Counted from the first letter of the stretch, positions 1-64,000 are shown. The stretch: DNA of 64,000 nucleotides from an uncultured Haliea sp. (GCA_963977485.1 CAXBOW010000020.1:151-64150); one strand, 5' to 3'. Notes: generated from the sequence alone by a model not told the origin. Numbers and translations: made by a program.

Positions 1-201
1 GTGGCAGGGTATGGCCATGGCCTCATAACCTTGTGATGTCAGCTCATTCGCAACCTGCTCACAGGCGTCAGCTTTACGGCTGGAGATAACAACTTTCGCG
101 CCCAGCCGGGCCATTTCTTCGGCAATTGAACGGCCGATGCCTTTGGTGGAACCCGTGATCAGGGCTACCTTGCCGGTCATATCAAAAAGTGGGTTATTCA
201 T
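1..201 (-). CDS. Short-chain dehydrogenase/reductase (SDR), N-terminal 67 codons only; the gene runs off the left edge
   Basis: Reverse translation from ATG (199-201) gives MNNPLFDMTGKVALITGSTKGIGRSIAEEMARLGAKVVISSRK..., which carries the TGxxxGIG Rossmann motif. It is absent from the ORF track because the window truncates it. Confidence 0.8.
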   Translation of the reverse strand, partial: MNNPLFDMTGKVALITGSTKGIGRSIAEEMARLGAKVVISSRKADACEQVANELTSQGYEAMAIPCH

Positions 202-357
202 AACTCGATCCTCATACTCAAAGCTGCAGGAGCGTGCGGGAAGAGCGTTCAGGGGATGTCAAAAACACGGATGTTTTTGACAAGCGTACAGGGACGTATT
301 CACAGCGTGCCCCTGAACGCTCTTCCCGCTCGCGCCTTCTCCAAGGTTTCGGTCTGA

Positions 358-1560
358 TCAGCGGTACTGGCGCAATTCAATCTTGGCGACAGAATCCAGA
401 TGCACCTCATCCGGGCCATCCGCCAACCGCAGTGTCCGGACCTTGGCCCAGGCTGACGCAAGGAAGGTATCCTGGCTCACACCGGCACCACCGTGTACCT
501 GAATGGCACGATCGAGCACCTTCAAAGCCATGCTCGGAGCAATCACCTTGATCATGGCGATTTCCTGACGGGCTACCTTATTACCCACGGTGTCCATCAT
601 GTGTGCAGCCTTCAGCGTCAACAGCCGCGCCTGCTCGATCTCGATACGGCTGCGGGCGATGTCCTTGCGGATAGAATCAAAACCGGACAGCGGCTTTCCG
701 AAGGCCTCGCGTTCGTTCGCGCGCTTGCACATCAGCTCCAGCGCGCGCTCAGCGACACCAATGGTGCGCATGCAGTGGTGAATGCGGCCCGGCCCAAGAC
801 GACCCTGCGCGATTTCAAAACCACGCCCCTCACCCAACAGCATATTGCTGGCAGGAACCCGCACATTTTCGTAATGCACCTCTGCATGGCCGTGAGGTGC
901 GTGATCATAGCCAAACACCGTCAGCGGGCGGACCAGTTTCACGCCGGGGGCATCCAGCGGTACCAGAATCATGGACTGCTGTTGATGTTTGGGCGCGGTC
1001 GGATCAGTCTTGCCCATTACAATGGCAATTTTTGCCGAGGTGGTCATGGCACCTGAAGACCACCATTTTTTGCCGTTAATCACATAATCATCGCCTTCGC
1101 GACGAATTTCACAGGCAATATTGGTGGCATCAGAGGACGCCACATCCGGCTCGGTCATGGAAAAACAGGAACGGATTTCGCCCGCCAGCAAAGGCTTCAG
1201 CCACTGCTCCTGCTGATCTTCATTGCCGTACCGGGCAATGGTCTCCATGTTACCGGTATCCGGTGCGGAGCAGTTGAACACTTCCGGTGCCATTTCCGAA
1301 CGGCCCATGATTTCGCAAAGATGAGCGTATTCAAAGTTGGTCAGGCCAGCCCCCAGATCGCTCTCTGGCAGGAACAGATTCCAGAGCCCCTGGGCCTTCG
1401 CCTTTACTTTCAGCTCCTCGATGATCGGAACCGGTGCCCAGCGATTCTCTGCCTGTTCAATCTGCTCGTGATGCTTGTGCTCATTGGGATAAATGTGCGC
1501 ATCCATGAACTCGTTCAGCTGCGCTTGCAGCTTTTTTGTTTTGTCAGATAACTCGTACAT
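358..1560 (-). CDS. Acyl-CoA dehydrogenase, ACAD10/ACAD11/FadE2-type clade
   Basis: 400-aa ORF with [37 protein letters not shown] and [12 protein letters not shown] recognise these blocks from the ACAD domain of ACAD10/11-like enzymes. Confidence 0.9.
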
Positions 1561-1635
1561 GTCGCTTCCTCTTTAATATGGGTTCGTTGACCGGCCTTTA
1601 TCGCCGCTCAGTCTTTTGTTTTTTTGCACTGAAAA

Positions 1636-2106
1636 TCAGATAGGAACGCCTTCCGGCTTGTCACTGCCGGACCGGATCCGGAACGTGCCCTCGGCGATAG
1701 CAAGCAGGTTGCCTTTGTCGTCATGCACCTCGCCGGTGCTGTTGAAAATCCGCGTACCACCGGCCCGCTTGCGACCGGCCACACGAATGGTGCCGCTGGA
1801 GCATTGGCCGGTGAACGTCGTCGTCAAAGACAGGGTGATAGCCTTGCGCATGCGCCTTGGGTAGGGGCAGTGCGTGCCAGCTTGAGCCATGGCAATATCA
1901 AGCAATGATGTAAGCACTCCGCCGTGGATGACCCCGCCCAGATTCAGATGCCTCGGCTGCAGCTTCAGCTCAATAACCGCTTCATTTTCTTCCCAGGAGG
2001 CCTGGCGGTAGCCGAGCAGGCTATGAAAACCCGGCAGCTCTGTATCGTCCAAGTAGCTGCCATCGGCATGCATGCAATCAACAGAAGAACCTTCTTGCTC
2101 ACTCAT
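1636..2106 (-). CDS. PaaI-family hotdog-fold acyl-CoA thioesterase
   Basis: 156 aa with the core LNLGGVIHGGVLTSLLDIAM. The ATG overlaps the stop of the upstream SDR (TAATG). It is a paralogue of 61666-62103; both end ...GTFR...EGVP. Confidence 0.85.
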   Translation of the reverse strand: MSEQEGSSVDCMHADGSYLDDTELPGFHSLLGYRQASWEENEAVIELKLQPRHLNLGGVIHGGVLTSLLDIAMAQAGTHCPYPRRMRKAITLSLTTTFTGQCSSGTIRVAGRKRAGGTRIFNSTGEVHDDKGNLLAIAEGTFRIRSGSDKPEGVPI

Positions 2107-2900
2107 TACACTTTCATCCCTGGCAAATTCAGAGAGGCCGTGTTGCCGCCATCCACCGGCAACGCTTGCCCGGTGATATAGCTGGCATCGTCACTGGCAA
2201 AAAACAGAATGGCCGCCGCGATTTCTTCCGGGTTGCCATAGCGACGGAGTTCGCAGCGAGCGCCCAGCTTGTGGGCTTTTTCATGGGCGCGAGCATAATC
2301 AAATATCGGTTTGGTCATGCCGGTCTCTACCAGGCCCGGACACACGGCATTCACCCGGACATTGTCGGCGCCAAGATCACATGCGGCAGTCATGGTAAGG
2401 TTAATCACGCCAGCCTTGGAGGCGCTGTAAGCGTTACCTCCTGCGCCGGACCGGATACCGGCAACCGACGCTGTGTTAATAATAGAACCGAGTTTGCGGG
2501 CCTGCATGTGGGGCGCAACATGCTTTATGAGCAACATGGTGCCAACGAGATTCACGGACAACACACTGTCCCACTCGTCGCGCTCGTTTTCTGTGACCGG
2601 CGGATGCCCTTTGCCTGTGCTCGCAATGCCCGCGACATTGCACAGGATGTCTATCTTCCCGAATTCTTTCATAGCTTCGCTGACCAGATGTTTTACCTGA
2701 GCCTCATCGGCAACGTTGACGATGCGCCGGAGATGTTCAGCGCCTGCAGGCATCATATTCCCGGTTTCAACAAGACCCGACTCGGACGTATCCGCCATGA
2801 CCACTCGGGCGCCCTCGCGGGCCAATCGCAATGCGGTTGCCCGGCCTATACCACTGCCAGCCCCGGTAACGAGTGCTACCCGGCTCTCAAAACGCCCCAT
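2106..2900 (-). CDS. SDR-family oxidoreductase
   Basis: 264 aa with VALVTGAGSGIGRA (cofactor motif) and YSASK (Yx3K catalytic pair). Confidence 0.9.
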   Translation of the reverse strand: MGRFESRVALVTGAGSGIGRATALRLAREGARVVMADTSESGLVETGNMMPAGAEHLRRIVNVADEAQVKHLVSEAMKEFGKIDILCNVAGIASTGKGHPPVTENERDEWDSVLSVNLVGTMLLIKHVAPHMQARKLGSIINTASVAGIRSGAGGNAYSASKAGVINLTMTAACDLGADNVRVNAVCPGLVETGMTKPIFDYARAHEKAHKLGARCELRRYGNPEEIAAAILFFASDDASYITGQALPVDGGNTASLNLPGMKV

Positions 2901-3058
2901 GCCGCTGCTCCTTGTATCTCAACTTTACTATTGCGAATTTTATTATTGCGTTGGCGGTTTTGCTTTCACATTAATTTGTCACGCCTTCCGCTTTTGAGTC
3001 AATATAAACGAAAGTAAATTTCACTAGTCAAAACACCATAGCAGCATAAGGCACAAAA

Positions 3059-4660
3059 ATGAAAAATAACCTGAACGACATGCCGGTGTACGCACCCACA
3101 ACCTCAAATGAACCCATGGAGGCCATCGGACACCGGATACAGACGTTTGCGTCCTCCCGCCCAAACCACCCGGCATTGGTCAGTGAGCAAGGCACGATGA
3201 GCTGGCGCACGCTTCTGGACCGGACAAACCAGATCGCCAACCGCCTCAGAGATGCCGGCCTGCAGACCGGCGACGCAGTTGCCGCGCTGTCGGAGAACAG
3301 CGCTGATTATGTTGCGCTGTATCTTGGTGTACTCACTGCAGGCGGCTGCATGGTGCCGCTGTCAGGCATGGCCAGCCCCGAAGCGCTGAACCTGATGCTG
3401 TCAGACTGCAACGCGGAATTTCTGTTTGTGTCGCAAAAAAACCATGAGCTCCTTCATAGCTTCTGGCCAGAACTGAAGGGATTGTCGGCCGATCGCATTA
3501 TTGCGCTGGATGAGGTTGGTGAAGGGATTGGCCGGCCGCTCAACGACTGGCTGGGCAATGCCTCATCGGAAGGCGCGCCCGCGGAGGTAACAATGGATGA
3601 CGCCTTTAACATCATCTACAGCTCTGGAACTACCGGCACACCGAAGGGCATCCTTCACGATTACCGCTTCCGGCAAAGGCAAATGGTGCGCATGAGCCGC
3701 TTCGGGCTTGATGGAGAAGCGATTAACTTGGTCTCTACACCACTGTACTCCAACACCACTCTGGTTTCGGTATTACCCACGCTGTTCCATGGCGGCACCC
3801 TGGTCATCATGGCAAAGTTCGACGCCCGGCGGTTTCTCGAGCTGGCCGAAAAACACCGCGTGACCCACGCGATGCTGGTACCCGTTCAGTACCAGAGGAT
3901 TCTGGCTGACCCGGAATTTGATCGATTCGATCTCTCCAGCTTCAAACTCAAACTCTGCACCAGCGCACCCCTGAGGCCGGATGTAATAGCGGATGCCATG
4001 GCGCGCTGGCCCGGCAACATACGAGAGGTTTACGGCCTGACTGAGGGCGGCATTTCGACCAGTCTTGATTGTGCCGCGCACCCGGACAAATGGAACACCG
4101 TGGGCGTACCCACCGAAGGCGCAGAAGTGCGGGTTATTGACGACGCTGGCAATGAGCTACCGCAAGGCGAAACTGGCGAACTGGTCGGCCGCGCCATTTC
4201 AATGATGCGGGGCTACGTCAACCGCCCTGAGCAGACCGTGGAAATGCTATGGAGAAGCCCTGAAGGTGATGTGTTTTATCGCAGTGGAGACATGGGGCGG
4301 ATCGATGAGGACGGCTTTATCCATATTCTCGACCGCCGTAAGGACATGATCATTTCCGGTGGATTCAACATTTACGCGGTTGATCTTGAAAAGGCACTGC
4401 TGGCGCATCCAGCGGTGGACGATGCGGCGGTTATCGGTATCCCGAGCGAACAATGGGGTGAAACACCTCTCGGCCTGGTCGTCCTCAAGCCCGGACACAA
4501 AGATTCCGGGCCAGCGATACTCGCATGGGCCAATAACAAACTGGGCAAGAGCCAGCGCATCTCTGCCATCGAATTCCGGGAGGAATTGCCCCGCTCCACC
4601 ATCGGCAAGATATTAAAACGAGAGCTGCGCGAGCCTTACTGGAAAAAAATCAGCCATTAA
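3059..4660 (+). CDS. AMP-forming acyl-CoA ligase (class I adenylate-forming enzyme)
   Basis: 533 aa with YSSGTTGTPKG, VYGLTEGG, YRSGDMGRIDEDGF and ISGGFNIY. It is divergent from the SDR operon. Confidence 0.9.
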   Translation: MKNNLNDMPVYAPTTSNEPMEAIGHRIQTFASSRPNHPALVSEQGTMSWRTLLDRTNQIANRLRDAGLQTGDAVAALSENSADYVALYLGVLTAGGCMVPLSGMASPEALNLMLSDCNAEFLFVSQKNHELLHSFWPELKGLSADRIIALDEVGEGIGRPLNDWLGNASSEGAPAEVTMDDAFNIIYSSGTTGTPKGILHDYRFRQRQMVRMSRFGLDGEAINLVSTPLYSNTTLVSVLPTLFHGGTLVIMAKFDARRFLELAEKHRVTHAMLVPVQYQRILADPEFDRFDLSSFKLKLCTSAPLRPDVIADAMARWPGNIREVYGLTEGGISTSLDCAAHPDKWNTVGVPTEGAEVRVIDDAGNELPQGETGELVGRAISMMRGYVNRPEQTVEMLWRSPEGDVFYRSGDMGRIDEDGFIHILDRRKDMIISGGFNIYAVDLEKALLAHPAVDDAAVIGIPSEQWGETPLGLVVLKPGHKDSGPAILAWANNKLGKSQRISAIEFREELPRSTIGKILKRELREPYWKKISH

Positions 4661-4908
4661 ACTGCTTTCAGCACCGTCGGAGCCTGCACGGGGATGGCCA
4701 AGGACAAATTGAAGCGCACCGTGAGCCTGCTGACTGGCGATCATTGAGCTATCCTTTTAAGTAGTTTCTGTCGTCTACGCCTAAAACATCCTATTGCAAA
4801 AGCCCGATCTTGTGTTAGATTCAGAAAACAATAGTTCACCCTGCAGTCGTCAGTTCTGCACAGTGAAACAACAAGAAGCATCATTACAACATCGAACGAG
4901 GCACAGTC

Positions 4909-5955
4909 ATGAATCTCTTTGCCAACGCACGCAAAAGTCTGACCGTTTACGCGTCAGCTCTTACCTTGGGTATTTCTGCTGCCGTGGCCGCCGCGCCTGC
5001 AGCAGCCCAGGAAACCTTCACTTGGAAAGTACAGTCTCACTGGCCAGGCGCCAGCAGCTCCTACACGGACAGCCTGGTAAGGCTGCAACGAGTTCTGGAA
5101 GAGCGTACTGACGGTCGCCTGAAGCTCAATCTTTATGAAGCCGGCGCGCTGTTCAAGGCTCAGGAAACGTTCAATGCCGTGAGCCGCGGCATCCTTGAGA
5201 TGGGCACGATTTCCCCATCCTACGCTCAGGATAAAGTCTCCCTTGCCGGCATTGCCTCGGGTCTGCCCTTTGCGTTCCGTAACGTCTGGGAAGCTGAGTA
5301 CTTTCATCAGGGCATGGGCTTTGAACAGATGCTCCGTGACGAAGCGGCCGAGCACAACGTCTACTGGGCGACCGACAAGGTGTACCCCACCGAGATGGTG
5401 ATCAAAAAGCCTATCAATAACTGGGACGATTTCACCAGCCTGAAGATTCGCTCCTCGGGTGTTCTGCAAAAGTTCCTGACCGAAGCGGGTGCTGCAGCAT
5501 CTTATATTCCTGGCAGCGAGCTATACTCGGCACTGGACTCGGGCATTGTTGACGGTGCCCATTGGGGCGCCGCTCAGGGCGCCGCCAGCATGGCTCTGTA
5601 TGAAGTGGCCAAGTACCACGTTCAACCAGCCCTGAACATTGCGGGCACAGACGTCATCATTGTCAGCATGAAGGCGCTGAACAAGTTGCCGGAAGACATG
5701 CAGCAGATCGTCAAAGACGCACTTGATGAGCAATTCTGGATTCGTACCAACGAATACCTTTACAAAGAGCGCCTTACCCTGGCAAAGGTCATCGCAGAAC
5801 AGGGTGTGCAGACAAACGTTCTGCCGGATGATGTTCAGGACAAGCTGGTAAAGGCTGCTCAGGCAATGTGGGATGAGGAAGGCGAGCGCAGCGACAACGC
5901 CAAGAAGGCGCTGGACATGCTGAAGGGCTACCTGGCCGAGCTCGGCTACCTCTGA
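4909..5955 (+). CDS. dctP: TRAP transporter substrate-binding protein (DctP family)
   Basis: 348 aa with an N-terminal signal peptide (...AAVAAAPAAAQE) and DctP-like length. It is followed by dctQ and dctM. The symbol is family-level only; the substrate is unknown. Confidence 0.85.
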   Translation: MNLFANARKSLTVYASALTLGISAAVAAAPAAAQETFTWKVQSHWPGASSSYTDSLVRLQRVLEERTDGRLKLNLYEAGALFKAQETFNAVSRGILEMGTISPSYAQDKVSLAGIASGLPFAFRNVWEAEYFHQGMGFEQMLRDEAAEHNVYWATDKVYPTEMVIKKPINNWDDFTSLKIRSSGVLQKFLTEAGAAASYIPGSELYSALDSGIVDGAHWGAAQGAASMALYEVAKYHVQPALNIAGTDVIIVSMKALNKLPEDMQQIVKDALDEQFWIRTNEYLYKERLTLAKVIAEQGVQTNVLPDDVQDKLVKAAQAMWDEEGERSDNAKKALDMLKGYLAELGYL

Positions 5956-5979
5956 GCCGCAAGATCAGATAAGTGATAC

Positions 5980-6010
5980 AGGCCGGAGTCTTTGACGTCC
6001 GGCCTTTTTA
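5980..6010 (+). terminator. Rho-independent-type hairpin between dctP and dctQ (likely intra-operon attenuator)
   Basis: aGGCCGGAgtctttgacgTCCGGCCttttta: a 7-8 bp GC stem followed by a T-run, 25 nt after the dctP stop. Confidence 0.7.
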
Positions 6011-6046
6011 TCCCATAAGAAACCCAACATCCTCCTGGAGAATGCC

Positions 6047-6592
6047 ATGAGTGTGCTGACCGCATTCATAAGCGGGGTTACCCGCCTTAATGACTTTGTC
6101 GGGCGCTGGATAGCCTTGCTCGTCTTCGCCATGTTCGCGTTTCTGTTGCTGGAGGTGGGTTTCCGCTATCTGCTGAATGCACCCACAGTCTGGACTAACG
6201 AGCTTACCCAGATGTTGTTCGGCGTTTATGCGGTTATGTCCGGAGGCTACATCATGGCTCATCGGGGCCATGTCAATGTCGACCTTCTGCACTCAAAGCT
6301 GCCCCCCCGCAAACGGGCGGCAATGGACATCTGCACCTCAGTGATATTTTTCATCTTTACCCTTGCATTGTTGTGGTTCGGAATTGATATGGCCAGCGAA
6401 TCCATCTCGAGCTGGGAGACCACCTACTCAGCCTGGAACCCGCCGGTTTGGCCAGTCAAGCTCGCCATCCCTGTCGGCACAGGGCTGCTGGCACTTCAGG
6501 GTCTGGCCAAACTCCTTGAAGACATTGCCATTGCATTCAACCTGGATTACTACCGCCCGGATCAAAGCATTTCCGAAGGAGAGCAGTCGTGA
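6047..6592 (+). CDS. dctQ: TRAP transporter small permease (DctQ family)
   Basis: 181 aa and hydrophobic (4 predicted TM segments). The stop overlaps the GTG start of dctM (GTGA). Confidence 0.85.
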   Translation: MSVLTAFISGVTRLNDFVGRWIALLVFAMFAFLLLEVGFRYLLNAPTVWTNELTQMLFGVYAVMSGGYIMAHRGHVNVDLLHSKLPPRKRAAMDICTSVIFFIFTLALLWFGIDMASESISSWETTYSAWNPPVWPVKLAIPVGTGLLALQGLAKLLEDIAIAFNLDYYRPDQSISEGEQS

Positions 6593-7899
6593 GTATTGAA
6601 ATCCTGACCTTGCTGTTTTTCGGTTCGCTGCTGTTCTTCCTGATACTGGGCTTGCCGCTAGCCTTTGTTCTCGGTGGCGTTTCGGTGATTTTCCTTTATT
6701 TCACCTGGGGATTTGATTCCTTCTATATGGTGGCCTCGCAAATCTGGGGCACCATGGGCAGCTTTACCCTGGTGGCCATACCCTTGTTTGTTTTCATGGC
6801 CATGATTCTGGAGCGAACGGGTGTCGCAAGGGATCTGTACCGGATGATGCACCTTTGGTTTGGTGGTCTTCGCGGCGGCCTGGCGATAGGAACCCTGGTT
6901 ATCTGCGCCATATTTGCCGCCATGGTTGGTATCAGTGGCGCAGCCGTGGTTGCAATGGGAACTATTGCACTGCCCTCCATGCTGGAACGGGGCTATGATC
7001 GCAAAATGGCACTGGGCGTCATCAATACCGGTGGCGGCTGGGGCATTCTGATACCGCCCAGCATCCTGATGATCCTCTACGCACTGATTACCGGTGTATC
7101 CGTAGGCCAAATGTTTGCTGCCGGCATCATGCCGGGTGTGCTGCTGATGGTTATGACCGTTATTTACATTCTCGTGCGATCTACCCTCCAGCCACATCTG
7201 GCACCGGCTCTGCCACCGGAAGAGCGCGGCACCTGGCCCGAAAAGCTCCGGACCCTGAGGGCTGTACTGCTGCCTATTGGCGTTGTTGTCATGGTGCTGG
7301 GTTCTATCATCGGTGGCATAACCACCCCAACAGAAGCCGCCGCCATGGGCGTTCTCGGCTCGCTGATTTCGGCGGCCGTTTATCGCCAGCTCAAATGGAG
7401 CATCCTGCAGGAAGCTGCCATACGCACGTTCAAGCTCACAGGCATGATCATGTGGATCCTGTTTGCCGCGCACGCATTCAGCGCGGCCTACCAGAGCATG
7501 GGTGCGCAGGAACTTATCGAAGGCATGATGCAGTACATTCCCGGTGGACCCTGGGGCATCATCATCGCGATGATGGTGATCATATTCTTCCTGGCCATGG
7601 TGCTCGACCCGGTTGGCATCATGCTGATCACCCTGCCGGTGTTTATGCCGATCGTGAAATCCCTTGGCTTCGACCCGATCTGGTTCGGCATCCTGTTCGT
7701 GATCAACATGGAGATCGGCTACAAGACGCCACCTTTCGGATTCAACCTGTTCTATCTGAAGGGCGTGGTTCCGCCGGGCATTACCATGAAGGACATATAC
7801 ACATCAGTGGTACCCTTCGTGATCATCGAGATTCTGGCCATTGCCATCATCATGGTCTTTCCGGAAATTGCCACATGGCTACCGGGCGTGTTCTTCTGA
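6589..7899 (+). CDS. dctM: TRAP transporter large permease (DctM family)
   Basis: 436 aa and polytopic, with typical DctM blocks (IPLFVFMA..., GISGAAVVAMG, PPSILMI, GYKTPPFGFNLF). Confidence 0.9.
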   Translation: MSIEILTLLFFGSLLFFLILGLPLAFVLGGVSVIFLYFTWGFDSFYMVASQIWGTMGSFTLVAIPLFVFMAMILERTGVARDLYRMMHLWFGGLRGGLAIGTLVICAIFAAMVGISGAAVVAMGTIALPSMLERGYDRKMALGVINTGGGWGILIPPSILMILYALITGVSVGQMFAAGIMPGVLLMVMTVIYILVRSTLQPHLAPALPPEERGTWPEKLRTLRAVLLPIGVVVMVLGSIIGGITTPTEAAAMGVLGSLISAAVYRQLKWSILQEAAIRTFKLTGMIMWILFAAHAFSAAYQSMGAQELIEGMMQYIPGGPWGIIIAMMVIIFFLAMVLDPVGIMLITLPVFMPIVKSLGFDPIWFGILFVINMEIGYKTPPFGFNLFYLKGVVPPGITMKDIYTSVVPFVIIEILAIAIIMVFPEIATWLPGVFF

Positions 7900-8124
7900 T
7901 CAATTACTCCGGTGGACCAAAAAGGCGGTCAGTGAATTTGGGATACCAAGCTGCCGCCTGCAACTGGAGGCATACTAATTAAACGAGCCTTTATCCGCTC
8001 CGCGATGGGCGGGGCAGAGGCCTGACATCGCTCTCCAAGACCAAGCGGGCCAGATTGCATAGAATGGCTGTTACGCCTGGAGCTTGAGAACACCCTAGCT
8101 GAAATTCGCCGATTGAGAGGCATC

Positions 8125-8862
8125 ATGAACCCGACCATAGAACTACTGAAATCCCATCGCTCCATCCGAAAATTCAAAGGCCAGGCCATTCCCCGCAAGC
8201 TGCTGGCGGAACTCATCCGTGCCGGCCAGAGTGCCGCAACCTCCAATCACGTTCAGGCCTATTCCGTGATTCACGTAGTTAATGCAGAAAACAGGAAAAA
8301 GATCGTAGCGTTAGCCGGTGGACAAACCTACATTGCTGAATGCTCGGACTTCCTTGTGTTTTGTGCCGATATGAAACGATCCACGGAAGCGGCGGAAAGG
8401 GCTGGTGCAGAGGTGGTTCGCGGCATGACTGAGCAACTCGTGGTAGCCAGCGTCGACACCGCTCTGATGGCTCAAAATGTTGCCATCGCAGCCGAATCAG
8501 TGGGCCTGGGACTCTGCTACATCGGTGGCATCCGGAATAACCCTGTCGAAATCAGCGAGATTCTCCGCCTGCCTGAGCATGTGTACCCGGTGTTCGGGAT
8601 GTGCCTGGGCTACCCGGACCAAAGCCCGGAAGTTAAACCCCGCCTGTCGTTAGAGACCATTCTCAAGGAAGACTATTATCAGGACGAACAGGACGAAGCC
8701 CAGGTAGCAGCTTTCGACAGCGCTATGAACAAGTACTATCTGGAACGCACCGGTGGCAACAAAGAAACGAACTGGTCAGAGCAGCTGAAGCCCCTGTTCA
8801 CCAGCAAACTGCGCCCACACATGAAAGACTTCCTGCAGGGTAAGGGTTTCAAGATGCAGTAA
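8125..8862 (+). CDS. nfsA: Oxygen-insensitive NADPH nitroreductase, NfsA-like
   Basis: MNPTIELLKSHRSIRKF... is collinear with E. coli NfsA as I remember it (TIEL..HRSIR.F, VDTALMAQN, YIGG.RNN, KPRLP). I chose ATG 8125, which has GAGAGG 4 nt upstream, rather than the TTG at 8113. Confidence 0.85.
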   Translation: MNPTIELLKSHRSIRKFKGQAIPRKLLAELIRAGQSAATSNHVQAYSVIHVVNAENRKKIVALAGGQTYIAECSDFLVFCADMKRSTEAAERAGAEVVRGMTEQLVVASVDTALMAQNVAIAAESVGLGLCYIGGIRNNPVEISEILRLPEHVYPVFGMCLGYPDQSPEVKPRLSLETILKEDYYQDEQDEAQVAAFDSAMNKYYLERTGGNKETNWSEQLKPLFTSKLRPHMKDFLQGKGFKMQ

Positions 8863-9335
8863 ATTACACAGGGCTGGTGTTGAATTTCCCGCTAAAAAAG
8901 CCTGGATGCCGCCGCGACCGTTTCAGCTTTTTCAGGGCCACTCGAGGCTATACGTGATGGCCCGGAGCAACGATTCCGACATTCCTGGCGACCAATGCGC
9001 AAACAAATTGAGTCGCGCCTTGGCCTGTCATTCCAGCGCAGTAATGGTTTTCACCTTCCATACTCCAGGGGTTTTACTTCCTTAGGTGCACGCCTTTGGT
9101 TCACATATCGCGATACTCGGCTGAAAGCCGGGCGTTTAGCGCCCCTAATCCAGAGCACCCTCTGCAACCCCTTTGCTTGGAGGGTGATATTTCTTGCAGC
9201 TATCCCAAACAACTTAAACACCCCTTCAAAAAACTCGAATTCCAACAATGCGTTTGAAACATGAGTATGACGAACGAGAACTCGTCCGCCGTGATCACTC
9301 GCGTGCACGCATATTAAAAAAACAAGGAACACACG

Positions 9336-10688
9336 ATGAAAGCCTTAGTTACCTTCTTTACGCACTTGATGCACAGGTACATGCCAGATGCGTTTGTTAT
9401 TGCGATTGCCCTGACTCTGGTTACCGTTGGGCTGGCAGTAGTGGCTGAAGGCGTTTCCGTTGCTGAATCTGTCCTGCTTTGGGGAGATGGATTCTGGTCA
9501 CTGTTATCTTTTGCCATGCAGATGGCTATCATCCTGGTGTCCGGGTACGTATTGGCAAAAACGCCGTTGATGGATCGCTTGCTGGATCGTATCACCAGCA
9601 AGGTAACCTCCCCTCGCAAAGCGATAATCATTGCGACTTTGGCGGGCGTTGTAGGCTGCTGGTTTAACTGGGGATTCGGTTTGATTGTGGGCAGTGTAGT
9701 CGCTCGCAAGCTTGCCATTAACGTCAAGGGCCTGCACTTTCCATTGGCTATTGCTGCTGCGTATTCTGGCTTGTCCGTCTACGGTATAGGCATGTCCGGC
9801 ACTGTCCCTCTGTTGATTGCAACTGACGGGCACTTCCTGGAAGGCCTTATGGGTGTTGTGCCTCTGACAGAGACTATTTTCTCTCCAATACTGCTCGGTA
9901 CATCGCTTTTTGTGCTGATTACGTTGCCCATCTTTAATGCACTGATGCACCCATCTGATTCAGAGCATGTCCGTGAAATTGATCGAACTGAAGTTGCGCG
10001 CAAGAAGGTTGAGGATGATGCCAGGAAGGCAAGCCAGCCTGTTCATGAGAACAAAACTTTCTCCCAAAAGATGAATGACAGCCGTTTTTTCGGGATTGCC
10101 ATCGGCTTGCTGGGGATGCTTTATTTGTTTCTGTATATAAAGAATGGCGGCTCACTGAATCTAAATAGCCTGAACTTTGCTTTCCTGTTCCTTGCCATCC
10201 TCTTGTTTACAAGAGTCTCAGCGTTTCTTGAAGCTCTGAATGACGGCATCAGGACAGTCTCTGGGGTTATCATCCAGTACCCATTCTATGCTGGCATTAT
10301 GGGAATTCTCGTGGGCTCTGGCTTGATGGTTTCTTTCTCTGATGTCTTTGTTCGTACTGCATCAGCTGAATCACTGCCTTTTTGGGCCTTCTTCAGTGGT
10401 GGCCTGATTAATATTTTGGCGCCTTCAGGTGGCGGCCAGTGGGCTGTTCAGGGCCCGGTGATGATGGAGGCTGCCAAAGAGTTAGGTGCTTCATATGGCG
10501 CTACAGCACTAGCCGTGCAGATTGGTGACCAATGGACGAATATGGTTCAGCCTTTCTGGCTACTGCCAGCGTTGGCCATTTCTGGACTCAAGCTTCGTGA
10601 AATTATGGGCTATCTGGTGCTGATACTGGGCTATCTGGGCGCGGTTTTTGGCGCCGCCGTCCTGATTTGGGGCTACATGGCAGCATGA
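9336..10688 (+). CDS. atoE: Short-chain fatty acid transporter, AtoE family
   Basis: 450 aa. It shares WGDGFW, MQMAIILVSGY, QYPFYAGI, APSGGGQW.VQGP and GDQWTNM.QPFW..PALAISGL..R.IMGY blocks with E. coli AtoE. Confidence 0.85.
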   Translation: MKALVTFFTHLMHRYMPDAFVIAIALTLVTVGLAVVAEGVSVAESVLLWGDGFWSLLSFAMQMAIILVSGYVLAKTPLMDRLLDRITSKVTSPRKAIIIATLAGVVGCWFNWGFGLIVGSVVARKLAINVKGLHFPLAIAAAYSGLSVYGIGMSGTVPLLIATDGHFLEGLMGVVPLTETIFSPILLGTSLFVLITLPIFNALMHPSDSEHVREIDRTEVARKKVEDDARKASQPVHENKTFSQKMNDSRFFGIAIGLLGMLYLFLYIKNGGSLNLNSLNFAFLFLAILLFTRVSAFLEALNDGIRTVSGVIIQYPFYAGIMGILVGSGLMVSFSDVFVRTASAESLPFWAFFSGGLINILAPSGGGQWAVQGPVMMEAAKELGASYGATALAVQIGDQWTNMVQPFWLLPALAISGLKLREIMGYLVLILGYLGAVFGAAVLIWGYMAA

Positions 10689-10737
10689 TGTTCTATTCGA
10701 GAGGTTTTAAATCCGATCACGTCAAGGGGGCTTATCT

Positions 10738-12333
10738 GTGAGCAATAGTGAACACCTCTACAGCTTGGTAGAAACCAACCTCCGCAGTAACCCGGGGTCA
10801 GTCATCTTTGTAGAAGATGGTCAGAAAACAAGCTTCCAGCAGTTTGACCAACTCTGCAAACAAAAGGAACAGTGGCTTCGTAGTCAAGGTATTCGCCATG
10901 GAGACACAGTCGCGATCTGGCTGGTGAACAGCAGTCAATGGCTGGCCTTTTATTTTGCGCTGGCTCGAATAGGGGCCACTTTGGCGCCGTTGAATACACG
11001 TTTTAAAAGCCACGAAATCGGTTATCTGATCAACAAGTCCCAGCCCCGGCTGCTGATTATGCAGGATCAGTTCCGGAAGATTGATTTTACCGATATCCTT
11101 CTGAACGTAGGGCGGGATGAAGTAGGCTCTCTGGAAAAAATAGCTTACGTGGATGCCAGTGAAACCCTGCCAGAAGCGTTACATGGTATTCCAGTGATAA
11201 GCACGGATACTTCTGGTAACAAGAGTTCCCCGGAAGACCGGCCGGATGAGAATGGGGTCTCTATCTTATTCTCCACCTCTGGTACTACCAGTGGCCCAAA
11301 GCTGGTCATGCAAACCCAAGCAAACCTGGTGCGACACGCCCATTATTGCGCACAAAGCTACGGTATGACTGAGCCCGAGTCTGCGTTGCTGTCTGTGCTC
11401 CCTTTCTGCGGCGCTTTTGGTCTGAATGCGGTGTTGGCGGCCATAGCGGCAGGTTGCCCTACCATAATGATGGCAGCGTTTGATGGCCCAGAGGCAGCGT
11501 CATTGATACAAAAATACAACGTGAGCCATGTTTACGGCAGTGACGAACTGTACCGGAAGCTGATTGATGCCGCAGACGGAGACAAGCCCTTCCCCAGCGC
11601 TCGCTTGTTCGGTTTTGGGGCGTTTACTTCCAGTTTTAATGAATACGCGAAGGCAGCCTGGGAGCGAGGCATCCCACTGTGCGGCCTCTATGGGTCCAGT
11701 GAAGTTATGGCAATTTTTACCGCTCAGACAGGTGACCTGCCGGTACAGGAGAAAATCCGCGGCGGTGGTGTCCCGGCGGCGCAACATCGAGTGCAACTGC
11801 GCATCAGGGATATTGCCTCCGGCAAGTTGCTGCCCTCCGGCGACGTTGGAGAAATCGAGATCAAGGGCCCCTCCAATTTTATTGGCTACCTGAACAACCC
11901 GGAAGCCACAGCAAATGCATTAACGGATGATGGTTTCTACCGTACTGGTGACCTGGGGTATCTGCGACAAGATGGCTCCCTGGTATACGAATCGCGTATG
12001 GGCGATGCCATTCGTCTGGGAGGCTTTCTGATTAGCCCCTCAGAAATAGAAGCTGTGCTGAAAGACGTGCCCGGTGTTGAAGATGCATACATTGTTGGCA
12101 TTGAAATTGACGGTAAATCCCGTGTAGTCGCTTTTGTTCAGGATGATGGTAGCGCCACCCTGAGCGAACAACAGATTATCGATATCTCCAAGCTACACCT
12201 GGCGGCTTTCAAAGTGCCTTACAGAGTGTGGTTTGTAGATGATTATCCGGTTACAAAAAGCTCTAATGGACTCAAAGTGCAGCGCGGCAAGCTTCGTGCG
12301 CTGGCTCAAGAAAACCTGGGTGGAGAAGAATAA
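10738..12333 (+). CDS. AMP-forming acyl-CoA ligase (paralogue of 30672-32270)
   Basis: 531 aa with a GTG start and AAGGGGG 7 nt upstream. Motifs FSTSGTTSGPKL, YGSSE and YRTGDLGYLRQDG. It shares FRKIDF and WLVN blocks with the ligase at 30672. Confidence 0.9.
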   Translation: MSNSEHLYSLVETNLRSNPGSVIFVEDGQKTSFQQFDQLCKQKEQWLRSQGIRHGDTVAIWLVNSSQWLAFYFALARIGATLAPLNTRFKSHEIGYLINKSQPRLLIMQDQFRKIDFTDILLNVGRDEVGSLEKIAYVDASETLPEALHGIPVISTDTSGNKSSPEDRPDENGVSILFSTSGTTSGPKLVMQTQANLVRHAHYCAQSYGMTEPESALLSVLPFCGAFGLNAVLAAIAAGCPTIMMAAFDGPEAASLIQKYNVSHVYGSDELYRKLIDAADGDKPFPSARLFGFGAFTSSFNEYAKAAWERGIPLCGLYGSSEVMAIFTAQTGDLPVQEKIRGGGVPAAQHRVQLRIRDIASGKLLPSGDVGEIEIKGPSNFIGYLNNPEATANALTDDGFYRTGDLGYLRQDGSLVYESRMGDAIRLGGFLISPSEIEAVLKDVPGVEDAYIVGIEIDGKSRVVAFVQDDGSATLSEQQIIDISKLHLAAFKVPYRVWFVDDYPVTKSSNGLKVQRGKLRALAQENLGGEE

Positions 12334-12335
12334 CG

Positions 12336-12788
12336 ATGGATCATTCCCTGTATTTCGAAGATCTTGTGGTCGGGCAAAGTTTTGAAAGCACCGCCCGAAC
12401 TATTACTGAAACGGACATGACCTTTTTTTCCATGCTTTCTGGTGACTGGAACCCCATTCATTGTGATAAGCAGTTTTCAGAGAATACCCGGTTTGGCGAG
12501 CGTCTGGTCCACGGAGCCTTTGGTATAGCTGTTGCTACTGGAATGATGCATGCCTTGGGTATTTTCGAGAAGTCTGCCGTAGCGATGATGTCCATCAGTG
12601 ACTGGAAGTTTCTGAAACCGATCACCATCGGAATGACTCTCCGGCTACGTCTTACCATCCTCCAAGCTGAAGCCGGAGAGAGTAAGCGGGTTGGTCGCGT
12701 TGACCGGCGTCTAGAGCTGATAAACCAGAACGGCGAAGTTGTTCAGAGTGGCGAATCCGATATGTTGATCCTGAAGAAGTCGGCCTGA
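12336..12788 (+). CDS. MaoC-like (R)-specific enoyl-CoA hydratase/dehydratase (single hotdog)
   Basis: 150 aa with the hydratase-2 motif LSGDWNPIHCD. It starts 2 nt after the ligase stop. Confidence 0.9.
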   Translation: MDHSLYFEDLVVGQSFESTARTITETDMTFFSMLSGDWNPIHCDKQFSENTRFGERLVHGAFGIAVATGMMHALGIFEKSAVAMMSISDWKFLKPITIGMTLRLRLTILQAEAGESKRVGRVDRRLELINQNGEVVQSGESDMLILKKSA

Positions 12789-12826
12789 TTTCGGTTTGTC
12801 CCATCTGCTAATAGTTTGGAGGAAGC

Positions 12827-13801
12827 ATGAGTAATAGAATTCCAGAGGCACTGCAAAACCTTACCCTGCCAGTCATCTCGTCTCCGATGTTTACCGTCAG
12901 CTATCCGGAGCTGGTTTTGGCTCAATGTAAGGCGGGCATCGTCGGCTCCTTTCCGGCATTGAACGCCCGGCAGCCAGAATTGCTGGATGAATGGCTGACG
13001 ATGATGAATGAGGAACTGGGCGCTTTTAAAGTGTCGAATCCTGATAAGCGGGTTGGGCCCATTGCAGTCAACCAGATTTCCCATTCGTCAAACGTGCGTC
13101 TGGAGCAGGATGTGGCAACCTGTGTTAAACATAAGGTGCCCATTATCATCTCCTCTCTGCGAGCTCCGGTTAAGGAAATCGTGGACGAAGTGCACAGCTA
13201 TGGCGGCATTATCTTGCATGATGTTATTAACTTGCGGCATGCGATGAAAGCATTGGAAGCTGGTGTTGATGGCTTGATACTAGTGGCGGCCGGGGCCGGT
13301 GGTCACGCGGGTACCCTGTCACCATTCGCTTTGTTAGGCGAAATTCGGCGTCACTTTGACGGCCCGCTGGCGTTGGCAGGTTCAATTGCCACGGGAAGCT
13401 CAGTGCTGGCAGCAGAAGTTATGGGCGCTGATTTTGCTTACGTGGGAACTCGTTTTATTGCCTCTCTGGAAGCCAATGCAACAGAAGAATATAAGGAGTG
13501 TATTGTTCAGTCGGGTGCGTCTGATGTTATTTACAGTAACTATTTTTCCGGCGTCCACGGCAATTATCTTAAAGAAAGTGTTCGTCGTACGGGCCTGGAT
13601 CCAGACAATCTACCCGTGGGCGATAAAAGCACGATGAGTTTTAAAGACGGACGCTCTAAAGCCAAGGCTTGGAAGGATATCTGGGGGGCAGGGCAAGGAG
13701 TAACCATGATAAACGATTTGCCACCAGCGGGAGAGATCGTGTCTCGAATGAAGGCTGAATATGATGCTGCGATCGACAAGCTTTGCAGCAGGCGTAGGTA
13801 G
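12827..13801 (+). CDS. NMO-family FMN oxidoreductase (nitronate monooxygenase / 2-nitropropane dioxygenase family; may act as an enoyl reductase)
   Basis: 324 aa with LPVISSPMF, KAGIVGSFPALN, AAGAGGHAG and YVGTRFIA. About 63% identical by hand count over 100 aligned residues to 51384-52352. Confidence 0.85.
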   Translation: MSNRIPEALQNLTLPVISSPMFTVSYPELVLAQCKAGIVGSFPALNARQPELLDEWLTMMNEELGAFKVSNPDKRVGPIAVNQISHSSNVRLEQDVATCVKHKVPIIISSLRAPVKEIVDEVHSYGGIILHDVINLRHAMKALEAGVDGLILVAAGAGGHAGTLSPFALLGEIRRHFDGPLALAGSIATGSSVLAAEVMGADFAYVGTRFIASLEANATEEYKECIVQSGASDVIYSNYFSGVHGNYLKESVRRTGLDPDNLPVGDKSTMSFKDGRSKAKAWKDIWGAGQGVTMINDLPPAGEIVSRMKAEYDAAIDKLCSRRR

Positions 13802-13936
13802 AAACCTACGCTGACAGGAAGAAGTGTTGATTCAGTATCTTCTCCGGGCATTGGCGGAGCTTTACAATACTCAATCGCGGTCCTGGGTGAGCCGTTCGTT
13901 ATGCTCATCAAGCCCGATTGAGCCTTAACAAGTTAA

Positions 13937-14080
13937 TCATAACCCGGGTAGCTGGCCATCGGACACCGCATCCGGCTCTGTCAAGGCAAAGGAGCCAATC
14001 AGTTCACCTGTTGCCAGCTTGGCAAGTATTTCTCTTTCTGCTCCGGAGTACCGTCTAAAACGATTCCCTGCGACCCTATG
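13937..14080 (-). pseudogene. Remnant of an acyl-CoA dehydrogenase gene (about 45 codons of the middle domain)
   Basis: The minus-strand frame reads ...RRYSGAEREILAKLATGELIGSFALTEPDAVSDGQLPGL*. This matches the conserved ACAD block G.eeQk..yLp.la.Ge.ig.fa.TEP.aGSD. There is no N- or C-terminal domain on either side. Confidence 0.5.
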
Positions 14081-14123
14081 CCAACATTTGTACCGAACAT
14101 TGAGCGGAAAACCGTTTCCTGAA

Positions 14124-15161
14124 TTATCTCGGGCGTTGCGCCAATTTCGACTTCTGACTTTCAACAATGTGATACCAACAAACGCCCTCAGAATCGGTCA
14201 CAAAATCTACTTCTGCACGTTCCACAAGATAATTCAGGCAGGCGAGCGCCTCTCCGGTCGCCAGATTAAAAATCATAAAATTCTCTTCGCTCAGATCACG
14301 ACCAAACAGCACCGGGAACAAATCAATCACCCTCTTTGGTTCGATTGCCAGAGCTTCCCTTAAGCGAACCAGGGCCCTCTCCTGGTCTGCGAGCAAGGCA
14401 TTAATCCGGCCATGCAAACCTTTAAAACAGTGCTGATGTGCTGGCAACACCAACACATCGTCAGGAATTTCCAATTTCAATTTGCGGAGCGATGCCAGCC
14501 AGTCAGCCATCGGGTTCGCCGTAGGTTCCATAGGCGTCACTGACACATTGGAGGAAATACCAGGCAACACCTGATCGCCGGATATCAGTAATTTGCTCTC
14601 TTCGCAATACAGGCAGGCGTGCTCCGGAGAGTGACCATTACCGGTGACAACCCGCCAGCGGTGTCCACCGATGACATGAAACTGCCCTTCCTCCAAGCGC
14701 TGATAACTGCGGGGCAATCGCGAAATCCGCCTGCCATAATTGTGATAGTGATCGTAATAACCGTCTATTGCCGCGTCAGGCCAGCCCGCCGCGCGGTGAA
14801 AGGCAGTAAAGTCCTCGGGTACGGTTTCGTCATGAGATTGCCCCACCATTACCCGGCATGTCAGGTACTCCATGCGAGTCATCCAGAATTCGTCTGCACC
14901 ACGTTCCATCAGCCAGCCGGCCATGCCCACGTGATCCGGATGCAAGTGGGTCACAAATACTCGCCGTATAGGCATCCCCTCTGGCAGAGATGCCAATAAA
15001 GACGTCCAGGCTGCCTCTGCATCAGCGGTATACATACCGGTATCAAGCACGGAAAAGCCGTCATCCTCGCGAAATAGCCAGATATTAATATGATTCAATT
15101 TTCCCGGCAGAGGCATGCGGGACCAAAACACATTCTGCGCTACCTCAACCAGCTCGGCCAT
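14124..15161 (-). CDS. MBL-fold metallo-hydrolase (345 aa) with a C-terminal helical extension
   Basis: Contains VFVTHLHPDHVGMAGW (HxHxDH). The track ORF extends to 15287 but that part overlaps the ligase 3' end. I chose ATG 15161 (MAELVEVAQNVFW...). Confidence 0.85.
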   Translation of the reverse strand: MAELVEVAQNVFWSRMPLPGKLNHINIWLFREDDGFSVLDTGMYTADAEAAWTSLLASLPEGMPIRRVFVTHLHPDHVGMAGWLMERGADEFWMTRMEYLTCRVMVGQSHDETVPEDFTAFHRAAGWPDAAIDGYYDHYHNYGRRISRLPRSYQRLEEGQFHVIGGHRWRVVTGNGHSPEHACLYCEESKLLISGDQVLPGISSNVSVTPMEPTANPMADWLASLRKLKLEIPDDVLVLPAHQHCFKGLHGRINALLADQERALVRLREALAIEPKRVIDLFPVLFGRDLSEENFMIFNLATGEALACLNYLVERAEVDFVTDSEGVCWYHIVESQKSKLAQRPR

Positions 15162-15201
15162 CTCAGGCGCGCTGGCAACAAGCTCCGGGTTAACGCCGGT
15201 A

Positions 15202-16878
15202 TCAGGCAAAGTTCGAGCCCTCCATGCGTGCCTCTTCCTGCAACTGGCGCCACATGATTTTTCCGGTGCCGGATTTAGGCAGCTCATCCAGAATCGAAAC
15301 GGCTGCCGGCACTTTATAAGCAGCCATATGCTTTTTGCACCATTCGATAATATCGTCTTCGGTAAGGCCTGCCGGCGCAGTCGGCTTCAAGACAACCATC
15401 GCCTTGGCCGCTTCACCCCGCTTCGAGTCTGGCACGGCAATGATGCAGGCTTCGTGAATATCGGGATGGCCATACATGATACTCTCTACTTCTGCCGGCC
15501 AGACCTTGTAGCCAGAAGCGTTAATCATCCGCTTGAGCCGGTCGACCATGAAAAAATAACCCTCCTCATCCATGTACCCCAGGTCGCCTGTGCGAAGGAA
15601 GCGTTTGCCGTCGCGTTTCAGAAAGCTATCGGCCGTGGCTTTCGGATTGTTCCAGTACTCCAGCATCACCTGTGGGCCCTGCAGGATTATTTCGCCGGTT
15701 TCGCCCGGAGGAAGCTCTTCCCTGGTAGCCGGGTCGACAATACGGGCATCAACCCCGAAGCTGGCAATACCCAGGCACTGGCGCTTGCCTCTTTCGATAG
15801 GATTTCCAAGAATGAAGGCAGCTGTTTCAGTCAGGCCATAAGCCTCGTTGTAGACAATGCTGAACTCTTCAGCGAGCTTCCGGGATATGGCTTCAGGCAT
15901 TGCTGCACCACCACCCATAAGCTTGATAAGGCTGGAAATGTCATGATTGCCCAAGTCCGGATTCGAGAAAAAATCGACAATCATGGAGGGAGGGGCGCTC
16001 CACAGACTGACACGATGACGCTCGATCAACTTCATCGCCACATCTCGATCCCAGCGCTGCATAAGCACCGAGGTTGCACCGTTTAAGATGGGCCCGTTCA
16101 TGCCACCTTGCATCCCCAGAAAATGAAATAGCGGGGCAATCGACAATACCGAGAATGCCGGCGAACCGCCGCGCCAGACAGCAGAAGCGGCGGCTGCTGC
16201 CATCACTGTACTATGGGAATGAACACAGCCCTTGGGGTGACCTGTGGTACCGGAGGTGTAGCCGATCACGCACAAGTCGTCGTGCTTTCCGGTAAACGTT
16301 GCCGGAGTGAGGTTGCGATCAAGTGCATCCCGCCAAAGGGTAACGCCCCGGCCGCGTTGCTCTTGCGCTGGTTCAGTTACTGCTGCAGGCACCACAAGGT
16401 CGGTCGCGTCAGTCAGGTATTCTGAATAGGAGTGAACAACCAGGTGATCAAGACCACCTGATTCCAACAATGGTTGCGCGTTGTTATACAACTCCTGGGC
16501 CACCAGTGCGGTACGAGCTCCACTATCAGTCACACAGTATTGAAGTTCATCGACCAGATTCATCGGGTTAACAGGAACCACCACAGCTTGGGCGCGGAGA
16601 ATGGCGTAGTAGCCAATGACATACTGAGGAGAGTTCTGCGAATACAAGACAACCCGGTCACCGGGGCGAACGCCACACTCCTGCTGCAAATGCCCCGCAA
16701 GCGCCTGAACCTGCTGGTAAAGTTCGGAATAACTGAGCACAGAGTCGTAGAAAACAAGCGCCGGCTTATCTGGATACCGGGTTGCCGCCACCTCCAGATT
16801 GTAATAAAGGCTTGTTCTGGGCAGGTCCAGCGTTCGTGGTAATCCCTTAGGCCAGTAGCCACCCTGTTTCGCTTTCAT
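15202..16878 (-). CDS. AMP-forming (long/medium-chain type) acyl-CoA ligase
   Basis: 558 aa with YTSGTTGHPKG, AYGLTET, LRTGDLGYMDEEGY and SGYKVWPAEVE. Confidence 0.9.
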   Translation of the reverse strand: MKAKQGGYWPKGLPRTLDLPRTSLYYNLEVAATRYPDKPALVFYDSVLSYSELYQQVQALAGHLQQECGVRPGDRVVLYSQNSPQYVIGYYAILRAQAVVVPVNPMNLVDELQYCVTDSGARTALVAQELYNNAQPLLESGGLDHLVVHSYSEYLTDATDLVVPAAVTEPAQEQRGRGVTLWRDALDRNLTPATFTGKHDDLCVIGYTSGTTGHPKGCVHSHSTVMAAAAASAVWRGGSPAFSVLSIAPLFHFLGMQGGMNGPILNGATSVLMQRWDRDVAMKLIERHRVSLWSAPPSMIVDFFSNPDLGNHDISSLIKLMGGGAAMPEAISRKLAEEFSIVYNEAYGLTETAAFILGNPIERGKRQCLGIASFGVDARIVDPATREELPPGETGEIILQGPQVMLEYWNNPKATADSFLKRDGKRFLRTGDLGYMDEEGYFFMVDRLKRMINASGYKVWPAEVESIMYGHPDIHEACIIAVPDSKRGEAAKAMVVLKPTAPAGLTEDDIIEWCKKHMAAYKVPAAVSILDELPKSGTGKIMWRQLQEEARMEGSNFA

Positions 16879-16952
16879 GATTTTCTCTCCCTCGCCTGAT
16901 TTTTTTTGAAATTGTTATTGTTCTGGCCACTCAGGAATTGACGCACGCAGAC

Positions 16953-17768
16953 TTAGCCGGCGCGATCAATAATAGTTCTGGCCATTGCGATCACTGGAGC
17001 GTCAACCATCTGCCCCTCAACTTTGAACGCCGCACCACCTGACTTGGCGGCCGCCATAATCTTACGGGCCCACTCCACTTGCTCAGGATCCGGAGAAAAA
17101 CCGGCCTGCACGGGCCCAATCTGCTTCGGATGGATACACAGCATGCCTGCAAAACCCATGTTCCGAGCCCAGCGTGCCCGCCCGAGAACCGCCTTTTCAT
17201 CATCGAAAACCGGGAAAACAGTATCGATGGGCGCCATTAAACCGGCCGCGCGCGAGCTGACCAGAAGCTGATAGCGGCAATGGTTAATAACAGCCTCCGC
17301 TCCCTCGGTATTGCCTTCAATACCGAGGTTATCACTGAGATCCAGGCCGCCATAACTCAGCCGCTCGACCCCAGGCGCTGCGGCAATTTCGTTGAGGGCA
17401 ATCAGGCCGCGAGCTGATTCGATCAGCGGAATAATGGCCTTACCAGAACTGGCCACGGCGTTAATGTCACTCGCCGATTCGGCTTTTGGCAATACAATGC
17501 CGGTTACCTTCGCATGGCGTTTACACAACGCCAGGTCTGCGTCGAAGCCCGCAGTCCCTCGGGCGTTGATACGCACGTATATCGGAGCACCCTCATGGGC
17601 AGCAAGAAAAGCATCCAAAGCCTCACGGGCGGAATCCTTGGCATCCGCTGGCACGGCATCCTCCAGATCCACGATCACGGCTCCGGCGCCACTGGCGATC
17701 GCCTTGGGAATGCGGTCTGGTCGAGAGGCCGGCACAAAGAGCATGGTTTTCAAATCTCTGCCTGTCAT
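16953..17768 (-). CDS. HpcH/HpaI aldolase - citrate lyase beta (CitE)-like acyl-CoA lyase (citramalyl-/malyl-CoA lyase type)
   Basis: 271 aa with MLFVPASRPDRIPKAIASGAGAVIVDLEDAV, the typical N-terminus of the CitE family. Confidence 0.85.
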   Translation of the reverse strand: MTGRDLKTMLFVPASRPDRIPKAIASGAGAVIVDLEDAVPADAKDSAREALDAFLAAHEGAPIYVRINARGTAGFDADLALCKRHAKVTGIVLPKAESASDINAVASSGKAIIPLIESARGLIALNEIAAAPGVERLSYGGLDLSDNLGIEGNTEGAEAVINHCRYQLLVSSRAAGLMAPIDTVFPVFDDEKAVLGRARWARNMGFAGMLCIHPKQIGPVQAGFSPDPEQVEWARKIMAAAKSGGAAFKVEGQMVDAPVIAMARTIIDRAG

Positions 17769-17801
17769 GGTCAGGTTCCTGTTATCTCTATTGCGTTAAT
17801 G

Positions 17802-19001
17802 TCAGATCACACCGTTATTTGTTAACTGGTCGATCCGATTCCGGTCAAAGCCGAGCTGCTCCAGAATAAGGGTGCTGTGTTCGCCCAGTGCAGGCACGGC
17901 AGAAACCGCATCGGGAAACCACAGTCCGGGCGCCCTCAGAGCTGGCAACGGCCCCGCCGGCGTTGCCACTTCCAGCCAACGGTTACGGGCAGCCAATTGC
18001 GGATGCTGCCAGACCTGCTCCATGTTATTGACCGACGCATTGGCAATACCCGCCGCATCCAGGCGACGCACTACTTCGTCCAGCGTCATCCCGGAAAAGA
18101 CCTCTCTGATGAGTGCTCCCAGCTGAGCCCGGTTCGCCGATCGCCGAGAGTTATCAAGGTAACGCTGATCCTGAGCCAACTCCGGACGCTCCAGCACCTG
18201 TTCGCAAAAACCCCGCCATTCGCGGTCGTTCTGCAACCCCAGCATCACCGTTGTGCCATCCCCGACCGGGAAGGGGCCATAAGGGTAGATGGAGGCATGG
18301 GAGGCTCCCGTTCTGGCGGGAGGCGGCGCCCCGTCATAGCCGTAGTACATGGGGTAACCCATCCACTCCACCAGGCTCTCCAGCATGGACACATCAATGT
18401 GGCTGCCTTCGCCGGTTCGCCCCCGCAACAACAGCGCCGATAGAATGGCATTGCAGGCATACATTCCCGCGGCAATGTCCGCCACCGAACAGCCCGCCTT
18501 CGCCATACCATCTTCATCCGGTGTTCCGGTCACAGACAAAAAACCGCTCTCGCTCTGGATCAACAAGTCATAGGCTTTCTTGTCCCCATAGGGGCCACCC
18601 TGGCCATAACCTGAAACATCACAGACAATCAGCTTCGGATACTGTTCATGCAGCTCACCGAACGAAAGCCCCATGCGGGCTGTAGCGCCAGGTGCCAGGT
18701 TCTGCACCAGGACATCGGCTTCTGCCAGCAACCGATGAAGGATCTCCTGACCCTCCGTCGACTTCAGGTTCAGGGTCAGGCTTTCCTTGGAGCGGTTGGC
18801 CCATACAAAGTGGGAGGAAAACCCGTTCACTCTGTCGTCGTATGCCCGGGCGAAATCACCACCGTCAGGACGCTCAACCTTGATCACTCGCGCGCCCTGC
18901 TCCGCCAGCTGGCGGGTACATAGAGGCGCGGCAACGGCCTGTTCCAGCGAAACCACTGTCACCCCTTCCAGTGGGAGCGTCTTATTTTTGCTTGTTGTCA
19001 C
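17802..19001 (-). CDS. Family III CoA-transferase (CaiB/BaiF family)
   Basis: 399 aa with LEGVTVVSLEQAVAAPLCTRQLAEQGARVIKVERPDGGD, the canonical family III N-terminus. Confidence 0.9.
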   Translation of the reverse strand: MTTSKNKTLPLEGVTVVSLEQAVAAPLCTRQLAEQGARVIKVERPDGGDFARAYDDRVNGFSSHFVWANRSKESLTLNLKSTEGQEILHRLLAEADVLVQNLAPGATARMGLSFGELHEQYPKLIVCDVSGYGQGGPYGDKKAYDLLIQSESGFLSVTGTPDEDGMAKAGCSVADIAAGMYACNAILSALLLRGRTGEGSHIDVSMLESLVEWMGYPMYYGYDGAPPPARTGASHASIYPYGPFPVGDGTTVMLGLQNDREWRGFCEQVLERPELAQDQRYLDNSRRSANRAQLGALIREVFSGMTLDEVVRRLDAAGIANASVNNMEQVWQHPQLAARNRWLEVATPAGPLPALRAPGLWFPDAVSAVPALGEHSTLILEQLGFDRNRIDQLTNNGVI

Positions 19002-19026
19002 AACAACCCTCCCTCTGCTGCCTGTG

Positions 19027-20190
19027 TCAGAACGACCGGGGCAACTCCAGCAGATGCTCAGCCACGTATGACAGGATCAGGTTGGTGGAGATGGGCGCTA
19101 CCTGATACAAACGAGTTTCACGGAACTTCCGCTCCACGTCGTACTCATTGGCAAACCCGAACCCACCGTGTGTTTGCATGCACACGTTTGCGGCCTCCCA
19201 GGATGACTCGGCCGCCAAATACTTGGCCATGTTGGCGCTAGCGCCGGCGTTTCGGCCACTGTCATATTCCTCACAGGCGCGCCAGCGCATCAGATCAGCC
19301 GCTTCGACATTTATGTGGGCTTTGGCGATAGGAAACTGGACGCCCTGGTTCTTGCCAATTGGCCGACCAAACACTTCACGCTCGCTGGCATATTTGCGGG
19401 CTTTTTCGATAAACCAGCGACCGTCACCAATGCACTCAGCGGCGATCAAGGTGCGCTCGGCATTAAGGCCATCGAGAATATAGCGAAAGCCCTTGCCTTC
19501 TTCTCCAATCAGGTTTTCAACTGGAATTTCCAGGTTATCGAAGAAGAGCTCATTGGTTTCATGGTTCACCATATTGGCAATTGGCTGCACAGTAAGGCCA
19601 TTACCGACAGCATGGTGGAGATCAACAATAAAAATCGACATGCCTTCGGATTTACGACGCACTTCTTCCAAGGGAGTAGTGCGGGCAAGCAGAATCATCA
19701 GGTCGGAGTGCTGAACCCTTGAAATCCACACCTTCTGTCCATTGACGATGTATTTGTCGCCCTTGCGCACAGCCGTGGTTTTGATTTTGGTGGTATCTGT
19801 ACCGGTCGTGGGCTCTGTCACCGCCATGGACTGCAAACGCAACTGCCCAGCGGCGAGTTTTGGCAAATATTTCTGCTTTTGCTCTTCACTGCCGTGGCGT
19901 AGCAAGGTAAACATGTTGTACATCTGGCCATGAACCGTGCCTGAGTTGCCACCCGCGCGGTTTACTTCTTCCAGAATGACAGAGGCTTCTGCAAGCCCGA
20001 GCCCGGAGCCACCGTATTCCTCCGGAATCATGGCCGCCAACCAGCCAGCTTCTGTCATCGCCGTGACAAATTCTTCCGGGAACGCTTTGCGCTCGTCTAC
20101 ACCACGCCAGTATGCTGCATCAAAGTTTTGGCACAGACCACGGACACCCTCTCGAATCTCTTCATATTCCTGTAGAGCCGGATTAATCAT
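19027..20190 (-). CDS. Acyl-CoA dehydrogenase
   Basis: 387 aa with MAVTEPTTGTDTT and GQKVWISR. The ACAD C-terminal domain ends ...LELPRSF. There is a 4-nt overlap with the upstream hydratase gene. Confidence 0.9.
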   Translation of the reverse strand: MINPALQEYEEIREGVRGLCQNFDAAYWRGVDERKAFPEEFVTAMTEAGWLAAMIPEEYGGSGLGLAEASVILEEVNRAGGNSGTVHGQMYNMFTLLRHGSEEQKQKYLPKLAAGQLRLQSMAVTEPTTGTDTTKIKTTAVRKGDKYIVNGQKVWISRVQHSDLMILLARTTPLEEVRRKSEGMSIFIVDLHHAVGNGLTVQPIANMVNHETNELFFDNLEIPVENLIGEEGKGFRYILDGLNAERTLIAAECIGDGRWFIEKARKYASEREVFGRPIGKNQGVQFPIAKAHINVEAADLMRWRACEEYDSGRNAGASANMAKYLAAESSWEAANVCMQTHGGFGFANEYDVERKFRETRLYQVAPISTNLILSYVAEHLLELPRSF

Positions 20191-21026
20191 TCGCTTTTCT
20201 CCTTAAATTCAATTTCTGCTTCATGGGCCGGACCATCTTCGTTAGCAGCCCAGAGTATGGCTTTACCGTCACCGCTGACTTGACCTTCTACATTGAAAGG
20301 CTTGTCCACCGTCAACGGCCTTAATCCTCTGTACGACAGGCGCACCGGAATGCGTCCCGGGTTAGCATCCAGAAAAGCCTGCACCATCAGCGTGGCAATC
20401 ATCGGGCCATGAACAACCAGGTCGGGGTACCCCTCAACCTCGGTGGTGTAGGGCCGGTCGTAATGAATGCGATGCCCATTAAACGTTACTGCGGAATAAC
20501 GAAACAGGAGCAACGGCGAAGGTATAACCTGCTCACTCCACTCAGCTTCCGCGACCGGTTTATCCAGAAACAGCTTCGGGGCCGCAGGCGCTTTGTAAAC
20601 GATGTCTTGTTCTTCACTCAGGCACAGCTCACCATTCTGGCGATAGTGGTGCTCAACCGTCACAAACAGTAATTTGCCCGAGCGGCCGGTTTTTTCGGTG
20701 ACCGATTTGATACGAGACTGTCTTTCAGCGCGCTGGCCGATTTGAAGGGGCTTGAGAAACTCCACCCGTCCACCTGCCCACATGCGGGTGTTACCCTCAG
20801 ACTTCGGCAAGAAGTCACCTGGAGCTATGTGACCATCCGGCCCGGTTCCGGAAGGGGGCGCAGGTATCTGGAAGAACGCCCAATGCCAAAGAGGGCAAAG
20901 AGCATCGCCCTCTTGTGGAGCAGGTCTCGCCAGCATGGCGGCAATACGACTGGCGAGCGAGGTATCAAGCGCATCAACGCAGGATTCCGTCTTGCCGATC
21001 CAGTCCTCAGGTGTTTTTGACATCAA
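20187..21026 (-). CDS. Double-hotdog (FAS1-like dehydratase N-domain + MaoC-like) enoyl-CoA hydratase; itaconyl-/mesaconyl-CoA hydratase-like
   Basis: 279 aa. Its length, the WHWAFF... N-domain, a C-terminal hotdog (LVVHGPMIATLM) and its operon context support the call. The family-level call is moderately secure; substrate assignment is inference. Confidence 0.7.
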   Translation of the reverse strand: MMSKTPEDWIGKTESCVDALDTSLASRIAAMLARPAPQEGDALCPLWHWAFFQIPAPPSGTGPDGHIAPGDFLPKSEGNTRMWAGGRVEFLKPLQIGQRAERQSRIKSVTEKTGRSGKLLFVTVEHHYRQNGELCLSEEQDIVYKAPAAPKLFLDKPVAEAEWSEQVIPSPLLLFRYSAVTFNGHRIHYDRPYTTEVEGYPDLVVHGPMIATLMVQAFLDANPGRIPVRLSYRGLRPLTVDKPFNVEGQVSGDGKAILWAANEDGPAHEAEIEFKEKSE

Positions 21027-21191
21027 GCTACCTCTATCAATACGTATTCTGGCTTTTTAACTTTGAGAATAATGCCGGTATACCATGGAGTATTGAATTC
21101 GATTTTCCTCAAGGGTGCGTTTGGTTTCCATGAACACCCCCCCATGGTTTAGAATGGCAACCCCCTTGTTAGCTTGCTGTCGATACCCACT

Positions 21192-22097
21192 ATGCATTTT
21201 GATATTCCCGACTTACGCCTGTTTATCCATGTTGCTGAAGCTAACAGCCTGACCGGCGGAGCCAGGAGGGCCAGCCTGTCGACCGCTGCCGCCAGCATGC
21301 GTATCAAGGCATTTGAAGGTCAGCTAGGCAGCCGCCTGTTTTATCGGGACAGCCAGGGTGTTGAACTGACGCCCGCTGGCCACGACCTGCTGGTGCATGC
21401 CAGATCCATCATGCGTCAGGTGGACCATATCAAGGATGAGTTCTCCCAATATACGGAAGGCCAGTCCGGCCATATCCGCATATTCGCCAACACCACCGCA
21501 GTGAGCGATTTCATGCCGGATGTGTTGGCGCGCTTTCTTGTTGCCCGCCCGGGAGTAACCATTGATCTCCAGGAACGCCTCACCAATGACATCGTAAGGG
21601 GCGTGATCGATGGCTCAACCGACCTTGGCGTGGTGGCCGGAGCGGTGACGGCGAAAAAACTTGAAATCATTCCTTTTAATGTTGACCGGCTAGTGGTTGT
21701 TACACCTCACGATCATCTTCTGGCGGGACGCAAAAGCATAACGTTTCAGGAAACCCTGAATTACCCTCATATCGGACTGCGGGAAGGCAGCACCCTATTC
21801 AATTTCTTGCGGGGGCAAGCCAATGAAATTAACTCCCAACTGCAGATGCGAATACAGGTTTTCGGGTTTGAATCAGCCTGCCGCATGGTCAGCCGTGGCG
21901 TGGGTATCGGGATACTGCCCCGCTCCATCGCACACCGCTACGCGAAGTTCATGGAGATTTCCATCATCGAGCTCGAGGAAAGCTGGGCGCAGCGAGAACG
22001 CAGCCTTATTGTGAGAGAACTGGATGCACTACCTAAGTGTGGCAAGGAGCTGGTTGAGCAAATTCGCGCTCAGGCCAGCTTGACAACGCCCCCCTGA
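21192..22097 (+). CDS. LysR-family transcriptional regulator
   Basis: Contains MHFDIPDLRLFIHVAEANSLTGGARRASLSTAAASMRIKAFEGQLGSRLFYR (wHTH). I chose ATG 21192 over the track TTG at 21174. It is divergent from the hydratase operon. Confidence 0.9.
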   Translation: MHFDIPDLRLFIHVAEANSLTGGARRASLSTAAASMRIKAFEGQLGSRLFYRDSQGVELTPAGHDLLVHARSIMRQVDHIKDEFSQYTEGQSGHIRIFANTTAVSDFMPDVLARFLVARPGVTIDLQERLTNDIVRGVIDGSTDLGVVAGAVTAKKLEIIPFNVDRLVVVTPHDHLLAGRKSITFQETLNYPHIGLREGSTLFNFLRGQANEINSQLQMRIQVFGFESACRMVSRGVGIGILPRSIAHRYAKFMEISIIELEESWAQRERSLIVRELDALPKCGKELVEQIRAQASLTTPP

Positions 22098-22171
22098 GAG
22101 CGCCGATTTCCGGCGCGCTTCAGGGATCATACGGCCTGCACTAAAGACTAACTCCCGGATGTAAATGAGTA

Positions 22172-23374
22172 TCAGGCACGCTCAAAAATCGCAGCTACAC
22201 CCTGTCCACCACCGACGCACATAGTTTCCAACCCGTAACGGCAGTCTCTTCTTTTCATCTCATGAAGCAAGCTTGTCATAATGCGAACGCCCGTAGCGCC
22301 AATGGGGTGGCCTAGAGAAATTCCGGAGCCGTTAACGTTGAGGCGATCATGGTCGTTCCAGCCCCACTCTTTGAGGACGGCAAGCACCTGGCAGGCGAAG
22401 GCTTCATTCACTTCCACAAGCCCCATATCATCGAAACCAAGACCCGTCTTGCGGAAAAGCTTTTCAACTGCGGGCACCGGACCAATACCCATGGTCGCAG
22501 GATGACAACCTACCGACGCCCAGCCCACCATGAAAGCCATCGGATCCAGATCAAGCTCGGCCAATCGATCTTCGGACACAACGAGGCAAGCGGCCGCTGC
22601 ATCGCTTTGCTGGCTGGCATTACCGGCAGTAACCGTACCGCCTTTTATCAGGGGATTCAGTTTTGCAAGCGTTTCCATCGAAGTTCCGGGGCGAATGCCT
22701 TCATCCCGCAAGAACGGGAGCGGGTCCGCCTTACGCTGAGGGATATTGAGCTGGACGACCTCCTCATCAAAGCGGCCTTCATCCCATGCAGCCGCGGCCC
22801 TTTGGTGGCTGCGTACTGCATAGGCATCGGCCTCCTCGCGGGAAATACTGTATTTCTCCGCAAGATTTTCTGCAGTTTCAATCATGCCGGAAATATAACC
22901 GAAACGGTCCTCAGGTTGGGACCTTTCGCGGCCGCGCTCCAGACGGTCATGCATGGTAAAGGAACCCGCTTTTTTTCCCCAACGCATATCAGTCGAGTAG
23001 TACTCGATGTTGCTCATGCTCTCTACACCGCCGGCAACAACCACATCGCAAGCTCCGGACTCGACCATCATCACAGCGTTAATGACGGCCTGCAGGCCCC
23101 CACCACAACGACGATCCAGCTGCATACCCGGCACATGCTCCGGCAGCCCGGCCTGCAATGCTGCCCAACGACCAACACAAGGAACTTCGCTGTTGGCGTA
23201 GGACTGGGCGATCACCACATCCTCGATCAGGGCAGGGTCAATCGATGAACGACTGATAGTTTCCTTAACCACCGTGGCGATCAGATCTTCAACCGATACC
23301 GGTCTTAATGTCTTGCCAAATGCACCCACGCCGGTGCGGACCGGCGTAATAATGGCTGCTCGTCGTTGTTGCAT
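22172..23374 (-). CDS. Thiolase (acetyl-CoA C-acyltransferase / 3-oxoacyl-CoA thiolase)
   Basis: 400 aa with DRRCGGGLQA (nucleophile Cys region), NEAFA, GHPIGATG and CVGGGQG. Confidence 0.9.
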   Translation of the reverse strand: MQQRRAAIITPVRTGVGAFGKTLRPVSVEDLIATVVKETISRSSIDPALIEDVVIAQSYANSEVPCVGRWAALQAGLPEHVPGMQLDRRCGGGLQAVINAVMMVESGACDVVVAGGVESMSNIEYYSTDMRWGKKAGSFTMHDRLERGRERSQPEDRFGYISGMIETAENLAEKYSISREEADAYAVRSHQRAAAAWDEGRFDEEVVQLNIPQRKADPLPFLRDEGIRPGTSMETLAKLNPLIKGGTVTAGNASQQSDAAAACLVVSEDRLAELDLDPMAFMVGWASVGCHPATMGIGPVPAVEKLFRKTGLGFDDMGLVEVNEAFACQVLAVLKEWGWNDHDRLNVNGSGISLGHPIGATGVRIMTSLLHEMKRRDCRYGLETMCVGGGQGVAAIFERA

Positions 23375-23430
23375 TGTGTCACCTCAAGAATCTTGTTTTG
23401 TTAGTTGGGCAGAAGGTCTGAACTGAAGCC

Positions 23431-23712
23431 TTACTCACTCAGAGCGCTTGGGTGCTCGTTCATGGGTGTGATGCTCACGTCCATATAGGGAAAGAGCGGG
23501 AGAGACGTCAGCAAGTCATGGAGCTCCTGATTCGAGTCCACATCAAATACACTCACATTGGAATATTTCCCTGTAACCCGCCACAGATGTGGCCACTTCC
23601 CTTGGCGCTGTATTTCCAAGGCACGCTGTTTTTCTTCTTCCTTGATTCGTGCAAACTCGTCCGCCGCCAAGTGGGTAGGTGGATTTACTTTCATCTGTAC
23701 AAGAAATAGCAT
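23431..23712 (-). CDS. Muconolactone delta-isomerase (CatC/MmlJ) family protein
   Basis: 93 aa, MLFLVQMKVNPP...WPHLWRVTGKYSNVSVFDVDSNQELHDLLTSLPLFPYMDVSITPM. It is collinear with CatC as I remember it (MLF.V.M.V..P...W.HLWR..G.Y.N.SVFDV.S...LH..L..LPLFPYMD). Confidence 0.85.
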   Translation of the reverse strand: MLFLVQMKVNPPTHLAADEFARIKEEEKQRALEIQRQGKWPHLWRVTGKYSNVSVFDVDSNQELHDLLTSLPLFPYMDVSITPMNEHPSALSE

Positions 23713-23755
23713 GGTTTCACTCCTTGGTTTTTATAGGTTTTTGGAACCCCGATAT

Positions 23756-24082
23756 TCAGTGGAGCTCCCGGGTATAAATCGGCTTAAGTTGTCCAATAAA
23801 GGTCTTGCCGTGTTCAAACCATTCTTTACGAATATCTGAAGCAAGGTACTCCTCGTACTTTTCGGAGCTTTCAAACCAGCACTCGGCAACCGCATCAAAC
23901 GGCCCGATATCGAGAAAAGGTACGTGGGTGTCTGACGGCTCGTCGGCCACCAACCGCACTTCATATTTGTGCAGCGCAGGAACGTTATGAGACATGTCGT
24001 AATGAACTTGGCATTCTTCAGCAAATTTTGCCTGGGTCATGCCTTGTGGCCTTACTAGAAGGTAGACAACTCTGATCATCAT
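23756..24082 (-). CDS. EthD-like dimeric alpha+beta-barrel protein (108 aa)
   Basis: [19 protein letters not shown]...HKYEVR matches the pattern of EthD-domain proteins. The ATG overlaps the stop of the CoA-transferase B gene (TAATG). Confidence 0.7.
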
Positions 24083-24756
24083 TAATGTTCCTTAAGTGTC
24101 TCTGCCAGCATGGAAAAATCAACCTCCACACCGGTATGCTGCTGAATTTGTTCGAAGGTTAGTTCAGGGGCGATATACAGAGCTTTCACTTTGTTTCCGC
24201 CAGGGCTGGGCTCAAACGTTCCCATGTTTGTGTAAATGCGGGTAACACAGCCAAGCCCCGTAGCTGGATAGCTTAACTCGGGGACAATCTTGGGATTACC
24301 CTCTCGATCCACATGATCCATCATCACGAAAATCTGTCGGGCTCCAATGGCAAGGTCCATGGCACCACCAACCGCCGGCACTGCTTGAGGGTCACCGGTA
24401 TGCCAGTTGGCGAGGTCCCCATTGGAAGAAACCTGGAACGCCCCAAGCACACAGATGTCGAGATGACCACCGCGCATCATTGCGAAGGAGTCTGCATGAT
24501 GAAAAAATGCCGCGCCCGGCAGTAACTTGATAGGCACCTTGCCTGCGTTAATCAGGTCTGGGTCCTGCTCGCCTTCCGGCGCGTCAATCCAACGACCCAG
24601 CACGCCATTTTCTGTGTGCAATATGACTTCTTTGTCCTCGCAACCCAAACGATTGGCCACCAACGTGGGCAAGCCAATACCCAGGTTCAGGTAAGCACCT
24701 TCCGGCACATCCGCTGCCACTCGTCCGGCCAGCGACAGTTTCTCTTCTGCATTCAT
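24082..24756 (-). CDS. 3-oxoacid CoA-transferase, subunit B
   Basis: Active-site motif [10 protein letters not shown] (S/T-E-N-G). I chose ATG 24756, which has AAGGTGA upstream, over the GTG at 24780. Confidence 0.9.
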
Positions 24757-24792
24757 GACTTTCACCTTTATACCGCCCACGTGAAAGCGGAC

Positions 24793-25455
24793 TCAAACTT
24801 TATAGAAATAATCCACGTAAATACCGGGGGTTACGACATTTTCCGGGTCCATCTCGCCAGCCAGCATTACTTCACTGACCTCCACAACAGTGATGTCAGC
24901 GGCTGAGGCCATCACCGGCCCAAAATTGCGGGCGGTCTTGTTGTAAATGAGGTTACCGAATCGGTCTGCAGCCTTGGCCTTTATAAGGGCAACATCAACC
25001 CTTATAGGGTGCTCCAGCACATAGTGAACCCCATCTATCTCACGGGTTTCCTTTCCTTCGGCCAGAGCGGTTCCATGACCGGTCGGAGTGAAAAACGCAC
25101 CAATACCTGCTCCGCTGGCACGTAACCGCTCAGCCAGATTCCCTTGGGGAACCAGCTCCAGCTCCAATTCACCTTTTCGATAAAGCTCCTCAAAAACCCA
25201 GGCATTCTTCATACGGGGAAACGAGCAGACAATTTTACTCACCTTGCCCGCTTTCAGCAGCGCAGCAATACCCTCTTCGTTTTGCCCCGCATTGTTACTT
25301 ACTATCGTCAGGTTTTTCGCATCACTTCGTTCAATAAGCGTATCGATCAGTACATTCGGAGAACCGGCCCCACCAAAACCCCCAATGGCAATCGTATCGC
25401 CATCCTTGATCCGGGAGATCGCATCCTCAGGACAGCTAATCTGTTTGTTGATCAT
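24793..25455 (-). CDS. 3-oxoacid CoA-transferase, subunit A
   Basis: 220 aa with DGDTIAIGGFGGAGSP, VSNNAG and ELVPQGNLAERLRA, typical of AtoD/ScoA/PcaI. Confidence 0.9.
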   Translation of the reverse strand: MINKQISCPEDAISRIKDGDTIAIGGFGGAGSPNVLIDTLIERSDAKNLTIVSNNAGQNEEGIAALLKAGKVSKIVCSFPRMKNAWVFEELYRKGELELELVPQGNLAERLRASGAGIGAFFTPTGHGTALAEGKETREIDGVHYVLEHPIRVDVALIKAKAADRFGNLIYNKTARNFGPVMASAADITVVEVSEVMLAGEMDPENVVTPGIYVDYFYKV

Positions 25456-25565
25456 TAGATTCCCTTTACCTTTCAGATATAAAAACGCAGCAGAACTATA
25501 AAACCTTTATCTAATATACAATTAGCTCATGATATAAAGGCTCTATTAATATAATAAACCATCAC

Positions 25566-26849
25566 TTATCCGGAAGTTGACGGCAGCCAAAGAACAAGAT
25601 CCGGAAAAACAATAAGCAGAAAGACCAAAACAAGGAGCGAAAGTACATAGACCATCACCCCGGAAAATATTTTCTCAACAGGAATATTGGCAGACTTGGA
25701 AACGACAAAAACATTTATCCCCACTGGCGGTGTCACTATGCCAATCTCCGCCAGCAAGATAACAATAATGCCGAACCACAGGGGGTCGAACCCCAGACTG
25801 ATTACGAGAGGCAAGACAACGGGAACGGTCAGAATCAGTATAGATATCAGGTCGAGGAACAAGCCAAGCACCAGGTAAAGCACTACAATCACTGCCAGTA
25901 TTACATAGGGGGAAACATCCAAACTGCCAGCCCACGCCACCATATCTCGTGTAATGCCCGTAAAAGTAATGAAATAACCAAAAATATGGGCACAGACAAT
26001 AATCAGACCAATCATGGCGGAGATGGAACAGGTATTAAATAAAGCCTCTACAAAACGTGATTTCGTTAAATTACCTGACTTCACCGCAATCAACAGTGCC
26101 CCGAACGCACCTAAACCTGAAGCTTCAACCGGCGTGGCAATTCCCGTATAGATAAGCCCGGTCACCACCAGAAACAGAAGCACAAATGGAGCCGCGACCT
26201 TCAGCGACTGGATTTTCTCCACAAAACTGTACTTCACGCTCTGCTCAGGCAGAGGGTTTCGCAGCAATAATGCCTTGATGGTCAGAGCAATGGTCAATGC
26301 CACCAAAATGCCCGGCACGATCCCTGCGATTAGCAGGTCCGCGATGCTGACACCACTCAGAAGCCCATAAAAAATCAGGGCCACACTGGGAGGAATCAGC
26401 ATTGCGATAGTGCCCGAAATAGCAGCGATACTGCCTGACATGCCATCACTGTATCCCTGCTCTCGCATGGCAGGAATACTGGTTTTCGCAAGGGTAGCTG
26501 CTGCTGCAGTACTGGAACCGGAGATAGCCCCGAACGCGGCCCCTGTCACCACAGTAGCAATACCAATGCCACCGCGAACGTTACTGGTCCATTTTGCTAT
26601 GGCATTGAACAATGAAGATGTAATGCCACTCACACCCATAAATTCTGCCATGAGGATGAACATGGGTATCGTGAGCAATTCATAAGTAGTCAAAGCAGAG
26701 CCGGGAGATGCGGTCAAAATACCTACCAACACCCCAGCGTTGGTCGCCAGGTAGATGCCCAGGGAGCCAGCCAAGGCGAGGCTGATCGCAACTGGAACAC
26801 CAAACACCAGCAACACAAACAGCGTTATAAAAGGAAGATAGGCTGTCAT
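25566..26849 (-). CDS. dctM: TRAP transporter large permease (DctM family)
   Basis: 427 aa and polytopic, with DctM blocks. ATGA overlap with dctQ. Confidence 0.9.
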   Translation of the reverse strand: MTAYLPFITLFVLLVFGVPVAISLALAGSLGIYLATNAGVLVGILTASPGSALTTYELLTIPMFILMAEFMGVSGITSSLFNAIAKWTSNVRGGIGIATVVTGAAFGAISGSSTAAAATLAKTSIPAMREQGYSDGMSGSIAAISGTIAMLIPPSVALIFYGLLSGVSIADLLIAGIVPGILVALTIALTIKALLLRNPLPEQSVKYSFVEKIQSLKVAAPFVLLFLVVTGLIYTGIATPVEASGLGAFGALLIAVKSGNLTKSRFVEALFNTCSISAMIGLIIVCAHIFGYFITFTGITRDMVAWAGSLDVSPYVILAVIVVLYLVLGLFLDLISILILTVPVVLPLVISLGFDPLWFGIIVILLAEIGIVTPPVGINVFVVSKSANIPVEKIFSGVMVYVLSLLVLVFLLIVFPDLVLWLPSTSG

Positions 26850-27376
26850 TTCTCAGCCCCCACCAGCAACTGCAGATGGTTGAAGCTGAGAATTACCAAC
26901 CGCAGGGCAAAGGCCAGCGAACTAATAAATACAATGAAGTCTCCCGGCCACATAGGCCATGGAATCACCCCCCCCATCACATCGCCATCCCGCCAGGCAG
27001 AATAGGCTTCGATCAGGTAAAACCAGGAAATATAGGCAAATAGCACAACGGATATCAGCCCAACCAGAAACAACACTGACCCGCGCAACCGCCGGTTAAT
27101 GTATGACACGAAGTAATCCACCTTCAGGTGGGCTCCAGTCCGAAGAGCGTAAGAAAAAGCCAAAAAATAGGAGCCTGGCAGCAGATACAATACAATAAAA
27201 TCAAAAGACCAACTGAGCGGCTTTGAGAGTACATACCGCATAAAAACATCCACGCAAGTAACCGCCATTGCCGCCAGAATCATTAATGCCGCAATTGCCA
27301 CCAGTGCGTTTTCCAAGTACCGCACAGGGCACTCCAAATATTTAACCGAAGCGGAAATACTGGTTGACGCATTCAA
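26846..27376 (-). CDS. dctQ: TRAP transporter small permease (DctQ family)
   Basis: The hydrophobic core starts at ...ENALVAIAALMILAAMAV. The track ORF (to 27535) overlaps the upstream MBL gene. I propose TTG 27376, preceded by AAAGGGG; the start is uncertain. Confidence 0.7.
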   Translation of the reverse strand: MNASTSISASVKYLECPVRYLENALVAIAALMILAAMAVTCVDVFMRYVLSKPLSWSFDFIVLYLLPGSYFLAFSYALRTGAHLKVDYFVSYINRRLRGSVLFLVGLISVVLFAYISWFYLIEAYSAWRDGDVMGGVIPWPMWPGDFIVFISSLAFALRLVILSFNHLQLLVGAEK

Positions 27377-27422
27377 AGTGGGCCCCTTTATTGTTATCAA
27401 AATCGAATAATTGAACGGACAG

Positions 27423-28313
27423 TTACCAAGTGGCTGGCTCAAACAGGAAGCCGTCACCCTGGCGGCGTACATATCCGCAATAGGGAGCCCCAAAGTGAAC
27501 CGGCAGTATGAGTGCAGACTCGTCAGCCAGTTCATTCAGCATTTTCAAACGTACTTCACGTGCCTTTTCCTGCCAGATGCAATAACCAGAGTTGAACTCA
27601 GGACGCATGATCTGCAGAGGGCTATGAAAAACATCACCAGAAAAAACACCCACTTCGCCCTTGGACTCCAGCCGGAAAATTACCTGCCCCGGGCTATGGC
27701 CTTCTGCAGAGTGCACTGTCAGACACTCGGCAATTTCTTCGCCTGGCCGCATCATCTTTGCCAATCCCGCGTCGACAATGGGCATTACGCTGTCGAAGAA
27801 AGAATCGCCAAACACGTCAATGACGCCCGGCTCCTTATTCTTGCCTTCTTTACAAAAGGTAAAATCATCAAGGGGGAAGTGGTAGCTGGCATTGGGAAAT
27901 GTTGGAACCCAGCGGCCGTCCTGCCAAGTGGTATTCCAGCCCACGTGATCCGCGTGCAAATGGGTTATCACTACATGTGTGACATCTTCAGGAGCCGCTC
28001 CCGCAGCAACCAGCCATTCACGGACGAGGGTGTTAAGCATGTGCATGCGAGGAATACTCTCGCGTGACTTGAAATTGCCCACCCCAGTATCGATTACAAT
28101 AATGTTTGTACCAGCCTGGACAATCCAGAACTGAATGGTAACTATCAGCTTGCCCATATGGGGCACCCAATGATTCGGTGCCATCTGACTTTCCAGCCGG
28201 TCAATATCCGCGCGCTCTGCTTCAGGAAACAGGAAAGCCGGGTCGTGAGTCGGACCGGAATACTCGATAATATTCGTGACCTTGACGTCACCGATTTTTC
28301 GAGTCTGAATCAT
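27423..28313 (-). CDS. MBL-fold metallo-hydrolase, lactonase-like
   Basis: 296 aa with VVITHLHADHVGW (HxHxDH) and downstream His/Asp ligand positions. It is the first gene of the TRAP/CoA-transferase operon. Confidence 0.85.
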   Translation of the reverse strand: MIQTRKIGDVKVTNIIEYSGPTHDPAFLFPEAERADIDRLESQMAPNHWVPHMGKLIVTIQFWIVQAGTNIIVIDTGVGNFKSRESIPRMHMLNTLVREWLVAAGAAPEDVTHVVITHLHADHVGWNTTWQDGRWVPTFPNASYHFPLDDFTFCKEGKNKEPGVIDVFGDSFFDSVMPIVDAGLAKMMRPGEEIAECLTVHSAEGHSPGQVIFRLESKGEVGVFSGDVFHSPLQIMRPEFNSGYCIWQEKAREVRLKMLNELADESALILPVHFGAPYCGYVRRQGDGFLFEPATW

Positions 28314-28600
28314 ACTGACACCTATAGTATTATTTATAAAAATATTGCAATCGATATTCTTAAATAAATCAGAGAATCTAGATTACATTTAATATGTTCA
28401 GTGGCAGCAAGCATGTCAATAAAAAAAAGCTGAACCCACCTTTAACAACAGGTTAAATCAAAGCACCTTTATACTTAGCCTGCCCCCCCTTTTTAACCAA
28501 GCATTAAGACGCACTAAATAAATTAAAAATACAGATCCCCAGTAACTCTGCTAATTTTGAAAAACGCCATTCCTAAAAAACCTAACAAAAAGGATACTTC

Positions 28601-29620
28601 ATGAACAATAAAAAACGTCTCTTCATTGGGTGCGTGTCAGCAGCCCTGGCCATCGGGTCGGCAACTAACGCCAGCGCCCAAGACAAGATAACTTTAAGAT
28701 TTGCCGACTGGATGCCCGAATCTGCCTTTACTACGACCTACGGCGCCAAGGCATTCATGGAAAAAGCACAGGAGCTCTCTGGTGGCCATATCAGTTTCCA
28801 GTATTTTCCCGCTGAACAACTGGGCAAAGGGTCGGAGGCTCTTACTCTGTTGCAGTCAGGAGTAGCTGATATCGCAAACGTCGCGCCAGCCTACCTCTCT
28901 GAACACCTGCCTCTTTCGGCTGTTGTGGAACTTCCAGGCATAGTTACCGACTCTTGTACTGCGGCGGACAAATTCTACAATCTGGTTCAACCTGGAGAAC
29001 CGCTTTATGAGGCGGAATTCAAGAGAAAAGATGTTCGCCCTCTGTTTACTGCCAACCTTGGCCCCTATCGCATTCTCACCAATGGAAAAAGCCTGTCGAC
29101 ACCATTGAATATTTCAGGTCTGAAGCTCCGCACTGCTGGCGGAGCCATGGCTATGACAGCCGATCGGCTAGGCGCAAACCCCATCCGCATGCAGGGTTCT
29201 GACGTTTTGCCCTCTCTGTCCCGCGGCACTCTGGATGGTGTCTTCTGGGGCCTGATCAGCATCGAGGACTGGAGTCTGGAAACGGCGCTGGACCAAATGG
29301 TTCCAAACCTGAGTATTGGCAGCTTCAATGTTACTTATTCTATCAGTGACCGGACCTGGGAAAAGCTTTCCCCGGCTAACCGGGAAATACTGGTAAAAGC
29401 CGGTCAGTACGCCAATCAGAATCACTGTAACTATGTGAATCAGGCCGAAAAACAGGCCATCTCCGATTTAGAAAAGAAACACGGCATAGCACCTCTATAC
29501 CTGCAAGAAGCTGAACTGAAGCACATCCAGGAAGACCTTGTCCAGGTACACAAGGACTGGGCTGAACCGCTAGAAAAACGCGGGCTGCCAGCAAATGCCA
29601 TTGTAGAACAAATGCTCTGA
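28601..29620 (+). CDS. dctP: TRAP transporter substrate-binding protein (DctP family)
   Basis: 339 aa with a signal peptide (...SATNASAQD). It is divergent from the MBL-dctQM operon. Confidence 0.85.
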   Translation: MNNKKRLFIGCVSAALAIGSATNASAQDKITLRFADWMPESAFTTTYGAKAFMEKAQELSGGHISFQYFPAEQLGKGSEALTLLQSGVADIANVAPAYLSEHLPLSAVVELPGIVTDSCTAADKFYNLVQPGEPLYEAEFKRKDVRPLFTANLGPYRILTNGKSLSTPLNISGLKLRTAGGAMAMTADRLGANPIRMQGSDVLPSLSRGTLDGVFWGLISIEDWSLETALDQMVPNLSIGSFNVTYSISDRTWEKLSPANREILVKAGQYANQNHCNYVNQAEKQAISDLEKKHGIAPLYLQEAELKHIQEDLVQVHKDWAEPLEKRGLPANAIVEQML

Positions 29621-29640
29621 TCCCTTAAGACCAGTCACAA

Positions 29641-29671
29641 CAATAACCTCCGCTAACTCAGGAGGTTATTG
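29641..29671 (+). terminator. Hairpin downstream of dctP (11-bp stem, no clear U-run)
   Basis: CAATAACCTCC-gctaactca-GGAGGTTATTG, a perfect inverted repeat 21 nt after the stop. Confidence 0.5.
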
Positions 29672-29755
29672 TCTAAATAACTCGGGAGCATCTTGTGGCC
29701 CAATCAATCGAATTCCTGTAGCTTACTGTTGGGCTTTCTTGCTACTGGGGTATTG

Positions 29756-30652
29756 ATGGCGATCAAGTATGACCTGACAGATTTCCGGCTATTCATCAAG
29801 ATTGCAGAGTCCGAGAGCATGTCGAGGGGCGCTGAGCAATGTCACATGTCTGTACCCGCTGCAAGCAACCGGATGCGCAACCTGGAAGATTTGCTCGGGC
29901 TAAAGTTGCTACAACGAAGCTCCCATGGGGTGACACTTACCAACGAAGGTAGGGTCTACCTGCATCATGCCCGCAAGATCACCTCACAGTTGGAAGTGCT
30001 CAGCGGAGATCTCCAGGAATTTGCCCTCGGCATCACCGGTCAACTCAGGCTTCTCGCCAACACTACTGCCATCACCGAGTTGCTACCAGCTATACTGGGA
30101 GAGTACTTGCAGTCGCATCCCAACGTGCGTATCGAGATGAAAGAAAAGGTCAGCGAGGAGATTGTTCGTACAGTAAAGGAAGGAGGTGCAGATCTTGGCA
30201 TCGTCTCGGGCAACGTGGTCACCGCCGGATTGCAGACACTGACTTTTGCAAAGAGCCGCTTGGTGGTTATCTGTCCAATAGGGCACCCAATCTCGAAGTT
30301 CGACAATATCCGTTTTGAGGACTGCGTTTCTTATCCCCTTATCTCGCTACTGGAGGGCTCAGCGATCCATCAGTTTCTGACGAAAGAAGCAGAAAAGCTG
30401 CATATCACTCTAAACATCCGCGTTCAGGTAGCGAGCTACGATGCCATTTATCGAATGGTGGCCAACAATCTAGGTATCGCAATTATTCCTCAGCTGGGAT
30501 TTGCCCGCCACAAGGGCACCCGTAATATCAAACAGATCGAACTAACTGACAATTGGGCAGAGCGTAATTTCCAACTCTGCGCCGAAAACTTCGACACCCT
30601 TCCAACCTTCGTCCGTGAATTCTGTGAAATCCTGCGGTTACGATACCTGTAG
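29756..30652 (+). CDS. LysR-family transcriptional regulator
   Basis: Contains MAIKYDLTDFRLFIKIAESESMSRGAEQCHMSVPAASNRMRNLEDLLGLKLLQR (wHTH). I chose ATG 29756 over the track TTG at 29693. Confidence 0.9.
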   Translation: MAIKYDLTDFRLFIKIAESESMSRGAEQCHMSVPAASNRMRNLEDLLGLKLLQRSSHGVTLTNEGRVYLHHARKITSQLEVLSGDLQEFALGITGQLRLLANTTAITELLPAILGEYLQSHPNVRIEMKEKVSEEIVRTVKEGGADLGIVSGNVVTAGLQTLTFAKSRLVVICPIGHPISKFDNIRFEDCVSYPLISLLEGSAIHQFLTKEAEKLHITLNIRVQVASYDAIYRMVANNLGIAIIPQLGFARHKGTRNIKQIELTDNWAERNFQLCAENFDTLPTFVREFCEILRLRYL

Positions 30653-30671
30653 AGCGGCGCTCCGGGCCCAC

Positions 30672-32270
30672 CTAAGTGTTAATGCCAAGGTCACGCTGAG
30701 CAGCCATCTCTCTCAACTTCGTCCGTTGAATTTTAACGCCGTTAGCACTTTCAGTCACCGGAAAAGCATCCAGAAACCACACTCGCGCTGGCACCTTAAA
30801 AGGGGCGATTCTCTTTCCAAGCCAGGCACGAATGCCTTCAGCCTCGATTTCTCTACCCGGCTCGACAATTACGAATGCCACGCAGGACTGCACACCGTCC
30901 ACGTTCGCCCCAATCACCTGAGCCTCAACAACACCCGGACAGTCTCTCATCACATCTTCGATTTCCGTCGGGTTTACCAGAAACCCACTAAGGCGGATCG
31001 CATCTCCCCGACGGGTCAGGTAAACAAATGAACCATCCTTACGCAGGTAACCGATATCTCCTGTGGAGAAAAAACCATCCTGACCAATGACTTCAGAGGT
31101 GGCGTCCGGGTCATTGAAATATCCTGAAAAGTTACCCTTTGCGTGAATCTCCAGAATGCCGCTATGCTCAGGGGCCTGCAATTCACCAGTCTCGGTATCG
31201 CGAACCCTCAACTGTGCTTTCGGGTCAGCAGGAAAGCCTCCCCCCCGGCACCGTTCCTGTGCGTTCTCCTGCCTGATCTGTATTGAAAAAAGGCCTTGCA
31301 CCTCGCTGGAACCGTAAACACCTTTCAGTGGTATGCCCTTGGCGCCTGCCCGCCTGACAAGATCCTCGCCGCCCGTCTGGAACATAGCAAAGCCACACAC
31401 CCGGAGGCTATCCAGCCTGGACTCCGCGGGAATCGCATCAAGAATGCGCCGATACATTTCATCACTGCCGAACAGATGAGTCAGCTTATGTTTCCGGATC
31501 AGCGCAACGGCAGGCTCCGCATCAAATGCCTCCATTACAACAATGGGGGTGCCTGCCGTCAACGCGGTGAGGACCGGCACCAGCCCAAAGGTTCCACAAA
31601 ATGGCAAAGGAGCAAGCAACCCCGCACCTGGTTGATCGAACTGAAATGTTTCCGCAACGCAACGTGCATGACTGGTCAGTGAGCGCTGAGTATGCATTAC
31701 CAGTTTCGGCAGCTTGGTGGTGCCCGATGTAGTGAACAGCATCGCCAGATTGCTTTCGCGCGAACTGTCAGCTATGTCGGGCGCATTACGGGCTGCCAAC
31801 TCCGGGAAAGGCAGCGTTGAACAACCAGCCAGCTGCGGCATCTCTGATGCGGGCTCAAGAACGGCGATGACATCGAGATCCGGCACTGTCGCGGGCTCGA
31901 GTTTCTCCAGAAGAGCCTGAAAATCGATCTTCCGGAAGCGGGGCTGCATGATCAGCATGCGAGCCCCGGATGCAGACAGAATATGCTGCAGTTCCGCCGT
32001 GCGGTAACGGGTATTCACGGCCACCAGCACAGCCCCAAGACGGGACAGACCCAACATCAGTGCCAACCACTCCGACCGATTAACGAGCCACACCGCCACT
32101 CGGTCACCGTGGCCAACACCCTGTTCCTGAAGCCACACAGCAGCTGAGCGAGCCATCTGATCCAGCTCGGCATAACTGATGCGACGGTCACCCTCCAATA
32201 GAGCGCAAGCATCCGGCACCTGCTCCAGGTGCCTTGTTGCCAAAGCAGGCAACGTTAGCTTCTTCGACAT
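30672..32270 (-). CDS. AMP-forming acyl-CoA ligase (paralogue of 10738-12333)
   Basis: Motifs FTTSGTTKLPKL, YGSSE and FSTGDIGYLRKDG. The ATG (MSKKLTL...) overlaps the stop of the upstream ABC ATPase gene. The track GTG at 32327 would sit inside that gene. Confidence 0.9.
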   Translation of the reverse strand: MSKKLTLPALATRHLEQVPDACALLEGDRRISYAELDQMARSAAVWLQEQGVGHGDRVAVWLVNRSEWLALMLGLSRLGAVLVAVNTRYRTAELQHILSASGARMLIMQPRFRKIDFQALLEKLEPATVPDLDVIAVLEPASEMPQLAGCSTLPFPELAARNAPDIADSSRESNLAMLFTTSGTTKLPKLVMHTQRSLTSHARCVAETFQFDQPGAGLLAPLPFCGTFGLVPVLTALTAGTPIVVMEAFDAEPAVALIRKHKLTHLFGSDEMYRRILDAIPAESRLDSLRVCGFAMFQTGGEDLVRRAGAKGIPLKGVYGSSEVQGLFSIQIRQENAQERCRGGGFPADPKAQLRVRDTETGELQAPEHSGILEIHAKGNFSGYFNDPDATSEVIGQDGFFSTGDIGYLRKDGSFVYLTRRGDAIRLSGFLVNPTEIEDVMRDCPGVVEAQVIGANVDGVQSCVAFVIVEPGREIEAEGIRAWLGKRIAPFKVPARVWFLDAFPVTESANGVKIQRTKLREMAAQRDLGINT

Positions 32271-32980
32271 CAGTACAGCTCCATCAGCTTCTTGTTGTCG
32301 CTCAATTCCTCCGGCTGACCTTCCCACGTCATTTGGCCGGACTTCATCACCACTACCCGGTCAGATATTTTCAAGGCTTCCTTGACGTTCTGCTCTACCA
32401 GCAAGATCGACATACCTGTTTTCTTCTGCAACTCCCGGATCGGGCCACAGAGATCCTGGAACAGCTTTGGTGCCAGCCCGATGGAGGGCTCATCCATCAA
32501 CAAACACCGAGGACGGCTGAGCAGCGCCCGGCCAATCGAGACCATCTGCTGCTGCCCCCCTGACAGGTTGCCGGCTCGTGTATGGTAGAATTTTTTCATC
32601 ACCGGCAAGATCGACATCACCCATTCGATTCTATCCGCCCGTTCTTTTTCCGGAACCCCCGCAGCCCACATCCCCAGACTCATGGTTTCCTCCACCGTCA
32701 TACCGGGGAATACACCACGGCCTTCCGGCACCATGGACATACCTGCTATTGTCATGGCCCGGGGCTCGGTACCCGCCGCTTTGCCATTAAACAGAATGCG
32801 GCCACTTTCATGGGGCACCAGCCCAAAGATGGTTTTTAGAAGTGTGGACTTCCCCGCACCGTTATGCCCAATCAGGCACAGTACTTCATTGGCGTTGACG
32901 TGAACATTAATGTCCGTCAGCACCGGCCGACCGCCATAACCGACCACCAGATTCTCAACCTGGAGTATTTTGTCTGTCAT
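32270..32980 (-). CDS. Branched-chain-amino-acid-type ABC transporter ATP-binding protein (LivF-like)
   Basis: 236 aa with Walker A GHNGAGKST, signature LSGGQQQM and Walker B LLMDEPS. Confidence 0.9.
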   Translation of the reverse strand: MTDKILQVENLVVGYGGRPVLTDINVHVNANEVLCLIGHNGAGKSTLLKTIFGLVPHESGRILFNGKAAGTEPRAMTIAGMSMVPEGRGVFPGMTVEETMSLGMWAAGVPEKERADRIEWVMSILPVMKKFYHTRAGNLSGGQQQMVSIGRALLSRPRCLLMDEPSIGLAPKLFQDLCGPIRELQKKTGMSILLVEQNVKEALKISDRVVVMKSGQMTWEGQPEELSDNKKLMELY

Positions 32981-32982
32981 GG

Positions 32983-33801
32983 TTATCTCTCCCCGAAGTA
33001 GATAGCGGCCAGAGCCGGGTCGTTCAAGATAGTTGCCGGCTCGCCGTCAGCCAGTAATTTACCTTGATCAAGGAACGCAATCCGATCAGAAATGTTCACT
33101 ACAATGTCCAGGTTATGCTCAATGATGCAAACGGTAATACCGTCACTGACTTCTTCCCGGAGTAATTGCAGGAACAGATTATAGGAGTTCGGATCAAGTC
33201 CTGACGCCGGCTCGTCCAGAAGCCATAGGCGCGAATCGGTCGCCATGATACGGGCGAGGCTCAGGAACTTCCGCTCCGCATAGGCCAAATCAAGCGCGCG
33301 GGTGTGGCGCTTGCCCGTTAGCCCGGTTCTTTCGAGAATCCGGTTTACTTTATTGGACCGCTTATTCTTGCGGGACTTTCCACCAGACTGCCAGAGCCAG
33401 GAACCAGGCTCCATCATCGTAAGGATGTTTTCTTCCACCGTCATGTGAGTAAACAGTCGCAAGTCCTGAAAGGTTCTGGCAATGCCTTCCCTGGCAATTT
33501 TCCAGGGTGATTTGCCAATTACCGACTCGCCCTGCCAGCGCACGTCGCCTGCGGAGGGCAGAATATGTCCGGTAATCAGATTGAACAGCGTAGTTTTACC
33601 AGCTCCATTCGGGCCGACCAAGGTCGTGATGATCCCTGCTCTTAGACTTAGGGAAACATCATTGGTTGCCTGCAGCCCACCGAAGTTCTTGCTCAGGTTA
33701 CTGATTTCCAACAGCACCTCCTGGTCATCGGTAGATCCGGTAAAGCCAGAACCGGGAACTGACTGCGCCATCTCCTGAGATGTCGTTAACGACTCGCTCA
33801 T
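32983..33801 (-). CDS. Branched-chain-amino-acid-type ABC transporter ATP-binding protein (LivG-like)
   Basis: 272 aa with GPNGAGKTT and LLDEPASGL. It has the LivG-type C-terminus and a roughly 25-aa N-terminal extension. Confidence 0.9.
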   Translation of the reverse strand: MSESLTTSQEMAQSVPGSGFTGSTDDQEVLLEISNLSKNFGGLQATNDVSLSLRAGIITTLVGPNGAGKTTLFNLITGHILPSAGDVRWQGESVIGKSPWKIAREGIARTFQDLRLFTHMTVEENILTMMEPGSWLWQSGGKSRKNKRSNKVNRILERTGLTGKRHTRALDLAYAERKFLSLARIMATDSRLWLLDEPASGLDPNSYNLFLQLLREEVSDGITVCIIEHNLDIVVNISDRIAFLDQGKLLADGEPATILNDPALAAIYFGER

Positions 33802-34679
33802 TTGCCACCTCCCGGCTGTGAACTCACGATGCCGCCGGGGCGGAAAATCATAAGCAATACCATGGCCAGACCGTAAACAATCTGCTGAATGGAACCGATT
33901 TCAGTCTGCGGCAAGAATGTCAGGTACGTCAGTGCACTGGGCATCAGCATCAACAAAGCTGCCCCCAACAGCGGACCGGCGATCGTTGCAGTGCCTCCAA
34001 TAATGACCATTGCCATGACCAGCACCGAGGTGTCGAGCATGAAGCTCTCGACATTGATAAAGCTCATATAAAAGGCGTAGAGCGCGCCTGCAACAGCCGC
34101 CAAAGCCGAAGAAAGCACAACGGACAGAGTCTTGATCACCGTTATGTTCTTGCCAGAGGCCAATGCGGCCGATTCACTGTCCCGTATCGCTTTGAGGCTT
34201 CGCCCGAAGCTGGTGTGCACCAAAGTGCGGATAATAACGAGAATAATCGCGAGGCAAACCAGTGACATCAGCAGGAACTGCCAGGGTTTATAAACCGGAT
34301 AACCGAACAGCTCTACAGCGGGAATTCCGATCACCCCACCAATTCCTCCGGTAAAACTCTTCCACTCTGAGAAGAGTGTTACTGCCAGCACCTGCAGACC
34401 AAGGGAGGCCGCCACAAAGTATTCACCTCGCACCCGCAACGCGGGAAGTGCCAATAACAAGGAAGTCACCGCGGCTGCAGCCATCGCGATGGGTACTGCC
34501 ACGAAAAACTCCGGGCTGACATTCATCGCCACCAAGGCCGCGGTATAGCCACCAATGCCAAAAAACACAGCATGCGCCAAAGAGAAGATACCGGCGTAAC
34601 CGATAATGAAATTAAGTGTGGTCGAGAGGATCGCGTAAACTGAGATCAGGACCAGCAAGTTCAGTATATAAGCCGTCAT
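33798..34679 (-). CDS. ABC transporter permease (LivM-like)
   Basis: 293 aa and polytopic. 4-nt overlap with the ATPase gene. Confidence 0.85.
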   Translation of the reverse strand: MTAYILNLLVLISVYAILSTTLNFIIGYAGIFSLAHAVFFGIGGYTAALVAMNVSPEFFVAVPIAMAAAAVTSLLLALPALRVRGEYFVAASLGLQVLAVTLFSEWKSFTGGIGGVIGIPAVELFGYPVYKPWQFLLMSLVCLAIILVIIRTLVHTSFGRSLKAIRDSESAALASGKNITVIKTLSVVLSSALAAVAGALYAFYMSFINVESFMLDTSVLVMAMVIIGGTATIAGPLLGAALLMLMPSALTYLTFLPQTEIGSIQQIVYGLAMVLLMIFRPGGIVSSQPGGGK

Positions 34680-34688
34680 GTCAGCACC

Positions 34689-35561
34689 TCACGAAACTGT
34701 CGCGCGCCCAAAGAACCCGGACGGTTTGAAAATGATGAAGAAGAACAGAATCCCGAAAGTAATGGCTTCACTCCACTGGGTGCCCAACTTCCACATCGCC
34801 AGGTTCTCTGCCACACCGATCAGCAGGCCAGCACAGGCTGCACCCCGAAGGCTGCCTATGCCGCCAACAATAGTCGCAGCAAGACTGATTAGCATGACGT
34901 GGTGACCAACGGCCGGGTTGATGCCCGTACCCGCAGCCGTGAAAATAGCGCCAGGCACCACAAGCAGAGACCCAAGGGCAAAGGCGTATGTGGACAGCCG
35001 TCGGGGACTAAGTCCAAACATACGCACCAGCTCCGGGTTTTCACTCAATGCGCGCAGGCCTTTACCCACGAAGGTGCGGGTCAGGAATAAATGCAATGCC
35101 ACGAAGCAGATAATGGCGCACACAATAGCCAGTCCATTTAGTGGCGAAAGGTATAGCCCGGGTATAACCTCCACGGAGTTGCTCAAGGGAGTCGGGACCG
35201 ACATAAAGCCACGCCCGAACACACTGCCCAGTAAATTTTGCACCACAATACCGATACCAAAAGAGGCTACAAATACGGTGAAGAATGAGCCTTCATGACG
35301 CTGAATAGGAGCGTACATATAACGATCCAGCAAGACACCAAACACCACCGCGCTGGCAGCCGCTACTGCAACCGCAAATATCCAATGCAAGCCCAGGCCA
35401 ACCAGCGCGAAGTGGAAAAGGTAGGCCGCAATGGCGAACGTAGCACCGTGAGCAAAATGGAATATCTTGGTAGAGCCAAAGATTAGTGAAAAGCCAGCTG
35501 CAGTGAGGGCGTAGATCGCCCCCACCTGCAAACCATTAGCAAGAAGCTGCAAAAATAGCAT
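34689..35561 (-). CDS. ABC transporter permease (LivH-like)
   Basis: 290 aa and polytopic. MLFLQLLANGLQVGAIYAL is the typical LivH N-terminus. Confidence 0.85.
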   Translation of the reverse strand: MLFLQLLANGLQVGAIYALTAAGFSLIFGSTKIFHFAHGATFAIAAYLFHFALVGLGLHWIFAVAVAAASAVVFGVLLDRYMYAPIQRHEGSFFTVFVASFGIGIVVQNLLGSVFGRGFMSVPTPLSNSVEVIPGLYLSPLNGLAIVCAIICFVALHLFLTRTFVGKGLRALSENPELVRMFGLSPRRLSTYAFALGSLLVVPGAIFTAAGTGINPAVGHHVMLISLAATIVGGIGSLRGAACAGLLIGVAENLAMWKLGTQWSEAITFGILFFFIIFKPSGFFGRATVS

Positions 35562-35570
35562 GATAGCCCC

Positions 35571-36701
35571 TTACTTCACGGCCTTGACGGAGACCACTTT
35601 ACCACTACCGGAGCCGTCGACTTGTAGCACTTGAATCGGTGCCAACAGAGTGCCGTTTTCCTGGAAAGAAACCTTGCCACCGACCAGTTCGAAGGTATTC
35701 ATTGCCTTTCGCTGGGCCAGCAGATCAGCACCCGTAATATCTTTACCTTGCTCCTCCAGACCCTTAGCGAGAAGTGCAAAAACCCTTACGGCATTGTAGT
35801 AATTGGCAATATAGGAGGTCGGATTTTTACCGTACTTAGCCTTGTAATCGTCGACAAAACGTTTAGTAACCGGGTCTTTAGAGTCCCAGTCAATGCTCTG
35901 CGTCGTAAACAGTGCTCCCTGGGCTTCCTTCAGCGTTTGCAGCTCAGGAACAGAGAACGCGGAGTAGCTGGCAATCTGCGCCTTTACGCCATTATCACGT
36001 AGCTGTTTAACAATCTGCAGTTGCTGAGAGCCGTAAGAAGCCACATAGACCACGTCCGGGTTGTTGCTGCGAACCCGTGCAGCCACCCCACTGAACTGCT
36101 GGGCTGAAGCGGCAATGGAGTGAGACTCCACGAGCTCGCCACCCAGTGCGGGTAACGCCATCTCCAGCTCCTCAAGAATTGATTCCCCAAGCGGATCGTC
36201 AACATAAACCAAAGTAAACCGTTTATGACCCAGATCACTCACCGCGTGAGTAACCAGCGCTCCCACTTCATTGTTCGCCAGAGGAATGACGTTCCAGAAA
36301 TAATCGCCCAACTCCGCCAAATCAGGGCCGACGCCACCGCCATTTACAGCCACTGTCTGGCTGCGCTGGGCGAGCGTGGATATCGCCTTAGAGACACCGG
36401 TGAAGGCCGAGAGTACGTAAGGAACGCTCTCCACGTTAACCAGTTTGTTCATCGCGACAACACCTTGTTGGGGCAAGGCCTGACTGTCTTCGTAAAGAAT
36501 TTTCAAGTCGCCTGACAACAATGCATCTTCATTAACATGCTTGGCTGCCAAATCCGCACCAGACATGAATATGTCGCCATAAGTTGCATTGGGCCCACTC
36601 AATGGAAATACCGCACCAATCGCAATGTCGTCCGCTTGGACTGTCGCAGCGGACGCAAGTCCCAAGGCAAAAGCGATGGATGAAAGGGTCTTGGGTAACA
36701 T
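35571..36701 (-). CDS. ABC transporter periplasmic substrate-binding protein (LivJ/K-like, type I PBP)
   Basis: Signal peptide MLPKTLSSIAFALGLASAATVQA, then IAIGAVFPLSGPNATYG. I chose ATG 36701 over 36761. Confidence 0.85.
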   Translation of the reverse strand: MLPKTLSSIAFALGLASAATVQADDIAIGAVFPLSGPNATYGDIFMSGADLAAKHVNEDALLSGDLKILYEDSQALPQQGVVAMNKLVNVESVPYVLSAFTGVSKAISTLAQRSQTVAVNGGGVGPDLAELGDYFWNVIPLANNEVGALVTHAVSDLGHKRFTLVYVDDPLGESILEELEMALPALGGELVESHSIAASAQQFSGVAARVRSNNPDVVYVASYGSQQLQIVKQLRDNGVKAQIASYSAFSVPELQTLKEAQGALFTTQSIDWDSKDPVTKRFVDDYKAKYGKNPTSYIANYYNAVRVFALLAKGLEEQGKDITGADLLAQRKAMNTFELVGGKVSFQENGTLLAPIQVLQVDGSGSGKVVSVKAVK

Positions 36702-36814
36702 AAGCTTATCCTCAGTGTTATTGTTGTCATATTTGACACTAACACTGTTTAACCAGCGCACAATTCGCCTTTTATTAAGACCCGTTTAATGTCAGGTGAA
36801 CGTCAGCCCTATAG

Positions 36815-38152
36815 TCAGAATGGCAGGGTAAGAAAAGCACAGAGCAGGCTGCAGAGGGTCAGCGCGATTAACGAATACTTCAGGCTCCATTCGTAAGAAG
36901 CCCGGTGGGCGCTATACCCCGTGCAGCGTTCCAGCAGCAGTGAGTTGGCAGAATAAGGCGTGCCAGCAATGGTAATACCCCAGCCGGTAACCATACCCAG
37001 GCCCAACCCCAGCAAGCCATAGTCTGGCCAGATCGGCCCGAGAATACTGCCTGCGAGAGTTCCGGAAATAATCGGGTTTATCCCCACTGCACCGCCAGCA
37101 AAAAACAACCAGGGAACTGCGATAGCCACCATTGGATATGCCCACACTGGCAGACTGAAGTCCATCCCCAGCCAGGTCAGCGCGAAGACCCCGATGATTC
37201 CGCCGAGAAAGGAAGACCCGCCCATAATGACCAGTTCATTATTCATGGGCGCCAACGACGGCATGGACAAAATGCCGCCCATAAGCCGACGATAAGCCAG
37301 GCCAATGATCACAGCTGACAGACAACTAAGAGTGACAGCCTGGGAGTAAACCAGCCCGGCCTGAGAGCTCAGCGCAAAAGCCCCGGAGCAAATGAGGGCA
37401 ATAATGGCGACAAACCGGAGCCAGGGGAAAAGTGCAGATTCATGATCGTCCGGCAGCACCGCCACCTCAGCACTGGCAGGCTCCCGCTCTCGTGCGAGCG
37501 CCCCAGCGAGCAAGTAGAGGATGGCCACCGGTAAACCCACCGCAATCAACTTCCAGCTCGACAACTCTGGCAGGAAGGTAACTGTCATAACTATCGCGAT
37601 GGACAAAGGAGAGGCCATGGGCGAAGCGCCAAAGCCACGCACAACCGCCCGAGCAGCATTGCGGGCTAGCGGACTGTCGCCTTGCTCCTTGACCTGCACC
37701 CCAATCATGGTGGCTACAACGCCTACAGCTCCGAAGTTCAAGGGGATCGATAACAGTGCTGTGCCGAAGGTCATACCCAGGTAACGAACGAGGGAGTTGC
37801 CGGCAAACAGGCTGCGGGAGATAACCTTCAGATCGTCGGACTGCCCCATCACGGCGGATAACAACATGACGGTGATAATCAAAGCACCAATTCGTGCCAT
37901 GTTGCCGACAGCCGAAGGCAAAGCTGACGGCTCAATCGCGAGTGCTGTTATAGTCAGCAGGATGATCAATGAGAATATTACCTTGCCCACCAGGCGCAGG
38001 TTGCCCCAGCCCAACCCAATTGCGAGGCAGGCAAACACCGTGGCGGCCACCGCATTGCCCGGTATAGACGTGGCAATGCCGGCAGCCAGGGCCAGATAAG
38101 CCAGAATGGATCGGGGCCGGTTCAGGCCGTCCGATTGCAAAAACACCTTCAT
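36815..38152 (-). CDS. Uncharacterised polytopic membrane protein (putative carboxylate permease), paralogue of 49965-51344
   Basis: 445 aa and strongly hydrophobic throughout. It shares blocks with 49965-51344: LN(F/I)GA..V..TM; RGF(G/C)..P...P.S(I/V); PELS; and G(T/A)(P/S)P(Y/F)(S/T)A(N/S). I cannot place it in a named family. Confidence 0.75.
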   Translation of the reverse strand: MKVFLQSDGLNRPRSILAYLALAAGIATSIPGNAVAATVFACLAIGLGWGNLRLVGKVIFSLIILLTITALAIEPSALPSAVGNMARIGALIITVMLLSAVMGQSDDLKVISRSLFAGNSLVRYLGMTFGTALLSIPLNFGAVGVVATMIGVQVKEQGDSPLARNAARAVVRGFGASPMASPLSIAIVMTVTFLPELSSWKLIAVGLPVAILYLLAGALAREREPASAEVAVLPDDHESALFPWLRFVAIIALICSGAFALSSQAGLVYSQAVTLSCLSAVIIGLAYRRLMGGILSMPSLAPMNNELVIMGGSSFLGGIIGVFALTWLGMDFSLPVWAYPMVAIAVPWLFFAGGAVGINPIISGTLAGSILGPIWPDYGLLGLGLGMVTGWGITIAGTPYSANSLLLERCTGYSAHRASYEWSLKYSLIALTLCSLLCAFLTLPF

Positions 38153-38215
38153 GCGAACCCCATTCCCTATCGCTCGACGCCCACTCTTTATATTGCCGCC
38201 TTGCCAACCAGGCCC

Positions 38216-38857
38216 TCAGGCCGGCGGCAACAAGCGAGCACCGGTCAATGCCTGTACATCCTCGAACGAGTTATCGCCAAACAACTCCACGACCCGGAGC
38301 CCATCCGGCGTAACATCCATCACCGCAAGGTCGGTGTATATGCGTGTCACCACTGCAGTTCCGGTCAAAGGATAGGTGCATTCTTCGAGGATTTTCGGCT
38401 CACCCTCCCGAGTAGTGTGGCGCATCAGAACGAACAGCTTTCGGGCACCGACAGCAAGGTCCATGGCACCACCAACAGCCGGGGGAAATATATCGCTATC
38501 GGTCGCCCAGTTCGCCAGATCGCCACCGGCGGACACCTGAAATGCTCCAAGTACAGCGATGTCCAGATGCCCTCCTCGCATGATCGCGAACGAGTCTGCG
38601 TTATCGAAATAACTGCCACCCGGAAGCAGGGTTACATATTGTTTGCTCGCATTGATCAGATTGGGGTTTTCTTTACCCGGTGCAGGCGCAGGTCCGACAG
38701 CAAGGATGCCGTTCTCACTGTGATAGATAACCTGCTTATCATCAGTCACGTAGTTTGAAACCGCAGTGGGCATACCTATGCCAAGATTTACATAAGAACC
38801 ATCGGGAATATCCTGGGCCACCCTCTCAGCCATCTGTTCGGAATTAAGCCGGAACAT
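38216..38857 (-). CDS. 3-oxoacid CoA-transferase, subunit B
   Basis: 213 aa with active-site VIYHSENGILA. 14-nt overlap with subunit A. Confidence 0.9.
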   Translation of the reverse strand: MFRLNSEQMAERVAQDIPDGSYVNLGIGMPTAVSNYVTDDKQVIYHSENGILAVGPAPAPGKENPNLINASKQYVTLLPGGSYFDNADSFAIMRGGHLDIAVLGAFQVSAGGDLANWATDSDIFPPAVGGAMDLAVGARKLFVLMRHTTREGEPKILEECTYPLTGTAVVTRIYTDLAVMDVTPDGLRVVELFGDNSFEDVQALTGARLLPPA

Positions 38858-39524
38858 GATCCATCTCCTCTACGACCAACCTGTCAACGAAAATTCCCGG
38901 TGTCACCACATGTTCGGGATTCAGGTCGCCGACCTCCACCATTGAATTCACTTCAACGATAGTTACACGTGCCGCAGTCGCCATCATCGGGTTAAAATTC
39001 CGCCCGGCAGTGTCGTACGTCAAGTTGCCCCATTGGTCACCGCACTCCGCCCGCACCAGTGCGTAATCAGCAGGCAAAGGCAACTCCAGGACATAGCCTT
39101 TGCCATCAATGACTTTGGTTTCCTTTCCTTCCGCAAGCTTGGTGCCATAACCGGTTGGCGTCAGAAAACCGCCTATCCCGGCGCCGGCAATCCGAATGCG
39201 TTCACTTAAAGTACCCTGAGGCACCAGTTCCAGCTTTACAGAGCCCTCTTCATAACGCTTTTCAAACCACACGGAGCCGGCCGAACGGGGGAAGGAACAA
39301 ACAACCTTGCTCACCAGTCCATCCCTAAGCAAGGAGGCGATACCTTCCTCTGCCACACCGCAATTGTTCGAGATTATAGTGAGCCCCCTGGCCCCATGCT
39401 GGCGTAGCGCTTCAATCAGGTTTAGCGGAATGCCTGAACTACCGAAGCCACCGATCATGACCACCGCTCCATCAGGAATATCCGCCACGGCATCTTTGTA
39501 TGATGAAACCCGTTTATCAATCAC
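38844..39524 (-). CDS. 3-oxoacid CoA-transferase, subunit A
   Basis: 226 aa with DGAVVMIGGFGSSGIP, ISNNCG and ELVPQGTLSERIR. Confidence 0.9.
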   Translation of the reverse strand: MIDKRVSSYKDAVADIPDGAVVMIGGFGSSGIPLNLIEALRQHGARGLTIISNNCGVAEEGIASLLRDGLVSKVVCSFPRSAGSVWFEKRYEEGSVKLELVPQGTLSERIRIAGAGIGGFLTPTGYGTKLAEGKETKVIDGKGYVLELPLPADYALVRAECGDQWGNLTYDTAGRNFNPMMATAARVTIVEVNSMVEVGDLNPEHVVTPGIFVDRLVVEEMDHVPA

Positions 39525-39552
39525 AGCAAATCACCTTTCGTAAAAAACCTGG

Positions 39553-41505
39553 TTAACGATGGAGCACCGGTGTAGCTCTCCGGTTCAGGAGCCCCTGTCC
39601 TGCGTACATCACCGCTATAACCACCAGCCCCAGGATTTCGGTAACCAGGTCTGGATAAATCATCAGTCCTCCGGCGACCAACGACATCACCCGCAAGGGC
39701 CACGCAATAACGCCCACCCTGTAAAGATAACCTTCCATGGCTGAGGCAATCAGCCAGATCGCGGTGACTGCAGTCGCTGCCGACATCAAGATGCGTGGCA
39801 GGTCTCCCTGCAAAATAAGGGACGGGTTAAGTACGAACAGGAACGGCAGAATAAAGAGAATTCCGCCGAGTCGCATGGAATACAGACCCGTCTTTGTTGC
39901 ATTCGCGCCAGCCACGCCGGCGGCTGTTATCGCAGCCAGGGAAACAGGTGGCGTGATGTAGGACAGCATGCCCCAGTACAAAATGAACAGATGGCTCGCC
40001 AGCGGATTCAGCCCTGCATTTACCAGGGCCGGGGCCAGCAGGATAGACAGGAAGATATAGCAGGCACTGACCGTCATCCCCATGCCGAGTATAAAGCTGG
40101 TCACCGCCCCAGCCGCCAACATCAGCGGGACGCTGCCATCAGCATACAGCAGCAATTCACGGGAAAACGCCCCCGCTACACCAGTATAGGAAAGCCCGCC
40201 AACCACTAATCCGATACCCGCCAGAATCGCCACAAGGTTGGCTACGTTGGTCGTCAGATCCCGGATGAACAGCTTCGCGCGGGTAAAGTTCATGCGGTAC
40301 TTCCGCTTGAACACCGAAACACCCAGCAGCACCAAGGAAGCGTAATAGGGCGCATAGGCCTCAAGCCGCATAACCAGAAGCATGTATATCAACATGACAA
40401 GGGCGAACAGGTAGGGCCACCCCTCTTTCAGGGTTTCTTTCAGGCTCGGGATCTCACTTTCCGGCAAGCCTTTCAATCCGCGCTTTGCGGCGTAGTTGTC
40501 TACCTGAAAAAGCAGCGCCAGATAAAACAACAAGGCGGGCAAAAACGCCGCAATCATGATTTCGGCGTAAGCCACACCAAGGAACGACGCCATGATAAAT
40601 GCTACCGCACCCATAACCGGAGGCATCAAAGTACCACCTGTGGATGCGCAGGCCTCAACCGCCGCAGCATAATGAGCCGGGTAACCGGTTTTCTTCATGG
40701 TGGGAATGGTAATAGGACCTGTGGTCAGAATGTTTGAAATCACACTACCAGACAGGCTGCCCAGGATACCGCTGGACAAAACCGACACTTTGGCCGGACC
40801 ACCGCGGCTCCGACCCATAAGGGCAGTAGCAAACTTCATAAAGAACTCACCACCTCCGGTGATGGTCAGAGCGGCACCAAAAACCACGAAACCGATGACC
40901 AGTTGTGCCACAACCTGCATGGGTATGCCGATCACACTTTCCACACCGATCACGTGAGCACGGATAATCTCCGGCAGCGTATATTCATTACCCCAGAGGA
41001 AACCCGGCATACTGCCGGCATAAAGCGGATAAGTGCCAAAGAACAGCGCAACGAAGAGCAGTGGCCAGCCGCCACACCGCCGAACACCTTCCAGAATCAT
41101 CAATAACAGCACGGCGGAAGATACGGTTGCTTCCAGCGGGGCCTCAAACTCCCACCCTTGCTGAATCATAGTCAGCCCATAAAACCCCAGATACCCACAG
41201 GAGGCCATTGCCAGCAACCCCAAAACCCAGTCATACCAAGGTATTTTTTTGCCGGCACCCGGCCAGGCAGGAAAACACAGAAATGCCGCAGCCAGAAAGA
41301 TACCAATCAGGTAGTACAGGTAAGAGTTCCCCAGCGGCTGAAACCCCAGAATGGAGAGATTGAAGGTCTGGTTGATCGCCATCAATAAACCCGAACTGCC
41401 TAACAGAAGGACAGCCCAATAGCCGGCACCCTGGAGACGCCCTTTAGGGGTGTCGCCGGGAACGGATGGAGCAGTTGGGGCAGAGGCGCCCGGAGAAGAT
41501 GTCAT
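39553..41505 (-). CDS. TAXI-type TRAP transporter fused permease (DctQ-DctM fusion)
   Basis: 650 aa and polytopic. The size and its adjacency to a TAXI-type binding protein are typical of fused TAXI permeases. Confidence 0.85.
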   Translation of the reverse strand: MTSSPGASAPTAPSVPGDTPKGRLQGAGYWAVLLLGSSGLLMAINQTFNLSILGFQPLGNSYLYYLIGIFLAAAFLCFPAWPGAGKKIPWYDWVLGLLAMASCGYLGFYGLTMIQQGWEFEAPLEATVSSAVLLLMILEGVRRCGGWPLLFVALFFGTYPLYAGSMPGFLWGNEYTLPEIIRAHVIGVESVIGIPMQVVAQLVIGFVVFGAALTITGGGEFFMKFATALMGRSRGGPAKVSVLSSGILGSLSGSVISNILTTGPITIPTMKKTGYPAHYAAAVEACASTGGTLMPPVMGAVAFIMASFLGVAYAEIMIAAFLPALLFYLALLFQVDNYAAKRGLKGLPESEIPSLKETLKEGWPYLFALVMLIYMLLVMRLEAYAPYYASLVLLGVSVFKRKYRMNFTRAKLFIRDLTTNVANLVAILAGIGLVVGGLSYTGVAGAFSRELLLYADGSVPLMLAAGAVTSFILGMGMTVSACYIFLSILLAPALVNAGLNPLASHLFILYWGMLSYITPPVSLAAITAAGVAGANATKTGLYSMRLGGILFILPFLFVLNPSLILQGDLPRILMSAATAVTAIWLIASAMEGYLYRVGVIAWPLRVMSLVAGGLMIYPDLVTEILGLVVIAVMYAGQGLLNRRATPVLHR

Positions 41506-41575
41506 GTGATACCCCGAAAAACATAGAAAAGTGGCACATCACCTGCGCCACTTTCCTCAAGCTATGAAGAAACGA

Positions 41576-42745
41576 TTACAGCGAGTCCAGTGCCTGGGTA
41601 CGATGCTTTTCCCAGATCTCGGCAAACTCGTCATCACTTTTACCCTCTGCCTCTTCAACTGCTTTAGGCCAAGCCGCCAACAGAACATCAAGGCGTTTGA
41701 TACGAGCATCGTTCCAAGCCTGAGCCTCGTCAGTCCAGACTCCGATTTCTTTCAGGTAACGGATGGCGCCTTCGTGAAAGGGGACATCTATAGCTGGCGT
41801 TCCAGACAGCTTGATATCCCAACGAGGCATTGCTGCAGTAGCATCCTTGTACATAGGGTAGGTTTCATCCACAGCTTTGAGCATATTGTAAACCTTGTCC
41901 GCATCCTCATTGGCACGAACCACCAGTACCGGATAACGATAGGACATGATGTCCACCGGGTTCTCTTCGCTGATGCCCGCGCCAAGAGTCTCGGTGAATG
42001 GTGCCAGGAAAGGAGTGGTCTTGTTCAGATTTGCCCAGCCTTCCTTGTCATCCTTCGGTACGTCCAGCCAGCGAATGCCACGCGGCGATTCAGCAAGTTC
42101 ATAAACGTGACTTGGCGTGGTGGTGGTACAGGACGCATCTGCCTCACCCCGTGCCAGAGAGCTCATGGCACTCGCATAGGTAGGAAACATGACTGCTTCC
42201 ACATCATCTCGGGTCAGGCCGGCAAAGCTCAGAAGCGCATCGCACTTGACGTTGATGGAAGGGTTACCCGCAACATACGCAAAACGCCTGCCTTTCAGCT
42301 CTGAAAGCGTCTTGATATCTGCATCTTTCGCGGTGAAAACACCAATGGAGGACGGGCGGCCAGCCATCGCACGAAAGTTCTGTGGGCCCCAGCGGCGAGT
42401 AGAAAAGTCATAGATGCCCTCTGCCGCAAAAAAGGTTTCTGTAGCCAAAAAACCGACATCAGCGCGACCGCTTATCAGTGGCTGCAGACGTCCGATAGCG
42501 GATCCCGATGGCTGAATCCGGATGCGGGTGCCGTATTTTTTCCCGAAAGCATCGGCAATGGCGGAAGCTTCAGCGTAGCCCGCAGACCCGACGTCGTAGG
42601 CAGACCATGTCATGGTGTCTGGCAGTTCCGCTTCAGCAGCAGCCGTTGCGCTGATACCCACCACCATGGCGGCGGCGCATACGGCGCTGGCGAGGGGACG
42701 GAATAATCTTGCTGTTCGAGGTGTCATAGTGAGTCTCCGGATCAT
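41576..42745 (-). CDS. TAXI-family TRAP substrate-binding protein with a roughly 55-aa C-terminal extension
   Basis: Signal-like N-terminus (...ISATAAAEA) and ...IQPSGSAIGRLQPLISGRADVGF, which resembles the TAXI block TGGS.eN..ll..GeaD.a. The acidic helical tail DEAQAWNDARIKRL...EKHRTQALDSL lies beyond the usual domain end. Confidence 0.75.
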   Translation of the reverse strand: MIRRLTMTPRTARLFRPLASAVCAAAMVVGISATAAAEAELPDTMTWSAYDVGSAGYAEASAIADAFGKKYGTRIRIQPSGSAIGRLQPLISGRADVGFLATETFFAAEGIYDFSTRRWGPQNFRAMAGRPSSIGVFTAKDADIKTLSELKGRRFAYVAGNPSINVKCDALLSFAGLTRDDVEAVMFPTYASAMSSLARGEADASCTTTTPSHVYELAESPRGIRWLDVPKDDKEGWANLNKTTPFLAPFTETLGAGISEENPVDIMSYRYPVLVVRANEDADKVYNMLKAVDETYPMYKDATAAMPRWDIKLSGTPAIDVPFHEGAIRYLKEIGVWTDEAQAWNDARIKRLDVLLAAWPKAVEEAEGKSDDEFAEIWEKHRTQALDSL

Positions 42746-42969
42746 TGTTGTTGTGTATTGCTCGATGATAAGCCCACCGCAGACCCCCTGCCTGCCGTGC
42801 CGAGCAACCTGCCATCGTTCAAATGGCCAGCCTGCTCAAGCTAAACCGGCCACCTTAGTCAGTCAATGTCTTTTCTATAATTACACAAACAACTATTCTA
42901 TATATCCGATACCGTTATTATATACCTTATGCCAACACTCCCTTACATGGGCAACTGCGGTCTGTCCGT

Positions 42970-44277
42970 TCAATACATCAGCGACGGCAGGAACAGGGAT
43001 ATCTGAGGAAAAAACATCAACAGAGCAAGCACCACAGTTTCTGCTGCCAGAAACCACAGTGTACCCCGGACAATGGCGCTGAACGGAACAGCATCACCCA
43101 CTCCGGCGCTCACCACAAACAGGTTAAGCCCTATCGGCGGCGTCAGCAGGCCTATTTCAATAAACTTGACCACCAGCACCCCAAACCAGATCACATTGAT
43201 ATCAAAGGCAATAACAAAAGGCGCCAGCACCGGTAACGTAACCAGCATCAAACCGATCGGATCCAAAAACATACCGAGAATAATATAAAAAACTGTAACA
43301 ATAAGAAGAAATATCCATAGCGACAAAGCATAATCATCAACCCAAAGGCCAATGTTCATGGGAATCTGACTCAGAGTCAGCATCCGGCTGAATAACACGG
43401 CGCCAATAGCAATCAGAAAAATAGAAGCGGTGCTTTTAACGGTCTCCGAGACCGCCAGCCTGAGCGCCGCCCAACTGAACGATCGTTGTACGACAGCCGC
43501 TATAATGGCGATAAAGGCACCGAACGCGCCTGCCTCAGTCGCTGTGACGGTTCCGGTATACAACCCGCCAACCACGCCTGCGACAATGACCGGCAGCGGC
43601 CATGATTTCACCAGGAGTAGCACTTTCTCGGATCGTGTAAAGGTCTCGGTGGTAACCGGTGCCAACGCCGGGTTCATTTTTACCCGGACGATAATGAGTA
43701 GCGAGTAGGCCACCATGGTCAGCAGCCCCGGAATAATACCGGCCATCAGCAACTGGCCAACCGACGCTTCCATGAAAACGGCATAAAGTACAAAAGGAAT
43801 GCTGGGAGGTATAAATGCTCCCAAGGTGCCCGACGCTGCCACTACGCCGGTGGCTAGCCCCGGATCATACTTTGCCCGGAGCATTTCCGGCACCGCCAGC
43901 CTCGACATTGCACCCGCCATTGCCACGCTCGAACCACTAGCCGCGGCAAAACCTGCGCTAGAAACATTGGTGGCAATAGCCAACCCTCCGGGCAAAAAAC
44001 TCAGCCAGGCTTTGCCTGCATCGAACAACGTTCGGGTAAGCCCGGTGTGAAAGGCTATAGCACCCATCAGAATGAACATGGGGATGGCCGTGAGAGACCA
44101 GTGGGCAATGAACTGAAAGGTTGTTGACCCCATTAAAGAGAACGCTGCATCCATACCGCGGAGGGCAAAAATGCCGGTAAAGGCCGTCATCCCCAGCGAA
44201 ACCCCGATAGGAATTCGCATGGAAAGCAGTACCAGCAGCAAGCCAATACAGGCCAGACCGATCTGGATATTACTCAT
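42970..44277 (-). CDS. dctM: TRAP transporter large permease (DctM family)
   Basis: MSNIQIGLACIGLLLVLLSMRIPIGV... The ATG at 44277 overlaps the dctQ stop (ATGA). The track ORF extends spuriously to 44379. Confidence 0.9.
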   Translation of the reverse strand: MSNIQIGLACIGLLLVLLSMRIPIGVSLGMTAFTGIFALRGMDAAFSLMGSTTFQFIAHWSLTAIPMFILMGAIAFHTGLTRTLFDAGKAWLSFLPGGLAIATNVSSAGFAAASGSSVAMAGAMSRLAVPEMLRAKYDPGLATGVVAASGTLGAFIPPSIPFVLYAVFMEASVGQLLMAGIIPGLLTMVAYSLLIIVRVKMNPALAPVTTETFTRSEKVLLLVKSWPLPVIVAGVVGGLYTGTVTATEAGAFGAFIAIIAAVVQRSFSWAALRLAVSETVKSTASIFLIAIGAVLFSRMLTLSQIPMNIGLWVDDYALSLWIFLLIVTVFYIILGMFLDPIGLMLVTLPVLAPFVIAFDINVIWFGVLVVKFIEIGLLTPPIGLNLFVVSAGVGDAVPFSAIVRGTLWFLAAETVVLALLMFFPQISLFLPSLMY

Positions 44278-44780
44278 TGCCCTACCTCCCGGAGTTCGCC
44301 ATGGCGACTGCCCCAACCAAGGCGAAACAGATACAAGACCGATAGCAAGGAAAAGACAATTCCTGCGACCGCAATCCACCGCGAAGGCCAGACCGGCAAC
44401 TCCAGGAAAATCGCATCGACGGTTTCACTGCGGGTCCAGCTTTTGACCGCCTGAAGATAGAGGCCGTAGGAGAAAATCGCGAAATACACCGCCATAACCA
44501 CCAGGCCGATCACCTCGACGACCCGGCGAACCTTACCCTTGAAAAACTGGGCCACTACATCCACCCGGATATGGCCGTCTTCTGTGGTGCAGGCGAAGAT
44601 TCCCATGAAAACCGCAGCGACCATGTAGTAATAGGTCACTACTTCCATCGTGCCCGGAATATGCAGGCCGAACCCTACCCGCAACAATACTTCTGCGGTT
44701 ACGTGTAACATCATGAGGACGATAAGCACCCCTACCACCAGTGCTGTCCATTCGCTGAATTTTTTAAAATACCTGCCCAC
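44274..44780 (-). CDS. dctQ: TRAP transporter small permease (DctQ family)
   Basis: 168 aa with 4 hydrophobic segments. Confidence 0.85.
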   Translation of the reverse strand: MGRYFKKFSEWTALVVGVLIVLMMLHVTAEVLLRVGFGLHIPGTMEVVTYYYMVAAVFMGIFACTTEDGHIRVDVVAQFFKGKVRRVVEVIGLVVMAVYFAIFSYGLYLQAVKSWTRSETVDAIFLELPVWPSRWIAVAGIVFSLLSVLYLFRLGWGSRHGELREVGQ

Positions 44781-44790
44781 GACACACCTC

Positions 44791-45786
44791 TTATCTTGTT
44801 GTTATAACGACTTTTCCGATTGAGCGACGACCAACAACACAGTCAATAGCCGCTTCAAAATCGTCCAGGGTGTAGACCTCTGGCTGTTTGATGGCGAGAT
44901 TGTTGTCTGCTTCATTGAATAGCCAGGCCATCAACTTCTTAACCTGGCGAGCAAATTCGTGTCTGCGGTCCTGCTTACCCCACCCGACATATTCCGAAAA
45001 GTTCACCCCGAAGAGACTGATGTTCTTTACCAGCAGTAGATTGACCGGAACAACGGGGATATCGCCACTGGCAAAACCGAGGGAAAGGATACTGCCTTCG
45101 ATAGCAGTGCAGCGGATCAGCCGTTCAAACACTTCGCCTCCGACCGGATCAAAAACCAGATCCGCTCCCCGGCCATCAGTAAGCGATCTGACGCTGTCAA
45201 TCAGATCATCCGCAGAGTAATCAATAACGTGAGAGGCCCCAGCGGCAAGGGCCGCGTCCCGTTTCAGCTCAGAACTTGCGGCGCCAATCACCGTAGCGCC
45301 CCTGAGCCGGGCCACCTGCACCGCAGCCAGACCGAGCGCACCTCCCGCTCCGGTTACCAGTACAGTCTTGCCCGGACCCACACCGCCACGCTCCAGTGCC
45401 GTTGCGGCGGTGCCAAAAGACAGCGGCACTGATACAGCTTTCACCAAAGGTAAGCCCGGAGGAAGCGGATAAACCGTTGCCGGGTCGACCACGACTTCAT
45501 CACCGTAAGCGCCCGCATCGACAATCGCGGCCACCGGATCACCGGGTTTAAACTCCGACACGCCCTCACCACACTCCAGAACGTATCCGGACACCTCTGT
45601 GCCGGGGATAAACGGCAACGACATCTTGCGTTGATACTTGCCAGCAACCATCAACGATATGGCATAACTGACACTGGCGAAGTGAACGGCAATCCGCACA
45701 CATCCCGGTTTCATTTCAGGGGCGGCGACCTCAGCAAGCCTGAGATCCTGATAGGAGGAGAACTGCTCACAAATAACTGCACGCAT
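44791..45786 (-). CDS. NAD(P)H-dependent medium-chain dehydrogenase/reductase, quinone-oxidoreductase (QOR)-like
   Basis: MRAVICEQF..., PFIPGTEVSGYV and VLVTGAGGALGLAAVQVARLRGA. ATG 45786 has AGGTGG upstream. Confidence 0.85.
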   Translation of the reverse strand: MRAVICEQFSSYQDLRLAEVAAPEMKPGCVRIAVHFASVSYAISLMVAGKYQRKMSLPFIPGTEVSGYVLECGEGVSEFKPGDPVAAIVDAGAYGDEVVVDPATVYPLPPGLPLVKAVSVPLSFGTAATALERGGVGPGKTVLVTGAGGALGLAAVQVARLRGATVIGAASSELKRDAALAAGASHVIDYSADDLIDSVRSLTDGRGADLVFDPVGGEVFERLIRCTAIEGSILSLGFASGDIPVVPVNLLLVKNISLFGVNFSEYVGWGKQDRRHEFARQVKKLMAWLFNEADNNLAIKQPEVYTLDDFEAAIDCVVGRRSIGKVVITTR

Positions 45787-45808
45787 AACTGAAACCACCT
45801 CTGTTTAG

Positions 45809-47008
45809 CTAGCTGAGCTGACGGGCCTGGATACAGGTTTCCGATGCCAGAAAGGCGTCGATTTCGCTGCTGCTATAACCCGATTCCCGAAGTAATTCAC
45901 ACGTGTGTTGCCCCAACTCGGGTGCCGGGCTCAGTTCTTCGGTCTGCAGGTCTGCCCCAGGGAATTTTGGCATCGGAATATCTCCGAATGCCCCGTGCGC
46001 GACCATCGGCATCAGGTCAAGAAAGCGAACTTGCGGGTCCTGCTGCAACTCCTGATAAGTGTTCAAGGGGCCGCAGAGCACACCGGCATTGTTCAGGCGC
46101 TCAATCCACTCTGACCGGGATCGAAGGACGAACACACTCGCCAGCAACCGGTGAACCTCCTCGGCATGGGTCTGGCGCGACTCGTTATCAACAAAGCGAG
46201 GGTCTGTAGCCCACTCGGGATGCTCCACGGCCTGAGCAAGCGCAACGAACATGTCATTGCGCAGGCACACCACGGAAATCATTCCATCGCTGGTGGCAAA
46301 ATTACCCGAAGGCACGGTGACGTGTTTGTTCCTGGCTCCACCCTGCAAGTGGGACTCAATAATCGGCATGGCCTGAAACGCAGACGCCGCGCCCAGAAGA
46401 GACAGATCCAGATGACGCCCCTGCCCCGTTGCACTCTGTTCATGAATGGCAGCAGATAAAGCAAAACCGGCATAAAGGCCCGCGATCATGTCCACCGCCA
46501 GCATACCCACCCGCTTCGGGGTACCGTCCTCGGTTTCATTCATCATCGCCATACCGGTGGCGCCCTGCAGAATGCTGTCCGATCCCGGTCGTTTGGCGTG
46601 AGGCCCGGTACTGCCAAAACCCGAGATGGACCCGAGGATAATGCCCGGACGCAGTTGCTCCAGAACGGAATAGCCTACGCCCATCTTGTCCAGCACACCG
46701 GGGCGGAAGCTCTCAAGCACAATGTCGGAATCACGCACGAGCTGTTTGAGTATGTCTTTTCCTGCTTCTTTTCTGGCATCGACACAGATAGCCCGCTTGC
46801 CCCAGTTTGCCGACACACTGAGGGAACTGTGGCCGTCGCGGGCGACGCCCATTACCCGGCCCCAGTCGCCCTGGGGCGGCTCGACCTTCAGCACCGTCGC
46901 ACCCATCATTACCAGCATTTGCGCTGCGTAAGGACCCGCCAGACCCTGACTCATATCCAGTACACGAACCCCGCTAAAGGGTTTGAACTGCGTTAAACTG
47001 TCGCTCAT
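45809..47008 (-). CDS. Family III CoA-transferase (CaiB/BaiF family)
   Basis: Contains MSDSLTQFKPFSGVRVLDMSQGLAGPYAAQMLVMMGATVLKVEPPQGD. I chose ATG 47008. Confidence 0.9.
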   Translation of the reverse strand: MSDSLTQFKPFSGVRVLDMSQGLAGPYAAQMLVMMGATVLKVEPPQGDWGRVMGVARDGHSSLSVSANWGKRAICVDARKEAGKDILKQLVRDSDIVLESFRPGVLDKMGVGYSVLEQLRPGIILGSISGFGSTGPHAKRPGSDSILQGATGMAMMNETEDGTPKRVGMLAVDMIAGLYAGFALSAAIHEQSATGQGRHLDLSLLGAASAFQAMPIIESHLQGGARNKHVTVPSGNFATSDGMISVVCLRNDMFVALAQAVEHPEWATDPRFVDNESRQTHAEEVHRLLASVFVLRSRSEWIERLNNAGVLCGPLNTYQELQQDPQVRFLDLMPMVAHGAFGDIPMPKFPGADLQTEELSPAPELGQHTCELLRESGYSSSEIDAFLASETCIQARQLS

Positions 47009-47066
47009 CTGCACAACCACCCTGAAAAATGAAAATGCCGGCCCGGGGGCCGGCATCCTTCCTGCA

Positions 47067-48188
47067 TTAAAACGCCTTGTCGTAAATTTCGGTCTTCAAA
47101 AGCTCTGCATACTGCGCCTCGGACAGGGACTTGTCGGAAAGCAGCATTTCCCACTTCTCCAGATTTCTGGTGAAGCTCTCAACAATCTGCTCCGCATTCT
47201 CGACCCCGCGTCCAGTAGCGGTTTCAGCCGCCCGCTCAAGCTGCGACTGCATGAATTTCTCGCGTTGCTGTTTCATGGCATCGGATACTTCTACAAAGTT
47301 AACGCCCTTTTCCCTGGCCAACTTTTTGACTTCGTTTTCCTCGTCCTGGTAGGCATAGATAGTTCGAGCAAGGCCAATGGGCGCTGCATCAACCAGAGCC
47401 TGCTGGTCCTTATCACTCATATCCTGCCAGACAGACTCCCGGATATTCAGCAGTGAACCACCGAGGAAAGCGCCCATGGGCAACTCGACCACACTGCTGG
47501 CCACTTCGATCAGTGACAGAGACTTGAGCCAACTGGTAGCACCGATGACACAATCAAGCTGACTGCGCTCCATGGCTTCGTAGGATTCATTGTTAGGAAT
47601 GTTCACCGGCACGCCACTGATACTGGATACCCATTTGCCTATTTCCTCACCGGCCACCCGCATTCTTTTGCCTTCAGGTGCAAACCCAGAGGCAAACTCG
47701 TCCTTGCACATGGCCTGGTAAGGTGGTGTTGCGTAGCTGGCGAGAAATCTCACATTGTTACTTTCGTACTCTTCGAGGCACTGCGGACAATCATTCAGGA
47801 TGGTGTCCACCGATGCGGCGGTGGCCACGAGAGAGTTCTGATTCCAGAATGACAGGTCACTGATGGTGGTATTTGCGGGCACTGCTGTCGGAAAATAAAC
47901 GGTGACCAGAAAACCGCCGTCAATCATCCCGTCGGTGACAGCAGACAGCATGCCCTTACCGGATGCGGCAGCGCCGGACGGGAAGAATTTGAAATCAACG
48001 CTACCATCAGAACGCTCACGCGCTTCGTCGATAAACGTGGTGATTCCTTCACTGGTGGGGTGCTGGGGCGGCAGATAGCTCCCAAAGGTAAGGTCACGGG
48101 CAGCGGCACCGGATGAAACGGCCAGACCGGCGAGTAAAGTACAACCAAAAGCTGCAAAAATCAGACGGGATCTATTGTTGTTAGGCAT
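47067..48188 (-). CDS. dctP: TRAP transporter substrate-binding protein (DctP family)
   Basis: MPNNNRSRLIFAAFGCTLLAGLAVSSGAAA signal peptide. I chose ATG 48188. It is the first gene of the dctP-CoA-transferase-QOR-dctQM string. Confidence 0.8.
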   Translation of the reverse strand: MPNNNRSRLIFAAFGCTLLAGLAVSSGAAARDLTFGSYLPPQHPTSEGITTFIDEARERSDGSVDFKFFPSGAAASGKGMLSAVTDGMIDGGFLVTVYFPTAVPANTTISDLSFWNQNSLVATAASVDTILNDCPQCLEEYESNNVRFLASYATPPYQAMCKDEFASGFAPEGKRMRVAGEEIGKWVSSISGVPVNIPNNESYEAMERSQLDCVIGATSWLKSLSLIEVASSVVELPMGAFLGGSLLNIRESVWQDMSDKDQQALVDAAPIGLARTIYAYQDEENEVKKLAREKGVNFVEVSDAMKQQREKFMQSQLERAAETATGRGVENAEQIVESFTRNLEKWEMLLSDKSLSEAQYAELLKTEIYDKAF

Positions 48189-48238
48189 GAATACGTCTCC
48201 GAATAACTGGGTTGCACACAGGACCACAATACTTTATT

Positions 48239-48273
48239 GTTCGCTATGCGCACGGCATGTTCCCTCTGGGAAC
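48239..48273. promoter_or_regulatory. Two adjacent 15-bp dyads (candidate IclR operator) in the dctP / iclR divergent region
   Basis: GTTCGC-TAT-GCGCAC (48239-48253, arms 5/6 complementary) and GTTCCC-TCT-GGGAAC (48259-48273, arms 6/6). They are 20 bp apart start to start. Confidence 0.5.
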
Positions 48274-48333
48274 GGCATAAGAATAGTTACACTTTTTGAG
48301 CATTGTCAAAGAATCTTTCCAGGTATAGAAAAA

Positions 48334-49131
48334 ATGACTACCACCACTCATAACGACGAGAACACCATAGTGACGTCTTTTGCCAGGGGACTGGTCGTGA
48401 TCCGGGCCTTTGGTGAAAGAGCTTCACGACTGACTCTTTCGGATGTGGCAAGGCGCTCGGAAATCTCCCGAGCAAGCGCCCGCAGACTACTCCACACGCT
48501 GACGGCTCTGGGCTACGCCAATACCGATGGCAAGCATTTCTGGCTCACTCCCAAGATTCTGGATCTGGGCTTTTCTTACCTGTCCTCCATGGAAATCTGG
48601 TCGTTCGCACAGAGCCATATGGAAGAGCTGGTGCAGAAGGTTCAGGAGTCCTGCTCAATCGCGGTATTGCAAGGTCATGATATTTACTATGTGATGCGGG
48701 TTCCGACCCGGCGGCTGCTCAAAAGTACGTTAAACGTGGGCAGTACTCTGCCGGCTCACGTGGTCTCCCTTGGGCGCATTCAACTCGCGGACCTGTCCCC
48801 TGAAGATCTTGACCACTGCCTCAACACCCAGGAACTTATTCGCTACACTCGATTCACCATTACCGACAGGGAAGAGCTGAAACGGGTGATATTGGAGGAC
48901 GGCGCCAAGGGCTGGTCGATCGTAGACCGTGAGCTTGAGGAGGGTATGTACGGTATTTCTGTTCCCATCCGCAATCGCCACCACAAAGTCATTGCGGCGA
49001 TTAATCTGACCCTGCCTCCGAGCAAGGCAGCGGAACCGGGAATGCTGGACTACCTGCTGGATGAGTTGCAGCAGACCGCCAGCAGGATCAACATTGCTTT
49101 AAAAGCCAGAGAGCCCCTGAGCAAGCCGTGA
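48334..49131 (+). CDS. IclR-family transcriptional regulator (PcaR/PobR-like)
   Basis: MTTTTHNDENTIVTSFARGLVVIRAF..., LTLSDVARRSEISRASARRLLHTLTALGY (wHTH) and ELEEGMYGISVPI (effector domain). I chose ATG 48334 over the track start 48175, which overlaps dctP. Confidence 0.9.
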   Translation: MTTTTHNDENTIVTSFARGLVVIRAFGERASRLTLSDVARRSEISRASARRLLHTLTALGYANTDGKHFWLTPKILDLGFSYLSSMEIWSFAQSHMEELVQKVQESCSIAVLQGHDIYYVMRVPTRRLLKSTLNVGSTLPAHVVSLGRIQLADLSPEDLDHCLNTQELIRYTRFTITDREELKRVILEDGAKGWSIVDRELEEGMYGISVPIRNRHHKVIAAINLTLPPSKAAEPGMLDYLLDELQQTASRINIALKAREPLSKP

Positions 49132-49273
49132 AGCTTTTCATTCCTTGAACGGAAGGGTTTACAGAGCCATTCATAAACGGCATGCCTTTTATATAAAATA
49201 TGCTTTTCTCGGCTGACCTTTATCTTGTTACGGTGTCAGCCACAACCATGCTTTTGACAACTTCGAGAACTTC

Positions 49274-49954
49274 ATGACGACGCCAACAATGACACTGATC
49301 GACGCCATAACGACACGCCGCTCAGTAAGGGGGTTTCGCCCTGACCCGGTGAGTGATGATGTCCTGCAGGCGATCTTTGAACTGGCCAGAACAGCACCGT
49401 CCAACTGTAATACCCAACCCTGGACGTGCTATGTCGCCTCCGGTGCTTGCAAGGACCGACTGCGGGACCAGTTCCTGCAACGGCAGGAAGATCGCATTGC
49501 CGGCACTCCGGACTTCAGCTACGTATCCCAGTTTGAAGGTGAGTACCGTAAACGTCAGGTTGAGTGTGCCGTTGCCCTGTATAACGAAATGGGTATTGCC
49601 CGGGATGACAAACCTGGGCGCCTGCGGGCTGTACGACGCAATTTCGAGTTCTTCGACGCGCCTCATATCCTGTTCCTCGGCATGGACCGCAAGTTCGGCT
49701 CAACCATCGCTCTGGATGTCGGCATCTATGCCCAAACTCTGATGCTCGCGATGACTGCGTACGGAGTGGGTTCATGCGCCATGGGTAGCATGCGCGCGTA
49801 CCCGGATCTGGTGAGAGAGGCCTTCCAGCTTAACGAAGAGACCGGGATACTACTGGGCATCAGCTTTGGCTATGAAGATCCAGATGTGCAGGCCAACCGC
49901 ACCCGCACCTCGCGGGAACCGTTGTCTGACTCGGTGATTTTCAATAGCCAGTAG
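49274..49954 (+). CDS. Nitroreductase-family FMN oxidoreductase
   Basis: 226 aa with TRRSVRGFRPDPV, APSNCNTQPW and a typical nitroreductase fold length. Confidence 0.85.
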   Translation: MTTPTMTLIDAITTRRSVRGFRPDPVSDDVLQAIFELARTAPSNCNTQPWTCYVASGACKDRLRDQFLQRQEDRIAGTPDFSYVSQFEGEYRKRQVECAVALYNEMGIARDDKPGRLRAVRRNFEFFDAPHILFLGMDRKFGSTIALDVGIYAQTLMLAMTAYGVGSCAMGSMRAYPDLVREAFQLNEETGILLGISFGYEDPDVQANRTRTSREPLSDSVIFNSQ

Positions 49955-49964
49955 GGGCCGTTTA

Positions 49965-51344
49965 GTGGCTCGTACCCTGTCAACACTCTGCCTGCTGACT
50001 GCCTGTTTCTGTGCCATTGCCAGGGAGTTCAGCGACTGGTCGCTTTTTAGCCCACTAGCCGGTGGAGTCCTGATATTTTTCGCGCTTCTGCAATGGCCGG
50101 GCATTAACCTTACTTATCGCATTTTTGGCATTCTGGCTCCCTCTCTGGGGCTCGCACTTTGGGTCAGCAATGCCGTTTCTGCGGAGGTACTGGCGGATGC
50201 GGTAGACCGGGCAGCTTTTTTCACCCTGTTTCTGACCTCACTGGCAGTGCTTCGGGAGTCAGCCAAAACCTCCCAACTGGTGCGTCGTTGCGGAACGGTG
50301 CTGGTAAACCAGCCCCCGGGCCGTCGCTACCTGTTGATGTCTTTCGGCTCTCATCTGTTCAGTGTCATGCTGAATATTGGCGCACTGAATGTATTGGGCA
50401 CCATGGTGCGCCGTGCGATTCGGCCATCCGCCGATCCGGAAGCACAGCGCATCGGCGCCATCCGCCGCAAAAGAATGTTAACCGCCACCATCCGCGGGTT
50501 TTGCGGTGTGCCACTCTGGGCACCCACTTCCGTCACAATGCTACTGGTGCTGTCCGGCATTCCCGAACTGAGTTGGGAGCAGTACGCCCCGCTCGGGCTA
50601 CTCTGGACCCTGCTGTTCATTCTTTGGGGTTGGGCACTTGATCGTCTTACCTACAAACGCCCCAAGATGCATTCTGTCAATGGCGGCAACCTGGCCCACC
50701 TCATCCCCTTGGTGGGTCTGGTTGCCCTGATCCCCAGCCTCGCCTTCATCACTTCCCGGGCCACCGGTCTTTCGCTATTTTCGACCTTGCTGATGTGTGC
50801 ACCTATCATAGGCTTGGCCTGGATCTGGGTACAGTACAGAGGCAAGCCAACCCAGGTAAAAAGAGGCCTGCTACTCAGGCGTATGGCAAGATCCTTCCCC
50901 GAAACCTTCACCAATCAACGCAATGAGGTGGTGCTGTTCGCCTCTTCCGGATTTATCGGGGTGATATTGATTCCACTTATAGACCCGGTAGCGGCCAGCG
51001 AATTGCTGGCCCAGGCAAACATCAGCAATGCCACTTTGATGGTCGGCATTTCACTGATGATGCTGGCGTTTGCGTTCATCGGTATAAACGCAATTATAAC
51101 GGTGACTCTGATACTTGGTGCACTGCAGCAAATACCCGACCTCAATATCCAGCCAGAGGTCCAGGCTTCCGTCATTGCCATTACCTGGGCGGTTTTTGCA
51201 GGCGCTTCACCATTCACAGCTTCTTTACGTTTTATTTCCGGATTTTCCGGAGTCTCCCCATTACGTTTTGGTATTGAGTGGAACGGATGGTTCAGCACCA
51301 GCGTGCTGGCAATCATGTACCTCACACTTTACGTGGTGCTATAA
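49965..51344 (+). CDS. Uncharacterised polytopic membrane protein (putative permease), paralogue of 36815-38152
   Basis: 459 aa with a GTG start and AGGGG 8 nt upstream. Hydrophobic throughout; shared blocks are listed under 36815-38152. Confidence 0.75.
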   Translation: MARTLSTLCLLTACFCAIAREFSDWSLFSPLAGGVLIFFALLQWPGINLTYRIFGILAPSLGLALWVSNAVSAEVLADAVDRAAFFTLFLTSLAVLRESAKTSQLVRRCGTVLVNQPPGRRYLLMSFGSHLFSVMLNIGALNVLGTMVRRAIRPSADPEAQRIGAIRRKRMLTATIRGFCGVPLWAPTSVTMLLVLSGIPELSWEQYAPLGLLWTLLFILWGWALDRLTYKRPKMHSVNGGNLAHLIPLVGLVALIPSLAFITSRATGLSLFSTLLMCAPIIGLAWIWVQYRGKPTQVKRGLLLRRMARSFPETFTNQRNEVVLFASSGFIGVILIPLIDPVAASELLAQANISNATLMVGISLMMLAFAFIGINAIITVTLILGALQQIPDLNIQPEVQASVIAITWAVFAGASPFTASLRFISGFSGVSPLRFGIEWNGWFSTSVLAIMYLTLYVVL

Positions 51345-51383
51345 CGCGCCACTCCATATAGACATCAAGACAGGAACCTCACC

Positions 51384-52352
51384 ATGAGTTTACCGGACAC
51401 ACTGAAAAACAAACTAAACCTCCCGGTGCTGTGCTCGCCGATGTTCATCCTCTCCACTCCGAAGATGGTTATCGAGCAGTGCAAAGCCGGTGTTATTGGC
51501 TCATTCCCGGCTCTCAACGCTCGCCCTGCAGAAAAACTTGATGAGTGGCTGACCGAGATCGAAGAGGCTCTTGCAGCTTACCAGGCCGAAAACCCGAACC
51601 TGAAAGTCGCCCCCTTTGCAGTCAATCAGATTGCCCACCCCTCCAACGACCGCCTTGAACACGACATGCAGGTGTGTGTTAAGCACAAGGTTCCCATCAT
51701 CATCACCAGCCTGCAGGCCAATTCGATGATTATCGAGGCGGCCCACAGCTACGGCGGCCTGGTCTTCCATGACGTCACCAACATTCGCCATGCCAAGAAA
51801 GCCCTGAGCATGGGCGTCGACGGGTTGATTCTGGTGACCGCAGGCGCCGGCGGTCATGCCGGAACCCTAAACCCATTCGCGTTGCTATCGGAAGTCCGCC
51901 AGTTCTTTAATGGTCCGGTGATTCTCGGGGGCGCCATTACCAAGGGCAACCACATTCTCAGCGCTCAGGTCATGGGCGCGGACATGGCGTACATGGGCAC
52001 CCGTTTCATCGCCACGGATGAGGCCAACGCCGAACAGCCGTATAAGGATATGATTATCGAATCCTCGGCCTCCGATATCGTCTACTCCAATCTGTTTTCC
52101 GGCGTTCACGGCAATTATCTGCGAGGCAGTATCGAAAGAGCCGGCCTGGATCCCGAAAACCTGCCTGAGTCGGACAAATCGAAGATGAAGTTTGGATCCG
52201 ATGGCAGCAACAAAACCAAAGCCTGGAGGGACATCTGGGGCGCCGGTCAGGGCGTCGGCGGGATCACCCAGCAGAAATCTGTCGCCGACACAGTGGCCGA
52301 ACTGCGAGACGAGTACGAAACGGTAAAGCAGCAGGTCGCGATTGGCCTCTGA
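51384..52352 (+). CDS. NMO-family FMN oxidoreductase (paralogue of 12827-13801)
   Basis: 322 aa with LPVLCSPMF, KAGVIGSFPALN, TAGAGGHAG and YMGTRFIA. Confidence 0.85.
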   Translation: MSLPDTLKNKLNLPVLCSPMFILSTPKMVIEQCKAGVIGSFPALNARPAEKLDEWLTEIEEALAAYQAENPNLKVAPFAVNQIAHPSNDRLEHDMQVCVKHKVPIIITSLQANSMIIEAAHSYGGLVFHDVTNIRHAKKALSMGVDGLILVTAGAGGHAGTLNPFALLSEVRQFFNGPVILGGAITKGNHILSAQVMGADMAYMGTRFIATDEANAEQPYKDMIIESSASDIVYSNLFSGVHGNYLRGSIERAGLDPENLPESDKSKMKFGSDGSNKTKAWRDIWGAGQGVGGITQQKSVADTVAELRDEYETVKQQVAIGL

Positions 52353-52368
52353 AGCAACATCCAGACGT

Positions 52369-52394
52369 AAAAAAGGGCCTCATGGCCCTTTTTT
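52369..52394. terminator. Bidirectional rho-independent terminator between convergent genes
   Basis: AAAAAAGGGCC-tcat-GGCCCTTTTTT: a perfect stem flanked by an A-run and a T-run. Confidence 0.85.
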
Positions 52395-52423
52395 ATGAAC
52401 GTGCCCGGCACTTCACCACCCTG

Positions 52424-53206
52424 TCACGAGCGGCTGAAGTGTCCTACCCGTCTGCCACTGACCGCTGCCATACCTTCTTTATGGTCAGCGGTTTTGGCCA
52501 GCCAGACCTGTTCGGCAAACTCATGATCGAGTCGTGACTTCAGCTCATCTACCAATCCCTGGCGGAGAGTGGCCCGGGTAGACTCCACGGCCAGCGGCGC
52601 GCACTGGGCAATTTCAGAGGCGAGCGCCAGGGCTTCATCCCGAACTTTATCCGCCGCCACCAGTATATCCGCCAAACCATACTCCAGAGCCTCCTCTCCC
52701 TTGATCCGCCGACCGGTAAGTAGCATCAGCCGCGCCCGCTGCTGCCCTACCAGTCGCGGCAACACCAGGCTGATCCCGAACCCGGGATGGATACCAAGTT
52801 GGACGAAGTTCGCAGCAAAGCGCGTTTCCGGGCAGACAACCCGGAAGTCCGGCACCAGTGACAACCCGAACCCCCCTCCGATAGCTGCTCCGTGAATAGC
52901 GCCTACCACAGGCTTGCGACAGGCAAACAGCCTCGCAGCGGCCTTGTACAAAGTGATGGCGCTGTTATCTGACTCCGGGCTGAACAGGTCATTGCCGCTG
53001 GATGAAAAGTCGGCGCCCGCACAGAACGCCTTACCCCGAGCCGCCAGCACAATCGCACGGCAACGGTCATCTCCGTCGAGGGCCTCGAAAGTCTCAGCGA
53101 TATGCTCAATCAACGTCACATCAAAAAAGTTCAGTGGCGGGCGACAAATTTCCACCAACGCGACATGGTCATGCCACTCAACAACAACATCTTCAAATAT
53201 CTTCAC
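52424..53206 (-). CDS. Enoyl-CoA hydratase/isomerase (crotonase) family protein
   Basis: 260 aa with GKAFCAGADF and GAIHGAAIGGGFGLSL. Confidence 0.9.
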   Translation of the reverse strand: MKIFEDVVVEWHDHVALVEICRPPLNFFDVTLIEHIAETFEALDGDDRCRAIVLAARGKAFCAGADFSSSGNDLFSPESDNSAITLYKAAARLFACRKPVVGAIHGAAIGGGFGLSLVPDFRVVCPETRFAANFVQLGIHPGFGISLVLPRLVGQQRARLMLLTGRRIKGEEALEYGLADILVAADKVRDEALALASEIAQCAPLAVESTRATLRQGLVDELKSRLDHEFAEQVWLAKTADHKEGMAAVSGRRVGHFSRS

Positions 53207-53223
53207 GGGCTCTCCAGGTCATT

Positions 53224-54315
53224 TCAGGTTATAACAGCCCATGCGGAGCCTGCGGCCCCGCCAGCTTTACGGGCACAGATTTCGGACGCGACCTCCATTC
53301 CCAAACGCTCGGACCAGTAGAATTCAGAGCCAAACTCCTCACGCCAACTCCAGACCCTGCGGCTGTACTGCTGCAAAGGGTATTCAAAACTGAATCCCAT
53401 GGCACCATGCGCCTGGTGCGCATCCCGGGCTACCTTTCCTGTCGCCTCAGACGCCACGACCTTGGCTGTTGCCACGGATAGCAGTGAGCCACCGCCAAAG
53501 GGTTCCTGATGCACAGAAACCAACCTTACTGCCGCCTCCACAGCTGCGCCGGCTAGCGCACTTTCACCTGCAATATCAGCCACTTTGTGCTGAATTGCCT
53601 GAAACTTACCCAGCGGACGCCCAAATTGCTGGCGTCCTTTGACATAAGCAACGGTCAGTTCACCTATTTTTTCCAGCGCGCCTGCAATCTGGCAGGCACG
53701 GACCAAAGCACAGAACTGCTTCAGACCATCCAGAGTCATACCCTCTACCGCCCCCGACAATTGGCCGGGAATCGCCGATTTGAGTGTGATACGGGACCGA
53801 GCCTCACCAGCGAGGCTTTCCTGATGCTCCATCTCAATGGTAGACGGCGCAAACGTAGCAATCTTGACCACGCCTCTTTCTGCTACCGGCACAACCAGTG
53901 TCGCAGCCCCCGGCGCGCCTGAGGCCGCCTCTACCACTCCGTTGACTTTGCCCTGAAAGAGCTCAGGCAGTTCACCCCCGTCAAAACCCAGAGCTGCCCA
54001 GCGGTCGCTCACCGTAAGGCCACTTTCCGCCAGCAAAAGGTTAGCCACCAAAGTGTCGGCCAAGGGTACTGGCAAGGCAAATCCAGCAGCCTGCCGAATC
54101 AGGTTAAACCCAAGAGCCAGCGAACCACCAACACCACCCGCCGCTTCCGGCACCCAGGCCAGGGTCAAGCCTGAGTCAAGCACGGCTTGTCGTAGCCGTT
54201 CGGGCGTCTCACCAAGCTCTGCACCGTTAACAATGTCTGAGCCACACTGATCGGAGAACAGGCGATGCGCGGTATCAAGAATCAGTTGGTCAGTTTGTTC
54301 CATTTCAAATCCCAT
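53224..54315 (-). CDS. Acyl-CoA dehydrogenase-family protein with a degenerate middle domain (candidate non-catalytic partner subunit)
   Basis: 363 aa. The C-terminal ACAD helices are recognisable (GRQQFGRPLGKFQAIQHKVADI, AHQAHGAMGF), but I can find no (S/T)EPxxGSD block. GAGGGA lies 7 nt upstream of ATG 54315. Confidence 0.75.
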   Translation of the reverse strand: MGFEMEQTDQLILDTAHRLFSDQCGSDIVNGAELGETPERLRQAVLDSGLTLAWVPEAAGGVGGSLALGFNLIRQAAGFALPVPLADTLVANLLLAESGLTVSDRWAALGFDGGELPELFQGKVNGVVEAASGAPGAATLVVPVAERGVVKIATFAPSTIEMEHQESLAGEARSRITLKSAIPGQLSGAVEGMTLDGLKQFCALVRACQIAGALEKIGELTVAYVKGRQQFGRPLGKFQAIQHKVADIAGESALAGAAVEAAVRLVSVHQEPFGGGSLLSVATAKVVASEATGKVARDAHQAHGAMGFSFEYPLQQYSRRVWSWREEFGSEFYWSERLGMEVASEICARKAGGAAGSAWAVIT

Positions 54316-54339
54316 AATGAGTCCCTCGTGAGCCGCGCA

Positions 54340-55509
54340 TCAGCGCAGCCCCATGCCACGAGCGATGATGTTCTTGAGTACCTCGTTGGTACCGCCGCGC
54401 AATGTAAAAGAAGGCTGGCGCAGCAGGCTATCCGACATCAGGTGCTGGAGCTGGTCGCCATTCCCCGGCTTCATCTGCACCGGCCAGAACTCCCGCAGTC
54501 GCTCAATGATGTCCTGCTCCAATCGGGTGCCCAGATCCTTGACCAAAGCCGCCTCCACTTCCGGAGAATGCCCTTGCCCTAGCAACGCAGCGACACCTAG
54601 GGACATGGCGCGCAGCGCACGGATGCGCGCCAGAATGCTGCCCACGACTGCGGCTTGATGCCCGCTCATACCGGCGGCTCCCTGCTGCAGCGCCTTCTCC
54701 AGGGCAACAAAAGTACTCAGGAAACGTTCTGGCCCTGAACGCTCCAACGCCAGCTCACTGGTGATTTGTTTCCAGCCTTCACCAACCGCCCCCAGGACGG
54801 CATCGTCGGATACAAAAACCTTCTCGAAGTGGCTTTCATTGAAGTGCTCTACTCCACTCATGTCTCGAATGCCCCTTACCGTCACCCCGGGCGAGTCCAG
54901 CGGAACGAGGAACTGGGTCAGACCTTCGTGTCGCTTGTCCGGATCCCGTTCGCCCGTGCGAGCGAGCACTGTCATGTATTGACACTGCTGAGCACCGGAG
55001 GACCACAACTTAGTGCCGGTAATTTCCCAACCACTCTCAACTCTTTGGGCCCTGGTGCGCACAGAGGCGAGGTCTGAGCCGGATTCTGGCTCACTCAACC
55101 CAAGGGCCACAAAACACTCACCCCCAGCGATTCGCGGCAGGATGTTACGCTTCATATCTTCGGTGCCGGTGGCCAGAATCAAAGGCCCGCTCTGGCGGTC
55201 CGCAATCCAGTGCGCATGCACCGGTGCACCAGCCACCAGCAGCTCTTCGGTAATCACATAACGATGGAGGGCGCTCAGCTCGCGGCCGCCGTACTGCCGT
55301 GGCCATGTGACACCTATCCAGCCTTTCTGACCCAGTTTCCGGCTGAACTCCGGGTCAATCCCGGCGCACCAGCAATCCGTCGTCGGGACAAAGCCTCCAT
55401 TGCGAACCTCCTCCTCAAGAAAGGCACGTACCTCCTTGCGAAGCTCATCAACGCTTTCAACGATCTGCGGAGCGGGAAAATTAAATCGGACACTTTCCAT
55501 ACTGAGCAC
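54340..55509 (-). CDS. Acyl-CoA dehydrogenase
   Basis: 389 aa with LGLSEPESGSDLAS, GTKLWSSGA and GGTNEVLKNIIAR. Confidence 0.9.
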   Translation of the reverse strand: MLSMESVRFNFPAPQIVESVDELRKEVRAFLEEEVRNGGFVPTTDCWCAGIDPEFSRKLGQKGWIGVTWPRQYGGRELSALHRYVITEELLVAGAPVHAHWIADRQSGPLILATGTEDMKRNILPRIAGGECFVALGLSEPESGSDLASVRTRAQRVESGWEITGTKLWSSGAQQCQYMTVLARTGERDPDKRHEGLTQFLVPLDSPGVTVRGIRDMSGVEHFNESHFEKVFVSDDAVLGAVGEGWKQITSELALERSGPERFLSTFVALEKALQQGAAGMSGHQAAVVGSILARIRALRAMSLGVAALLGQGHSPEVEAALVKDLGTRLEQDIIERLREFWPVQMKPGNGDQLQHLMSDSLLRQPSFTLRGGTNEVLKNIIARGMGLR

Positions 55510-55566
55510 TCATGTAAATCATTAGTGTTAATTGCAGTCCAATACCAAGAAGAGCTAAAGCTGATT

Positions 55567-57162
55567 TTACTTAAGCTTATCGATTACCATTTTCCGAATT
55601 TCCGTTTTCAGGATTTTATTAACCGTTGAAACCGGCAATGCATCTTCCACAAAAGTAACCGCCGTCGGACACTTGTAATGCGCGATCCGCGCCCGACAAT
55701 AATCCTTGATTTCACTTTCAGTCACACTTCCCGGCTCCATCAGCCTTACCACCGCATGAACGGACTCACCCCATTTCTCATGGGGCACACCGAGTACAGC
55801 ACATTCACTGATTTCCGGGTGACGAGACAGAATATTTTCAATTTCAACGGGATACACATTTTCGCCGCCGCTGACGATCATGTCTTTGATCCTGCCCGCA
55901 AGGAACAGATAGCCGTCCTTATCCAGGTATCCACTATCACCGGTGTAATACCAGCCGTCCTGCAGCACCGCATTCGTCAACTCGGAAGCCCGCCAGTATC
56001 CCTTCATGACATTGGAACCCTTAACTGCAATCTCTCCTACTTCTCCAGAAGCAAGGGGGTGCCTTTCAGCATCCACAATCCGCACGTGATTGTGGAACAC
56101 CGGGCGCCCTACCGACTCCAGTCGTGCCAGCCGCTCTGGCTCCAACGAGTGATCTTCAGCATCCAGTACAGTCACCACCGGGGAAGCTTCCGTCATGCCG
56201 TAGGACTGCGCGAATGATATCCCTGGCAATACCGTCAGAACCCGCTCCAGCAACGCCACTGGCATCGGAGCAGCCCCATAGGTAATGAGCCGCAGGCTCG
56301 AAAGATCGAAATCAGAGAAGCTTGGGTGATCGAACATCATCTGCAGCGTAGTAGGGACGAGCTGCATCGTATTGATGTGGTACCGCTCCACCAGCTGCAT
56401 CACCTCGACGACATCAAAGCGGGGTAGAATTACGGTATGAGTTCCTGTCATGGTGGCGGTGTAAACTCGTGACCCCGCCGCAGTATGAAACATGGGACCG
56501 GCAAGCAAGTGCGTTTCCTGTTCGACCATGCGGTACCAGGCGATCCCGCCCAGCGCATTGGTAAACTGGTTGGTGTGAGTTAGCATCACCCCCTTGGCGC
56601 GCCCAGTGGTGCCGCCGGTATAAAAGATCACCAGAGTATCGTCGTTGCCACTGGGCGTAAGGCGGCTTGCCGCGGCGCCCGACACCAGCCTCTCGTAGGC
56701 CACCATCTCGCGAGGGGCAGTTTCTTCCTGCCCGGCAAAGACAACCGTCTTCAATCCTGGACAGGCACGGACAATCGCCGCTGCCTGCTCCAGATGGTAC
56801 TCATCAACCAGTAACACCGCCGGCTCGGCATCTTCAATGCAGGCAACCATCTCACCGGCGGACAAGCGAAAATTCATAGGTACAACGATGGCGCCGGCCA
56901 TCGGAGCTGCAAAGAACAGTTCAAAACACCAGTGGGAGTTGAAGCCAAGATAGGCCACCCGGTCTCCAGCGACCAACCCTAACCCGACCAAACCGCGGGC
57001 CAAACCCTCACAGCGGCTAAAAGTCTCCCGCCAGGTGAAAGTCCGCCCCTCATAGCTGACCGATGGGCTCAGTGGCCATTGCTCCGCCGCTTTTGCCAAT
57101 AGATGACAGACCGAAATGGCCGCCGGGCCAGGGCTTGGGTTAACTGAGCGTTCACTGATCAT
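55567..57162 (-). CDS. AMP-forming acyl-CoA ligase
   Basis: 531 aa with FYTGGTTGRAKG, SYGMTEA, YYTGDSGYLDKDGY and VSGGENVYPVEIE. Confidence 0.9.
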   Translation of the reverse strand: MISERSVNPSPGPAAISVCHLLAKAAEQWPLSPSVSYEGRTFTWRETFSRCEGLARGLVGLGLVAGDRVAYLGFNSHWCFELFFAAPMAGAIVVPMNFRLSAGEMVACIEDAEPAVLLVDEYHLEQAAAIVRACPGLKTVVFAGQEETAPREMVAYERLVSGAAASRLTPSGNDDTLVIFYTGGTTGRAKGVMLTHTNQFTNALGGIAWYRMVEQETHLLAGPMFHTAAGSRVYTATMTGTHTVILPRFDVVEVMQLVERYHINTMQLVPTTLQMMFDHPSFSDFDLSSLRLITYGAAPMPVALLERVLTVLPGISFAQSYGMTEASPVVTVLDAEDHSLEPERLARLESVGRPVFHNHVRIVDAERHPLASGEVGEIAVKGSNVMKGYWRASELTNAVLQDGWYYTGDSGYLDKDGYLFLAGRIKDMIVSGGENVYPVEIENILSRHPEISECAVLGVPHEKWGESVHAVVRLMEPGSVTESEIKDYCRARIAHYKCPTAVTFVEDALPVSTVNKILKTEIRKMVIDKLK

Positions 57163-57184
57163 GGAATTCAGATCCTCCGATTCA

Positions 57185-58531
57185 TCAACCCATACTGCTC
57201 GGTATCAGCAGCGATATGATCGGAAACGCTACAATCAGGCCCAGCACCATCAGATCTGCCACCAGGAATTTCATCACCCCGAAGAAGATAGTGTGTACCT
57301 TGATTCCCCTGCCAACCACACTGTTGATAACGAACACGTTCATGCCCAGCGGGGGAGTTACCAGTCCGATTTCGAGAAGCTTGACCACCACAACACCAAA
57401 CCAGATGAGGTCCATTCCCATGCCTTCAACCAGCGGAATGACAAACGGCAGGGTCAATAACATGGTACCGATGGAGTCCAGAAACATGCCCAGAACGATA
57501 TAAAGCATGACTATAAGAAACAACACCATCCAGGGCTCAAGCGCCAGACCTTCGACAAAACCGACAAAGGCACCAGTGACACCGGTTAGTGACACGAAGG
57601 AAACAAAGATCTTGGCGCCCACGGCGATGAAGAATAGAGCAGCCGACTGGAACGCGGTCTCCTTCATTGAACTGAGGAAATCCGCCCAGCTCAGACGCCG
57701 CGACAGCACACCGAAACCGATCGCAAACAGCAGGGAAACTGCAGCTGCTTCAGTCGCTGTAAAGAATCCGCCATAGATGCCACCAATAATGATGGTCATA
57801 AGGGCAAGCGCTGGCCAGCCTTTGACCGCGGCCTTAAAGCGATCACGGTTGGTATAGTTGAGGTCTTTAGGTGCTGGCGCGTGATCTGGCTTTAGCATGG
57901 CCCAGATGACCACCACCAGGATGAACCCCAAAATGGTGAGGATGCCTGGAAGCACTCCAGCCAGAAACAACTTGTTGACCGACTGTTCGGTAAACATGCT
58001 GTAGAGAATGAACAGCACGCTGGGAGGAATAAGCGAACCCAGGGTTCCGCCCATTGCGACAGTTGATGTGGCTAACTGTTTGTCATAGCCGTAGCGCAAC
58101 ATCTCGGGCACGCAGATCCGTCCCATGGACGATGCACATGCCAAACTGGAGCCGGTGATAGCAGAAAAGCCGCCGCAGCCAAACAGGGAAGCAATCGCCA
58201 AACCACCAGGCAGCTTGGCCAACCAGACCCGAACCGCCTCATAAATATCGGTTGTGATGCGGGCGTGGTAAGCAACGTGACCGGCTGCGATGAACAGCGG
58301 AATCATACTCAGGGAATAAGAGTGGATAAAATCAAAGGCATTGGACTCTATCAATGCCATAGCCGGCCGCATACCGCGCTCAAACATGAACTCCCCTCCC
58401 GGGCGCCATGCGTATGTAATCAACGAGCATACTGAGGCCACGCTAACCAGCACGAATGCAATGGGCACTCGCATGATCATCAATGCCAGGGCGACGGCAA
58501 AACCCCAGCCGCCAATAACGGATGGTTCCAT
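57185..58531 (-). CDS. dctM: TRAP transporter large permease (DctM family)
   Basis: 448 aa and polytopic. It is a paralogue of 42970-44277 (shared LPGGLAIA..., VPEMLR..YD..LATG, GTLG..IPPS). Confidence 0.9.
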   Translation of the reverse strand: MEPSVIGGWGFAVALALMIMRVPIAFVLVSVASVCSLITYAWRPGGEFMFERGMRPAMALIESNAFDFIHSYSLSMIPLFIAAGHVAYHARITTDIYEAVRVWLAKLPGGLAIASLFGCGGFSAITGSSLACASSMGRICVPEMLRYGYDKQLATSTVAMGGTLGSLIPPSVLFILYSMFTEQSVNKLFLAGVLPGILTILGFILVVVIWAMLKPDHAPAPKDLNYTNRDRFKAAVKGWPALALMTIIIGGIYGGFFTATEAAAVSLLFAIGFGVLSRRLSWADFLSSMKETAFQSAALFFIAVGAKIFVSFVSLTGVTGAFVGFVEGLALEPWMVLFLIVMLYIVLGMFLDSIGTMLLTLPFVIPLVEGMGMDLIWFGVVVVKLLEIGLVTPPLGMNVFVINSVVGRGIKVHTIFFGVMKFLVADLMVLGLIVAFPIISLLIPSSMG

Positions 58532-59130
58532 TAGTGATCTACCTCATCGGTGATTTCAGGCCTTTTGTTATTGATTACCCCAAGCGCGTCCAGAGTATCG
58601 TGGATAGCCAAGTCAATCAGCCGGATAAAGAACAGGAAATAACCCAGAAAAAACATCGTCCTGCCCGGCCATTGGGGCAGCTGAAGCATACCGAAGAAGT
58701 AGCCACCAGATTCGAAGGCGTCCACCATAGACAGATAAGCCGCATAGGTAATTGGTATCACAGCAACCAAGCCTACTATCACGGTCAAGACATTAAGCAC
58801 CTGCTGAAACTTTGGCCCCAGCATTTGGGTAAAGATCTCCACGCAGATAAAGCCGCGATCGGCCGCGACGAAGGCTAGCGGCAGGATCAAGGCGCCAATC
58901 ATCATCTCGCCCACAATTATGATCTCGTCCGGAACACCCGACGAAGCGAATGTGCGCAAAAGGACACTGCTGGCAATGATCAGGCAAAGACCCATGATGC
59001 AAATCACGCCGACCAGCAGAAATACATTCTCCAGCCATGCCAGCGAACCTCTTGCACGCCCCAACGCCCTCAGGGAAATAGCCGCTGAGCCATGAGACTT
59101 GAGTCGTTTTTTACGCTCGGTGACGGCCAT
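58531..59130 (-). CDS. dctQ: TRAP transporter small permease (DctQ family)
   Basis: I chose ATG 59130 (MAVTERKK...), preceded by GGGAGGTG. The track TTG start at 59205 is less likely. The stop overlaps the dctM ATG (TAATG). Confidence 0.8.
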   Translation of the reverse strand: MAVTERKKRLKSHGSAAISLRALGRARGSLAWLENVFLLVGVICIMGLCLIIASSVLLRTFASSGVPDEIIIVGEMMIGALILPLAFVAADRGFICVEIFTQMLGPKFQQVLNVLTVIVGLVAVIPITYAAYLSMVDAFESGGYFFGMLQLPQWPGRTMFFLGYFLFFIRLIDLAIHDTLDALGVINNKRPEITDEVDH

Positions 59131-59263
59131 GCGCACCTCCCGATGCAGACCTGCCCATACTTCGGACAAGTCCCGGTTTCTGAATGATGGTTTATTGTTG
59201 TTCAATCAAAGCAAACTGCGGTGAAACTGCCGGAAGCAATACCTCCGGCAGTGCAGGCAGGGT

Positions 59264-60340
59264 TCAGGTCGGAGACCAGGGGTAACCCCTCTCATCCAGT
59301 TCGGTTTGGTACTTGTTCAGCAGTGCCTGGTATTGATCCCAGATGGCCTTGCCATCAAGGCCTGCTGCATTCATATCACTGATCCAGGCGTCAATGTATT
59401 TATCTGACTGGGCAAACAGCTCGGCGCGCTCTTCTTCGGACCACTCAATGACTTCGACCTTGTTTCCGAGCTCGCCTGTAGGCAGCGCTTTGGCTACGGC
59501 CTGGTTGTCCTCAACCAGCCTCTCAGCATAAAAGTCGACCATTTCAGAACCCACCTTCCGCATCAACTGCTGCTGCTCGGCAGAAAGATCATCCCAGGCC
59601 CACTTATTCATAGCTATAGCAAAACCAGCGATCTGTCCCCAGTTCATCAGTGACACACTGGTTGTAACTTCCGGCGTTTTGAACGCACGCATGGCGTACA
59701 GGTAGCCACCAGAACAATCCACTAGCCCGGTATCCAAAGCCTGATAGACCTCGGAATACACGAAATTCACCATGTTGGCGCCAACCTCATCAAGAATCTT
59801 GGCGTAGATGGCGGATGCACGGATTTTCTTGCCCGCAAAATCCTCGAGCTTTTCAATTCGCACATCACCGGTGCACTCAAACTGCATCTCACTGGTCGAG
59901 TAGTTTGTAATGTAAACCACTCCGTTATTCTCAAACTGCTGCTGCAACTGTTCGTTGGTTGTCATCAACTCGTACATCGCCCGCATACCCACCCAGGCAT
60001 CAGACTGGGGCACAGGGATATCACCAACACTCAGAGCGCGCATCTTCTGGGGTTCATAAGCCGCAAGTACTGAGCCCATATCTGCGGCTCCAGAGGCAAC
60101 CCCACCGAGAATTGCACTGTACTTGAGCAACGCTCCACCCCAGTGAATATCCAGCTTCAAATCACCACCAGACTGGTCATCCAATTGATCAGCGAAATAC
60201 TGCAAAGCTTCAGCACGCGCACCCCGGTTAGGGCTCGCCTCGGCATAGCGCAGCATCGTTTCAGCCGCGGCTTGCCCCAGCGTGGCCAGCGAGAGAACCG
60301 ACCCGACCACTAAAGACTTGAAAGCCTTGTTAGCAACCAT
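59264..60340 (-). CDS. dctP: TRAP transporter substrate-binding protein (DctP family), copy 1 of a tandem pair
   Basis: 358 aa with signal peptide ...LATLGQAAAE. LRYAEASPNRG...IHWGGALLK...VGMRAMYELMTT is shared with copy 2. Confidence 0.85.
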   Translation of the reverse strand: MVANKAFKSLVVGSVLSLATLGQAAAETMLRYAEASPNRGARAEALQYFADQLDDQSGGDLKLDIHWGGALLKYSAILGGVASGAADMGSVLAAYEPQKMRALSVGDIPVPQSDAWVGMRAMYELMTTNEQLQQQFENNGVVYITNYSTSEMQFECTGDVRIEKLEDFAGKKIRASAIYAKILDEVGANMVNFVYSEVYQALDTGLVDCSGGYLYAMRAFKTPEVTTSVSLMNWGQIAGFAIAMNKWAWDDLSAEQQQLMRKVGSEMVDFYAERLVEDNQAVAKALPTGELGNKVEVIEWSEEERAELFAQSDKYIDAWISDMNAAGLDGKAIWDQYQALLNKYQTELDERGYPWSPT

Positions 60341-60444
60341 CTGTTAACCTCTTGTTATTTATGAGTGCGGACAAGCCGCCTCTTCGCCACTTCAATGCCC
60401 CCAGCAATAGTCTGAAAGGGGGCGGTCTTGCTTGTTACACGATG

Positions 60445-61512
60445 TCAGCTCTGCCAGGGGTAGCCTTCGGACTCTAGCTGGCTCTGGTACTTTTTCAGCA
60501 GCTCGATATAGCGATCCCAAATCTGTTGGCCAGCCATGCCACGACCATTGGCCTCTTCAATCCAGCTATCACGAAACTTGAGTGTGGCATCAAGAATTTT
60601 CCGGCGCTCTTCCGGTGCAATCCGGGTAACCGGAACCACCTTTCCAAAATCACCGCGATCCAGGCTCTTGGCAACAGCTTCCGCATCCTCGATTGTCAGG
60701 CGGGCAAAATGATCAATCATGTTTCCGCCAGCCTGCATCAGAATTGCCTGCTGCTTCTCATCAAAATCAGACCAAGTAAACTCATTGATTACAATGGCAA
60801 AGCCTAGCAACTGCCCCCAATCGACTCGGGTTACAGACTCCACAACCTCATAGGTCTTATAGGCTCTCATGGTATAAAAATAGCTTGCCAGGCAGTCCAC
60901 CAGCCCAGTATCCAGCGCCTGATAAACTTCACCAAAGGTCATGCTGACGGTATCTGCACCAAGTTCTGCCAGCACATTAGTATAAGTTCCGGTAGCACGG
61001 ATCCGTTTGCCTTTGATGTCATCGACGGTGAGAATCTGATTGCCCGTAGTGCATTCGAACTGGACACCGGTGGTGCTGAAATTACTGAGGTAGACCAGAG
61101 ACTGGTCCGCAAGGGATGTCTTCAGCTGAGACTCGGTGGTCATCAACTCATACATGGCGCGCATGCCTACCCAGGGATCTGCATATTCGAGAGGGATATC
61201 GCCAATGCCCAGTGCCTTCAGCGGCTGCGGCTCATAGGACGACAGCACTGAGCCAAGATCTGCACTGCCTGCGGAGACGCCATTCATAACACCGCTCCAC
61301 TTGAGCAGTGCACCACCCCAGTGAATATCGATCTTAATATCGCCGCCCGACAGTCGTTCGACTTCGTCGGCAAAAAACTGCACTGCATCAGCACGGGTAC
61401 CGCGGTTTGGCCCTGCTTCTGCGTAGCGCAATACGATTTCAGCTGAAGCCTGAGCTGCTCCGGCCAAAGCCAGAACGAGCCCTAAAGCCAAGGTCCTGAA
61501 TTTCATTGTCAT
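60445..61512 (-). CDS. dctP: TRAP transporter substrate-binding protein (DctP family), copy 2 of a tandem pair
   Basis: MTMKFRTLALGLVLALAGAAQASAE signal peptide. I chose ATG 61512 (or 61506). Roughly 55-60% identical to copy 1 by eye. Confidence 0.85.
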   Translation of the reverse strand: MTMKFRTLALGLVLALAGAAQASAEIVLRYAEAGPNRGTRADAVQFFADEVERLSGGDIKIDIHWGGALLKWSGVMNGVSAGSADLGSVLSSYEPQPLKALGIGDIPLEYADPWVGMRAMYELMTTESQLKTSLADQSLVYLSNFSTTGVQFECTTGNQILTVDDIKGKRIRATGTYTNVLAELGADTVSMTFGEVYQALDTGLVDCLASYFYTMRAYKTYEVVESVTRVDWGQLLGFAIVINEFTWSDFDEKQQAILMQAGGNMIDHFARLTIEDAEAVAKSLDRGDFGKVVPVTRIAPEERRKILDATLKFRDSWIEEANGRGMAGQQIWDRYIELLKKYQSQLESEGYPWQS

Positions 61513-61665
61513 GACGTTGCTCCCAAAGAGGGGGGGGGTATTGTTTTTGTTAAAAATGGCAGAGGTAAAGTTTCCACCATACATCCAAGCTAGCACCCGA
61601 ACCCGATATCAACAACGACCTATATTGTATAGTACCTATGCTTTACAGATATAAGATGACAGACC

Positions 61666-62103
61666 TTAATCCGCCGGCACTCCCTCTTCGTTTTCGCCCC
61701 CTAAAACATAACGAAACGTGCCCTGACCGGTCGCGATCAATGTGTCCTCACAGATAATCCGCGCTTCGACAAAAAAGATCTTGCGTCCGCGGCTGACCAC
61801 TCTGGCCTCTACTTTCAGGAACCCATCTTTCACCGGGTTCATGAAGTGAGTATTCAGCGATATGGTGATACACCGCCGGATGTTTCCGGGTACCGTACAG
61901 TAGGTACCGCAGAGCCCGGCGGCGCTGTCCAGCAGGGAGGCAAACACCCCACCGTGGACAAACCCGTTGCGGTTAAGGTGGCGCTCCGTCATCTGACCTG
62001 TGATCACTGCGCGCCCAGGCTCCCACTCTGCCACCGAAAATCCGAGAACCTCCCTGAAGCCGCTCATAGTGGCGGCTTCAAACTGCAAGTTTGCTTCGTT
62101 CAT
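61666..62103 (-). CDS. PaaI-family hotdog-fold acyl-CoA thioesterase
   Basis: 145 aa with LNRNGFVHGGVFASLLDSAAG. It is a paralogue of 1636-2106. Confidence 0.85.
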   Translation of the reverse strand: MNEANLQFEAATMSGFREVLGFSVAEWEPGRAVITGQMTERHLNRNGFVHGGVFASLLDSAAGLCGTYCTVPGNIRRCITISLNTHFMNPVKDGFLKVEARVVSRGRKIFFVEARIICEDTLIATGQGTFRYVLGGENEEGVPAD

Positions 62104-62430
62104 ATTGTTCCCTCAATTTCCTGGCCATGCCCAGAACGTCACGGCGGCCGCTATTATTGATATAAGTTCGGCATGCCTCAGAGCAAAGCCGACCGAAAGA
62201 TAACGATCAGTATGGCGCAGCAATTTCGTTCTTATCACTCTGAAGCCCCATGCACTCTTTTACGGACCTTGACGCTAACACCCTGTTGACGGCTGTACCT
62301 TTATAATTTCGCTATATTTTCCATGCCGATCAGGTATGCCTCAAAAGGGGATTAAGTACAGGTTTCAGGTTACTTTCAAGATGCAGGAAATTCCTTGCCA
62401 CAAATTACCAACCCATAAAACGGAGTAGCC

Positions 62431-63210
62431 ATGGCTGATTTATTACATGACACAAATAACAATATTCTGACCATCACTCTTAACCGACCCGACCGACTCA
62501 ATGCCATGAGCAACGAAATGCGGGAGTCTTTGCTCTGTCTGCTAACCCAACAGCACTCAAACTTGAGCGTCCGCGCAGTGGTGATTCGCGCCAATGGACG
62601 AGGCTTCTGTACCGGCGCAGATGTTCAGCCGGATCAAATTCTGGCTCGCCGCGCGAACATTGGAGAACAAGTAAAAAACGGGATCAATCAGATCATAAAA
62701 CAGCTCGTAACCCTACCAGTACCAGTTATTTCAGCGGTCAACGGCCCCGCTGCCGGAGCCGGCGTCAGCCTTGCTCTGGCATCCGATTTTATGCTGGTGA
62801 ACAGGGATGCGGCGTTTCATATTTCCTTTGCACGTATCGGTGCTGTGATGGATGGCGGCTGCTCATGGTTTTTGGCACGAACCATCGGCGCTCGTCGTAC
62901 TGCGGCGCTCGCGCTGACCGGCGGCACCTTCAGTGCAGATGAAGCGCTGTCGTGGGGGCTGGCCCACAAAGTGGTCGACAACGACAGGCTCTGGATAGAA
63001 GCCGACGAATTGGCCAGCCACCTGGCTTCCGGGCCAACCACCGCGCTGGGATTGATAAAAAAGGAAATTGCCCTGGCCGCAACTCTGGATCTCCCCGCAG
63101 CACTAAACCATGAAGCCGAGTGCCAACAGGTTGCATTCAACACTTCGGACTTCGTCGAGGCGATCGAGGCCCGTCAACAAACGCGAAAGCCAGAATTCAG
63201 CGGCCACTGA
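62431..63210 (+). CDS. Enoyl-CoA hydratase/isomerase (crotonase) family protein
   Basis: 259 aa with GRGFCTGADV and SAVNGPAAGAGVSLAL. Confidence 0.9.
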   Translation: MADLLHDTNNNILTITLNRPDRLNAMSNEMRESLLCLLTQQHSNLSVRAVVIRANGRGFCTGADVQPDQILARRANIGEQVKNGINQIIKQLVTLPVPVISAVNGPAAGAGVSLALASDFMLVNRDAAFHISFARIGAVMDGGCSWFLARTIGARRTAALALTGGTFSADEALSWGLAHKVVDNDRLWIEADELASHLASGPTTALGLIKKEIALAATLDLPAALNHEAECQQVAFNTSDFVEAIEARQQTRKPEFSGH

Positions 63211-63226
63211 CCGGTTCCGCAATCCG

Positions 63227-63250
63227 GCAGGCCTCATGTCAGAGGCCTGC
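63227..63250. terminator. Hairpin between convergent genes (9-bp GC-rich stem, no U-run)
   Basis: GCAGGCCTC-atgtca-GAGGCCTGC, a perfect inverted repeat. Confidence 0.5.
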
Positions 63251-63275
63251 ACACAGAACCCGGCTCAGTTTCAGC

Positions 63276-64000
63276 TCAGATCTTCCGGCCGGCCTGCTGC
63301 CAGTAATTATCGCGGAGCCGGCGCTTGAAGATCTTGCCGGAATCTTCCCGGGGCAGGTTTTTGCCAATCTCGATCGTTCGGGGAACTTTGAATCCAGCCA
63401 GGTGCTCACGCATGTAACGCCTGACCCCGTCAATGGAAATCTCCTCCTCGTTCTCAGCTTCCAGCACTGCCATCACTGCCTCGCCAAACTCTTCGTCTGG
63501 CACACCAAACACCGCACAGTCCTTGATGCCTGGGTAGTTATGCAATACCGACTCGATCTCCGCAGGGTAGATGTTTACACCACCCGAGATCACCATATCC
63601 TTGACCCGATCGGCAATAAACAAGAAGCCGTCCTCATCCATGTAACCCATATCACCGGAGGTAATATAGCCATCACGGTCGATTTCTGCCCGCTCCTCCG
63701 GCCTGCCGTTGTAGGTAAAGTCATTCATAGGAAAGCGAGAATAGATCTCACCAATGGTATTCGGCGGTAAGACGCGGCCCTGATCATCAAGAATGCGAAC
63801 ATCGGCTTCCGGTACGATTTTCCCGACACTGCCGGGTCGCGCTAACGACTGCTCGGAGTTGCAGGCAACCACGGCACCGGACTCCGTGGAACCATAGAAC
63901 TCGTTGATCACTGGCCCGAACCATTTGATCATCCTGTTTTTGACATCTACAGGACAGGGAGCCGCTGCGTGGATAATGAACTCCAGCGACGACACATCGT
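63276..64000 (-). CDS. AMP-forming acyl-CoA ligase, C-terminal part; the gene continues beyond the right edge
   Basis: Motifs FYGSTESG, ITSGDMGYMDEDGFLFIADRVKDMVISGGVNIYPAEIE and KVPRTIEIGKNLPREDSGKIFKRRL. The reading frame is open to position 64000. Confidence 0.85.
   Translation of the reverse strand, partial: DVSSLEFIIHAAAPCPVDVKNRMIKWFGPVINEFYGSTESGAVVACNSEQSLARPGSVGKIVPEADVRILDDQGRVLPPNTIGEIYSRFPMNDFTYNGRPEERAEIDRDGYITSGDMGYMDEDGFLFIADRVKDMVISGGVNIYPAEIESVLHNYPGIKDCAVFGVPDEEFGEAVMAVLEAENEEEISIDGVRRYMREHLAGFKVPRTIEIGKNLPREDSGKIFKRRLRDNYWQQAGRKI

Follow-up and report, generated by a model that had tools for sequence, protein, structure and literature searches.

When other bacteria degrade methylated aromatics they leave behind 4-methylmuconolactone, a waste lactone, and the mml pathway that breaks it down is rare. 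The pathway was worked out in Pseudomonas reinekei MT1. Roles for its components – including MT1 MmlL, which has been genetically characterized – are given in the portion of PMC6449761 that summarizes Marin et al. 2010, and MmlH is entered as a ‘muconolactone transporter’ in Table 3 of PMC3560178.

We analyzed a 64,000-nucleotide stretch of DNA from an uncultured Haliea sp. (hereafter, the window), in which an mml-like gene string had been predicted around a TRAP transporter. All 10 ORFs of the original prediction were found with the same coordinates and strands, and profile searches placed each in the superfamily it had been given. The features of this locus and of an adjoining module are:

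16953..17768, minus strand: HpcH/CitE-type acyl-CoA lyase (HpcH_HpaI)
17802..19001, minus strand: family III CoA-transferase (CoA_transf_3)
19027..20190, minus strand: methylsuccinyl-C4-CoA dehydrogenase ortholog (PA0879 likeness)
20187..21026, minus strand: predicted itaconyl-CoA / mesaconyl-C4-CoA hydratase, Ich type (PDB 8khg)
21174..22097, plus strand: second LysR-family regulator (HTH_1 + LysR_substrate)
22172..23374, minus strand: mmlC, thiolase (Thiolase_N/C)
23431..23712, minus strand: mmlJ, CatC-type isomerase (PF02426)
23756..24082, minus strand: mmlI, methylisomerase (PF09448)
24082..24780, minus strand: mmlG, CoA-transferase subunit B (PF01144)
24793..25455, minus strand: mmlF, CoA-transferase subunit A (TIGR02429)
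25566..26849, minus strand: dctM, TRAP large membrane subunit (PF06808)
26846..27325, minus strand: dctQ, TRAP small membrane subunit (PF04290)
27423..28313, minus strand: mmlL, MBL-fold hydrolase (70% to MT1 MmlL; HLHADH at residue 118)
28391..28419, minus strand: predicted sigma-70-like promoter facing mmlL (consensus match)
28442..28456, no strand assigned: candidate MmlR operator TTAACAACAGGTTAA (inverted repeat, LysR T-N11-A type)
28601..29620, plus strand: dctP, TRAP periplasmic solute-binding protein (PF03480)
29756..30652, plus strand: mmlR, LysR-type regulator (HTH_1 + LysR_substrate)

All seven Mml proteins are 57–70% identical to their MT1 counterparts (MmlL 70%, MmlI 63%, MmlG 62%, MmlC 60%, MmlF 59%, MmlJ 57%, MmlR 57%), a stronger result than the ‘mml-like’ module first proposed. 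Judged from this ortholog set, the locus is a true and complete mml (modified 3-oxoadipate) cluster. Its gene order – mmlR and dctP on one strand, mmlL-dctQ-dctM-mmlF-mmlG-mmlI-mmlJ on the other – recurs in seven independent loci of Marinobacter type, implying that the arrangement is not due to chance.

Matches to individual families point the same way. The comparison of the MBL-fold protein with lactonases favored MmlL: the AidB lactonase model scored just 65 bits (cut-off 360) and 4-pyridoxolactonase 18.5 bits, and the closest PDB entries were MBL lactonase and methyl-parathion hydrolase types at ~70 bits. We thus assign mmlL as a predicted MBL-fold 4-methyl-3-oxoadipate enol-lactone hydrolase. 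The mmlC product scored 653 bits against NCBIfam NF004853 (cut-off 551) and only 341 against the PcaF equivalog (cut-off 597), and is the predicted 4-methyl-3-oxoadipyl-CoA thiolase; because mmlC is flanked by CoA ligase and MaoC hydratase genes in other Marinobacter loci, this thiolase may be shared between routes. MmlJ, the predicted methylmuconolactone (CatC-type) double-bond isomerase, matched PF02426 (1e-37), TIGR03221 (134.2 vs a cut-off of 130.6) and PDB 1mli and 4fpi (1e-25 to 1e-29), and is 57% identical to MT1 MmlJ vs 46% to a separate CatC-like copy in Acinetobacter pragensis. MmlF passed TIGR02429 (325 bits vs 128.5); MmlG fell just under the TIGR02428 cut-off (243.3 vs 243.55), and HTENG can be read in its sequence at residue 55.

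The original prediction had placed an EthD-type protein in the MmlI slot and raised the prospect of a novel EthD-family methyl-isomerase. A Pfam search of the 108-amino acid protein overturned this, with PF09448 (MmlI) scoring 166 bits (3e-49) and EthD 17.6 bits, under its cut-off of 22. The EthD family is thereby rejected, no novel methyl-isomerase family is implied, and the ‘EthD-like’ label holds only at the level of fold or clan. The protein fell just under the NCBIfam MmlI equivalog cut-off (179.3 vs 180), matched the PDB 4-methylmuconolactone methylisomerases 2ifx, 3hds and 3hfk at 1e-44 to 6e-47, and is 60–69% identical to Cupriavidus and Pseudomonas MmlI, with 44 invariant columns among 21 aligned sequences. 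By these matches it is a true MmlI, a 4-methylmuconolactone methylisomerase. Its homologs all begin MIR..., so translation of mmlI may really begin at 24079, the second ATG.

Where the locus departs from MT1 is in its carrier. We surveyed the transporters of 90 mmlI loci (50 + 40) and found the MFS carrier MmlH adjoining mmlI, immediately upstream, in 71, DctPQM in seven, all from the Marinobacter clade, and the two together in none; the window locus is an eighth case of DctPQM. Marinobacter strains that have the cluster include M. iranensis, M. fuscus NH169-3 and Marinobacter sp. 1_MG-2023. No MmlH homolog was found in the 64-kb window. TRAP as the carrier, as originally predicted, is thus upheld: by gene content, the MFS lactone carrier MmlH is here replaced by a tripartite TRAP transporter. 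A dedicated importer beside mmlI is itself the norm across mml clusters.

The membrane subunits lie inside the mml operon, separated from their neighbors by 97 and 110 bp. Terminator-like matches around them are no commoner than expected by chance. DctM (PF06808, 1e-86; TIGR00786, 306 vs a cut-off of 268) is conserved in synteny, at 84–94% identity, across the seven Marinobacter-type loci; no other mml locus surveyed has it. DctQ and dctM share an ATGA overlap, and the mmlG/mmlI junction reads TAATG. The long dctQ ORF encodes 229 amino acids and overlaps mmlL, though its DctQ domain begins only at residue 90 (PF04290, 3.5e-22, residues 90–219), and the gene call on an identical contig is 159 amino acids (26846-27325). 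We judge the long ORF to be too long and place the probable dctQ start somewhere within 27325-27378; a start at 27325 leaves the mmlL-dctQ gap at ~97 bp. A 268-amino acid automatic call for mmlR on that contig would truncate its helix-turn-helix (HTH_1 at residues 7–66).

DctP (PF03480, 3e-36; NF037995, 105 vs a cut-off of 50) carries an N-terminal signal peptide, and its R177 is the conserved carboxylate-clamp arginine, aligned with an arginine of three solved DctP proteins. Relatives at least 77% identical are Marinobacter or metagenome sequences only, and the five that were placed (L001, L002, L057, L058 and L060) all belong to mml loci. Beyond these, identity drops to at most 57% and the gene contexts are unrelated. 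The best solved relative scores just 76 bits, which counts against our preferred reading. From gene context only, the DctP ligand is predicted to be methylmuconolactone.

The dctP and mmlL genes diverge from one control region, with mmlR downstream of dctP on the same strand. The predicted promoter (TTGACA, 17-nt spacer, CATATT) matches 10/12 consensus positions and was the top match of the scan, as a consensus match alone, the total count of such sites being not above chance. Its -35 element falls inside a block well conserved among three Marinobacter loci, with ATTGAC invariant. The candidate operator is the sole TTAAC-N5-GTTAA match in 64 kb (0.00 expected), and its center lies ~65 bp upstream of the transcription start predicted from the promoter. 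Allowing at most one mismatch, all Marinobacter-type loci (7/7) have this box upstream of mmlL, as do 27/52 loci, MT1 included, upstream of mmlF; just 1.2% of random 300-bp windows contain one. A similar box stands upstream of mmlF or mmlL in other genera, which makes it probable that MmlR also controls the TRAP genes.

The adjoining genes (16953-21026) make up a methylsuccinate/itaconate module, through which the product of the thiolase would reach pyruvate and acetyl-CoA. The dehydrogenase is ~86% identical to PA0879 over the 299 alignable residues of a printed gene damaged by OCR (PMC12290011, supplement) and 84–86% identical to the ACAD that adjoins mmlC in many Pseudomonas, P. reinekei MT1 among them; 40/90 loci (27/50 and 13/40), again with MT1, have a copy of at least 70% identity no further than 10 kb from mmlI. 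By this likeness it is a (RS)-methylsuccinyl-C4-CoA dehydrogenase ortholog of the PA0879 type, an enzyme characterized in PMC12290011 with a C4-CoA ester as substrate. The putative double-hotdog Ich-type hydratase (Pfam FAS1_DH_region/Htd2) matched PDB 8khg, ‘Itaconyl-CoA hydratase’, over its full length (3e-95) and is 49–54% identical to the gene beside the ACAD in Pseudomonas loci (51% in MT1). The CoA-transferase (CoA_transf_3, 2e-107) is 57–60% identical to the gene at the same position in Acinetobacter mml loci; its best PDB match was 10uh, a chain named formyl-CoA transferase (238 bits), with SUGCT at 225 bits. We propose that it acts as a succinyl-CoA:methylsuccinate CoA-transferase of the itaconate type, which would (re)activate the free acid on C4. 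The lyase (HpcH_HpaI, 9e-32) matched PDB 8khl/9nzb, ‘acyl-CoA lyase beta chain’, over its full length (1.4e-79), scored 144 bits against NCBIfam RipC_Ccl, under the equivalog cut-off, and has homologs (34–50% identical) no more than 10 kb away from mmlI in many loci of Pseudomonas and Acinetobacter; it is predicted to be of the PA0883-like citramalyl-CoA lyase type, catalyzing the last step of the module. The second LysR gene diverges from this string, is 82–84% identical at the same position in two Marinobacter loci (L001 and L057) and, from that position, presumably regulates the module.

From the gene content, orthology, synteny, transporter swap and conserved box described above, we consider it likely that this is an mml operon in which MmlH has been exchanged for a TRAP system that imports methylmuconolactone and feeds the neighboring module. 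Periplasmic DctP would bind the monocarboxylate lactone 4-methylmuconolactone via Arg177, and may also take the 3-methyl isomer; DctQM would bring it in, probably driven by Na+. MmlI would then shift the methyl group to give the 3-methyl lactone, MmlJ would move the double bond to give 4-methyl-3-oxoadipate enol-lactone, and MmlL would open the ring to 4-methyl-3-oxoadipate, which MmlFG would convert to its CoA ester and MmlC split into acetyl-CoA and methylsuccinyl-CoA. One control region would serve the operon mmlL-dctQM-mmlFGIJC together with the diverging dctP-mmlR, and there MmlR probably activates from the TTAAC-N5-GTTAA box on 4-methyl-3-oxoadipate, as in strain MT1. By carbon numbering the MmlC product should be a C1-CoA ester, whereas the PA0879-type enzyme uses C4 (PMC12290011), so we postulate CoA release and re-activation at the hand-over between modules. 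The family III CoA-transferase would place CoA on C4 of methylsuccinate, the dehydrogenase would form mesaconyl-C4-CoA, the hydratase (S)-citramalyl-CoA, and the lyase acetyl-CoA and pyruvate. MmlK and a thioesterase, present in the MT1 locus, are absent here, which, like the C1/C4 mismatch, counts against this account.

The source of the lactone is a separate question. As originally predicted, no intradiol dioxygenase or muconate cycloisomerase was found in the 64 kb, and adding 10 kb at either end (~84 kb) revealed none; the claim that the lactone would therefore have to be imported over-reads this absence, which does not prove import. The host may instead make 4-methylmuconolactone via a catechol 1,2-dioxygenase and muconate cycloisomerase encoded elsewhere, with TRAP recapturing what leaks, in which case the locus marks a self-sufficient methylaromatic degrader rather than a cross-feeder. 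We give this somewhat less than an even chance, and nothing in the present data argues against it; it is compatible with our preferred reading as to the transporter ligand. In MT1 the ring-cleavage genes sit in other clusters – we found none in the scanned MT1 ORFs, which cover ~10 kb before and 6 kb after mmlI – and an importer is present in all mml clusters, whether or not the host cleaves catechol. The mml pathway was reportedly discovered, in the Pieper/Knackmuss literature, through growth on externally supplied 4-methylmuconolactone. Scavenging of a dead-end product is thus the textbook reading of mml and is not new.

It is unlikely, in our view, that these true mml enzymes accompany a TRAP system importing an open-chain acid, with 4-methylmuconolactone formed inside the cell. 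Candidates would be 4-methyl-3-oxoadipate (the known MT1 inducer), 3-methylmuconate, methylsuccinate and itaconate. Many characterized DctP-type proteins bind dicarboxylates or 2-oxoacids, and the methylsuccinate module adjoins. The closest DctP paralogs (45–57%) have as neighbors either CoA-transferase, hydratase and lyase genes or genes for CoA ligases, which suggests open-chain acids rather than lactones: those at 55–57%, from Halomonas and Marinobacter, adjoin two family III CoA-transferases, an isochorismatase-family hydrolase and an HpcH lyase, and others a CoA ligase and enoyl-CoA hydratase, all di- or monocarboxylic acid contexts. However, identity of 45–57% is a poor guide to the ligand of a binding protein, and the TRAP genes occur solely where MmlH is missing, within the mml operon and not with the LysR2-controlled methylsuccinate module. 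Imported 4-methyl-3-oxoadipate would also bypass the need for MmlI, MmlJ and MmlL, and imported muconate would find no cycloisomerase in ~84 kb.

We think it very improbable that the cluster just resembles mml and is the usual lower 3-oxoadipate (cat/pca) branch acting on unsubstituted muconolactone or beta-ketoadipate, with TRAP carrying beta-ketoadipate or another common dicarboxylate: although MmlJ passes the generic muconolactone isomerase equivalog, and MmlF (65%) and MmlG (61%) are about as similar to a second CoA-transferase pair beside the CatC-like gene of A. pragensis (L039) as to MmlFG, the locus has a true MmlI, known to catalyze only the 4-methyl to 3-methyl shift, an MBL-type ring opener 70% identical to MT1 MmlL rather than an alpha/beta-hydrolase PcaD/CatD, a thiolase that fails the PcaF equivalog and matches MmlC, and a neighboring methylsuccinyl-CoA dehydrogenase that makes sense for a methylated route only.

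The locus is thus a lineage-specific variant of a known pathway and not a new type of system. What distinguishes it from the mml clusters of other lineages is a binding-protein-dependent carrier in the place usually held by MmlH, in a marine Marinobacter.

The mml (4-methylmuconolactone, modified 3-oxoadipate) cluster and its TRAP transporter genes occupy 22172-30652. Profile searches recovered every ORF of the original prediction, with coordinates and strand unchanged and each within the superfamily named for it:

22172-23374, minus strand: mmlC, thiolase (profile search)
23431-23712, minus strand: mmlJ, muconolactone-isomerase family (TIGR03221, 134.2 bits against a cut-off of 130.6)
23756-24082, minus strand: mmlI, 108-amino acid alpha+beta-barrel protein (profile search)
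24082-24780, minus strand: mmlG, family I 3-oxoacid CoA-transferase subunit B (profile search)
24793-25455, minus strand: mmlF, family I 3-oxoacid CoA-transferase subunit A (profile search)
25566-26849, minus strand: dctM (PF06808, above cut-off)
ending at 26846, minus strand: dctQ (PF04290, above cut-off)
27423-28313, minus strand: mmlL, MBL-fold hydrolase (profile search)
28601-29620, plus strand: dctP (PF03480, above cut-off)
29756-30652, plus strand: mmlR, LysR regulator (profile search)

In the sequence, dctQ and dctM overlap by four bases at ATGA, and the TAATG junction and the HTENG and HLHADH motifs are likewise present. We corrected the dctQ gene model from 229 to ~159-176 amino acids, so that it does not overlap the MBL-fold gene, and the start of the 108-amino acid protein may lie one codon downstream. 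On an identical metagenome contig mmlR was automatically called at 268 amino acids (L051 11246-12052), a model that would drop the first 30 residues and with them part of the helix-turn-helix (HTH_1 spans residues 7-66 of the 298-amino acid form); a start at 29756 is the better model.

We compared the cluster with that of Pseudomonas reinekei MT1, the strain in which the mml pathway was worked out, whose locus is among the 50 mmlI loci obtained by scanning one genome per species. As PMC6449761 summarises the work of Marin et al. 2010, MmlI and MmlJ act as isomerases on the lactone, MmlL is the hydrolase that opens 4-methyl-3-oxoadipate enol-lactone, methylsuccinyl-CoA and acetyl-CoA arise through MmlFG and MmlC, and MmlR is the LysR regulator. 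The identities to MT1 are 70% for MmlL (over its full length), 63% for MmlI, 62% for MmlG, 60% for MmlC, 59% for MmlF and 57% each for MmlJ and MmlR, with MmlJ, MmlFG, MmlC and MmlR all encoded within 8.5 kb and MmlJ assigned from synteny and identity. AHL-lactonase or 4-pyridoxolactonase identity of the MBL-fold protein was ruled out, as it scored 65 bits on the AHL lactonase model (cut-off 360) and 18.5 bits on 4-pyridoxolactonase, far under the cut-offs, against 70% identity to MmlL. A classical 3-oxoadipate pathway of the PcaD/PcaF type was likewise rejected: the thiolase reached 341 bits on the PcaF equivalog TIGR02430 (cut-off 597), and the large ORFs of the window include no PcaD/CatD-type hydrolase. 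The MBL-fold protein and the thiolase thus match mml enzymes and stand far from lactonases and PcaF, so the picture is not one of functionally unrelated clades in an unconserved gene order. Consistent with the mml-type module originally proposed, the 57-70% identity of all seven Mml proteins to those of MT1 shows that this is a true mml cluster.

A block encoding a short-chain-fatty-acid transporter (SCFA_trans), an AMP-forming CoA ligase, a MaoC hydratase and an NMO-family flavoprotein lies at 9336-13801, 8 kb from mmlC. Its orthologues (81-91% identical; ligase 63% in L058 and L060) adjoin or interleave with mmlC in other Marinobacter loci (L001 10967-16674, L057, L058, L060 and L056), and the thiolase may be common to a second acid-degradation route.

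The proposal that an EthD-type protein fills the MmlI slot did not survive. The 108-amino acid protein scored 166 bits (3e-49) on Pfam MmlI (PF09448; cut-off 29.6), whereas both EthD models fell under their cut-offs (PF07110, 17.6 bits against 22; TIGR02118, 19.4 bits against 30.5), which rules out an EthD-family reading of 23756-24082. Structures of 4-methylmuconolactone methylisomerase (2ifx, 3hds, 3hf5 and 3hfk) match it at 1e-44 to 6e-47, with 2ifx at 6e-47, and it shares 60-69% identity with the enzymes of Cupriavidus and Pseudomonas (64-69% with the Cupriavidus proteins). An alignment of 21 sequences has 44 invariant columns, which we take to include the catalytic His/Tyr/His/Cys positions. 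On the NCBIfam MmlI equivalog the protein scored 179.3 against a cut-off of 180, and this shortfall of 0.7 bit is probably why it carries no MmlI name in databases. Close relatives are labelled 'hypothetical protein' or 'EthD domain-containing', and MmlL is labelled only 'MBL fold metallo-hydrolase'; given these labels and the equivalog shortfall, public records in effect leave the Marinobacter mml clusters without annotation.

The mml pathway is seldom encountered: grouping at 90% identity yielded only 29 MmlI protein clusters among the word-indexed candidates drawn from 5.8 billion sequences. Some mmlI homologues are orphans. That of Stutzerimonas stutzeri A563/77 (L040 9992-10306; 60% identical, Pfam MmlI 5e-45) has no other mml genes within 10 kb, and the situation is similar in L043, L086 and L089-L092. 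The orphan gene is surrounded by a zinc ADH, a luciferase-like monooxygenase, two OYE-type flavin oxidoreductases, a TraI_2 helicase and transposase fragments, and may be the cargo of a mobile element in another chemical context.

In MT1, a TesB-type thioesterase gene and then the gene for MmlH, a 441-amino acid MFS protein, come directly before mmlI, and MmlK is encoded after mmlJ. MmlH has been named a 'muconolactone transporter' (PMC3560178). Using MT1 MmlH and the DctP and DctM of the window, we tested all 90 mmlI loci from genomes and metagenomes. MmlH was present in 44 of the 50 genome loci, TRAP genes in two (a Marinobacter MAG and M. fuscus NH169-3) and both in none; for the 40 metagenome loci the counts were 27, five and none. 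The TRAP replacement for the MFS carrier was thus correctly predicted, as MmlH occurs in 71 of the 90 loci other than the window, TRAP genes in seven and the two together in none, while the 12 loci with neither carrier are short contigs or orphan mmlI genes. A tblastn search with MT1 MmlH found no homologue in the window or in the compared contigs L001 and L002. All TRAP-type loci fall within an MmlI clade at least 76% identical to the window protein and keep one order, with mmlR and dctP on one strand and mmlL-dctQ-dctM-mmlF-mmlG-mmlI-mmlJ on the other. The absence of MmlH beside mmlI makes the locus a variant of a known pathway, one that is genuine and conserved within its lineage.

The organism of the window is a Marinobacter: at 90% identity, its MmlL groups with those of several MAGs and of M. 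iranensis, Marinobacter sp. 1_MG-2023 and Marinobacter sp. GN3S48, for all of which 'MBL fold metallo-hydrolase' is the sole annotation. Proteins 100% identical to those of the window were found on metagenome contigs, from Tara Oceans and elsewhere, that reach 115 kb.

The window holds five TRAP sets in 64 kb. The four further systems (4909-7899, 39553-42745, 42970-48227 and 57185-61596) comprise three of the DctP type, one set having two tandem dctP genes, and one in which a fused DctQM is paired with a TAXI-type (NMT1_3) binding protein, and each adjoins CoA ligases, CoA-transferases or acyl-CoA dehydrogenases. The window as a whole forms a single large island of CoA-dependent acid catabolism, and for such a TRAP-rich genome the recruitment of a TRAP carrier is in character. 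ORFs 36815-38152 (445 amino acids) and 49965-51344 (459 amino acids) have no Pfam match at 1e-5; the former is flanked by a LIV-type binding protein gene on one side and a two-subunit CoA-transferase on the other and is also called on the identical contig L051 (18215-19552).

We next considered what this carrier would import. DctP has a signal peptide, the mature protein beginning at about Gln27. Its R177, in the motif LKLRTAGG, falls in alignment on the Arg that clamps the carboxylate in solved DctP family members (4n6d, 5im2 and 4pgn); we take it to be equivalent to SiaP Arg147. Since 4-methylmuconolactone is a monocarboxylate, it is a chemically acceptable ligand. Solved structures were uninformative about the ligand, the best PDB match of DctP being 76 bits with no solved or characterised member close. 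Relatives at least 77% identical are Marinobacter or metagenome sequences, and those that could be placed sit in mml loci. The next relatives (45-57% identical; hosts include Halomonas, other Marinobacter, roseobacters and Burkholderiales) adjoin CoA-transferases, hydratases and lyases, or CoA ligases; lactonase or mml genes occurred in none of the six contexts, so these paralogues offer no transferable ligand.

The closest DctP paralogue (55-57%) belongs to a conserved, apparently uncharacterised Halomonas and Marinobacter cluster (L052 1-6974, L053 1-5151, L101 596-9017) that encodes two family III CoA-transferases, an isochorismatase-family hydrolase, an HpcH-type lyase and DctQMP, with MaoC/FAS1-type hydratases in L101.

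Because the TRAP genes replace MmlH in a mutually exclusive manner and sit in the operon, genomic context makes 4-methylmuconolactone the narrowly probable ligand. An open-chain acid, such as 4-methyl-3-oxoadipate or methylsuccinate, would instead be carried under the rival reading, which we regard as improbable. Our literature search found no TRAP system linked to muconolactones, and a search on the name mmlH gave unrelated matches only.

The 287 bp that separate mmlL and dctP contain the best sigma-70-like promoter predicted for the region by a consensus scan (28419-28391, facing mmlL). An inverted repeat, TTAACAACAGGTTAA, lies at 28442-28456, ~65 bp upstream of the start site that this promoter implies; together the predicted elements have the classic layout of a LysR activator site. 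The motif TTAAC-N5-GTTAA has a single match in the window (0.00 expected). Allowing at most one mismatch, we found the box upstream of mmlL in all seven Marinobacter-type loci (those with DctPQM and without MmlH). MT1 and Acinetobacter are among the 27 of 52 other loci that have it upstream of mmlF, whereas only 1.2% of random 300-bp windows contain it. This pattern suggests that the operon, dctQM included, belongs to the MmlR regulon, and the divergent dctP-mmlR pair probably does too. A scan of the region found no convincing terminator inside the minus-strand gene string.

The predicted lack of nearby ring-cleavage genes was borne out: in a Pfam scan of the large ORFs of the window, none encoded an intradiol dioxygenase, a muconate cycloisomerase or PcaD, and identical metagenome contigs carry no ring-cleavage genes in the 10 kb beyond either end. 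This nearby lack cannot show that the organism is without such genes. Nor is it distinctive for this locus, because an importer is common to all mml clusters and most ortho-cleaving strains are well known to excrete 4-methylmuconolactone as a dead end (PMC4321380). For Marinobacter cat genes, the literature yielded nothing specific. Cross-feeding – the standard reading of mml clusters – is plausible for this host. It is doubtful that a far stronger combination holds as a whole: that DctP is specific for 4-methylmuconolactone and the first muconolactone TRAP system, that these open-ocean Marinobacter have no catechol ortho-cleavage genes, that the locus marks obligate cross-feeding on a dead-end lactone released stoichiometrically by other degraders of methylaromatics, and that it is the first marine sign of the pathway, this last element being drawn from the recurrence of the exact window proteins in Tara Oceans assemblies.

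Directly beyond mmlC lies a methylsuccinate module:

16953-21026, minus strand: dehydrogenase, hydratase, lyase and family III CoA-transferase
17802-19001, within the module: family III CoA-transferase
19027-20190, within the module: acyl-CoA dehydrogenase
21174-22097, divergent: LysR gene

The dehydrogenase is ~86% identical to PA0879 in a frame-aware block comparison with an OCR-damaged reference gene; this replaced a plain tblastn figure of 38% that was misleading because of frameshifts in the damaged gene. PA0879 was recently shown to be a (RS)-methylsuccinyl-C4-CoA dehydrogenase (PMC12290011). The module also encodes homologues of itaconyl-CoA hydratase (PDB 8khg, 3e-95) and of the PA0883-type acyl-CoA lyase (PDB 8khl, 1e-79). 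Of the 90 loci, 40 have the dehydrogenase gene no more than 10 kb from mmlI, usually with the hydratase gene; among them are MT1, many other Pseudomonas, Acinetobacter, Pandoraea and Marinobacter. The module is a logical sink for the methylsuccinyl-CoA of MmlC, a link that goes unmentioned in PMC12290011 (2025), where mml terms have no occurrences.

The two modules should nonetheless mismatch in regiochemistry. If the carbons are numbered through, the CoA left after thiolysis of 4-methyl-3-oxoadipyl-CoA should sit on the carboxyl beside the methyl-bearing carbon (C1), whereas this type of dehydrogenase uses the C4 ester (PMC12290011). In MT1, the thioesterase and MmlK could bridge the mismatch. 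An MT1 mmlK mutant is reported by Marin et al. to accumulate free methylsuccinate, which fits release of the free acid and its re-activation. We found no homologue of MmlK (acetyl-CoA hydrolase/transferase) or of the TesB-type thioesterase in the window and therefore propose a different hand-over: MmlFG would take methylsuccinyl-CoA as CoA donor, as PcaIJ takes succinyl-CoA, and the family III CoA-transferase would then re-activate methylsuccinate at C4.

Between the methylsuccinate module and the NMO gene, at 14124-16878, a second, larger MBL-fold protein is encoded (387 amino acids, B_lactamase-like_C domain, weakly Strvi_7410-like), and its ORF overlaps that of a long-chain-type acyl-CoA ligase by ~86 bp.

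To our knowledge, work on the mml pathway has been confined to soil Pseudomonas, Cupriavidus and Rhodococcus; its complete presence in a marine Marinobacter clade extends it to the ocean. Of the two novelties originally claimed, the EthD-type isomerase is refuted, while the TRAP-for-MFS swap is confirmed as an observation, with the lactone as its putative ligand. If DctP truly recognises the lactone, TRAP transporters would gain a new class of ligand, and the protein would offer a convenient soluble sensor of methylmuconolactones and its gene a marker of cross-feeding in consortia associated with oil or algae. In four genera, mml genes repeatedly occur together with a methylsuccinyl-CoA dehydrogenase module of a characterised type, and this link exposes a C1-CoA versus C4-CoA problem that needs a solution between the modules.

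Among known systems, the MT1 operon reads mmlC L R F G, a thioesterase gene, then H I J K (Marin et al. 2010, as summarised in PMC6449761). Besides the shared MmlC, L, R, F, G, I and J, MT1 resembles the window in having a PA0879-type dehydrogenase (84%) and an Ich-type hydratase (51%) adjoining mmlC and a related TTAA(C/T)-N5-GTTAA box upstream. Unlike the window, it has the MFS carrier MmlH, the TesB-type thioesterase and MmlK, where the window instead has DctPQM and the family III CoA-transferase. Gene order also differs, with mmlR inside the operon in MT1 but on the opposite strand behind dctP in the window.

The mmlLRFGHIJ clusters of Cupriavidus pinatubonensis JMP134 and C. necator H16 pHG1 (PMC3560178; PMC6449761) share MmlL, R, F, G, I and J with the window, but they contain MmlH, no TRAP genes and, within 10 kb, neither mmlC nor the methylsuccinyl-CoA module. 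MmlK and the thioesterase are absent from these clusters too and are therefore not family-defining. The Acinetobacter loci (for example, A. rudis L025 and A. pragensis L039) have nearly the accessory set of the window, with the methylsuccinyl-CoA dehydrogenase, lyase, hydratase and family III CoA-transferase (57-60%) directly beside mmlR-FG...IJ...C-L; unlike the window, they keep MmlH and an MmlK-like gene and lack TRAP genes.

The itaconate/methylsuccinate clusters of P. aeruginosa (PA0878-PA0883) and C. necator (PMC12290011) share the dehydrogenase, Ich hydratase and PA0883-type lyase with the window, whose family III CoA-transferase may correspond to PA0882. Among the scanned ORFs of the window we found no MmgE/PrpD-type methylsuccinate isomerase and no PA0880-type gene. 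In the window this module adjoins mml genes, a link absent from PMC12290011. With SiaPQM, DctPQM and TarPQM, the window's transporter shares three components, a binding protein with a signal peptide, a carboxylate-binding Arg and the dctQ/dctM overlap.
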